Shown one piece after another: positions 1 to 64,000 of a stretch of 64,000 bases of DNA. Numbering within the stretch: the stretch's first letter is position 1; each line of letters begins with the position of its first letter. The DNA is taken from assembly GCA_014905635.1 (NCBI GenBank), contig JABVCE010000042.1:1-64000 (forward strand), given 5' to 3'. This DNA comes from Scenedesmus sp. PABB004 (lineage: Eukaryota). A program made the position numbers and the translations under genes. The notes below the pieces were generated by a model, which was given only the letters and a program-made list of their open reading frames with translations, made no database searches and was not told where the DNA came from.

Positions 1-2939
1 GGCGCGGCGGCGCCGCGGCCGCGGCGGCGGCCACGCCCTCGGCGGCGCCTCGCGCGGCTCGAGCCCCGCCCCGGCGCCGAGCGCGACGGCACCCCGTCGG
101 CCGCTGCGGACGGCACCGCGCCCGCCGGCCGGCGACCCGCGCCGCCGGCAGCCCGGGCGCCGAGGCGCAGGAGGACGCGGCGCGCAGGAGGCGCTCAAGG
201 ACCTCGCCGGCCTGCAGGAGGGCCAGAGCGGCCAGGTGCGCGCCTGCGTCGTGCCGCGTCGTGCCGCGCCCCGCCGCCGCGCGCCTGCTCCTCTTCCGTG
301 CGCAGGCAGCTCACGCCGCCCGCCCGGCCGGCGCCGCGCCGCGGGCCGGCCGCGCCCGCAGGACCTGCTCGCGCGGCTGCAGCGGGGGCTGACGCCGGTG
401 GAGCGCGTACGCGGTGCGGAACCTCGAGGCGGCGCGGCCGGTCGACGTCGACGCGCTCGCCGCAGCGGCGGTGGAGGACATCCGGCAGGAGGAGTGGGAG
501 CTTGGCGCGATCGAGCGCCGCAAGGAAGCAGGCGCGGGCCGCGCGCCGCGCGCGCGCCGCTCGCCGCGCGCGCGGCGCGCGCTCGCCGCGCGCGCGCGCT
601 CGCGGCGGCGAGGGGGGCGGCGCGGCGCGGGCGTCGCCGACCGCCGCGCGCCGATCGCGCGCGCCGACTGCGCGCGCCGACCGCGCACCTCGCAGGAGGC
701 TGAGGCGGACGACAGCGAGGAGCTGTGGAGGGGTGGGACAAGGCCGCCGCGGACGCGGCGTACCGGGACTACGCGGAGCAGGTCGCCGAGGTGCTTGCGG
801 CGCAGGAGGCGGAGGAGGCCGCGGCCGCGGCGGCCGCGGCGGCCGCGGCGGCGGAGGAGGCGAGCTGCTCGAGGCGGGGCTCGTCGCGCGGGGGCTGGGC
901 CTCGGCGGCGGCGCGTACGGCGACGCGTACGGCGACGCGTATGGCGACGGCGGCTACGGCGCCTATGGCGACGGCGGACCCGACAGCCCCGGCGGCGCCG
1001 GCCGCGGCAAGCGCGGCGCCTGGGCCGGCGCGGGCGGCGGCGGCGGCGGGGCAGTGGCAGCAGCTCAAGCGCGCGCGCGGCGCCGGCGCGGCGGGGCTGC
1101 CCCGCTCGGCGGCGGCGCACCGCGCGGCGCGGGCCGGCGCGGCGGCCAGCGCGACGACTATGAGTACTATGGCGGCACCGGCGGCGGCTGGGAGGACGAC
1201 GACGACGGCAGCACCCGCGACGGCGCTCGCGTGGGCGGCGCTCGAGGAGGGCGCCGGCCTCGGCGCGCAGTGCTGGACCTCCGCGGCGGCGGTCGCGGCG
1301 GCCGACGACGCGCACGCCGCAGCGGCGGGCGCGTTCACCGCGGCCGGCCTGCTCGTCGGCAGCGTCGGCGACGCGGCCGGCGGCGGCGCGCCGCCGCTGC
1401 TGCCGTGGGAGGGGCAGTGGGACCAGGTGCTCGTGCAGGTCGTGCTCGCGCTCGGCGCGGCGGCGGCCGGCGCCGACCCCTACGCCGCCGCTGCGGGCGC
1501 GGGGATGCGCCCCGGCGGCGACGGCGCGAGCCCGGCGGTCCCGCTCGGCGAGTGGGGCCTGCTGGAGTGGGGCCAGGTCGCGGAGCAGGTCAAGGCGCAG
1601 TGCGTCCCGCCCGCGCCGCGCACGGCGCTCGCGCGCCGCGTCACGTGGCCGGCGTGCCGGGAGCGCTACCTGGCGCTGCTGCGGGACTTCCAGGCGGCGG
1701 AGGCGGCCGCGCGCGCCGCCGCACGAGCAGCAGGAGCAGCAGCAGCTGGACGGCGTCGGCGCCGCGTCCGTCGGGTCGCTGGACGCCGCCGTGGCGGGCC
1801 TGCTGCAGACGCTGCAGCCGGCGGCCGCAGAGCTGCTGGCGGCGGTCGCGGGCGCCGCCGCGCCGGTCGGCGGCGGCGGTCGCGGCGGCGGGCGCCGCGC
1901 CCGCGGTGGGCAGCCAGGCGGCGCTGCAGCAGGAGTGGCAGCGCTGGCAGACGACGGCGGGGGGCGCGGCGCCGGTCAAGCCGGAGCCGGGGGCGGCGCG
2001 GACGGCGCCGATAGCGGCGCCGCCGCGCCGCGGCAGGCGCCTGTCGCGCTGTCGGTGCTCGCGCGGCTGGCGGGCGCGGTGGACGGCGTCGCGCGCGCCG
2101 CTGCGGCCGCCGCGAGCGCGGTGGCGGCGGCCGCGAACGCGGCGGCCGGCATCAGCACGCGGCGGCAGAGCGAAGGCGTCAAGGCGGCCGTCGCGGGGCC
2201 GACCGCGATGGTGCTCGCCCCCAGCGCTGCCCAGATGGCGGCGCTGGCGGAGGAGCAGGGCGACGCCGCGCCGCTCGGCGCGGCCGGCGCGGTCCCGTGG
2301 AGCGCGAGCCACAGCGCCGGCGCGGTGCTGTCGCCGACGCTCACGCGCGCTATGAGCGGCGCGAGCGGCGCGCTGCTCAGCCAGGCCGGCGGCGGCGGCG
2401 GCGCGGTCAAGGCCGAGCCCGGCGCCTGGGGCGCCGCCGCGGCGCCGCGGCTGGGCGGCGCCAGCCCCGCCATGAAGCAGCAGGCGGCCGGCTGGGACGC
2501 GGCGGCGGGCGCCGCCTCCGGCAACGGCTACGGCGGCGCGCTCCCGCCGGCGCGGCACCTGGCCGCCGTCAACGGCGCGCCCGCGGCCACGCCGAGCCCC
2601 GCGGCCGCGCCCCGCAGCGGCGGCGGCGCCAGCGGCGGGCGCAGCAAGAGCCGGTCGGGCGCCAAGCCGCCCGGGGGCGCGGCCGCGCCGCCGCGGCGCC
2701 GCCGCCGGTGGCGGCCGTGGCCGCGCTGCCGGCGCCGGGCAGCGAGGTCGACCCGGCTGCTGCGGCTGCGGTCGCGCAGTATCAGCAGCAGTACCAGCAG
2801 CAGCAGGCGGCGGCGGCGGCAGCGGCGCAGCAGCAGGCCTGGGACCCCGCGGCGGCGGCCGCGGCCGCGGCGGCCGCGCCGCGCCTGGCGCAGGCGCAGC
2901 TGGGGCTGCTGCAGCAGCAGCAGCTGCAGGCGTTTTTGC

Positions 2940-2993
<54 letters not shown>

Positions 2994-3280
2994 CGGGCAC
3001 GCCCGCGGCGGCCTCGCAGGCGATGCTGCTGGCGGCGCAGCAGCAGCAGCTGCTGCTGGGCGCCGCGGCCGCGGCGCAGGCGGCGCAGGCGGCGGGCGGC
3101 GCCCCGGGGGGGACGCTGGGCGGCGGCGCGCTCATGCTGCTGGCTCAGCAGCAAGCGGCGATGCTGGGCGCCCAGCAGGGCTTTGCCGGCCTCACGCCCG
3201 CGCAGCTGCTGCAGCTGCAGCAGCTCGCGGGCGGCGGCGGCGGCGCCGGCGGCGGCGGCGGCGCGGCCGCGCAGCAGTGA
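1..3280 (+). CDS. PIE1: 3' part of SWR1/PIE1-type chromatin-remodelling ATPase (post-helicase region, SANT-like domain, poly-Gln tail); spliced, 5' end outside window
   Basis: Pieced exons give LTPVER(Y)AVRNLEAARPVD..EEWELGAIERRKE..EAEADDSEEL.EGWDKAAADAAYRDYAEQVAEVLA, matching the recalled plant PIE1 post-helicase block, then LPWEGQWDQVLVQVV..WGQVAEQV..WPACRERYLALLRDF (SANT-like). TGA at 3278-3280. Several 1-nt frame breaks (e.g. ~407, ~726). Confidence 0.75.
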
Positions 3281-3634
3281 GTGCGGGTAGTGCAGTTGGG
3301 GACAGTTGGGGGCCCGCAGCGCGGTGCCGGGGATTGCGCTGTGCGCAGCCGCGCGGTTGCAATTGAGCGCCCGGGGCCCAGACTCGCGCCGCCGCCGCCG
3401 ACGCGACTGCCAGGCGCCGCTGAGCCCTGCCCTGCCGCCGCCGTGGCGTCAGCCGGCGTCCCAAGCTCGCGGACGCCAGCGGGACGTGCGTTGAGCGGCT
3501 CGCACAGCGCCCTCGCGCGCCCGGGAGCCTGCCCCGCGATAACAGCCGCAACCGCCGCGCGCTGCCGCCGGGGCCGCCGCAGCCCGCCCCGGCTCGCCCC
3601 GCGGCGCGGCTGCTGCGCCGCGAGCTCAATCGCT

Positions 3635-6001
3635 ATGGCACCGGCTCAGCGGCTGCGCGCCGCGCTGTGGCTGGCGGCAGCGCTCGCCGCCGCGCGCGGG
3701 AGCGCAGGTGCGGGCGTCGGCGGCGCACGGGCTGCCGGGGGGCACCCTGCGCCGGGGCCCACGAGCGTTCCGTGGTGCTCTGGACCACGCAGGTGCTCTG
3801 GACCACGCGCAGCAGGTGCACGAGTGGCTCATCGGGTGGCGCGGCGAGACGTACCAGCCCGCGCCGCGCGAGGCGCAGCTGCCACCGGCCGACGCGGCGC
3901 GCGGCCTCCAGGCGCGTGGCAGTGTGGGAGAGCCGTGCGCGGCTGCCCAGTGCGCCGCGCCTGGCACGCGATCACCGCGCCGCCCGCGCCGCCTGCGCAG
4001 GGCGCGCCGCAGTCGCCGGCACCGGTGGGCGAGGCGCTGCGCACCATCGACGTGGCGGCAACCGGCGCCGCGGCCGGCGCCGACAGCAAGTGGTGAGCGC
4101 GGGCGCGACTCGCCGGCCGTGCCGGACGCCAGCCACGTGGCAACGCGCCGACCCGCCGCCGCACGGCCCTCGCGCACGCAGGGCCCAGGTGCTGAGCTGG
4201 CAGCCGCGCCTGCACGTCCGCCACAACTTTCTGTCCCCCGAGGAGTGTGACGCGCTCGTCGCGCTGCGCACCTCGGCACAGCCCAGTGTGGGCGCGGCGG
4301 AAGTGTGAGCGCTGCGCGCGCGCGCGCATCGCGCCGCGACCCCGCCCGCGCGCGCGGGGCGCGCGCCCCGCCGCGGCGGCCGCACCGGCGCGACGCGCGA
4401 CTGCCGCCGCGCCGCGCCGCGCGCCGCAGCGACGACGAGCTCATGGTTCGCATTGAGCAGCGCGTCGCCGAGTGGGCCAACCTCCCACCCAACCACATCG
4501 AGGGCTGGGCGGTGCGCCGCGCCGGGGGCGGCGCGCGGGGGCCCGGGGCGCCGCCCGCCGCCCGGCCCCGCGCCGCCCCGCTCACCCCGCGCCGCGCCGC
4601 GCCGCCGGCGCAGCTGAACCGCGGCTTTGAGCCGGGCGAGCGGTCGCTGCACTCCGACCTGCTGACCGACCGGCTGCGCACCGAGGACTTTCAGCGCGCG
4701 CGCGCCGCGACCGTGCTGCTCTTCCTCTCAGACGGCGGCGGCTGGTCCCTCGCGTTCCGGCCGCGCGCGGCGGCGCGTGGCGGGGGCGCACCGAGGGCGC
4801 CGCCGCGTACATGGATCTCTTGGAGGAGGGGCAGCAGGTCAGGGGGGAGGGGGCGCTGCGGCCGCGGCTGCGCCGGCGCGGCGCGGCGCGGCGCGGCGCG
4901 GCGCGGCACGCATGCGGCCGCGCGAGCCCGCTCATGCGCGCGCCCACGCCCGCGCCCACGCCCGCGCCCCCGCCCGCGCGCCGCAGCTGCACCAGCGCGT
5001 TGTCGCCGCCGGGCTCGACCCAGCGGCGCCGAGGCGCGCCCCGGCGGCGCCGCCGGCGGCCCGCTGCCGCTCGCCGCGCCCGACGGCGCGCCCGACCCCT
5101 GCGCGCTGGGCGCGGGCGGGCTGCGCCTGTCCGGCTTCCCCCGCGGCGCCGCGCTGCTGGTGTGGAACCTGCTGACAGATGGCGTCACGCCCGACCCCTC
5201 GGCGCCGCACGTCGCCTGCCCGCCGCGCGGCGCGGCGGCCGCCGAGGTGCGCGCGCCGGCCTAGCAGCGCGGCCGCCGCCCACGCGCCGCTGCCGGCGCC
5301 GGCCGGCGCGAGACGCCGCCCATGCGCGCGCGCAGGCCGCCGCGTCGGCGCCCTGGCTGGCCACCACCTGCCTGCACACCATGCCCACCGACGGCGGCGA
5401 CCCGCTCGCGCTCGCGGCCGTGTGCGAGGACACCAACCCCTCCTGCGGGTGCGCGCCCACGCTGGCGGCACCGCCCGGCGGCGCGCGACGCCGCCGCCCG
5501 ACGCCAGACGCCCGCCGCGCCCTCGCCCGCGTGCCCGCGCCGGCCCTCGCCCGCAGCGAGTGGGCGGCCAAGGGCTTCTGCGACGACGCGCCCGGCCTGC
5601 TGCTCGGCCTGCGCGGCATGTGCCGCCGCGCGTGCGGCGACTGCGTCGCGTGCGTGCGGCCCACGCGCGCGGCGCCGGGCGCGGGTGCAGCGCCTGGCGA
5701 GGCGGCCGCGGCGCCGGCGCAGCCGGGCGGCGCCGCCGCCGTGCGCGAGGTGCGGGCGGTGGCTATGCCTGACTATCTGGAGTGCCTCTACGCCAACATG
5801 CGCAGCCAGCGCCGCGTGGAGGGCCCTGGCGTGCGGCGCGCGCGCAACGCAGTCAAGCGCGAGCTGAGCGGCCAGCTCGGGGCGCTCCTCGGCGCGCTCG
5901 GCGGCGGCGGCGACGGCGAGGGCTGGCCGGGCGGCGGCGGCGGCGCCGCGCCTGACGCGCCGGCGGAGCTGCAGCGGGGCGCCGCGGTGGCCGTGGTGTG
6001 A
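3635..6001 (+). CDS. P4H: Secreted prolyl 4-hydroxylase-like 2OG-Fe(II) dioxygenase with C-terminal ShKT domain; spliced
   Basis: Signal peptide MAPAQRLRAALWLAAALAAARG; VLSWQPRLHVRHNFLSPEECDALVAL; RIEQRVAEWANLP; HSD; ATVLLFLSD; GAALLVWNL..D..APHVACP; CEDTNPSC.EWAAKGFC..MCRRACGDC. Confidence 0.8.
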
Positions 6002-6602
6002 CGCGCGCGAGAGGCCGGCGTGGTCGTTTGGTTGCACGCAAACCCACACCGCGCTGCGCTGCAGCGTGAACCTCTGTGCAGGCCTGTGCAGCAGCCGCGC
6101 CACGCACGCAACCTCTGGTGCTGCACACGCATGCGTTGTCCCGCCCCGGGCCGCGGTGCAGGGCTCAACGTCTGGCATTGCGGATCGCCAACCAGTTCAA
6201 CCAGTTCAGGTGGGGGCTCGCTACGTATTTGGGTTTTTCCAGCCGTGCAACAACAGCAAGCAGCAGCGAGCACCCACGTCCAGCCGCCCGCGCGCTGCCC
6301 GGCGGCGCACGGATCACCAGCACGGCAGCGGCCGCATGCGCACGTGCTCGCGCACGAGCAGGCAGTTATGAGCCCAAGCTGGGGCCCAGGCCCTCAGACC
6401 TCTGCAGCCAGCCACTCGCACGGGCGGGCAGTGGGTCGGCGTGCGCGGCTGCAGCCTGACTCAGTCTCAGCGCCAGGTCCCCCCCCCCTTGCCCGCACAT
6501 ACGAGCACACACCCGCAACTGTCTGCTCAGTCTTGCCCGGGAAGCGTCTTCGTTCGGGGCGCGCCGCTGGCGCCCTGCAGGCTCGCGGCAGCGCTCAGCT
6601 GC

Positions 6603-7763
6603 TCAGCCAAACGTGATGCTCGACCGGTTGTGCAGCGGCGACACGCGCCGGCCAAAGCGCTCGGCGGGCGGCGGCGCGGGCACCGCCGCGCGCGCCGCGG
6701 CGGCCGCGCGGCTCGCCGCGGCGGCCTGCGCCGCCTGCTGGACGTCGGGGTCCCACGCGATCATGCTCAGGACGCCGCTGCAGGGGCGGCAGAGAGGAGG
6801 AGGGGCGCGCGGCGGCGGCGCGTCGGCCCGAGGGCGCGCGGCGCGGCTGCGCGGTGGGCCGGCGCCGCGCGCGGTGCGGCCGCGGCGCGCCGCGCAGCGC
6901 GCACTGGTCGTTGTGGCTCGCGCCCGCCACGATGCGCTTGCCCTTGGTCGGCCACGCCGTCTCGAGCGCGTCCGCGGGCTTCGCCGGCTTGCCGCGGCCC
7001 CGGAACGGCCACAGCCGCTCCTTGCCGTCCTGCGGGCAGCTCTCCGGCGCGGCGAGCCCGCGGCGCGGCGGCGCCGCGGGCCCGCCGCTCGTCGGCGCGG
7101 GGCTCAGCTCGCCCACGCCCTTGCCGCGGCGCGCGTCGCCGGCGTCGGCGGCTGCGACCGCCGGCGGCTGGCCGCGGCCCTTGCGGAGCAGGCGAACGCC
7201 GTTGATCTCGTTGGCTGCGGGAGCGGGGGGGAGGTGGCGGAGGGGGAGGGGGGGGGGAGTGTCGGCGCGGCGGCGCGTGCGTGAGCCTCGCTCGTTCAGG
7301 GGCGGAGGCAGGGGCTGCGTGGTGGCGGCGGCGGCGGCAACAGCGGCGGCGGCCCGGGGCGCCGAAGCAGCGCTCACGGTGGTGGTAGCCCTCCGCGGGC
7401 GCCGGCGCGGCGCGGCGCACGCGGCGCGGCTCGCTGTAGATGAGGTCAATGAGCTTGTCGCGCGCGTACTGGGCGTCAAACTCGTCCTTCACGCTCTGCA
7501 GGTAGCCTGCACGCGGGGCGTGGGTGGGCACGCGGCGGCGCAGCGGGGTGGGCACGCGGCACGCGGCGCGGGGCTCGAGCGGCGTCGCGACGCGCGCGGG
7601 GCGTCGGGGGCGGCACACGAGGGGCGGCGCGGGTGCTGCCGCGGCCCGCGCGCGCGGCGATTCGACGGGGCAGTACGCCGCGGCACCGCCGCCGCCGCCG
7701 CCGCCGCCGGAGCAGCGCGCTGCGGCGCCACGCACTGGGCGACCAAGTATAGTTGGGCTGCAT
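6603..7763 (-). CDS. Small spliced protein of unknown function ending HNRSSITFG
   Basis: Coding-like exons MQPNYTWSP | GYLQSVKDEFDAQYARDKLIDLIYSEP.. | EINGVRLLRKGRG..KGKRIVAGASHNDQ | GVLSMIAWDPDV..RSSITFG* with plausible splice sites. Confidence 0.55.
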
Positions 7764-8236
7764 GCTTGGCGGTGCGGGCGGCGGCGCGTCGAAGATTGGG
7801 CAGGCCGTGGCCGGGTCCAGCCTCATCCTGGGCGCTCGTACGAGCTCGGGGCAGCGCAGCCCAACTCCAGCCGACGAGCCGCGCGATGAGGCCTGCGCGC
7901 GCGGGCGCTGCGCGGCGCTGCAATCGGGGGGCGGCAGGGGGCGTGCTGCGCGGGCGGTGCGCGGGCGCTGCAATAGGGGCGGCGCAGGGGCGGGTGCGAG
8001 TCGGGCGTGACCAGGCGCGTGCACTGGGCGCGCGCGCCGGGGCGCGCAGCGCCTGGGGCGGTTCTGGGCGACGGCGGCGCTGTGACGGCGGCGCCTGGCC
8101 ATGCACCTGCGCGCTCTCTCCTCCTCCGCCACTTGCGCGCGTGCCTGCGCCACGGCCGACGCGCTGTGGGCCGACGCCAGGCGGGGCGTCGGCGGCGGCG
8201 GCAGCAGCAGCAGCGGCGCTGCTGTCGACAGCAGCG

Positions 8237-10052
8237 ATGCGCGCCGCGGCGCAGGCGAGCTTTGGCCTGGCGCTGATTGCGCTGGCCCTGCTGCTCTCGC
8301 CTCAGGCCCGCCATGAGGTCGGCCGCGCCCGGCGCGCCCTGCATGGTGAGAGCTCGCCCCCCGCGCGCACGCGTGCGCAGCAGCGGTGGCGGCGCCACGC
8401 ATGCAGAGGCTGCGTACGGGCGCGCCCCGACTCCCGCCGCCGCCGCGCCGCCGCCGCCGCGCCGCAGCCTGGGTCGACCCCGCGCCCGCGACGGCGCGGG
8501 CGCCGCGCAGCGGCGTGTGGCGCAGCGACGCGCTGCTGGACGCGGTCCAGGCGCACATGCGGCGCGCCGCCGGCGGCGGCGGCGGCGACTACACGACCGC
8601 GGGGCGCGGCCTCGTGTCGTACGCCACCGCCGACGACGCGCTCGCGGGCCAGGGCTGGCGCCTGCGCGCGGCGCTGTTCGTAGAGCTGCTCGCCCCGCGT
8701 TGGACCGCGCTGCTGCCGCGCGGCGCCGGCGGCGGCATCGCGCCCGGGCTCCGCGTGCTGCGCCTCGCGGCGGCCGACCTGCCCACGGTCGCGCCGCTCG
8801 CGGGCGCGGAGCGCCCCGACCTGGGCGCGGCGCTGGTGTGCTCCTCGCCGGCACTGCGCATCACGGGGCAGCCGCAGCGCGCCGCCAACTGCAGCGTCTG
8901 GCCCGCCGGCAGCGCCGGCGCGCCGCCGGCGGGGCCGCCGCTGGCGGTCTGGGTGGTGCTGCCGAGCGGCGCCGGCCCGCTGCCGGCGCCGGCGGGCGGC
9001 GACGCCACCGCGGCCGAGGCGGCGGCGGCGGCGGCGCTGCCGCCGCTGGGCGGCGACGGCCCGCCGCCGCGCTGGCCGCTGGGGGACGCCGTCGACGCAT
9101 GGGTACTGCTGCCCCACGCGCCTGTGCTGCGCCTGCTGCCGGCGATGGCACCGGGCGTTGTGCAGGCCATGTGGGCGCATGCGGCGGCGCTGTACTGCTG
9201 CACCGACCTGGTCTTCCTCCTGCGGGCGGTGCTGCGCCTGCGCGCCCAGGTCCTGCAAGCGGCGGCGCCGCACGCGCGCGGCGGCTGGTCGGTCGTCGCG
9301 TGCGCGGCGCCCGCCGTGCTGGAGCTCGGGGGTATGCTGGCGTGCCGCACGGTCGCGTCCGCGGCGCTCGCGGGCGGCGCGGTGGTGGCGCTGCACCTCG
9401 CGCTGCGCGCCGCGCAGGGCGCGGCCGACGCGTGGGGGGAGCCCGCGCTGCGCGTCGCGGCCGCGCTGGCGGTCGTGCTGCGCGGCGCCGACGCGGCGCC
9501 GTCGAGCGCGGCGCGGCTGGCGGCGCAGTGCGCCCTGGCCGGCGCGGCGGCGCTCGCGGCGGCGGCGCTCGGCGCGCGCGCGCAGCGCATGCAGCTGTCG
9601 GGCGCGGCGCGCGCGGCGAGCCTCGCGGCGGCGGGCGCGGCGCTGGCGGCGGGCACGGCGCTGGTCTCGGCGGCCGCCGGCGGCGCCAAGGCGCGCCTGC
9701 TGTGGGCGGCCGGCGTGCGCGGCGGCGCGGCGGGCGCCGGCGGCCCCGCGCCGGTGGGCGCGGCGGCCGCCGCCCTGGCGGCCGCGCTCGTGCGCTGGCG
9801 CCCCGCGCTGCTGGCGGCGCACGCGGTCTGCGCCGACGCGCTGCTGCTGTCGGTTGGGCGGCTCGTGTGGGAGCTGCACGCGCCCGCTGCGGCCGCGCTG
9901 TGGCGCTGCGCCGCGCGGCTGGGCGTGGAGGCGCAGATCGCCTGGGATGCCAGCAGCGCGGCGGTCGACGCGCTGGCGGCGGGCCGCGGCTGGCACGGCG
10001 CCGCGGCGAGCTTCGCGCACGCGCAGGCGGCCGCGGCGCCGCGGCGCGCGCA

Positions 10053-10088
<36 letters not shown>

Positions 10089-11128
10089 GCAACGAGCGCG
10101 TGCACGCGCAGGTGCGGCGGCGCGCCGGCCGCCCGCGGCGCGCGCCGCGCCCGCGCGAGCCGCGCCCGCGCTCGCGCTCGCCCCCCCCCCCCCCCCGACC
10201 CTTGCGCCGGGACGGCGGCCCCCGCGGTGCTGCGCGCCGTCCTGACAGGTCTTCATCCCGGCCGCGACCGACCTGCCGGCGGCGGCCGACGCGCTGCGCG
10301 CACTTGCTGACGACCTGGAAGGCCTTGCCGGCGCCGGCGGCGCGGCGCTCGGCTGGCTCGCCGGCGGCGCGCCGCGGCCGGCCGCGCGCGCGGCGCTCGG
10401 GGAGCACTGGCCGCCGCCGCTGGAGGTGCCGTTTGACGTGGACGAGCTCGGCCCGGGTGACGCGGTGCCGCGGGGGTTCATCTGCGCAATTACCCAGGAC
10501 CTCATGCGCCAGCCCGCGCTGCTCATCAGCAGCACCATGCCGGTGCCGGCGAGCTACGAGCGCGACGCCATCGCGCGCTGGCTGGAGGGCTCCAGGCGCG
10601 CCCCGCGCCGCGCCGGCGCACGTCCCGGGGCCGCCCCCCCCCCCCCCCACGGCGCACGGCGACGACGGCCCCGCCGCCGCGCGCGCGCGCCGCCGCAGGC
10701 GCGACCCCAAGAGCCGCGTGGTGCTCGGGCCGGACGCGCAGCTGGTGCCAAACATAGACCTGCAGCGGGCGATCGAGGACTGGGTCGCTGGTGTCGCGGC
10801 GAAGCAGCGGGCGCAGCAGCTCGCGCAGCAGCAGGCGCAGCGGGAGCCCGCGGCGGCCGAGGCGGCCGAGGGCGGCGGCGCGGCGCGGGCTGCGCCGGCG
10901 CGCAGCGGCAGCGCGGGCGGCCCGGGCGGCAGCAGCAGCAGCCTGCTCGCGGCGGCGGTGCGCGCGGGCGCCGGGTGGGCCGCGGGGCAGCGGCGCAGCG
11001 CGCGGCGCGCCTGCGCTGAGGCCGCCGACGCCGGCGCGCCGCTGCTGAGCGACGAGGACGAGGCGGAGGGCCCGCGCCGGCGGCCCCCGCGGCGGCGCGC
11101 GCGCGGCGCCGAGCCCGCGGCGAACTGA
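8237..11128 (+). CDS. Putative multi-pass membrane protein with C-terminal U-box (E3 ubiquitin ligase)
   Basis: N-terminal hydrophobic MRAAAQASFGLALIALALLLSPQ, several hydrophobic stretches at 9100-9900, U-box VPRGFICAITQDLMRQPALL..SYERDAIARWL..RDPKSR..LVPNIDLQRAIEDW; TGA at 11126-11128. Confidence 0.75.
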
Positions 11129-11665
11129 CTCAGTGCGTGGTCGCCTGGTGCGGGCGGGCGCGGTTTAAGCAGTTGGAGCGAGCCGCGCGTCGCGGGCGGC
11201 CGGCGCCGCGCTGCCACGCTGCCGCGCGCTCGCTGCAGCTGCGACTGCCGCCGCCGCGCCCGGCACGCCTGCCAGCTTGCTGGCGCTGCCGCTCTGCGCG
11301 CGCCCGTGCGGCGCCAGGCACGCGCGGCGCGGCAGGCGCGCGGCCGGGGCTTGGCCAACCCGCGGGCCCCGAGCGCTGCTGCCCGCTGCCCGGCCCACGC
11401 GGCGCAGCCAATCCGAGCGGGCCGGGCGGGCGGCAGCCGATCGAGACACCCCGCACCGGGCCACGGGAAGGCAGCAGCGAGGCCGCGCGCGAGCACCGCG
11501 CCCGCCCGCGCGGGGGTGGTTGCACCCGCCGCGTGCCCGCACGCGCCGCCAGCGGCCGCAGCGGCGCCGTCACCGCATGCGCACCCGCCTAGCGTAGCGC
11601 ACGGGCGGCCGCGGAGGCCGGCGGCGACAAACGGCGACGGCCGGCCCTTGACCGCATGGCGCCGA
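11004..11665. repeat. Left arm of ~660-bp near-identical inverted duplication
   Basis: Reverse complement of 16050-16712 with only scattered differences; also visible as mirrored ORFs (11277..11597+ vs 16123..16437-). Confidence 0.95.
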
Positions 11666-11904
11666 CCGGGGGGCGCCGCCAGTTGCTCGCGTGCCGCGCG
11701 CCGCCGTCCCCAGGTCCCGAGCCGCCCCGCCCCCGCGCGAGACAAGGCGGCTGTCTGCAGCCGCCAAAGTTTGTGTGCGTTCAAGAGGGAGGGCGAGGCC
11801 TCCACAGTCGTGCCAGCCTGCCTTGCCTGCCTGTCGCGCTGCCTGTCGCCACACACTGCCTGTCGCCGCGCCGCCGGCGCACGCCCCCCCCCCCCCCCCC
11901 CCCG

Positions 11905-11906
<2 letters not shown>

Positions 11907-11941
<35 letters not shown>
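11907..11941. repeat. (CA)n microsatellite
   Basis: Direct reading; similar tracts at ~16747-16762, ~19850-19891 (GT) and ~28802-28849. Confidence 0.95.
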
Positions 11942-11942
<1 letters not shown>

Positions 11943-12388
11943 CCAGCGCTGCCGGTTGCTGCCTGCCTAGGTAGGTCATGGCGTGGCGGCCACGGGCGCC
12001 GCGCGCCGTGCGTGCGTAGCGGGGCGCGTGCGCCGGCGCGGCGCCCGGCCAAGTCCATCGTCAATCGAACAATCGGGCGGCGGCCGCGTGAATCGGCGGC
12101 GCGCGCACAGCGGGCGCGTGCGTGCGACGCCGCCGGCGCGGGCGCAACCGCAAGGCGCTGCCCGCCACGCGCCGGCGGCTCCACCTGCCGCACGGCCACG
12201 CACCCCCCGCGTGAGAGGGCTGAAGCGTGCAGCCCAAAACTGCCGGCGGCGGCCGGTGCGGGCTGTGTGCAGCCCGCCGCGCCGGGGCCGCCTGCGGCAT
12301 CAACCTGCCACCTCCGGGTCAATGGAGTGTCATGCAACACGCACGCGGCCGGCGGCCCGCGCCAGGCCCCCAACACGGCGCGCCGGCC

Positions 12389-12684
12389 TCACACTGGGCC
12401 GCCGCCACCGGCGCGCCCACCGAGGGACTGGAACGCGTCACCGAAGCCCCCCGCCGCCTCTGGCGGCGCCTTGAGCCGCGCCGGCACGCTGCTGCTGTGG
12501 TGCAGCGCCGCCGCCGCGGGCTCGCCGCCGCCGGCGTGGTCGGGCAGCGCCGCGGCGCTCACCGTGCGCGGCGGCGAGCGCGGGCTGGGCGCGCCGCGGC
12601 CGCCGCCGCCCCCGCCCGGCTGCGCGCCGGGCGCGGAGCTCCTGAAAAACGCGGGCATGGCAAACGGCTCGCAGATGAGCGCGT

Positions 12685-12721
<37 letters not shown>

Positions 12722-15700
12722 CGCGCTGCCGCCGCCGCCGCCGGCGCCGAGGCGCGACGCCGTGGCGGCGGAGAGCATGTGGGGCGTGAACGTGAACGAC
12801 CCGCTGCTGTGCAGGCCGCCGCCGCCCTCGCTCAGCAGGCCGCGCTTGAGCTGGCTCGCCGCAGGCGCGGCGGGCGCGGCGGCGCCGCTGCCGGCGGCGG
12901 CCAGCTGCTCCGGCAGCAGGCCCGGCAGCGCGTCGAGGCAGAGGCTGGCGCTGCGCGCGCCGCCGCCGGGGCCGGTGCGGCCGGGCGCGGCGCCGCCGCC
13001 GGCGGCGCACGCGCCCGGCGGGCCCAGCTCGGTGAGCCGGCGGCCCGCGAGGCTCGACACGTGCGCGGGGCTGAGCAGCGCGGCCATCGCCGACCAGTCG
13101 CAGCCCCACGCCGGCCCGCTTGCGCCGCCAAAGCCGCCCGCGTGCGCCGACAGGCCGGCGTCGAGCGGCGAGCGCAGCCCCGCGGCGGGGCTCTCAGGCA
13201 TGACCTCAGTCGTGATCAGCTGCTCGCCCGGGGCACCCTCGCCGCCCGCCGCGGAGGCGCGCGCCGACGGCAGCGGCGCGCTCACGCCAAAGTCGCACTC
13301 GCCGAGCTCGAGCTGCAGCTGCTTGCTGTGCTTCTGCCGGAACACCTCCGCCGGCGGCAGCACCTGCGCCTGCGCGTGCACGTGCGCCGCCTGCTGCGCC
13401 AGCGCGGCGAGCTGCTGCTGCTGCTGCACGCCGGCGCGCGCGGCGTACGCCGCCGCCGCCGCCGCCTGCTCGTCGTACCCTGGCAGCCCAAAGCTGCCCG
13501 GCAGCGACGGCGACGACAGCCGGCCGCGGCCGGGGCCGGGCCCGCCGCAGCGCTGACCGCCGCCGCCGACGAGCAGCTGGCTGTCGCTGGGCCGGGGGGC
13601 CCGCAGCCCCATGCCCGCCAGCTGCAGCGCGAGCTCGTCGCCCGGCACGCGCAGCGGCGACAGCAGCGCCTGCTGCTGCGCCGCGGCCGCCGCCGCCGCG
13701 AGCAGCGGGCTGCTGCACGGCTCCGGCGCCGCCGCGGCGCCGGAGCCGCCGAGCGCGGCGAGCAGCTCCGGGGTGAGCACGTCCGCCGCCTGCTGGTGCT
13801 GCGGGTGCTGCTGCTGCAGCGGCTCGCCGCCCCATGATGCTGCGGGGCTTGCAAGCTGGTGGTACCCGGGCGGCGCGGCGGCCATGGCGGCCGAGAGCAG
13901 CTCCAGGTCAGCGTGGGAGTAGAAGCCCGCCGCATCGTCAGCAGCAAGGCAGGCGAGGCCCGCACCGCTGTCCGCGCCGCCGCCGTGGCCGCCGTCCTTG
14001 AACAGCTGCTTCTTGGCCGCACGCTCCAGCGCGCGCGCCGCGCCGCCGCGCAGGCTGCGCTCCGACACCGGCACCGCGTCCGCCTGCTGCGCCGCGGCAC
14101 GCGCGCTGGCCTCGCCGCCCGCCTCGCGCCCACCAGTGCCGGGTGCGTCCTGGTCGAGCGCAAAGGGGCTAGCCTGCGGCGCCGCGGCGCGCTGCAGGTC
14201 AAACGCGCTGCCCGACTGCGCGCCGCCCTGGCTGCTGGCGAGGCTGCCACAGCTGCCGCCGCCGCCGGCGCCCTGCAGGGCGGACATGCTGCGCGCGAGC
14301 TGCAGGGTGCCTGCGGCCGCGGCCGCAGCCGCCGCCGCGTCGAGCGGGCCGGGCGAGTGCAGCTGCCCCGACAGCTGCTGCTGCAGCTGCGCCTGCTGGT
14401 GGCTGTGCATCGCCGCAGCGAGCGCAAACATGTGCTGCTGCTGCTGCTGCTGCTGCTGCGCCACGGCGTGCGCCGGGCTCAAGGGCGAGTCCGCCGCTGC
14501 CGCCTGGCTCATGTGGGCCAGCGCCAGCGCGGTGAGGTGCTGCTGCTGCTGCTGCTGCAGCGCCGCCAGGTGCTGCAGCGCCGCCAGGTTGCCAGCGGCG
14601 GCAGCCGCCGCCGCCACGGCCGCGGCGGGCCCTGGGCTGAGCAGCGCGTCCAGGCCGCCCCCGAGCGAGGGGTGCGGCGACTGCTGCAGCATGTGGCTGA
14701 AGCCGCCGCCGAGCGGCGCGGACGCCTGGCGGTGCAGCTGCGCCGCCAGCTGCTGCTGCTGCGCGGGAAAGGGCAGCTGCGCGCCGCTGCTCGCGAGCAG
14801 CGCCGCCGCTGTGGCCGCGGCCTGCTGCTGGCGCTGCTCGTGCATGAGCTGCTGGTGCGCCGTGGCGGCGCCGTTGCACAACGCGGGGTGCGGCGAGGCC
14901 GCGGCGGGCGCAAACGGCGACGCGCCGGGATGCCCCTGCGGCGTCGCGCCGCCCCTGCTCGTGTGCGGCGTGCCGGGCTCGCGTCGCGGCGTGGGCGGCG
15001 CGCCGCCGCCGCCGCTGCTGCCGCCGCCGCTGCTGCCGCCGCCGCCGCCGCTGCTGCGGTCGGCGGCGCCGGCCTCCCCGGCGCCCGGGCCGGCCGCCAG
15101 CAGGTCCAGGTGGGACGCCGAGCCGCGGCCGGGGCTCGCGGCGAGCGCGGCGTCAAACCACTGCAGGTGCACCGCCTTGCCGTGCAGCGCCGAGCCCTGC
15201 AGCTCCGCAAACGCCGCGCACGCGCCGGCGTGCGCGGCAAACTCGACCGACGCGCAGCCGGCGGAGCGGCCCGACTTGTGCGTGAAGACCTGGGGGGGGG
15301 GCGACCAGGGGGGAGGGGGAGGGGTGAGGTGGCGGCGCGCTGCTCCCGCCGCCGTGCGGGCGGTCCCGGCCGGCCGGGCATGCGCACCTTGCAGCCGGTG
15401 ATGGCCCCGAACACGCCGAATGACTCCAGCAGCGACTGCATCGTCACGCCCGGGTGCAGGCGGCGCACCATGAGCACGCGCCGCGCGCGCTCCTCCGGGC
15501 TGCGACCGCGCGCGGCGCGGGCGGGCGGCGCCGCGTTGGCGGGGCGTCAGCGGGGTGGGGCAGAGGCTCCAGGCGGCTCCAGGCCGTGCGGCGCAGCAGG
15601 GCCGCGCGGCGGCCGCGCCCGCCCAACAGTGCGGCGCCGCGCAGCTGCGCATCGTCGCTGTCCCCTTGGGCCAAGCCCCAGCCCGCCCGCCAGCGGCCCC

Positions 15701-16059
15701 GCGGGCCGGCGCTGGCGAGCGCCCGCGTCATGCGCCGCGTCGGGGCGCGCGCCCGCGGCAGTGCGGCGCGCGCGGGCGGCGCAGCGAGGGCGCGCTCGCG
15801 CGATGCCCGCCATTCTTCCGGAGCGCGCGCACGGCCCCCGCCAATCCACGCCCGCGCGCGGAGAGCCGTGCCACGCTGCCCGCCACCCCCACCCGCGCCA
15901 CGGCGGTGCGTGGCGCCCGGGGCGCGCCGGGCGGGCGCCGAGCGCCCGCGTTCTGTGCCACGCGGCTGTCGCGCCCCGCCGCCCGCCCGCCGTGCCGGTC
16001 GACGCAGCCGCGCCTCACCTGCAGGGGCAGCCCGGCTGACCGCCCGTGCTCGGCGCCAT
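12389..16059 (-). CDS. RRM-domain RNA-binding protein with long low-complexity Q/A/G tail; 5' exon structure uncertain
   Basis: RRM: VLMVRRLHPGVTMQSLLESFGVFGAITGCK | VFTHKSGRSAGCASVEFAAHAGACAAFAELQGSALHGKAVHLQW. Candidate first exon ATG 16059 (MAPSTGGQPGCPC) with donor AG|GTGAGG at 16018. Stop at 12389-12391. Confidence 0.75.
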
Positions 16060-16712
16060 GCGGTCAAGGGCCGGCCGTCGCCGTTTGTCGCCGCCGGCCT
16101 CCGCGGCCGCCCGTGCGCTACGCTAGGCGGGTGCGCATGCGGTGACGGCGCCGCTGCGGCCGCTGGCGGCGCGTGCGGGCACGCGGCGGGTGCAACCACC
16201 CCGCGCGGGCGGGCGCGGTGCTCGCGCGCGGCCTCGCTGCTGCCTTCCCGTGGCCCGGTGCGGGGTGTCTCGATCGGCTGCCGCCCGCCCGGCCCGCTCG
16301 GATTGGCTGCGCCGCGTGGGCCGGGCAGCGGGCAGCAGCGCTCGGGGCCCGCGGGTTGGCCAAGCCCCGGCCGCGCGCCTGCCGCGCCGCGCGTGCCTGG
16401 CGCCGCACGGGCGCGCGCAGAGCGGCAGCGCCAGCAAGCTGGCAGGCGCGCCGGGCGCGGCGGCGGCATTCGCAGCTGCAGCGGGCGCGCGGCAGCGTGG
16501 CAGCGCGGGGCGCCGGCCGCCTGCGACGCGCGGCTCGCTCCAACTGCTTAAACCGCGCCCGCCCGCACCAGGCGACCACGCACTGAGTCAGTTCGCCGCG
16601 GGCTCGGCGCCGCGCGCGCGCCGCCGCGGGGGCCGCCGGCGCGGGCCCTCCGCCTCGTCCTCGTCGCTCAGCAGCGGCGCGCCGGCGTCGGCGGCCCCAG
16701 CGCAGGCACGCC
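16050..16712. repeat. Right arm of ~660-bp inverted duplication
   Basis: Reverse complement of 11004-11665. Confidence 0.95.
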
Positions 16713-16719
16713 ACTGCTG

Positions 16720-16724
16720 TTACA
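16720..16724 (-). terminator. TGTAA polyadenylation signal of SDH1
   Basis: Chlorophyte poly(A) signal about 185 nt after the SDH1 stop. Confidence 0.6.
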
Positions 16725-16906
16725 CCGGCGCCGCCGCGGCCGGGAGCACACACACACACACAGAGCGCAGTGAGCAGTGCGCCCAGCCGAGCCGCGCCCT
16801 GCCGCCGCCCGCCCCCCCCCCTCCCCCGATAAGCTGCCGCCGCACGCGGCGGCGGCGCGGCCCGCGCGCTGCGCCCAGCGCGCGCAGCGCGCGCAGCGCG
16901 CCCGCC

Positions 16907-21632
<4,726 letters not shown>

Positions 21633-22009
21633 GACAGCGATCTGCGGCTGTCGACCGCTGCCGAGCGCCGGCCGCCCCTGATCCCGCTGCCGAGCGGCCG
21701 CAAGCCGATCGCCACGGGCCCTGGCGGGCGAGCGGCGCCTCTCGCGGGCACGGGGCGATGCTCGGGACGGGGCACGCGCTGTGGCCGGCCGCCTCGCGGT
21801 GCGCCGGAGAGGGAGCTGACGCCTCAGCGGGCAAAACCAGGCGTCATGTGCCGGCAGGACTCCCGCTAGCTGCGCGAGGCCTGGCGGCCCCTCGCGCGAG
21901 GCCACAGACCCCCCGCTGCGCCTCCCCAGCCGCTCACCCGCCCCAGCCCGCAGCCCGCCACAGCCGGCGCCCGCCTCGGCCATCTCGCGAGCAGCAGCAG
22001 CAGGCCCCG

Positions 22010-22123
22010 ATGCTGGCGGCCCGCGTGCTCACCTATTTTCGCGACTAGAGCGCTGGCCGCGTCCGTCGGCCCATGCGGATCGCACCGCGGCCTGCGCACC
22101 GCCCGCAGCACCGGCGGGGCTAG
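22010..22123 (+). promoter_or_regulatory. Two upstream ORFs ahead of CK2 alpha (22010-22048 MLAARVLTYFRD*; 22073-22123 MRIAPRPAHRPQHRRG*)
   Basis: Both ATG..TAG frames read directly; the second ends 7 nt before the main ATG. Inclusion in the transcript is assumed. Confidence 0.5.
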
Positions 22124-22130
22124 GGCCGTG

Positions 22131-25100
22131 ATGGCGCGCTACTCCAAGGCCGCCCGCAGCCGCGAGGAGGGCACCGCCTCCATCTCCCGCGTCTACGCCG
22201 ACGTCAACGACAAGCGCCCCGCCGAGTACTGGGACTATGAGGCCCTCAACGTGCAGGTGCGGCGCGCAGCGGCGGGCGGCAGAAGGCCGCCGCTGCTGCG
22301 CGTGCCGCCGCCGCCTCCTGCCGCCGCCGCCGAGCCCCGCCCGCCGCCTCCCCGCGCAGTGGGGCGACCAGGACAACTACGAGGTGGTGCGCAAGGTCGG
22401 GCGGGGCAAGTACAGCGAGGTCTTCGAGGTGCGGCGCGCGGCGCTGGCAGCGGCAGCGCACGGCGGCGCGGCGCGCCGGCAGCGGCGCATGGCGCCGCCG
22501 CGCCGCTCGGCCGCGCGGTCTCTGCCAGCCCCCGGCCCCCGCCAGGGCGCTCCGCCCGCGCCAGGGCGCTCCGCCCGCGCCGACGCGCCGCCGCCCGCCA
22601 CCACGCCGCGCGCCGCGCACTCGCGCGCCGCTCTGCCTCGTCCGCCGCCGGCAGGGCGTGTGCGTGAGCAACGCGCAGCGCTGCATCATCAAGATACTCA
22701 AGCCCGTCAAAAAGAAAAAGATCCGGCGTGAGATCAAGATCCTGCAAAACCTCGCCGACGGGCCAAACATCATCCGCCTGCTGGACGTCGTGCGCGACGC
22801 GGACAGCAAGACGCCGAGCCTGGTGTTCGAATACGTCAACAACACGGTGAGAGGCGCGCCGGGGCGGGAGGCGGGACGTGAGGCGGGGCGGCAGCGCGCC
22901 GGCAGCGCGGCGCCGCGCACGGCCGCCCGGCGGCGGCGCGGCGCGCGGCGCGGTGCGGGGCGGGGCGCCTGCACGCGGGCGCACGCGCTGCTGCGGCGCC
23001 CGCAGCGTTGGAGCGCCCCGCCGGGCGCCGGCGCGCGCCGCGCGCCCGCCCGCGCGCTGCCCCGCCGCCGCCTCGTCCTCGTCCCCGCCCCGCCCCGCCC
23101 GCCCGGCTAAACCCCGCCTGCCTGCGCCCGGCGCGCCTAAACCCTGCCGCGCAGGACTTCAAGGTCCTGTACCCCACGCTGAGCGATTACGACATCCGCT
23201 ACTACATGTTCCTGCTGCTGCGCGCGCTGGACTACAGCCACTCGCAGGCGCGGCGCGCGCGGGGGTTTAGGAGGGTCCGGCCCAGGCGGGGTTAAGCGGG
23301 GGTTGGACGGGGGCGCAGGGGGAGCGGGCGTGACAGGGGGCGCAGCAGCAGGGCGCGGGGGGGGGGGGGGGGGGCGGCGCGGCGTTGCCGTCTGCTGCCT
23401 TGGTTGCGGCCGCGCAGGCACGTAGGCGCCCGTTTGCTCGGCGGCCTGGATGGCACCTGTGTGCAGTGCGCGCGGGCGAGCACCCAGGCCGCCGAGCAAA
23501 CGGGCGCGCGCGGGCGACGCCGTCGCCGCCCCGCGCGCGCCGCCCTGTCCTGGCCTCCCTCGCGCTCGCCCCCCGCTCCCCCCGGCCCCCGCGCCGCCCT
23601 CGGACCCTCCCCCGCGCTCCTCCTAAACCGCGCCCGTGCCTGCTCACCCCCCTAAACCCTAAACCCGCGCAGGGCATCATGCACCGCGACGTCAAGCCCC
23701 ACAACGTCATGATCGACCACGAGGCCCGCACGCTGCGCCTCATCGACTGGGGCCTCGCCGAGTTTTACCACGCGGGGCGCGAGTACAACGTGCGCGTCGC
23801 GAGCAGGTGCGGCCGCGGCCGCGCGGCGCGGCGCGTGTGGGTGGGCGGGGCGGCCGCGCTCGCGCCGCGCCGCGCGCGCCGGGGTGCATCCATCACGCCG
23901 TGGGCGTGCTGGCGCCGGCGGCGATGCGCACCCCGGCGCGCGCGGCGCGGCACGGCGCGGCACGGCGCGGGGCTGCCGCCCTCTCTCCGCCTCTCCCCTC
24001 TCCCCCCCTCCCCCCCTCCCCCCCCCCCCTCCCCACATACCCACACCGCCCTCACCCCCCTAAACCCCGCAACCTCCAGGTACTACAAGGGCCCCGAGCT
24101 GCTGGTCGACCTGCAGGACTACGACTACGGCCTGGACCTCTGGTCCCTCGGCTGCATGCTCGCGGGTGCGGCGCGCGCGCTTCCACACGCGTGCTGCACG
24201 CACGACCGCGCGCGCCGGGGCGGCGTGGCTGCTGCGCGCGCTGCGTGCTCAGGGCGGGCCTCGGCGGCGGCCTCGGGTGCCCCGCCTCCCTCCCGCCCTG
24301 CCCTCCCCTTCCCCCTCCCCCGCCGCCGACAACACAACGCCCTCATAACGCCCTCAGCACGCCCCCGTTACGTCCTCGTAACGCCCCCGTAACACCCTCT
24401 TAACGCCGCCTGCCGCGTCCGCGTCCGCGCCGCCGCAGCGCTGCTGTTCCGCAAGGACCCCTTCTTCTGCGGGCACGACAACTACGACCAGCTCGCCAAG
24501 ATCGGCCGCGTGCTCGGCACAGAGCCGCTGTTTGAGTACCTCGCCAAGTACGGCCTCGAGCTCGACCCGCAGGTGCGGGCGGGTGGGTGGGTGGGTGGGT
24601 GGGTGGGTGGGTGGGTGGGTGGGTGGGTGTGCGCGTGTGCGCGTGTGTGTGTGTGTGTGGGGGGGGGGGGGGGTGAGCACCGCGGCATGGGACGGCGGCG
24701 CGGTCTGACGGCGGCGCGGCGCGGCGGCGCGCTGCCGGGCCGCGCGGCGGCGTCAGCCGGCGCGCGCCGGCGCCAAAAGCGTGTCGCCGTGAGTGGGGTT
24801 CACGCGCGCGGCCCCTCGTGTGCGGCGAGCCCCACTCATGGCGACGTGCTTTGGCGCCGGACCACGCCGCTCGCAGCCGCGCCGCGCCCCCGCGAGCAGC
24901 AGCCCCTGCCGTCGCCGCGCGCCCGCCCGCGGCTGACGCCCGCCGCCGCGCCTGCCCCGCGCCGCCGCACCTGCCGCCGCGCCGCGCAGCTGGAGGCGCA
25001 GATCGGGCACCACAGCCGCAAGGCCTGGTCCAAGTTTGTCACGCCCGACAACGCGCACCTGGTCAGCCCCGAGGCGCTGGACTTCCTCGACGGCCTGCTG

Positions 25101-25368
25101 CGCTACGACCACGCGGTGCGCCGGGAGGAGGGGGGAGGAGGGAGGAGGGAGAGAGGAGGCGGGCTGGGGAGCCGGGCGGGGCCGCGGCTGCGGCGCCCGC
25201 GCGGGCGCGGGCCCACGCGCGTCGCCGCGCCGCCGCGTCGCGCAGGAGCGGCTCACGTGCCGCGAGGCGATGGCGCACGCCTACTTTGCCCCCGTGCGCG
25301 AGCGCGAGGGCTGGGGCGTGGACGGCGAGCCCGTGGCCGCGGCGGCGGCCGGCGGCGCCGCGAGCTGA
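22131..25368 (+). CDS. CK2A: Casein kinase II catalytic alpha subunit; multi-exon
   Basis: [107 protein letters not shown]. Confidence 0.98.
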
Positions 25369-25915
25369 GGCGGCGCGCGGCGCGGCGCGCCGGCAGCAGC
25401 TGCTGCCGGCGGCGGCGGCGGCGCGCGGCGGGGCGGGGCGGGGCGCGGCGGCGCGTTTTGGGGGAGGGGAAGCGGGAGGGAGCGCGCCGGCGTTGGCGCG
25501 GGCGCGGCGGCCGGCGCAGCGGCGCCGGCGGCCGGGCGGCGCGCGTCGCGCCGCCTCCCTGGGCGCGGCGTGCTGCGCGGCAGCAGGCTGTGCATGGCTA
25601 GGCAGCAGGCTGTGCATGCGAGCTCGCAGGGTTGCGGCGGCGCGGTGCGGCGTGCTGTGCGCGCCGCGGGCGGGCCCGGGCGCGCGGCTGTACAGTAAAC
25701 GCACTCGCGGTTGAACAGCTGCCATATCGCGGGGCGGCGCGGGCTGATGAGCCTGCGCGGCGGCAGGCGGCGAGCGCCCCTCGCTCACGCGATCAGCCGC
25801 CGCTCGCGCCCCGCCAGCTTGCTCAGCTGGCACATCCCGCCCTCCCCTGGCAGGCCGCAGCCGTGTCTCAGGCTCGCGGGCGCCGCGCTCAGGTCGTTCA
25901 CGGCGCGCGGCGCGC

Positions 25916-26510
25916 TCAGAGGCCGGCCGCCTTCTTGAGCGTGCTGACCGCCTGCCCCGCGGCCTTGGTCACCTGGCGCTGCTGCACGCCCACCGCGCGG
26001 GCCTGGTGCTGCACGGCCGAGACGGCGGCGCCGAGCGTGCGCTGCACCGCGGTGAGCTTGGCGTTGCCCGCCGCGCCCAGCGCCTTGCCCAGGCCGCCGG
26101 CGTTGCCGTTCAGCGCAGCGGCCACGACCTTCGCGTCGGCCTTGGTGACGCGCTGCGCCTGCTTGGCGGCCGTGTTCGCGACGTCGGCGATGCCGTTGGC
26201 AGAGGAGGACAGGAGCTTGAGCGGGGCGGCCTTGGCCGTGCCCAGGGCCTTGCCGGCGGCCTGCGCCACGTCGCCAGCGTCGGCGCCCAGCAGCCGGCGG
26301 CGGCGCACGGAGCCCTCCTGCGGCGCGGCGCCTGCATGAGCGGGCGGCGCGGGAGGTGTGTGAGGGGCTGCGAGCTGGGGCGAGCTGGTGGGGCGAGGCC
26401 GTGGCCGCAGCGGGCCGGCGCGGCCGCTCCCGCCCGCGGCCGGCGCAGCCCGCACTTGCGAGGGTGAGCAGGGCCAGGAGCGCGAACGCGATGAGAGTAG
26501 CGCGAGCCAT
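25916..26510 (-). CDS. Small secreted Ala/Lys-rich amphipathic protein with RRRRLL processing motif; one intron
   Basis: MARATLIAFALLALLTLAS signal peptide, intron ~26455-26334, then APQEGSVRRRRLLGADAGDVAQAAGKALG..VSTLKKAAGL*. Confidence 0.75.
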
Positions 26511-27165
26511 TGTCGCTGACGCGGGTGGCGGGAGGAGCCGGGGCGCGTGTGAGAAGGTGGCGGGCGCTTGCAGGCGGCCGCGCTGTGGAGTGGAGTGGGC
26601 CGCTGCTGGCGAGGTGGCGAGGTGCTGTGGCGAGGGCTTGACGGCTGGGGCAGCTGGGAGGGCCTTAAGAAGGCCGGGCGGGCGGCTGGGGCGTGACAGC
26701 TGCTGCGACAGCTGCCGCTCACGGCGCGCCGCCTCCCGGCACGCAGCTGCCAGTGTGCCAGCACGAACATGCAAATGCCGGTGTCGCATGAGATGTGGGG
26801 CGGCTGCTGAGCTGGCGGCGCTGGGAGAGCACCGGCGAGGCGTGCCAGGCTGACCGCGGCGGCCTGGGGGCCGCGGAGGCCCTTGCGGCAGCGAGAGCAG
26901 CATAAGATGGAGCAGCAGCCTCCCACACCTTGCCAGGCAGCTCCCCGCCAACCCACAGGCGCTCTTCGCGGGTCGCGAGGCGGTTCTGCGCCGCTGCCGT
27001 CGCGTGCGCCGCCTTGCGTCGCTCGCGGCCTGCCACCCGCAACGCCCGGCCACCGCCAGCCCACTCGCTCGCAGCGTCACCCCGCCGTGGCAGGCAGCGC
27101 GCCCGCGCGGCCGCGTGCGGGCGCGTTCAAACGAGTCGCGCCGCTGCTGCGCGCCGCCGCGCCGC

Positions 27166-28793
27166 ATGGCGACGCCCAACGCCTTTGACGTGCTGCGAGA
27201 AAGCCAGAGCCAGCAGCGCTCCAGCCAGGGAAAGAAGCGCAAGTCGGGCAGCGCGGGCAGCGGCGACCAGGCGCGCCGCGAGCGGCGCTGCTGCCCGCCG
27301 CGCCGCGCCGCGCCCCGCCGCCGCGCCCTCACGCCCTCACGCCCTCACGCCCTCACGCCGTCGCAGGGCAAGTACACGCGCTGCCCGGTGTGTGGCACCA
27401 GCTTCCCGAACGCCTTCCTAGCGCTGCACGTCCCGGACTGCATCGACGCCGCCGCCCGGCGCGCCAGCCCGCCCGCGGCGCCCACGAGCGACGGCGGCGC
27501 CGCGCCGCCGGCGCCGCCGCCGCCCAAGCAGCAGCAGCAGGGGCAGCAGCAGCAGGGGAAGCCGCAGCAGCAGCAGCAGCAGGAGCAGGGGCGCAACGCG
27601 TTTGACGTGCTCGCGTCGGCGGCGGCGGGGCAGGTGCCGCTGGCCGCTACTCTCTTCCTGGAGGCCGCCAGCGACGGCAGCTGGGCGTGCCACTGGTGGT
27701 CCGACGGTGTGTGCGGCGCGTGGGCGCACGGCACGCACGCGCGCGCGCGCCGGGCGGCCCGCGCCAGCCCACGCGCCGCCGCCGCGCCGCAGGGAGCGCC
27801 GCGCCCAAGGCTGGGCTGGTCGAGGCGTGGAGCGCGAGCGTCAACGTGAACCTCGCCGGCAAGGGCGCCAAGCACAGCGACGGCCCGCCGCTCGGCGGCT
27901 CGCCCAAGCTGCGCCTGCGCCTGGCCACCAACCTGCCGCCCGGCGCCGGCACGGCGCTGGACTGGGCCAACCCGCTGCTGCCCAGCAACGCGGCGCCGCG
28001 GCGGCCGGGCGCGCCGCCGCCGCCGGCGCCGCCGCAGCAGCCGCCAGCGGCGGCGGCGCAGCAGCATCCCGAGGCGCCGCGCTGGCGCGGCGGCGTGTCC
28101 GTCCCGATCAGCGCGCTGCAGAAGTGCGTCCGGCGCGGCCTCGCCGACGCGGCGACGCAGTGAGCGGGGCCGCGGGCTGGCGCCGCGGCGCGCGCTCCCT
28201 CGCGCCGCGCTCCCTCGCGCCGCGCTCCCTCGCGCCCGCCCGCCGCGGCCGACCTCGCCGCGCCGCCCGCGCCGTCGCCGCGCGCCGCGTGCCGCCCCCC
28301 GCCTCCCTCCCCTCCCGTGCCTCCCGCGCGCGGCCCAGCATCGCGCTGTCGCTGCTCAAGGGCGACGCGGCCGCGGTGGACCAGCTGCTGCGCCGCCTCT
28401 CCATCATCTGCATGGAGGATGGCCTGCTGCACCCCCAGATGCCCCTCGTGGTCTGGGCCATGGCCGCGCACGTGCGCGGCGCCGCGCCGCCGCAGCCCCA
28501 GCCGCGCGGCCGAGGGTGACGCGCCTGCGCTCTGAGACCCACTGACGCCGCCGCCGCCGCCGCCGCCGCGGCGCGCAGGGCAAGGGCTACGCCGTCGGCG
28601 GCGCCCTCGGCAACGCGCTGCTGGGCATCGTGCACCAGATGGCGGCGGTGCCGCAGCGCGACTTCCTGCCGCCCACCGTCAGCGAGGCCACGCCCGCGGC
28701 GGGTGCGCGCGCGCCGCGCGCCGCCGTGCGTGCAGCGGGCGCACCGCGCCCCGTCACGCCGCCGAGCCGCCGCGCCGCTGCTCCCCCCTTCCC

Positions 28794-28852
<59 letters not shown>

Positions 28853-29115
28853 GCAGTGGTCTACCGCGCGCCGCGGACGTGGCAGGCGGTCGACGCGCTG
28901 CTGCCGCCGGGGGGTGCCGAGGCGGCGCTCGTGCGCGCGGTGCTCGTGCGCGCCGCGTACGGCGGCACCGCCCACGACGTGGCGATGATGCGGAGCTACG
29001 CGGGGCTCTGGCTCGCGCGCTTCGCCGGCACCTGCGCGCCGCCGCCACCGCCGCCGGTGCCGCTGCCTGGCGTGGCGGGCGCGCCAGCGGCGGCGGCAGC
29101 GGCGACGGACGCCCC

Positions 29116-29163
<48 letters not shown>

Positions 29164-30051
29164 GCAGCCAGGCCAGCAGCCGGACCAGCAGCAGCAGCCA
29201 GGCCAGCAGCCGGACCAGCAGCAGCACCCGCCGCCCCGAGGCGAGCAGGACGCGCCGCGCGGGCTGCCGGGGCGGCGCGGCCCCGCGAGCTTCGAGGCGG
29301 CGCCGCCCGCGGGCGGGCCCTGGCTGCGCTTCCTGCGCGACACGTACGCGGCGCTGCCGCCGCCGGGGCCGGGCGGCGGCGCGCGCGTGTCGGCGCTCGG
29401 GCCGCTGCGGCGGGAGCACTTTCCGCTGAGCGCCGTCGACTTTCACGTCAGCCCCATCACAGAGCACCTGCTCGCCGTGCCGACGGTCAAGGTACGCGCG
29501 CGCGGCCGCGGCGCAGCGGCGCTGCACAGCATCGTGCCGCTGCAGCCAGCGTAGCGCCGCGGCGCCTTAAACTCCCGCCCCTGCTCTGACGCGCGCGCAC
29601 GCGCACGCCGCGCGCGCAGGTCGCGCTGCGCGCGCTCGCGGGCGCGGACGCCGCACTCGGGCTGCAGGGGGACGCCGAGCTGGTGGGGCGGTGCCTGTGG
29701 GTCTTCCGGAGCTGCATCAACACCAAGGCCTGGCTGCAGGCGGCCTACCTCACGACGCCCGGCGGCGGCGCGGCGGTCGCAGCGGCGCCGCCGTTTGCGC
29801 GGCAGGTGCGCGCGCTGCATGCCACGCATGCGCTTGCCCCTGCGCTGCGCGCGCGCTCGCGCCCACCACGGGCGCATGCTCACATCTCGCCGGCGCCGGC
29901 GCGGCAGGTGCTGGACCTGGAGCTGGGCGCGCTCGCGGCCTTCCGAGAGGACCAGGCGGCGCAGCGGCGCGCGCTGCTGCCGCTGTGGAAGGCCGCCGCG
30001 CAGCACGCCGACAGCTTCTCGCGCGCATTCATCGCCCAGCGCCTGTCCTAA
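27166..30051 (+). CDS. UBZ-type zinc finger plus MgsA/WRNIP1 C-terminal-like helical domain protein; spliced
   Basis: NLS-like KKRK; RCPVCGTSFPNAFLALHVPDC (C2HC); ISALQKCVRRG..LLRRLSIICMEDG; AAYGGTAHDVAMM; AVDFHVSPI; TAA at 30049-30051. Confidence 0.65.
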
Positions 30052-30148
30052 GGTCGCGTGCGCCGGGGCGCGCTCCTCGGCCGGCGCACGGGCGCGCTGC
30101 GCGGGCTGGCGGCGGCCGGGGGTTGTGCGCTCGCGCCGCCGCGGGGAC

Positions 30149-30153
30149 TGTAA
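30149..30153 (+). terminator. TGTAA polyadenylation signal of the UBZ gene
   Basis: About 100 nt after the stop codon. Confidence 0.55.
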
Positions 30154-30192
30154 CACCAGGGGGCCCCCTCCCCCGCCCGCAGCCCCGCCGCG

Positions 30193-35238
<5,046 letters not shown>

Positions 35239-35976
35239 CGCCGCCGGCCGGGCCGGCCGGCCCCTGCTCGCTCCGCTGCGCAGCAGCGGGCGGCGAGGGG
35301 CCGGCCGGCGACCCGTGCTGCTCGTCGCCGCCCCGCCCAGTCCTGGAGGCGCGTGAGACGGGGCGGACGTGTCGTCGTGATGCGCGGCCCGGGCGGTGGC
35401 GGTCAAGCAGCCCGCGCGGCCTGCGCGGACCGCACCGGCAGCGCCCGCCCGCCGCGCCGCCGCCGCCGCCGCCCAGGCAGGACGCGGAGCACCCCAGCGT
35501 GCTTCAAGAGGGCGTGACAAGTCCAGAGGCGCGCGTCCGCGAGCTGCCCGCCGATGCGCCGTGTGGGCGGGTCAAGCAGCGCGGCCCCTGCGCGTGTGGC
35601 TGGCTGACGACGACGCCGGTGGCAGCAGAAGAGCAGAGAGAGCAATGGCCGGCGCCGGGGCTTGGGACTCTGCGCCGCCGCGGCGCGTGTGCCGGCCGAT
35701 CCGCGGTTGCTCATCGCGCCTCCCTTGCGCCCCACCCAAGCTCAGTCCTACAGGCCCTGCTTGCTGTGCAGCCGTGGCAACGCCGGCCAATTGACCGCCG
35801 CGCCCCACGGCGCTCGCCGGCGCGCGGCGCCCCTGCCAAAAGCCCTCTGTTCACACACACTTGAGCCGGCGCTGGCACGCCGTCTGCGCCGCACGCGCAC
35901 CGCAACCCCGCCCCCGCCCTCCCTCTCCCCACGGCCTACCCCGCCCCGCCCCGGCTCAGGGCTCAGGGCTCAGGGC

Positions 35977-38900
35977 TCAGGGCATTGAGATTGAGTTGTA
36001 GAGCGCGACGTAGTCGGCGGCGCTGCGGCTCCAGCTGAGCTCGGTGTTCATGTTGGTCTGCGTGCGAGCGCGCGCGCGCCGCGGCCGGGCGCGTGCAGAG
36101 CGCAGCGCCAGATCATGAGGTCGCGCGCGCAGGGCGTGCTGCGCGCGGGGCGTGCTGCGCGCGGGGCGTGCTGCGCACGGGGCGTGCTGCGCGCGGGGCG
36201 TGCTGCGCGCGGGGCGCGCGCGCGCGGGGCGTGCCTGTGCGAGCGTGCCCCAGGCGTCGCGGCGGTCGCGGAAGTGCGAGAGCGCGCGGTCGAGGGCGCC
36301 AAACAGCGCCGCCTCGTCCGAGCCGTCAAAGGTGTAGCCGTTGCCCTCGCCCTGCGGCGCGGCGCGGCGCCAGCGGCGGACGAGGCGGCGGCGCGGCGGA
36401 CGATTTGGCGGCGGCCGGGGGGGGGGGCTGCGGGCGACCGGGGCGGGGCGCCGGCGCGGCGCGGCGCCGCGCGGCGCCGTGCGGCGCGGCGCGGCGCGGC
36501 GCGCACGTTGGCGTGGCTGTCGACGTCGCGCACGGTGTCGGCGAGGCCGCCCGTCTTGCGCACGACGGGCACCGCGCCGTACCTGCGCGCCGGCGCGGGC
36601 ACGCCGGGCGCGGCGGGAGCGGCGGCGGGAGCGGCGGCGGCCGCTCAGCGCGCGCGGCGGCGCCCCCGCGCGCGATCCCCGTGGCTGCCCCGGGCTTGGC
36701 ATGGCGAGCGCCGTCAGGGCCCAAGCCCTTCAGGGTTTAACAGCCCTTCAGAGCCCTCAGGGTTTAAGGGTTTAGCGCCCCCGCACCGCATGCCGATCAT
36801 CTGCGTGAGCCCGCACGGCTCAAACATGCTCGGCACGAGGATGATGTCGGCGGCGGCGTAGATCTGGTGCGCCAGCGCCTCGCTGTACATCACCATCAGC
36901 CTGGCGATGGAGGCGTCAGGGCACGCGGGCGGCGGCGGCGGGGTGCGCGGCGGCGGGGGCGGGGGCAGGGGAGGGATGGAGGGGCAGGGCGCGTGCGCCG
37001 TGAGCGCGGCGCGGCGCCGGGCGGGCGTGCGGCGCGTGCGCAGGGACGCGGCGCCCGCCGCGGCAGGCGGCAGGCGGCAGGGGCGTCAGGTGCCGCGCGC
37101 CTGACGTCGCGGTGGTCCTTGAACTCGGCCTCGGCCATCTTCTTGAACTCGCCGTCGCAGTGCCCGCTGCCGAGCAGCACAAACTGCGCGCCGCGGTCGA
37201 GGCACCTGCGGCGGCGGCGGCCGCAGGCGGCTCGGCGCGCGCCGCCGCGCCCTCGAGCGCGGGCGCCGAGGCAGGAGGCGGCAGCAAACGCCCACTGCTC
37301 TTGAGCCGCTGGGTCCGACGCGCAGCTGCCGCGCAGCGGCAAGCTCGAGCGCTCGACCCAGCGGCTGAAGAGCAGCGGGCAGCTCTCGGTGCCCCGCCCC
37401 CCGGGCACGCCGCACGCGCCGCCGCGCCCGCCGTTCGGAGGCCTAAACCCTGCGCAGCCCTAAAACATAAACCTTGAACCCTAAAGGCCCTTAAACCCTG
37501 GCCCCGGCGCCTCACTTGAAGAGCGCGGCCTTGATGAGGTGGATTCCCTTCTGGGGCACGAGGCGCGTGATGACGGCGACGAGCGGCTTGTCGGCGCTCT
37601 CGTCCAGGCCCAGGCCCTTGGGCGGGAGAGGGAGGGTTTAGGGAGGGAGAGGGAGGGAGGGAGGGTTTAGGGAGGGAGAGAGTGTGCGTGAGAGCGAGAG
37701 CGTGCGCGTGCGGGGAGAGGGGTGCTGCGGCTGCGGCGGCGGCGGCGGGGCCCGCGCAGGCCGGTCGCCGCACCCGCTGGAGGAACTTCTTGCACACCGC
37801 CTTGCCGTCGGGGAACTGCGCGGTGAAGTTGGCCGCGAGCAGGCCGTCGCGCGCCGGGTCCCACTCCTCAACGTCGATGCCGTTGAGGATGCCGCGCACC
37901 TGCGCGGCGCGCGCGTGGGTGGGGCGTTTGTGTCTTTTGAGCGTTTTTGAACCGCTGCTTCGAATCGAGGGGCCGGCCGGGTTTGAGCCAAGGCTCCAAC
38001 GAGGGGGAAAAGGAGGGGGGAGAGGGGTGCGGCGCGCCAAGCGCGCGCGCGGGCGTGCGCGGCGCGCCGCACCTTGGCCTTGACCTCGGGCCGCGTGAGC
38101 GTGGAGCGCAGCCAGCCGGCCTGCCCGCCGTTGAGGACCTCGTTCGCGTAGGTGGGGGACACCGTGGTCACCGCGTTGGAGTAGACCAGACCGCCCTGCG
38201 CGCCGCGCCGGCGCGGCGGAGCAGGGCGCGGCGACGCGTGGGCGCGCGGCGATGGGTGGGCGCGCGCGCGTGTTGTGAGGGGGCCGCGCGCGGCTCCTCG
38301 CGCGCGCCCGTTGTGCGGGCGGCGCCTGAGCCTCAGCCCTGGGCCGACCGCCCATGAAAAAAAACCAACCACGGCTAAACCCTGACCGCGCCCGCTCCAA
38401 AACCCCGCCGCGCCTTCATGAGGTTGAGGCGCTCCGGGTTGTGCCCGATCGTGCGCTCGTCAAGGGCGCGGTCGATGGTCGCAAACAGCTCCCCGTCCAC
38501 GCCTGCGTCGCGGGGTGGGCGGCGCGGGGGCGCGGGGAGGCGGGCGCGGCTCACAGGGCGCGCGCGGGGAGGGCGGGGGCCTCACGCGGGCGAGGACGTC
38601 AGCGTGCGTCGGCGGGCGCGCCAGCGTGGGAAGGCGGCGCACCCGTGAAGCTGAACTCGTCCTGGCGGCACTCGCCGGTGTTGTCGAGGTTGTGGATCGT
38701 CAGCACCACGCGCGGGCGGTACAGGCCCAGCTGGCTGTACACCTGGCGTGCGGCGCGCGGGGCGACGGCGTGGCAAGCAGTCGGCGGCGGCGCGGCGCGG
38801 CGCCCCGCCGCGCGGGAGGGCAGCGCGAGGGTCGAGGGCGCGCTGCGCGCGCCCGGGTTGGAGCTGTCGGGGCTGCCAGGGCGCGGCCGCACCTCCCAGT

Positions 38901-40762
38901 AGAGCATCGACACCGCGGCGGTCTGCCACTCGTGCAGGTGCATCACGTGCGGCTGCTGCCCGCTCGCGCGCAGGTACTCGAGCCCCGCCCTGGGGCGGCG
39001 CGCGCGGCGGCGGCGGCGGGGGCGGCGCGTGAGCGGCGGCGCCCCGGCGGCGACCGGGCGCGGTGCGCGCGCGCTGGCTCTGAGGTGCGCAAACCGGCGA
39101 GCGAAACCGGCGAGTCAAAGCGGCGAGTCAAGTGACAGTCAAGCAACAGTCAAATGACAGTCAAACGACAGTGTGCCGGACCTGCAGAAGTAGAGGTAGC
39201 TCTCCATCTCGTTGTAGCTGCCGCCGTAGATGCGCCCGCCGCTGCGGCGGCCGGCGCGGCGCGGCGGCGGGGCGCAGGGTTCAGGGCTCGGGGTTTTGAG
39301 GTGTGAGCGGTTTCAGGCAGTTCGAGGCGCGAGAGAGAGCTCACGCCGGCGGCGGCGGCGGCCGCACCGGAAGAGGTTGCAGCTGTCCCAGTCGGCGGGG
39401 CGCAGCAGCACGACCGGCACGCCGCCGATGACGCCGCGCCAGACCGACGTGCGCAGGCTGCCGATCTGCGGGGCGCGCGCAGGGCGGCGGGCGGTCGGCC
39501 GCGCGCCCGCGCCGCCGCAGGCGCTGCAGCCGCCGCCGGCCGGCTGCCCCTCAAGAGGAGCCCTGCCGCCGGGGTTTAGCGACCGACGACGACGGCCCAC
39601 CTGGAACTCGCCGTCCCAGGAGCGGCCCTTGGGGACGTCGATGTCCATTTCGTGCGCGAGGCCCTCGATCTGGGCCTGGGGCAGGCACTCGTAAAAGGGC
39701 ATCAGCACCGCCACGTTGTGCCCGCGCGCGAGGCACGTGCGCGCGAGGCCGTGCACCACGTCGCCCAGGCCGCCGACCTGGCCAACGGCGGAGCGCGGCG
39801 GGCGGCGCGTCGGCGGGCGCGGCGGTGGGCGAGCGGGCGCGGCGCGCTGCGCGGCGGGGGCGGGGGCCTGAAAAATACAAACCCTTAACCCCCTAAACAT
39901 CTCCCTCCATTACGCCCTTAAACGCCTCCCTCCCACCTTTGCGATGGGCGCGAGCTCCGCGGTGAAGTGCACGATGTCCAGCGACCTGCTGTCGCGCGGC
40001 TGCACGCTGCTCGCGCCCGCGCCGACGTCGACCGGCATCGGCGCGCCGCGCGCGGGCGACTCCCAGAACTTGGACCCCCGCGCCGGCCACGCGACGCCGA
40101 GCTCGAGCTGGCGCTGCGCGGTCGACGGCGGGCGGCGGCGCGGCGCGCGGCGGGTCCGGGCAGCGCGTGGCGGGGCCGAGCAGCGGCAGCGAGCGCTGCG
40201 TTCGTGCAGCTGCCCCCCCCCCCTCCCCTCTGCGGGCGCACCAGGAATGCGTCGGTGCCGACCGCCGCCTTGGCCGGCGCGCCCGCGGGCGCCGCGGCGG
40301 CCGCGGCGCCGGGCGCGGGGCCGACGGTCACCGCGTTGTCGCGCAGCGCCGACAGCTCCGCCTTGAGCCGCTCGTTCTCAGCCTGCAGCGCCGCGAGCTG
40401 CGCGGCCATCGCGTCGGCGCTCGGCGCCGCCGCGGCGTCGACCTGCTGCGCGCGCCGCGGCAGCAGCGCGCCGCGCTGCGCGGCGCCGCGGCGGTGGGGG
40501 CGGCGGCGGCGGCTCGTGGGCAGGGCCGCGCACCGGGAGCGGCGCGGCGCGGGGAGCCGCGGCGCGCGGCAGGGGCAGCGGCAGCGGCACCGTCGTCGCG
40601 CGGCGCGCCGCCGCGGGCAATTGCCGCCCCGCCGCCCACCTGCTGCGCGCCAGCGAGGCCGGGAGCGGCGGTGGGGACGCGCAGGGGCGCCAGGCGGGGC
40701 CGGGCGGCCCCTGGGCACGCCCGGCGCGCCAGGCACGGCGCGCTGCCCGCTCGCAGCGCCAT
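35977..40762 (-). CDS. Plastid soluble starch synthase, SSIII/SSIV-like (GT5); multi-exon
   Basis: [102 protein letters not shown]; transit-peptide-like start and a short coiled coil. Confidence 0.95.
36132..36216. repeat. Intronic 16-bp minisatellite, 5 copies (GGGGCGTGCTGCGCGC)
   Basis: CGTGCT recurs at 36135, 36151, 36167, 36183 and 36199. Confidence 0.9.
39113..39164 (-). repeat. Five TTGACT motifs at 11-13 bp spacing in a starch synthase intron
   Basis: AGTCAA on + at 39113, 39126, 39137, 39148 and 39159. Confidence 0.85.
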
Positions 40763-41517
40763 GGCTGGCCTCGCTACGACGCGAGACGCTGCAGGCACGA
40801 GCTTACGAGGCCGTCGGCGCGCCGGCGCGGCGCGTGGGCAGGTGCGGGCGCTGCGCGCGGGGCGCCAGGCCTCTCGGCGCGGATTCGCGGCGAGGGATGC
40901 CACGCTGACCGGCGTGTACGAGAGTGGAGGCTGGCGCGACGTCCGGGCAGCGAATGCGCCCCAGGCGCGCCGCGCACGCGCCAGGGCAGCCCGCCGGTCG
41001 GGGTCACTGCTGCTGCGCCCGGCACTCGGTGCACGTTGTCGCCCGCACGCCCGGCCCCAGCACGCCAGACCGTTCGCCGTCCAGCACGCAGCAGCGCAGA
41101 CGCTGCGGGCGCGCAGAGAGCACTGCTGCTCGGCCGGGCAGCAGCAGCAGCAGTCGGTCGCTCGCGCGCCGCGGCTTCGCGCGCCCGTGCAACGCGCGTC
41201 CGGCGCTGATGCGCTGATCGCCCGCGCGCTGCGAACGCACAGCACGGCGAGCAGCATGCTGCAGCCCAGCCTAGGCCGCGTGCGGCCGCCCTGCGGCGCG
41301 CCGGGGGCGCGAGGGGCCGGCCCACGGCCCGCCAGCGCGGCGCCGCGCCAATCCGGGCGGCCCAGCCGGCGCAGCGGCCTGGCGAGGAGCGCAGGTGCGG
41401 GGCGGGCGCGCGCGGGCGCCGGGCGCGCGTGTGTGCGGCGCAGAGCTGATCAGTACCCCCCCTCGCGCTCGCACGCGCAGGCAAGGAGCTGGAGCCGTTC
41501 GCGCTGGTGAGTTGGTG

Positions 41518-44500
41518 ATGCTCGGCACATCGCGCCCGCGCGCCGCGCACGGGGCCCCGGCCGCCCTGGCGCGTGCCGCCCCGCACGGCCAGCGCTGCCG
41601 GCTCGGTCGTGGGCAGCGCGCCGCGCCGCCATGGCGCGCGCCTGGGCCGCAGCGGGCCGTCAGCTCCAGCCTGGTGCTGCCCGGCCTCCCGCGGCCGCGG
41701 GGCCCGCCCCGCGCCAGGGCGCGCCCCACGCGCCCCCGGGGCCCCAGGGCGCTTGGCCCGCGCCGGCGGCGGGACCGCCGGCCGTGCCGCGCGCGCCGCG
41801 CGCGCCGCGGGCGCCGCCAGTGCCGCGCCGCTGCGGCGGCACCGCCGCGCCGCCCGAGCCCCGCGCGCGCCCGCCGCCGCCGCGTCCGCCGGCGCGCCGC
41901 AGGGCGAGCAGAAGCGCATCGCCATCATCGGCGCCGCGCAGGAGGTGGAGGAGGAGGAGCCGGCCGCGGGCGCGGGCGGCGACGGCGACACGAAGCAGCT
42001 CACGACGACAGAGGCGGTCGGCGCGCTGCCGCCGCCCGGCGGCTCCACCGCGACGGGCGGCGCGGGCACGGGGCTCGCGGAGGCGCTGAACCTCGCGGGC
42101 ACCGCGGCGGAGGGCGGCGAGCCGTTCAGCGACGACGCGACCGACCCGGAGCTCGCGAGCTGGGTGGAGCAGCTGCAGCAGGAGGTGCGGCGCTGCAGCC
42201 GGACGCCGCGCCCGCGCGCCGCCGGGCGCGCAGCCGGCGGCCGCGGCAGCAGCGTGCGCGCCCCCGCCGACCCACCCCGCCCGCTCGCCGCTCGCCCTGC
42301 GTCCCGGCGCCGCGGCAGTCGGTGGCGATGGCCTCGCAGCTCGGCGAGTATCGCAGCCAGGCGGCCGCCAAGATCAGCAGCCTCGCCGGCCGCACCAGCC
42401 TCGACCCCGCGGCGCGGCAGGAGCTGGAGGAGCTTACGCTCGTGCTGCAGGCGGCGCTCGCGCAGGTGCGGCGCGCGCAGCGCGGCGTACGGCGCGGCGC
42501 GGCGCGGCGCCGCGCGGCGCCCGGCGCGCACACGCCCGCGCGGCGTGGCGCAGGTGGACGTGCTGAGCCGGCAGGCGGCGCTCGCGGAGGTGCTGCAGCA
42601 CCGCATCGCCGACCAGGAGGACGTGCTGCAGCAGCTGCAGACCGAGCTGGAGCACGTCGACGCGCAGCGGGTGCGCCGCGCCGCACGGCACCATGCTTGC
42701 CCGCGGGCGGCCTGCCGCACGCGCCTGCGGCCGGCCTGCGGAACGCGCCGTCGCCCGGCCTACCGCACGCGCCGCCGCCGACGTGCCGCCGCCGCCGCCG
42801 CCGCCGCTGCCGCCGCGCAGGCCCAGGAGTTTGAGACGACGCTGGCAAACATCAACGAGCTCGAGGAGGCGCTCGCGCTGGCGCAGGACCAGGTGGACGC
42901 GAGCCACAGGTGCGGGGCGCCGCCTCGCCGCTGCAGCCGCTGCCGCTGCCGCTGCCGCTGTCGCGGGCCGCCGCCGCGGCGCGCTCGTGCAGCGGCAGCG
43001 CGCCGACGGCGCCGCTCGTCCGCGTGTTGTCCGGCTGGCTGCCCACGCAGGCTGGAGGAGCTGCTCGAGGTGAAAGAGGCCCTGCAGGAGCAGCTCGACG
43101 CCGCCAACGCGCAGCTCGCGGCGTCGGCCGAGCAGCTCGCGACGAGCCGCAAGGAGAGCGAGGAGGTGGCGGCAAAGCTCGCCGCGGCGGAGGAGGCGCG
43201 CGAGGCGGCGGACAAGGTGCGTGCCAGGCCCTGGGGGGAGCGCGCGGGCGGGCGTCGGCGGGCGCCCGCCGCAGAGAGCGGAGGGCGGGCGTCGGCGGCG
43301 CGCTCCCTGGGCGTGGCCCTCGCTGCGCCGCGCAGCAGCGGTCTCCGCCCCCTGCGGGCGCTGCGTCCGCCCCCGCGCGCTCGGCCTCCACGCGTCGCCG
43401 CCGCCGCTGCCGCGGGGCGCAGGCCAAGTCGGCGGCCGAGGAGGCGCGCACCGCGGCGGAGGCGAGCCTGGCGACCCTCACCGCTGACTATGAGAAGATC
43501 AAGGCGGAGGTCAAGGCCGCGCAGGAGGCGGCGGAGCAGCTCGCGGCCGCGGTCGCGGTCTCGGCGGCGGCGGTGCGCGCAGGGGGAGCCAGCGGCGCGG
43601 CGCGGGCGCGGGGCGGGCGGGCGAGGGGCGGCGGGCCCGGCGCCGTCGCTCGACGCCGCGCCGCCCGCGCGCGTCGGCCCCGCCGCAGGGCGCCAAGGGC
43701 AGCCGCGGCAAGGGCAAGCGCGGCGGCAAGGGCAAGGGCTTTGCGGCCAAGGCCGCCCCCGCGGACGCCAAGTCGGCCGCGGCCGCGCCCGGCGCCGACG
43801 ACAGCGTCGACGGCGACGCCGAGGAGAGCGGGGACGAGGGCAGCGGCCTGCCTGACCTCGCTAAGATGGTCAGCCTGATGAAGGACAGGGAGGCCCTCGT
43901 CGCCGACGGGCGGGCGCGGCTGGAGGAGCTGACCAAGTCGCTCGCCGAGGCAGAGGCCAAGCTCAAGGTGCGTTTGTTGCTATGCGTGTGCGCGCGGGGT
44001 GTGCGCCTGTGCTTGCTCGTGTGCGAACGTACGCGCGCGTGCGCGGCGCTCACGCGCCGCCGCGCCCGGCCGCGCCAGGCGTCCGAGGCGGAGGTGGCCG
44101 CGCTCAAGGCGCAGCTGGAGGCTCAGAAGAAGGAGCTGGAGGAGGCCGCGGCGGCCAAGCTGGAGGAGGCGGAGGCCACGTTCACAAAGCAGCTGACGGA
44201 GATGCAGACCCTGCTGGCGGACTACCAGACGCAGGTGCGCGGCGGTGGCAGTGGTGGGCACGGCGGCGGCGGCGGTGGCGGCGGCGCGGCCCGCGCGTCG
44301 CTGCCAGCCCTGGAGCTGGAGCTGGCGGCGGCGGCGGCGGCGCGCTGCGCCCACAGCCGCCCCCACGCCGCCGCGGCGTGGCGGCGCGCAGGTGGTTGAG
44401 CTGTCGAAGCAGAACAACGAGCTCGAGGAGGAGGCGCTCGCGCTGGAGCAGAAGCTCGGCGAGGCGGAGGAGGCAGTGGACCGGGGGCAGAAGCAGGTCG

Positions 44501-47500
44501 CCGAGCTCAGCGGCCGCCTCGCGAGCGGCGCGGACGGCAGCAAGGAGCTGCGCGAGTCGCTCAAGGAGCGCGAGGTGCGGCGGCGGCGGCGCACGCGGGA
44601 GGGGCAATGATTCAGGGGCGCCGGGGGCGCGGCTGGCGCGGCGCAGGCCCTGCCCTGCCCCCGCGCGGCCGCGGCGGCGGCTGCGGCGCCTCACCGGCCG
44701 CGCCGCCCGCACCCGCGCCCGCGCGCCCGCGCGCCAGGCCGCGCTCGAGGCCGCGCAGGCCGACCTGTCTGAGCTGAAGGACGAGCTCAAGGCCGCGGTG
44801 AAGCGCGAGGCGGCGAAGGCGCTGGAGCTGTCGCGCGCGCAGCAGGACCTGCTTCTCGCGGAGAAGGCGAGCACCAAGCTGCAGGCGGAGCGCGACGACC
44901 TGGGCAAGAAGGTGCGGGGGCCGCACCGCTGGCGCCCGGCGGCGGCGGCGGCGGCGGCGGCGCAATGTGCATCGCTGCGCGAGCGCGCGGGCCTGGCGGC
45001 GCTGCTGGCCGCGCAGGCGCTGCTGCTGCCGACGCGCGCGGCCGCGGCCGCGCCGCCGCCGCCGCACGCAGGTCATCGCGCTGCGCAGCAGCCAGCTCAA
45101 GGCGGAGCAGGCGCTCGCGGACGCGGCGACGGCGGAGGCCAAGCTCGCCGAGGCGGGGCAGCAGCTCGCGAGCGTGAGCGCGCAGCTCAGCACCGAGATG
45201 GCGCGCGCACAGAAGCTCGCGTCCGAGGTCGGCGGCGCCAAGGAGGCGGAGAAGGTGCGCCGGCGGCGGCGCCAAGGCCCGGCGGCGCGGCCCCAGCGCG
45301 CGGGCCCCGCCCGTCCTGCGTCCGCGCTCGCGCCGGCCGCCCCCCGCTGGCCGCGCCGCCGCTGCCGCCGCCCTCACGCCGCCCGCCGCGCCGCGGCTTG
45401 CCACGCCGCAGAACGCGCTCGCCAAGCTCGCCGCCGTGCAGGCGGCGCTCGAGGACCAGGCGAGCCTCGCGACGAGCCGCGGCGACCAGGTCGGCCAGCT
45501 CAGCGCGCAGCTCGACGCGCTCAAGGCGTCCCTGTCGGCGATGAGCGAGGCGGGCGCGGAGGCCAAGCAGTTTGCCGCGCAGCTTGACGAGCGCGACAGC
45601 ACGATCAAGGTGGGGCCGCGGCGCCCGGGCGCGTGCGGCGGGCCGGGGAGGCACGCGGCGGGGCGGGCGGTGGGAGGGCGGCGGGCGGGGGCGCAGAGGG
45701 AGCCGGGCGGCGCCGGCGTGCGCGCCGCGCGCGCCGCCGCCCTGACCCTGGCCGCGCCGCGCCGCGCCGCGCCGCAGGAGGCGCGCGCGCAGCTCGAGGC
45801 GGCGCAGCAGCAGAACAGCCAGATGTCGCAGCAGCTCGCCGCGCTCAAGCAGCAGCTCGCGGCGGCGAGCGCCGCGCCGGACGCGGCCGAGAGCGCAGAC
45901 GCGCAGGCGGCGCAGGCGCGCGCGGTGGAGCTGGCGGAGCAGGTGCGGTTGTGTGCTGCGCGCCCGCGCGCTGGCTCCGCGCCCAGAGGACGGCCGCGCG
46001 CCGCGCTCGCTCGCGCCCCTCCCTCCCTCCGCCTCACGGCCTTTCCCGCCCGCGCGCGCAGGTTGCCAAGCTCCAGGCGTCCCTGGCCGCCAAGGACGCT
46101 GACATCGCCAGCCTGGCCGACAAGCTCGAGGCGGCGGTCGAGGCGGCGGCGGGCGCGACGGCCGCCGCGGCGGCCGCCGGCGCCGGCGCCGCGCCGCGCG
46201 CCGCCGGCGCGGCGGCCGGCCCCGGCGACGCGGCCGCGGCGGCCGCGCTCGCGGCGGCGCAGGCGCAGGTGGACGAGGCGGTGCGGGCGCGGGCCACGCT
46301 GGAGAAGGAGGCCTCGCTGCTGCGCGCGTCAAATGAGAACTACGCGCAGCAGGTCGACACGCTCACGCTGCAGGTGCGTCGCCGCTCGTGTGCCTGCAGG
46401 GGGGCGCCGCGCCCCGCCGCGGCAGCAGCGGCGCGTGCGCTGCCGGGGCGCGGGCGCGCGGCCGACGCCTCCCTGCCCGCGCCGCTCCTCCCGGCGCCCG
46501 CGCAGGTGTCGCAGCTGGAGGCGAGCATCGGCGAGGCGACGCAGCAGTCGAGCCTCGCGGTGGGCCAGCTGCAGCAGGTCAAGGCGCTCGCGCTGCAGGA
46601 GACGGAGGCCGCGGCCGCGATCCTGGGCAAGGCCGAGCGCCTGATCAAGAGCCTCGCCGAGCAGCGCGCCGCGCAGCAGCAGCGCCAGGTGCGGCGGCAG
46701 GGCGTCGGGGCGGGGCGTCGAGAGGGGACGCGGGGTCGCGGCTGCCGCCGGGCCGCCTGCCCCGAGGACCGCGCCGGCCCGCCCGGCGCGCGCCGACGCA
46801 CGCGCGCTCCCTCCGCCCGCGCGCAGGTGACCGCCGCGGCGGCGGCCGCGGGCGGCGCGGCGGCGGAGACGGCGCTGCGCGGGCAGGTTGCGGAGCTGCA
46901 GGTCAAGCTGGCGGAGCAGGCGGACATTGCCAACGAGGCGTCGGCGCGCGCGGAGCAGCTGGAGGAGGACCTCGCGGGGCTGCGCGCGGAGGTGGCGCAG
47001 ATGCGCCGCTCGGCCACGATCACCGGCGGCGGCGGCAGCAACGCGGCGCTCGCGCAGCTGAACGAGGAGGTCGCCGCGCGCGAGGCGGCGCTCACGCAGC
47101 AGCTCGCGGCGGCCGAGGCGCGCGCCGCGGCGGCGGCGGCGGAGCGCGAGGCGACCCGGGCGCGCGTGGTGGCGCTGGAGACGGAGCTGCGCCAGAAGGA
47201 CGTCGCGGCGGAGGAGGCCGCCGCCGCCGTCGCGGCCGCGGGCGGGCGCGACAAGCAGGTGCGGCGCGGCGCCACGCCCTCCCTGCCCGCGCGGGGGGCG
47301 CCGCCGCGCCGCGGCCCCGACGCGCGGGCCCGCGCGCGCGCGCCGCCGCGCTCACCGCCGACGCCGCCGTGCGTGCACCGCGCTGCGCCGCCGGCCTCAG
47401 GTCGCCAGCCTCGTCGCGCGCGTGTCGAGCCTGGAGGCGCAGAACACGCAGCTGCGCGTCGCCGCGGCGAAGCGCGAGCAGGTGCTGCAGCAGTCCAAGA

Positions 47501-47640
47501 AGTTTATCGAGTCGCACCTCGCCCGCTGGTCGCCCAACGGCCCCAGCGGCGGCGGCGGCACCGCGACCGCGGCCGCCGCGCCCGCCACGGCGCGCGGCCA
47601 GCAGCAGCCCGGCGCCAACGGGCGCCAGGAGCGGCAGTGA
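41518..47640 (+). CDS. Long coiled-coil protein, possibly plastid-targeted; many exons, start approximate
   Basis: Exons rich in E/Q/A/L/K heptads (LEELLEVKEALQEQLDAANAQL, EVAALKAQLEAQKKELEE, LRGQVAELQVKLAEQ), mostly phase-0 introns; R/A/S/P-rich start MLGTSRPRAAHG; TGA at 47638-47640. Confidence 0.75.
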
Positions 47641-48155
47641 GCCCGTGTGTGTGTGGGAAGGGGGGGGGGCACGCGGGGGCTTCCGGCACTGTACAGAAGG
47701 CGGCGGCTGCGCGCGTGCGCGGCGGGGCTAGGGTCGGGGGCGAGCCGGGAGCGCGCCGGAGTCGTGGTCGGGGCCTGCGAGCGTGAGTGTTGCGTCTTGT
47801 GTGTGGCCCGCCCCTCTCATGGGCGCGCCGGGCTGGCGGGCGGGCGGCGGCAGGGCTGGCGGCGGCGAAGAAGAGAGCTGTGTGCAGGGGCGCGCGCTTG
47901 TGATCAGGGCGCCACTGCGCTTGCAAACGGGCCGCGCGGCGTGGTTTTGACGAGCGGGCGGCGCCGCGGGCCTGTCGACCTCCGCAGTACCCAGCATCCA
48001 GTCACTCCGGCAGCCGAGAGCGGACAGCGGCGGTCTGCTTTGCTGCCCAAGACCGCCACCCCGCGGCGGCAGCAGCAGCAGCAGCCGCAGCAGCCGCAGC
48101 ACCCAGCGCCAGGCCCAGCGCGAGCTGCCCGCGCAGAGGGCGTGGTCGCTGCAGC

Positions 48156-49636
48156 ATGTGGCCCGCGCAGCTCGCGCACGCGGCGCGGCTGCAGGCCGGC
48201 AGCAGCGGCGGCGCGGCCGGCGGCTGCTGCAGGCGCGCGCAGAGCGCAGCCGCAGCCGCGCGCTCGGCCCCAGCAGCCGCGGCTGGGCTGGCGGCAACTC
48301 AGCGTGGGGCCGCGGCCGGCCGCCGGGGGTCGTGCCGGGCCGCCGCTGCTGCTGTGGCGGCCACGCCCCCACAGCAGTCGGCGGCGGTCGAGCCCGGCGG
48401 CACCTCAAGCGCGGTGGAGCCCGCCACCGAGGCGCGGCTGTACGCCCTTTACGACTACGTCGCCGCGCACGGCAGCCTGCCGCCGCTGCAGGCGCAGCAC
48501 CGGGGCGTGCCGGTCGGGCGCTGGGCGGAGGAGTGCAGGTGCGGGGCTTGCGCGCGAGCGGCGGCGGCGGCGCAGCGCGGCGCAGCGCGGCGCAGCGCGG
48601 GCGGCGCGCCTGCAGCAGAGCTCCGCCGCTGCCCCGCAGGCGCGCGCACGCGGCGCAGGAGCTGGAGCCGCGCCTCGCCGAGGCGCTGGCGTCGGTGCCG
48701 GGCTGGGCGTGGGCGCCGCAGACGGCGAAGCTGGCGGAGCACTTCTCCGCGGCGGTGCAGCAGCTGCAGGCGTACCAGCGCACGCACGGGCGGCTGCCGC
48801 CGACGCGGGTCAACGCCAAGCGCGCGCAGGGCAGCGCGGAGACCGCGGCCGCGACGGCGCTGTGCCGGCAGGTGCGCGCCCGCGCGGCGCGCCGCCCGCC
48901 GGCGGAGCGTCCTGCGCCCGCGGCGCTTGGGCCGCGCGCCGGCGCCGCTCGGCCCTCAAGACCCGACCCGCCGCCGCCCGCAGCTCATGGAGCAGCGCCG
49001 GCGCGGCGTGCTGACACAGCAGCAGGTCGACGCCGTGAGCGCGGCGCTGCCGGGCTGGCGCTGGGACGTGCGCGTGCGCTCGCCGCCGCTCGACGGCCTG
49101 CTGGTCGAGCTGCGCGCGTTTGCGGCGCGCGAGGGCCGCCTGCCGCGGCAGGACGAGGTGCGCGCGGGGCGGTGGCGGGCTCGCGCGCAGCGGGCGGCGC
49201 AGCTGCGCGCGGCGCGGGCTGACCGCTCCCCTCGCCTCCCTCCTCCGCCCCCCCCCCTTCTCTGCGCCCTGGGCAGAAGCTGGCCGGGGGCTTCCTCATT
49301 GGTGAGTGGTGCGCCGCGCGACGCGGCGAGCACGCGCGCGGGTGGCTCGAGCCGGACGTTGCCGACGCGATCGCCGCCGGCGTGCCGGGGTGGGCCTGGT
49401 CCCCCGCCGACGCGGCGTTCGAGGCCAACCTGGCGCTGCTGCACGCCTTCGTCGCGGCGCACGGGCGCATGCCGAGCCAGCGCGAGGAGCACGGCGGCGT
49501 GCGGATCGGCGCCTGGTGCAACAAGCGGCGCCTGCAGTGGAAGCAGGGCGGCCTGCCCGCCGACCGCGCGGCGGCGCTGGAGGGCGTGCCGGGCTGGTGG
49601 TGGAGCTCGAGCGACTGGGGTGAGGAGGAGGCGTGA
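48156..49636 (+). CDS. Helicase-associated (HA) domain repeat protein, about 4 repeats, no helicase core
   Basis: RLYALYDYVAAHGSLPP..VGRWAEECR..LASVPGWAW; LRAFAAREGRLP; FEANLALLHAFVAAHGRMPSQREEHGGVRIGAWCNKRR..LEGVPGWWW. Confidence 0.8.
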
Positions 49637-50109
49637 GGCGCCGCCGGCGCCCCGCGCGCGGTGCCCGCTCGCGGCCGCGGCCGCTGCGCTTTTGTGACAA
49701 GCGCCAGCCGGCCTCGCGCGCTCGCGTCCGCGCCACTTGAGCACTCGCCGAGCCTTCGCAGCCGCAGCCGACACAGGGTGAGCGCGGTGCTGGCCGGCCG
49801 GCGCCCAGTAGGGGGAGCCCCGCGCGCTCGCGGCCCGCGGCGGCCTGGCGCGCCCGCCCGACAGCTCCCCCAACCAGCAGTCAGCTGTGAGCGCCAGCGC
49901 GGGGCAATTGGCGCCCGCGCGCGGGGGTGCAGCACGAGAGCAGCACGGGGCGACGTGGCGCGCCAGGGCCGCCAGGAGCTCCGCGGCCTGCCCGACGCGC
50001 CTCACTCGCGCGCCGCCTCACGCCCGCGCAGGCAGCGCGCCCCGAGCGCCGTCCGCACGGTGGCGCGAGCAGCGCCGGGTCCGACACCGCGTCGGCGGCA
50101 GCGAGAGCA

Positions 50110-53100
50110 ATGGCGGCGGCGCTCGCGCCGTGCGCTGGAGGCGGCGCGCTCGCCAGCCCGACGCGCGGCAGCCCGGGCAAGCAGGCGCCGCGCGGCAGCC
50201 CCGTGCGGCCACTGCCGCCGCCCGCGCTGAGCGGCCTCGGCCGGCGCTGCGCGGCGGCGCTCGCGAGCGCGGCGCCGCCCGCGCCGCGCTCGCCGCGCTC
50301 GCCGGCGCGCCGGCAGTGCTTCGTGCCGCGCGCGAGCAGCAGCAGCGCCGCGAGCGGCAGCGGCCAGGTGGGCCCGCCGCCGGGCGGCGAGCAGCCCGGC
50401 AGCCGCGCGCGCAGCCCGAGCCCCGCCGCGGCGTCACAGCAGCAGCAGCAGCAGTCGCAGCAGCAGTCGCAGCAGCAGTCGCAGCCGCCCGCCGCGGGCG
50501 CGCCCGGCGCGGCGGGGCAGCTGCCGCCGGCGGTGCTGCCCGCGCTGGGGCGGCTGCCCGCGGGCGGCGCGGCGCCGCAGGCGGCGGCCGAGGCCGAGGC
50601 GGCCGCGGCCGTGCGGGCGACGGCGAGCGTCGCAGACTTTAGCGAGGGCGCGCCGGCGGACAGCCCCGCGCACGGCGGTGGCGCGGCGCCGGTGGGCGAG
50701 CTGGGCGCGCTCTTTGACGCGCTGCAGGCGCAGGTCGACGGCGGCGCGCCGCCCCGCGCGCTCGCCGCGAGCCTGATGGGCGCGGTGCAGCTCGCGGCGG
50801 CGGACCGGCTGCCCGTCGCCGCCCTCATGCCGGCGCGGCGGCTGCCGCTGCTGCTCGGCCTGCTGCGCGGCGAGCCGAGCGTCGCGGTGCTGTCGGCGGA
50901 GGTGCTGTGCCGCGTGTGCGCGCAGGAGCTGGGGCCCTGGGCGGCGCAGCTCGCGCCGGCCGTGCCCGCGCTGCTCGCCGTCGTGCGCGACGCGGCGGCG
51001 CCCGGCGCGGCGCCGAGCGGCGGCGACGCCGCCGGCGCCAAGGGCGTGCCGCTGCTGTTCTTCGCGGTCAGCGCCCTGGTGCGGCTCAGCAGCGTGGAGG
51101 CGCTCGCGCGGGCCATCGTCGCCGGCGGGGGCGTCGCCGCGCTCGTCAGCGCGCTGCGCGTCGCGCCGCCCGCGGTCTGCCAGGTGGGTGGCTCTCGCGG
51201 GCGCGCGCGGCCCGGCGCGCTGTGCGCCTCCCCGCAGTGGGCGCGGCTGTACGCGCGCCGCCCGGCCTGAGCCCTGAGCCCTGAGCCCTGAGCCCTGAGC
51301 CCTGAGCCCTGAGCCCTGAGCCCTGAGCCCTGAGCCCTGAGCCCTGAGCCCTGAGCCCTGCGCCCTCAACCCCGCAGGTGACCACGTTCAGCCTCTTCCG
51401 GCTCATGCGGGAGGTGGACGGCGACCTCAGCGAGGAGGAGCTGGCGGCGTGGAGCCCCGTGGGCCGCGGCGGCGGCGGCGGCGGCGCCAGCGCCGTCGCC
51501 GCGCAGGCGGCGCGGCTGTGGAGCCCGAGCGAGGACACGGACGAGAGCATCAGCGGCGAGCTGCTGCTGCTGCAGTACGTCCGCGCCGGCGCGTTCACCA
51601 AGCTCTGCGCAATCCTGGGCGAGGTGCGGCGCGGCCTGGGGACGCCGGCGCGGCGCGGCGCGCGGCGGCGCTGCGCGCCCGCGACCGCGCTCACCTGCTG
51701 CCCCCCCCCCCCCCCCGCGCCGCGCAGGTGCGGGAGGGCTCGGCGCACGAGCTGGCGTTCAGCATGCTGCTGTCGCTGGCGCTCATCCCAGAGGTGCAGC
51801 GCCTGGTTGTCGCGCAGGACGAGGTTTCGGCCATCGTGAAGGTGCGGCGGCGGCGAGCCCGGGCGCCCAGCTGCTGGGAGCGCTGCGGGGCGAACGCGCG
51901 CCGACCGCGCGCTCCGCCGCACGCAGGTGCTGGCGACGAGCGCCTGCCCGGCGACGCGGCTCGAGGCGGCGCTGGTGCTGGCGCGCCTCGCGGCGCGCTG
52001 CACGCCGGCGCAGCAGGACGCGGTGCGCGAGGGCGCGGTGCCGCGGCTGGTCTCGATGATGCAGGAGGGTGAGTGCTCGCGCCTGCCTGTCTGCGCGCTC
52101 GAGACGAGGTCGGGCCCGGGGCCGTCCGGGCGCCGCGGGGCGGCGCGCCGACGCGCGCGCGGCCGTCCGCCGGCGCCGCCGCCGCCGCAGGCACCGACGA
52201 CGAGCGCTGCCACGCGGCGCGCCTGCTCGCCATCCTGGGCCAGCACGGCTCCACACACCAGGTCATCATGCAGGCCGGCGCGCTGCCGGTGGTGCTCCAG
52301 CTGCTGCGCGACCGCGGCGCCCGCGCGGCGCCGCGCGCTGCGCGCGGCCCGCCGCCCACCTCGGGCGACGTGGCCGGCGGCGACGCCGGCGCGGCGGCGC
52401 CGCCCGCGCCCGCGCCCGTGGCCGCGGCCGCGTCGGCGGCGGGGCGCACGTCGCACGTGTGGGCTACCGCCCAGGCGGTGTACCATACTGCTGTCGCGGC
52501 CGGCATGACCAGCGAGGAGGCGAGCAGCGCGGCGGCCGCCGCAGCCGCGGCGGCGGCCAACGCGCCGGCGCTGGACCACGACGAGGCCGGCGCCACGGTG
52601 CCCGTGGCGGCCGTGGCGGCCGTGGCGCCCGTGGTCGCGCACGTGGCGGTGCCCAGCGACGGCGCGGAGTCGCCGCCGCCGCCGCCGCCGAGCAGCCCGC
52701 GCGGCGACGGCGACGGCGCGGGCGGCGTCGGCGGCGTGGGCCCGGAGCTGGTGCTGGAGCAGGCGGTCGGCGTGGCGTGCATGCTGTCTCACAACCCGGA
52801 CAACCACTTCACCATGGTCGGCGAGGGCCTGGTGCCGCTGCTGGTGGCGCTGCTGCACAAGGGTGAGCGGTGGAGGGGGGGGGCGGGCGCGCGCGGCGAC
52901 GGAGGGCGCGGGGCGGGGTACGCCGCCGCGCCGGGCGTGGCGCGGGGTGGGGCTCCCGCTCAGCTGCTGCCGGCGTCGCCGCCGCCGCAGACACGCCGAG
53001 CAAGACGTTGACCTACTGCCTGGCCAGCCTGCTGATGCTGGCCACGGCCGAGCCGCGCCACGCCGCGGTCGTCGCGCGCACGGGTGCGCCCCCGCCGCCG

Positions 53101-54444
53101 CCGCCGCCGCGCCGCGCTGCCTGCGCGCCGGCGCGCGCCGACGCCCGCCCGCCGCCGCGCCTGTTCGACGCGCCCGGTGCCCAGGCGCGGTGACGCTGCT
53201 GGTCAACGTCGCGCGCGAGTGCCGGCACAAGCCGATCAACCGCGAGCTCTCGGCCGCGCTGCTGGGCGTGCTGTGCCGCAGCCCCGACGTGCAGGTCGAG
53301 GTGGTGGCATCGGGCGGCATTCCCGCGCTCGCGCGCCTGCTCGGCGAGGGCACCGACGGCGCGCGCTGCTACGCGTGCGAGGCGCTCGCCCAGATCGCGG
53401 CGGCGTCGGACGTGCGCTGCCGCCTCGTCGTGCGCGCGGGCGCGCTCGCGCCGCTGCGCGGCCTGCTCGCACCGGGGAGCAGCTCGCTCGCGCTGCTGTG
53501 GGGCGCGCGGCTGCTCAAGGCGCTCACGCAGGTGCGCGACGCGCGCGCGCTGCTGGAGCGCTGCCGGCCGCGCCGCGCACACGCGCACGCGGGGGGCCCG
53601 GAGGCCGTGCCGCGCTGCGCCGCCGCTCACACGCACACGGTCGCCGCGGCACGCACGCCCCCCTGCTTGCTTTCCCTGCCACCAGGACCGTGCGTCTCTC
53701 AAGGAGATTGTTGAGACCAGCGGGCTGCTGCCGCTGCTGCCCGAGGTGCTCTCGCGGCGCGCCGGCGACGCGGCGTGGCCGGCGGCTCCGCCCGCCGGGG
53801 GCGCGGCCCGCGGTGGCGGCGGCGCGCCGCTCGCCGAGCCCGGCGCGCCCGCGCTGCCCGCTCCGCTGTCGGCGGGCGAGGCGTCGGGGGCCTGGCTGGA
53901 GGAGGGCCCCGGCGGCAAGGCGGCGTCGCCAGACCCGGAGCTCGAGCGCGCGCAGGCGCAGCTGGCGTGGGTCGTCGCGGCGCTCGCCGGGGACCGGCTC
54001 ACGCGGTGTGTGTTTGCGCGCGCGCGCGCGCGCGCGCTGCGCACCCCGCGCCCGGCGCCGCGCACACCCCGCGCGCTGGCTCACGCCCGCCGCCGCCGGC
54101 TCGCGTCCGTGCGCAGGCGCGCCGTGGCCGAGGCGGGCGGCGCGCTCGTGCGGCCACTCGTGGGTCTGCTGCACGACGCGCAGGCGGGGCGCGGCGGCGG
54201 CTACACGCTGCCGGAGCTGCTCGAGGGCCTGGCCAACTGCCGCCAGGCCGCCGCGGGCGCCGCGCTGCGCGCGCTGTCGCGCGCCGACGACCGTGCGGCG
54301 TCGGCGATCAACGCCGAGCTCGCGCTGCAGCTCTGGCTCGGCCGGCGCGTGGAGCTGCCGGCGCTCGTCGAGGACTGGCCGCCGTCGGTGCCGGGGTGGT
54401 GGATCGATGCCCTCGGAGACGACGAGCCCTGGGGCCCGCTCTGA
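50110..54444 (+). CDS. Armadillo-repeat protein; spliced
   Basis: Repeated ARM signatures IVAGGGVAALVSAL, VREGAVPRLVSMM, IMQAGALPVVLQLL, VVASGGIPALARLL, VVRAGALAPLRGLL; TGA at 54442-54444. Confidence 0.85.
51266..51360. repeat. (CCCTGAG)n array, about 13.5 copies, intronic telomere-variant-like heptamer
   Basis: Perfect heptamer array ending ~17 nt before the acceptor at 51377; shorter copies at 35955-35982 and degenerate ones at ~18860-18905. Confidence 0.95.
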
Positions 54445-55212
54445 GCGCGGCGCGGCAGCTCCGTGGCGGCTTGCACGTGGCGGCTGTCGCGGCATTCGTT
54501 GGGCGGGGAGGGGAGGGACAAAGATGGCTGCTCTCTCTCTCCCTGCGCAGGCGGCCGCGCAGCTGCGGCGCCGTCCACGTCCTGGGATCAATCTGGCCGA
54601 GCGCGGGGCGGCCTCGCGCAGCCGCAGGCGGCCGCCCGCCAGTGCGGCGCGGCGGCGAATAAGGCGGGCGGCCATGCGGCCGGCAGCCTGCACAGCAAGC
54701 AGCACACCTCACCAGGCAGGGCGGCGCGCACGCGCGCCGCGTGAGGCGCGCGGCCTCCCACCGCCGCCCAGCGGCCGTGTACACAGATTTTGTTTTGCAG
54801 CCGGCAAGCGCAGGCGTAGTAGCTGGAGGGGGGCGCGAGTGCAGCAGCCTGCACCCGCCCGGTAGATATATCCGCGCGAGGACGGACTCGTTGCTGCCGG
54901 CGGCGGCGGCGGCGTGCGCGCGCGGCGGGCCAGCGCCCGGCTGGCGCGCGGGGGCGGGGCTGGACTTGGCGCGGGCGCGACGGCGCGCGCAGCAGCAGCA
55001 GGATGGCGCGCGGGGATGCGACGCGGCGGCGAGTAACGCGGGCCGTCGGCCCTCGCGTCACACGCGCTTGACGCCCAACCTGGGCCAGATCCGCGCACCG
55101 CGCCGCCACGGCCCTGCCGCACCCCGCCAGCGGCGCGACCCCGACTGCGCGCGCCTTGCCCCGCCGGCGGCCCGTGAGCAGCGCAGCTCCGCTCAGCTCA
55201 GCTCAGCTCAGC

Positions 55213-58200
55213 TCAGGTCCAGGTGTTGCGGTCGCGCAGGCAGTCCAGCATGACCCACTCCACCGCCTGCGCCACGCTCACCACCTTGGTATACCTGTGG
55301 CGCGCAGGCGCGGCGCGCGCGGCGCGGTCAGGGGGGCGGGCGCGGCGGCCGGCGCGTGGCTGGGCGGCGGGGCCTGGCGCGGCGCGGCACGCATCAGCCC
55401 CCGCGGCGGGGCCGAGCCGACGCTCACCAGTTGCCGAGGAATCGGTGCATGTAGGGGTCCTGTGGGAGGGAGGGGGCACCGAGGGCGGGTGGTGCGGGGG
55501 GTGAGGGAGGGCGCGGGGGCGCGCGTGGTGGGCGGGCCGCGCGTGCCGGCGGCGGGCGGCCACCCGCGGGAGTCGGGCCCGCCGCGTGCGACAACCCCTC
55601 CTCCCCCTCCCCCGCCGCACCTCGGTCGCCGCGCGCATCGCCGCCGCACCGCCCGGGCCGCCGGCGCCGGGCGGCGCGGCGTCGGCCTTGGCCCGCGCCT
55701 CAACGATCGAGTCACTCGTGAGCACGGGCGAGCGCAGCAGCACCGACCCGGGGCGCGCCCCGTCGCCGCCGCCGCCGCCGCCCGCCGGCTGGGGCTCAAA
55801 GGTCATCGCGCCCTCGCGGATGAACTTTTCGGCGTTGATGTCCGGCGCGGGCGCGTCCGGCCCAAACGCCAGCTCCCAGCCGGCCGCGTCGTAGCGCGCC
55901 GCCGCGCCGGGCGGCACCGCCGCGAGCGCGGCGGCGAGCGCGTCGGCGTTGAGCGCCGCCGCGGTCGTGCCGTCGGCGTACGTGCCGGCCAGGCCGAGCG
56001 CCTGCGCGGGCGCGGCCGGGCGGGAGCGTCTAGGGTTTAGGGTTCGCTCGGCGATCGGCGCTTGGCGCCGCTCGGCTCGCCTCGGCGATGGCCTGAGGGC
56101 GCTTGAGCTTCAGCCAGTACTCCGGCGCGGCGGGGCGGCTGTTGGGCAGGGCGTCGCGCGGGCGCACGAGGTTTGGCAGCGCGAGCAGCGCGTGGACCAG
56201 CACGACGACGCTGCCGTCGGGCTGCGGGCTCAGCAGGGGCTGGTTGTAGAGCAGACCCTGCGTGGGTGGGGGTGTGGGTGGGAGCAGTGCGTGGGAGCAG
56301 CGCGTGGGAGCAGCGCGTGGGCGTGAAAGGTGTGCGGGCGCGCGTCGAGGGCGCGTGGAGCGCGCGGAGCGGCAGGCTGCGCGGCGGCGGGGGGGCCCCG
56401 CCCCGCCCCGCGTCGCCCCGCGCCGCACCTCGACGTCGGTGTGCGTGCACACGACGACGCGCAGGCGCGCGAGCGCCTCGCGCGGCAGGCTGGACGCGAG
56501 CTTGAGCTGCGCCGCCGCGACAAAGCGCTCCGCCTTGGCGACCACGCCCGGGTGCAGCGCCGCCGACACGCGCGCGCCCGCCTCGCGCCGCGCGCCCTGC
56601 AGCAGCCGCGTGGGCGCGCTGGGCGCGCTGGGGAGGTGCCCGCCGCCGCCCGCGCCGTGCGGGTGCGCGCCGGCGGGCGCGTCGAGGCTCGCGGTCGACT
56701 CGGGGCCGCCCTGCCGGCCGGTCACCCACGCGGCGCAGACGTCGCCCATGCCTGCGGTGCGGCGCGGCGCGGCGGTGCGGTGCGGTGCGGCGCGGCGCGG
56801 CAGGTGTGCGCGTGGTGCGCGCCGCAACGGCCGCCGCCTCCCTTCCCTCCCTCCCCCTCCCCTCCCCTCCCCTCCCCTCCCCCCCCCCTCCCTCCCCCTC
56901 TCCGGCGCGCCTGAGGCCATGACCCAGGGCTCGATGAGCTCCGCCGTCTGCCGGCAGCGCAGCAGCAGCTCGTCGGCCGCCGCGGCCGATGCGCGCCCGC
57001 CCGCCGGCGCGGCGTGGGCGGTCAGGAACGCAGCAATGCACTCCGCGAGCGACGCGGTCGCGGAGGCGTAGGGCACTGTGGCCCTGATGATGTCACCGCG
57101 CTCTGTGTTGAGCACGTTGTTGGACGTCTGCGCGTGGTTGGCGCCCGGGACGAGCACAAACGGCGCCTGCGCCGCGGCAAACCTGGCGCGCGGCGCGCGG
57201 CGCGCGGCGGCGCGGGCGCGGCGCGCACAGCGCATGAGGGGCGAGCGGGGAGCAGGGGGCGGGGAGGGGGGAGGTGCGAGGCGGCGCGGGCGCGGGGGTG
57301 CAGCGCTCGTGATGCGGCAGCGCGTGTCGCACGCACCGCGGGCCGGCCTTCTGCGCGAGCACCGCCGAGTCAACGGCGAGCGGCGCCATCCAGGGCCAGC
57401 GCATCTGGCCGTCCAGCTCGCCAGACAGCGTCAGCACCGGCCTGCGCGCGGTCGCGTGAGCGCGGCACGATGGCGGCGGGTGCGCGCGACGCGCGCTGTG
57501 TGACGGGCCGCGCGCCGCCTCCGCCCCGGGCGCCGCCGCGGCGCGCCCCCGCGGCGCGGGCGGGGCGCGCGCACCGGCCCCAGTCCTCCATGCAGGGCAG
57601 GCGGCCGTGGGTGTAGCGGCCGTCGAAAGTGGACGCGAGCAGCACCAGCCCCGCGACGCCCTTGAACGCGGCGGCCGACAGCGTCACGCCCGCCGCAGAC
57701 TGGGCGCACAGCCAGAGGTTGGTCACGCGGCCTGGGCCCAACGCCGGCGGCGGCGGCGGGGGCGGCGGCGGCGAGGGGCACCGGGCTGGGCTCGGGCCCA
57801 AGAGGGAGGGAGGAGGGCGCGGGCGGCCGGCGGCCAGCGGCCGGTGCACAGGCGCGGCGCGGCGCGGCGCTCACCCCAGCCCGCGGTGCGGGGCTTGAAG
57901 CCCGCCGCCGCGGCCGCGTCCTTCACCTCTGCCAGCAGCGCCTCGATCGCGCCGCCGGTGCACATGAGGTCGTACGCCTGGCGGGGAGCGCGCGGGGTGG
58001 ACAGCAATTGGGGCGAGCGGGCCGCGCGGCGTCGGCCGGCCGCTGCGCCCGCGGCTTGCTTTTGCCCGCACGGGTGCGGCCGGCGCGCCGCTCGTGCGCC
58101 GCCCGGTCCGCGCCTCTGCGTAGGTCTTGCCCGGGTGCGCTGCCATCGTGGCGGCGATGAGACCCTGGTAGTCCAGCGCCATGCACGCCGCCCACAGCCG

Positions 58201-58821
58201 CACGTCGGGCGCGGCGGCCTGCGGACGCGCGGCGCGGCGCGGGGCGGCCGCGGCCGGGCCTCGGGCCTGCGCCCGCCGCCCCTGCTTCCACAGTCACACA
58301 CATTCACGCACACGTCGCACACACGTCGCACGCGCGCACCTGGATGGCCGCAGCCAGGTGCGTGAAGTCGGCGGGGCCGACGGTGAAGCCGGGCGCGATC
58401 ACCAGCAGTGCCTCGCTCTCCGGCGGCGCCGTGTTGCCCGCCGGCGGCGCTGGACGCGGCGCGGCGGCGGCTGCGGCGTGAGCAGGGCGCGCGCGCGCGG
58501 CTCGCCGCCGCGCCGCGCCGCGGCCGCGCACGCACCGAGCACGATGTGCTGCTGCGCCGCCGTCGCCGGCGCGGCCGCGGCGGCGACGCCGCGGCGCGCG
58601 CGCGGCGACAGGTGCGTGGGCAGCATGCCGCCGGCGGCGTGGCGGCGCGCGCGGGCGGCCTGCGCGGGGCGGAGCGGTTGCGGCGGGTGCGCGGCGCTGC
58701 CGCGAGCGCACGCACGCGCGCGAGCGGCGCGCCGCGGCGCCGCGGATCGCGCCTGTGTCGCTGTGGTGGCACCGCCGGCGCCGGCGCCGCGCCGGGCGGT
58801 GGCCAGGGCGCCGCGCTGCAT
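55213..58821 (-). CDS. Alpha/beta-hydrolase-fold protein with C-terminal extension; start at 58821 or 58626
   Basis: LLVIAPGFTV (oxyanion region), LWLCAQSAAG (nucleophile elbow), GLVLLAS, VLTLSGELDG (Asp), VPGANHAQ (His); stop at 55213-55215. Confidence 0.7.
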
Positions 58822-59057
58822 CGCGCGCGTGGCAGCGGCAGCGGCGCGCGTGCGGCGGCGGCGCGTGTGGCGGCGAGCGGGAGCGGCGCGCGATTCGCGG
58901 TGTGGGCACGGGTCGGACAGCTGAGCTGGGCACCTCGAAGGGGCCCGGGCTGCGCTGTGCCCTGGGGCGTGCCGTCTCGCCGTGCCCGTTCGCGTCCCGT
59001 GCTGCCCGCGCCACCTCACTGCTGGTTCCCACCGCAGCGCCACCGCCTCCCCAGCCC

Positions 59058-59675
59058 AGGGAGGACGTGCGCCGCGATCGCCCGCCTGCAGCAGCAGGCG
59101 CAGCAGCAGGCGCAGCAGGCGCAGCAGGCGCAGCAGGCGGGGCAGGCCGGGCAGGCGCAGCAGGCGCAGCAGGCGCAGCAGCAGGCGGGGAGGCGGCCGG
59201 CGGCGCGGGCGACCGCTTCGTGCTGCGCGGCGTCGCGATCGCGACCTGCTGCCACCACCGCTGCGGCTGGCGGGCCTTTGTCGGCAAGGAGGCACTGGCG
59301 GCGCACGGCCTCGGACGGGCCGAGTTTGAGGCCATCGCCTGGCTCAGTAGTTGGGCGGTGTGCGGGCACGAGGCCCCGGCCGCGCTGAGCATGGCGACGG
59401 CGCAGCGCGGCGACGCGGACGCGGGCGCCGGCGCCGGCTACCACCCGGCGCAGCTGCTGGACCGCGAGAGCCGCATGGCGCTGGGGCTGCGCTGCAAGCA
59501 GCTGCTGGACGCCGCGCGCTGCGCGTGGGCGGCCGGCGTGCTCGCGCCAGCGCTCGGGGCGGCGGGCGCCACGCGCGCCGCGGCGGGCGCGCGGCGCGTG
59601 ACGTACGTTGACGAATCGATGACGGGAGAGAACGCGCTGCTGCTGGTGGCCGGCGCTGGCGGGCAGGGCTGCTGA
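59058..59675 (+). pseudogene. TRM13: Isolated C-terminal exon of tRNA:m(4)X methyltransferase TRM13
   Basis: GVAIATCCHHRCGW, WLSSWAVCG, LGLRCKQLLDAAR, YVDESMTGENALL*; no N-terminal Zn fingers or SAM-binding part seen upstream. Confidence 0.7.
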
Positions 59676-59989
59676 CGCGGCGGCGGGTGCGGGCTCCGAG
59701 GCGTCGTCGTCACCGGTTGCTCCTCCGCAAGGGATCCCTTGCGCGCCGCGGGCCGCGCTGGCAATAGCGCTCGCTCGCTCGCTTGCCTGATCGCTGGCTC
59801 CCGCGCCTGTTCTCCGCGCCTGGGCGTGCTCCCCGGCCTCGCTACCGCCGTGGGAGCGCCGGCCGGTGGTCTCAACACCGGCGGCTGGGGGGATGGGGGC
59901 TGCCGGGGCGCCCCGGGGGGCGCCCCGGCGCCGCGGGCGCGCGGCGCGCGTGCGCGGCGCTGCCACCGCCGCGCGCGCGCCGCCGCCGC

Positions 59990-60240
59990 CAACACCGACC
60001 ATGGGCATCCTCTGATCGCCGGCCGCCTGAAACAGGCCACAGCGGCGTGAGGCATGACGGTTTGGGACCGGCCCGTCGGTCGGTGCCCCCGCGAGGGGGT
60101 CCCCCCACCCGGAACGGGTGACAAGGCGAGAAACGCACGCGCACACGCCTGACCTAACCTGGCAACACAACACAACAGCAAGAGGCCTTTTAACGTCCTG
60201 CCCAGGACGGAGAGCGCAGCGCACCGCACACGCCGCTCAC
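59990..60240 (-). ncRNA. Candidate Fanzor omegaRNA scaffold
   Basis: Lower-GC, structure-dense segment directly after the nuclease stop, with at least six hairpins and two crossing helices (59993-60000/60078-60085 and 60064-60069/60098-60103). Confidence 0.6.
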
Positions 60241-62052
60241 GCCGGGGGGTCCACCGCGGCGGCGGCCGCCTGCCGGAACGCGCCGGCGAGGCGCGCGCCG
60301 CCCGCCGTGCCGCGGCCGCCGCGCAGCAACTCGTGCAGCGTGAGCGCGCAGATGTTGCGCGCCGCGTTGTCGTCGCGCGGCGCGACGACCGTGCACCCGG
60401 GGCACTGCACCAGACCATAGATGCCCCGCAGCTTCTCCACGCGCGCCCCGCAGACAGAGCAGGTGACGCTCGTGCGGTGCTCGTCCATGAGCACCGCGGC
60501 GACGCGCCGGCGCGCGTAGTAGGTGCGCAGCAGCGCCAGCAGCGCCTGCCGCGGCGGCCCCGGCCCCGAGATGCAGCCCCCCATGCCCAGGCTGGCGTCC
60601 CCGATGCCCAGCACCACCGCGGGCAGGTCGGCGGGCAGGCGCGCGTGCTGCCGGACGCGCCCGCGCACAAAGACCCGGCCGTATGCAGTCAACTGAATCG
60701 CCGCATGCAGCGCGCGCTGCTTCAGCCCGTGCTTCCGCAGCCGCCACGCACACTCTGCACGGCACGCAAGCAAGCTATATGCGAATGCATTGTTGAGCAC
60801 ATGATGCACCCGGCCGTTGCGCCACGCCCCGGCGGCGGCGACGCTCGTGCCCGAGTATGCAGGCACGCGGTTCAGGCAGGCATGCACGCAGTCGCCGCCG
60901 CCGGGCGGGCGGCGGTCGTACCGCCCCGGCCGCCCCGGCCGCCCCTGCTGCCACAGCCGGTGCTGCTCGATCCCGCGCGAGTCGCGGTGTGCGGCGGTCT
61001 TTATTCTAATGATGCGCTCCGCCTCGTAGCGGCGGCCGTGGTCGCCGCGGTGGCGCGGCGCGTTGGGGCAGCGCCGCTGCGCGATGCGGCGGTGCGCGAC
61101 GCGCGTGCAGCCCGGGCCCTGCCGCCAAGTCGCGGCACAAACCATGCGGGCCCGGCCCGGGTCGACTCCGACGACGCGCACGCCCGCGTGCACGGCCGCG
61201 GCCGCGCCGCGCAGCGCGTGCCCCGGCGGCAGGCCCTCCACGCCGCGCAGCTCGCACGGGTCGAGCGGCAGCGCGTCGAGCGCCGCCTCGTCGGCCACGC
61301 CGTGCGGCGCCAGCGCGTCGCAGAGCAGCCGCCGCGCTGCCGCCGCGCCCGCGCGGTGCTCTGCCGCGCGCTGCGCCGCCTTGGCGGCGCGCGACTGCTG
61401 GCCGCGGCGCGGGGCGGGGTCGGTGGCGCCCTCAACGCGCACGCGCACGTGCAGCGCCGCCAAATCAAACGTCACCGAGCCCGCGAAGCGCGTGTTGGCG
61501 TGCAGCACGCCGCGCGCGCGCCCGGGGCGCCGGCCAAAATGAAAATATGCATCCCAAACGGGATCGTAGCCCCCGCCCTCCTGGGTCGGCGGTGGCGGCG
61601 GCGGCTGGCCTGCCGGCTGGCCCGCAGCGGGCGCCCTGGCCTGGCGCGCGCGCAGCGCTGCGTCCAGCGCCTGCATGCCCGAGGTGGACAGGTGCAGGTG
61701 CTGGGTGCCGTACTTGGGCACCGGCGCCAGCGTGAAGGCGCGCCGCTTGGGCAGCGCCACGCGCGCGGCGTGCCGCGAGCGCAGGCCGCGCAGCACCTTG
61801 CACGCGCCCGCGACCGCGACGAGCGCGTCGGGGTGCTGCCCCGCGCCGCCGGCGCGCTGCGGCGGCTGCGCGCCGCCGCTGCGGCCGCCGGGCGGCGCCG
61901 GCGCCGCCGGCGGCGGCCCCGCGCCGGCGGCGGTCGCCGCAGCCAGCACCGCCTCGAGCGTCGCGCACACCGCGCGGCGCCAGCCGGCCGAGACATCGCG
62001 ACGCAGCGCCGCGACAGCCGCCGCCGCCTCCTCGAGCGTGCGCGGCGCGGGC

Positions 62053-62088
<36 letters not shown>

Positions 62089-64000
62089 GCCGGCGGCGCC
62101 GGCGCAGCGCGACCCTGCGCGGCCGCTGCGGCGCCAGGTAGCCGCGCGCGGCCGCCAGGTAGCCGCGCGCGGCCGCCAGTCGGGCGCCGCAGTCGCCCAG
62201 CAGACGCGCGCCCTGGTCGCGCGCGGCGTGCGCGGCGTCCGCCGCGCGGCGGGCCGCGTCCGCGTCAGGCGCCGCCGCCGCGCCGTGCGGTCGCGCGAGC
62301 CGCCGCTGGTGCTGCACGAGCGCCACGTCGCGCTCGTGGTGCTGCACCACGGCAGCCTGCCACTCCGCCTCCACGGCTGCGAGGTCGGCCTCCACCGTCG
62401 CGTCGCCGGCGGCGGTCAGCGCGGCCAGCGCCAGCCGCAGCCGCTCCGCGGCCGCGGCCGGCAGCGCCGCGCCCGGCCCCTGGCCCGGCGCCGCGCCCGG
62501 GCCCTGGCCCGGCGCCGCGCCCGGCGCGGCGCCTTGCCCCCGGGCGCGGAGCAGCCGCGCCTCCGCGACGGCCAGCCGGCGCCGGAGCGCCGCCGCGTGC
62601 TCGTCCTTGCGCTGCAGGCGGCGCAGCCGGTTGCGCGCGTGGTCGGGCGGGCCCGTCATACCTCCCTGGACCGCAGCGCGGCTGGCGACCTCCCGCTGCA
62701 GGTCCTTGAGGGGTTCCTTGCGCAGACGCACGGCCGCCTCGCTGGCATCCACGGCGGCGCGCAGGCGCTGCACCGCCGCCTCGAGCTTGCCCAGCTCGCG
62801 CGCCCGCTGCAGCTCGCGCAGGCGCGGCTCCTGGGCGCTGGCGTCCAGCAGCTTGGGGGGCGCCGGCGGACGCTGGCCGCGGCTGCAGCTGCTGCTGCTG
62901 CCGCTGCCGCTGCCGCTGCGCCCGCTGCTGCCGTCCAGCGCCTCTGCCAGCGACTCGACGGCCGCCGCGAGCGCGCCGGCCGACGCCGGCTCCGGGGCCG
63001 CCCCGAGCGACGCGGCGCGGCGCAGCATCGCCTCCAGCGCCGGCCGCGCCGCCGCGCCCTGCTGGGCTGCCAGCGAGTCCGCGAGCCGCGGCGCGCAGGC
63101 AGCAAACATGTGCTGCTGGCCGAGCATGACGACAAAGTCGCGCGCGACGCGGCGCGCCATGGCGTCGGCGTCGCCCTCCCGGTACGCCAGGCCCTCGAGC
63201 TGCCGGGCCAGCGCCGCGCGCCAGGCGTCGTAGGCCGTGTCGTGCTGCTGCCGCGCCGCCGCGCCCGCGCCGTGCGCCAGCGGCTCCGGCGGCTGCGGCA
63301 CGAGCGGCGCGCCCCCTGCCTGCGCGCCCGCGTCCGGCGCGCGCGGCATGCCGCTCCGCGCCCAGTCGAGCACGCGGCCGTGCTTGCCGGCCGCCTCGTC
63401 CGACTCCCAGCGCTGCAGGCCGGGCGTCGCCTGCGCCCCTGCCGCCTGGCGCGTGCGCGCCGCGCCGGCCGCGGGCGCGCGCGCCTCGCCGTCCGCCGCC
63501 GCCGGGAAGGGCTGCTCCAGGTGCAGGCGCATCCGCGCGAGCATGTCGCGCATCATCGCCATGGCCAGCCGCAGCCGGCCGGCGTCCTGGCCGTCGCCCG
63601 CCGCCGCGGGCACCACGCCCTCGCCCGGCTGCAGCACGCCCTGGCGCTCCCAGAGCAGCGGCGACGCGCTGTACAGCAGCGCCGCGCCGCCGGCGATGAG
63701 GCAGTCGCGCGCGGCGCGGCTGGGCGTGCCGGCGCAGCCCGCGGCAAACCACGCCTGCAGGGCGGCGGCGTCGAGCGCCTTCTCCAGGCGCTCGCCGTCG
63801 GCGAGGTGGAGCTGCAGGTTGGTGTTGTACAGCTCCGCGAGAGGGTTGACGAGGTCGTGGTGCAGGCGGCCTGTGACCCAGGCCGGCAGGGGCACGCGCT
63901 GCAGCTCGTTGACGCCGCAGGCCTGCTCCAGCGCGTGGCGCAGGTCGCTGGACAGGCCGCCGCCAACGCGCCGCCAGTTGCCCTGGCTAAAAAAGTTCAT
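60237..64000 (-). CDS. Fanzor: Fanzor1-type (TnpB-like) RuvC RNA-guided endonuclease, >=1250 aa, one apparent 1-nt frameshift near 62132, 5' end at window edge
   Basis: VVGVDPG (D 61161-61163), LGIGDAS, LMDEHRTSVTCSVCG (E 60480-60482), CPGC, RDDNAARNI (D 60372-60374); upstream FTLAPVP..LHLST, WDAYF..FAGSVTFD and LYNTNLQLHL blocks. No intron evident over 3.7 kb. Confidence 0.9.

Follow-up and report, generated by a model that had tools for sequence, protein, structure and literature searches.

The 64,000-nucleotide stretch of Scenedesmus sp. PABB004 DNA analysed here, hereafter called the window, has a GC content of 75-83.5% throughout, and its contig is approximately 80% GC. An exon of the gene for the tRNA methyltransferase TRM13, an Arm repeat that lies further off on the same contig, and many exon-like segments that change frame along the window together identify this contig as eukaryotic nuclear DNA. 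The same observations place the Fanzor-like nuclease gene described below in a eukaryotic genome; Fanzors are by definition encoded by eukaryotes or their viruses. TRM13, on the plus strand, and the nuclease gene, on the minus strand, are convergent and meet tail to tail across a gap of 561 nt. The features relevant to our analysis are the following:

58482-59675, plus strand: last exon-like frame of TRM13 (PF05206, E 8.1e-25), with its stop codon at 59673-59675
59901-59990, no strand assigned: GC-rich simple, palindromic tract (93-97% GC)
59991-60236, minus strand: non-coding sequence 3' of the Fanzor stop codon (the tail) and candidate omegaRNA-coding region
59991-60125, minus strand: best-folding sub-domain of the tail (-72.3 kcal/mol; z -2.41, reached by 4 of 200 shuffles; the minimum-free-energy (MFE) structure makes up 0.24 of the ensemble)
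60194-60209, minus strand: perfect 7-bp inverted pair whose arms are 2 nt apart, in effect a 6-bp stem with a tetraloop
60237-61970, minus strand: 577-codon core ORF for a Fanzor1-like RNA-guided nuclease, with its TGA stop codon at 60237-60239
62051-64000, minus strand: upstream coding frame of at least 650 codons with strong GC3 periodicity, which runs off the window

An earlier sequence-only reading of the window had assigned the ORF ending at 60237 to a Fanzor, and the domain match, motifs and structural comparisons all bear out its identity as a Fanzor-type TnpB homologue. The core ORF matches PF07282 (Cas12f1-like TNB domain) with an E-value of 4.5e-10 and a score of 40 bits, compared to a cut-off of 26.3. 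Its motifs include GVDPG at residues 268-272, GIGDAS at 455-460, MDEHRTS at 495-501 with the alternative glutamate, a CSVCG/CPGC zinc finger at 504-526, and RDDNAARNI at 532-540; residues E497, C504, C507, C523, R532, D533 and N539 are invariant in an alignment of seven sequences. The protein therefore carries both the TNB zinc finger and the RuvC-III RD motif by which the TnpB/Fanzor superfamily is recognised. It likewise carries a DPG at RuvC-I and an alternative glutamate beside the TS-zinc-finger, which one study names ('DPG' and 'Ealt') as signatures of Fanzors and of the closest TnpBs (PMC10711439). The canonical RuvC-II position is occupied by GIGDAS in the core ORF and by GxGN/D in its relatives. 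Catalytic D, alternative E, D and zinc finger are all intact.

This protein is nonetheless highly divergent. A full HMMER scan of 1.84 billion representative proteins returned 27 relatives at E <= 0.001, the best of which is 34% identical (E 2.9e-20), and the closest can be aligned across all 577 residues. A word-based protein search returned no match at E <= 0.001 among 8000 candidates, probably due to swamping by low-complexity words. The nearest protein Atlas clusters are composed of Chlorophyta and Nucleocytoviricota proteins with PF07282. An AlphaFold2 model built from 28 sequences has a mean pLDDT of 59.7 and is good in the RuvC/TNB half only, with most of the N-terminal 260 residues falling below 50. 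Searching the PDB with this model by Foldseek placed SpuFz1 at ranks 1-4 (E 9.6e-6 to 7e-5), a weak similarity at TM 0.26-0.28 and 14-15% identity, followed by the mimivirus Fanzor2 structure at rank 10 and ISDra2 TnpB at rank 20. A sequence profile searched against the PDB instead ranked mimivirus Fanzor2 L79 first, through the TNB domain only. These data suggest that the ORF encodes a divergent Fanzor1-like nuclease whose catalytic residues are intact, and that the integrity of this particular copy is doubtful.

GC content at third codon positions is 0.82-0.98 and at second positions 0.54-0.69 over the full length of the core ORF, and thus the core frame is coding from end to end. No in-frame ATG, however, precedes residue 99, which lies past the first conserved block, and so the core must either join upstream sequence or be broken. 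A change of coding frame is evident near 62050-62115, beyond which the upstream frame (62051-64000) continues in a frame different from that of the core and has no Pfam or Atlas match. Either this upstream frame is an N-terminal extension, or upstream exon, joined to the core through a short intron, or else a frameshift near 62050-62115 separates the two. A 29-nt GT..AG stretch at 62086-62114 on the minus strand would join both frames exactly, but its length is too small for a confident intron call; a 1-nt omission at 62167 in one contig of the DNA run X6 (see below) would not restore the frame. The TDG motif of the Fanzor1 WED domain is absent from the core ORF, in which residues 168-170 are FDL, compared to TDG in three relatives (P0003, P0006 and P0015). 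Because of this FDL in place of TDG, the missing ATG, and the mismatch between the frames of the core and the upstream coding sequence, the copy may be non-functional.

The guide RNA of such an element, the omegaRNA, is also called fRNA or reRNA. In characterised Fanzors it is derived from the 3' non-coding region beside the right end of the element, according to several reports (including PMC10432273 and PMC10711439). By analogy with this position, the 246-nt tail between the nuclease stop codon and the GC-rich tract would be expected to encode a guide RNA. This tail is compositionally distinct from its surroundings, with GC contents per 30-nt block of 50-87%, mostly 50-73%, compared to 87-97% in the flanks. 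We find no Rfam match at E <= 1 on either strand of 59000-61000. UGUAA-type motifs are algal polyadenylation signals, and none was seen when the minus-strand tail was read by eye.

Folding stronger than that of shuffled sequence is not a property of the region as a whole, but it is observed for one part of the tail. For positions 59971-60240, which include the proposed guide, the minus-strand MFE has a z score of -0.22, with 80 of 200 shuffles folding equally well, and the plus strand gives -1.84; when the guide is left out (59991-60240), the minus strand gives -1.31. The earlier reading had named folding no better than that of shuffles as grounds for refutation, and by this yardstick its claim for the whole region fails. 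The sub-domain 59991-60125 alone exceeds its shuffles, and its z scores in a sliding scan are -2.46 (minus strand) and -2.86 (plus strand). Among 45 random 135-nt windows from the contig the lowest z score is -2.04, such that none equals the sub-domain, although the score of the latter is somewhat flattering because the region was picked after the fold had been seen. Minus-strand windows over the rest of the tail (60036-60350) have z scores of +0.14 to +0.89. Since the plus strand of the sub-domain folds as well as the minus strand, folding does not fix the strand of the RNA.

In the predicted architecture of the sub-domain, two hairpins, one at 60086-60099 and one at 60101-60125 with its core at 60106-60120, are accompanied by a multibranch domain. 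A 9-bp helix between 60077-60085 and 59993-60001 closes this domain, with pair probabilities of 0.99-1.0. This closing helix persists when 250- and 270-nt contexts are folded. The helix is thus a candidate for a guide-adjacent stem, and the predicted fold has the terminal stem beside the guide, without a pseudoknot, that is expected of a Fanzor1-type RNA. It fits the terminal stem reported for Fanzor1 RNAs at the place where TnpB RNAs have a pseudoknot.

The sequence-only reading had assigned a pseudoknot to this scaffold, in which the helix 59993-60000/60078-60085 crosses a second helix, GGGACC/GGTCCC (60064-60069/60098-60103). Our predictions do not sustain this proposal, as the first helix is nested and near certain within the ensemble, and the crossing helix has a probability of 0. 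When the crossing helix is forced, the 8-bp helix is lost and the fold becomes less stable by 7.3 kcal/mol (-65.0 instead of -72.3), in what is a crude energy argument. The crossing helix also overlaps the C5/G5 hairpin. Folding in the nested ensemble thus gives no support to a pseudoknot formed with guide-adjacent bases, as expected of a TnpB- or Fanzor2-type RNA. This outcome is consistent with the literature: the SpuFz1 omegaRNA is described as one that 'lacks the pseudoknot structure' of TnpB (PMC10432273), reRNAs of insect-virus Fanzor1s are reported to form a stem where TnpB and Fanzor2 RNAs carry the guide-adjacent pseudoknot (PMC10711439), and in a Fz1 structure report the word 'pseudoknot' occurs 0 times, and a conserved 7-bp first stem-loop followed by variable stems is described (PMC11423790). 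The fold predicted for the scaffold is thus nested rather than pseudoknotted, and the TnpB pseudoknot should not be transferred to Fanzor1.

All of the individual inverted pairs named in the earlier reading do exist, and each arm is exactly where it was placed. These pairs are CGTCCTG/CAGGACG at 60194-60209, CACCCG/CGGGTG at 60106-60120, C5/G5 at 60086-60099, GGGACC/GGTCCC as located above, a nested stem at 60006-60056, the long-range pair AGCGGCGTG/CACGCCGCT at 60041-60049/60229-60237, and CACCGACC/GGTCGGTG at 59993-60000/60078-60085. As a set, however, they are no more than chance would provide. Among 300 dinucleotide shuffles of 59991-60240, the mean number of perfect stems of at least 6 bp is 7.84, compared to 8 in the real sequence (P 0.53); for stems of at least 8 bp the figures are 0.54 and 2 (P 0.12), and the longest perfect stem, at 9 bp, has a P of 0.15. 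Tight hairpins are more frequent than in shuffles (6 versus 1.95; 2000 shuffles, P 0.0125), but six or more are also found in 65% of 510 overlapping 250-nt windows of the same 64 kb. The lesson for method is that hand-picked inverted pairs of 8-9 bp are at chance level in a genome of 80% GC.

Contigs assembled from public sequencing runs reveal that the tail exists in more than one form. Parts of 59400-62400 are contained in 14 runs from eight studies, one of them an RNA run, with a best share of 0.28. We aligned the contigs of four of these 14 runs to positions 57500-64000 at 80% likeness; three (X1, X5 and X6) are DNA runs from three studies, and the fourth (X12) is the RNA run. Variant counts derived from these contigs comprise the listed variants only. 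Contigs of the four runs retain 60017-60276 at approximately 95-100% identity, and may derive either from paralogues within a genome or from this same locus in different strains. The X1 contig covers 60057-60953 with 12 differences, the X6 contig covers 60017-60274, 60377-60619 and 60676-60822, and the X5 contig covers 60087-60274 and shares the first joint of its X6 counterpart. The RNA library contributes three contigs, which span 60019-60199, 60062-60199 and 60170-60276; the third has no differences, and at least two haplotypes are represented. These X12 contigs are assembled sequences from one metatranscriptome that carry neither strand nor ends and do not prove transcription, and DNA contamination of the library is possible.

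The X5/X6 form is altered in its coding region. Positions 60275-60376 are replaced by nine letters, such that the RDDNAARNI motif is lost, and position 60619 is joined to 60676, a 56-nt skip (60620-60675) that causes a frameshift. The form is a decayed copy that nevertheless keeps its tail. Conservation of the tail does not exceed that of the coding region in this copy: the X6 contig keeps 60017-60274 (258 nt) with seven substitutions and six gap letters, and its ORF part likewise has seven substitutions and six gap letters over 243 nt. The core ORF, when compared to the X1 haplotype, differs by seven codons, of which four are synonymous changes and the other three conservative.

Variation within the tail is weak evidence for the predicted structure and too slight for a claim of covariation. 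Six of the 12 listed tail substitutions fall at positions unpaired in the MFE structure, though 71% of positions are paired. Two keep pairing by wobble, three break pairs, and one (60099) accompanies a one-base loss at 60086 that changes C5/G5 to C4/G4 in X1 and X12.

Several minor features of the contigs can be recorded here, although they do not serve as evidence. Bins of X12 over ORF positions 60321-61839 have summed depths of 0.5-2.1, with no long clean piece among those listed; a gap in coverage is not proof of anything. X5 contigs over 60057-60971 have depths of 29-31.7, compared to 2-8.1 on the TRM13 side and over 62600-64000, and the corresponding X1 values are 13.3 and 4.4-6.8, where in both cases depth does not equal copy number. 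This excess resembles the 3' over-abundance of Chlamydomonas Fanzor elements, with the same reservation that contig depth is not copy number. Where contigs begin (60017 in X6, 60019 in X12) or stop (60276 in X12), the assembly probably branches, and these points are unlikely to be ends of an RNA or element. A loose end at 59958 in X12, inside the simple GC tract, is probably unrelated sequence.

Further copies were sought in several collections. A blastn search with 59501-64000 found no second copy in the window, only GC-rich low-complexity matches. The related loci, 34 in metagenome contigs and 61 in viral contigs, all match the TNB zinc-finger region only, without any match to the tail. The metagenome, viral and prokaryotic genome collections yielded no copy that has other flanks, and a gapped two-hairpin pattern had no hits in genome contigs or viral contigs. 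An exact 16-mer of the tail gave 19 hits in viral contigs, which we attribute to chance as the matches extend to at most 17-22 nt, and 104 pattern hits for the relative P0001 in prokaryotic genome contigs yielded none that was confirmed. Comparison of 59700-60100 with 61900-64000 revealed no inverted repeats beyond GC-rich simple matches, and the left end of the element would lie beyond 64000.

The right end of the element had been placed near 59991, with the guide occupying 59990-59971. This location for the end derives from a composition step at 59990/59991, where GC content falls from 93% to 60% in 30-nt blocks, and from the end of the folded domain. The sharp stop in conservation predicted at 59990 is not seen, as the sole contig among those listed that reaches this position runs collinear past it. 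In this X5 contig 59916 is followed by CA and then by 59985, such that 59917-59984 are absent, and its shorter side has at least 62 letters. If it represents the same locus in another strain, then it is uninformative about the end, whereas if it is another copy, the end moves downstream. The minus-strand letters of the proposed guide read as they had been quoted, but its assignment as a guide is not supported: it is a low-complexity GC motif chosen only by a change in composition, being the last 20 nt of the GC tract 59901-59990, and 14 of its 20 bases are missing from the bridging contig. At up to three mismatches, it has 92 matches elsewhere in the 64 kb compared to 21.25 expected, and it would give a nuclease little specificity. 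The tract itself includes a 13-bp perfect palindrome (59902-59914/59917-59929), and because of such palindromes no other 135-nt window in the area is as structured as 59856-59990 (minus-strand z -3.72).

Taken together, these observations lead us to favour, with little better than even confidence, the view that the tail is the omegaRNA region of a Fanzor1-type element. According to this hypothesis, minus-strand transcription would yield the tail either as the 3' UTR of the Fanzor transcript or as a product of that UTR, and the resulting RNA would be the omegaRNA bound by the Fanzor nuclease. The scaffold would finish with a normal double-stranded stem that pairs 60085-60077 with 60001-59993, and approximately 15-20 nt of flanking sequence after this stem would serve as the guide. 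We infer the strand of transcription, the RNA ends, the protein binding and the right end of the transposon, and with the right end the position of the guide. The protein family, the position of the tail, the fold of 59991-60125, the presence of the tail in contigs that include those of an RNA library, and its retention in a decayed copy argue for an omegaRNA. Against this reading are whole-tail folding and stem counts at the level of shuffles, a tail that diverges like the ORF, and the lack of an Rfam match. The earlier proposal of an omegaRNA right after the Fanzor stop codon is thus upheld in its location, by analogy, and in the identity of the protein, but not in its pseudoknot, end and guide.

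We consider it very unlikely that the original model is correct in its exact form, namely a pseudoknotted omegaRNA at 60240-59991 that ends near 59991 and is followed by a guide at 59990-59971. All the arms needed for this model exist, the composition step at 59990/59991 (93% to 60% GC) is sharp, the well-folding domain ends at 59993, and TnpB and Fanzor2 RNAs do carry a guide-adjacent pseudoknot (PMC10711439). However, the crossing helix has a pair probability of 0, is costly when forced (+7.3 kcal/mol) and shares bases with the C5/G5 hairpin. The protein, in addition, falls with Fanzor1, whose RNAs reportedly lack a pseudoknot (PMC10432273, PMC10711439), the X5 contig bridges 59990 without 14 of the 20 guide bases, and the guide has far more near-matches in the 64 kb (92) than the 21.25 expected. 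A mobile unit that is longer than proposed, with an omegaRNA-related tail, a right end near 59810-59890 and a guide further downstream than 59971-59990, is also improbable, though less so. If this were the arrangement, the 13-bp palindrome at 59902-59929 would perhaps be a Helitron2-type subterminal hairpin, in keeping with Chlamydomonas Fanzor1 families, which are described as Helitron2 elements that end in a 3'-terminal hairpin, frequently carry internal deletions and keep their 3' ends intact (PMC3627910). The contig that bridges 59916-59985 and goes on for at least 62 letters on its shorter side, a second X5 contig that matches the TRM13 side at 59622-59807 (186 of 326 letters) before its match ends, and the high structure of 59856-59990 (z -3.72, minus strand) are all compatible with this arrangement. 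Yet the bridging contig lacks half of the palindrome and is perhaps the same locus in another strain, in which case it is silent on element ends; furthermore, GC-rich palindromes are common in the contig, neither a CTRR-like end nor an asymmetric inverted repeat could be recognised, and the element's left end is outside the window.

A more substantial competitor, to which we assign a real if still minor probability, is that the tail is an ordinary or relic 3' UTR of a decaying or domesticated Fanzor-derived gene, wherein the stems are a by-product of GC content and no working guide RNA is made. Stem counts and whole-region folding at shuffle level favour this explanation, and it accommodates the change of TDG to FDL, the core without an ATG, the frame break near 62050-62115, a related copy that is visibly decayed, tail divergence as fast as that of the ORF, and the lack of transposon ends or inverted repeats inside the window. 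It fits poorly with a catalytic D, alternative E, D and zinc finger that are intact, with the strong GC3 periodicity (0.82-0.98) that runs through the core, and with codon changes relative to X1 that are synonymous in four of seven cases and conservative in three. It is also at odds with a sub-domain (59991-60125) that folds better than 45 of 45 background windows and with a tail that is both kept in a copy without the nuclease motif and present in an RNA library.

These last two observations, retention of the tail in a frameshifted copy that lacks RuvC-III and at least two tail haplotypes in the RNA library, gave rise to an additional and quite speculative idea, which we regard as improbable. 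The tail might outlive the nuclease, such that decayed copies would be 'ghost' omegaRNA loci supplying guides in trans, and the N-terminal region might add a further activity. If true, the few intact Fanzor proteins of this alga would be served by such loci, and the N-terminal region of at least 650 residues, which belongs to no family, would give the nuclease its extra activity.

Under our preferred interpretation of the tail as an omegaRNA region, the locus can be compared with known systems. In Chlamydomonas reinhardtii, the CRe-1/2/3 Helitron2 elements and CrFNuc-1 with its fRNA likewise involve a green-alga-type, intron-bearing Fanzor1 gene. The guide RNA of Chlamydomonas Fanzor1c is reported to map to the 3' UTR of the mRNA, and an fRNA structure that could bear on the comparison is given in fig. 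S6 of one report (PMC10530073). Copies of Chlamydomonas Fanzor elements are described as often internally deleted with intact 3' ends, and as accompanied by extra RNA-only copies (including PMC3627910), and the decayed copy observed here similarly keeps its 3' tail. No link to the Chlamydomonas family could be detected at the sequence level, the best relative found in any organism being 34% identical. The present gene also differs in its genome of approximately 80% GC and in the coding region of at least 650 codons, without a known family, that precedes it, and no Helitron2 ends were found.

The ISDra2 and IS607 TnpBs and Fanzor2 are RuvC nucleases of the same superfamily as the core ORF, and their RNAs, which come from the 3' end of the gene and continue past the right end into the guide, need a guide-adjacent pseudoknot (PMC10711439). 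Here, the crossing helix is unsupported and the protein groups with Fanzor1. The position of a Fanzor1 guide RNA, a nested guide-adjacent stem and 3'-end retention in decayed copies are all parts of a pattern that is already known. If the omegaRNA is confirmed, a very divergent Fanzor1 from a GC-rich, alga-like eukaryote would join the few Fanzor-RNA pairs, and could serve the comparison of scaffold architectures.

The top structural match, SpuFz1 of Spizellomyces punctatus (PDB 8GKH), is a weak one (TM 0.28, 14-15% identity, model pLDDT 59.7), and its scaffold is only 75 nt long and spans a 30-nt inverted repeat, compared to a tail of 246 nt here, where no inverted repeat was found. Fz1 RNAs share the conserved 7-bp first stem-loop mentioned in the structural report (PMC11423790), and hairpins of 6-7 bp are present here at 60194-60209 and 60105-60121. 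The former is a possible counterpart of this first stem-loop in Fanzor1 omegaRNAs; it is absent from the MFE structure, and it shows no difference among the listed contig variants.

Directly upstream of the Fanzor core, the 577-codon open reading frame for a Fanzor1-like nuclease, lies a second coding frame, and the junction of the two frames is occupied by repeats.

62051-64000, minus strand: coding frame of at least 650 codons with strong GC3 periodicity
62055-62087, minus strand: (CAG)11 run at the junction of the two coding frames
62138-62179, minus strand: exact 21-nt tandem duplication at the frame junction, by which AARGYLA is encoded twice

The upstream frame continues past the edge of the window, and it yielded neither a Pfam family nor a usable Atlas match. 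It may extend the nuclease by a very large N-terminal region, or the element may carry it as a gene in its own right. With both the (CAG)11 run and the 21-nt duplication at the junction (62055-62179), a slip during assembly or replication could plausibly account for the shift from one frame to the other.

Within the Fanzor core, this copy carries FDL (residues 168-170; 61461-61469, minus strand) where three relatives carry the TDG of the WED domain, which could point to decay or to an altered RNA contact. A metagenome contig with 61% GC encodes another family member that seems to be altered.

L002 352-1674, plus strand: relative with GVDPG, GMGDAA and IDEHRTS, without the RuvC-III motif

Before the contig runs out, the L002 open reading frame passes into a long acidic (D/E) stretch.

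The genes of the Scenedesmus contig are mostly beyond annotation with the libraries used, and the region below gave no Pfam family except a single Arm repeat, within 52509-53711.

41500-54500, plus strand: long run of exon-like segments with changing frames

Near the far end of the candidate omegaRNA tail, the 8-mer CAACACCG occurs on the plus strand at 59873-59880 and again at 59990-59997, bracketing the GC-rich tract 59881-59989. This pair could be due to chance, or could be a duplication left by insertion or expansion of the tract. In TRM13, the convergent tRNA methyltransferase gene, the summed contig depth of the bin 59019-59235 (95-397) far exceeds that of every other bin in all four sequencing runs compared with this region, and the listed contig pieces there bear many differences. 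The probable source of this depth is a TRM13 motif, GC-rich or conserved, that is widely shared and attracts contigs of other organisms.
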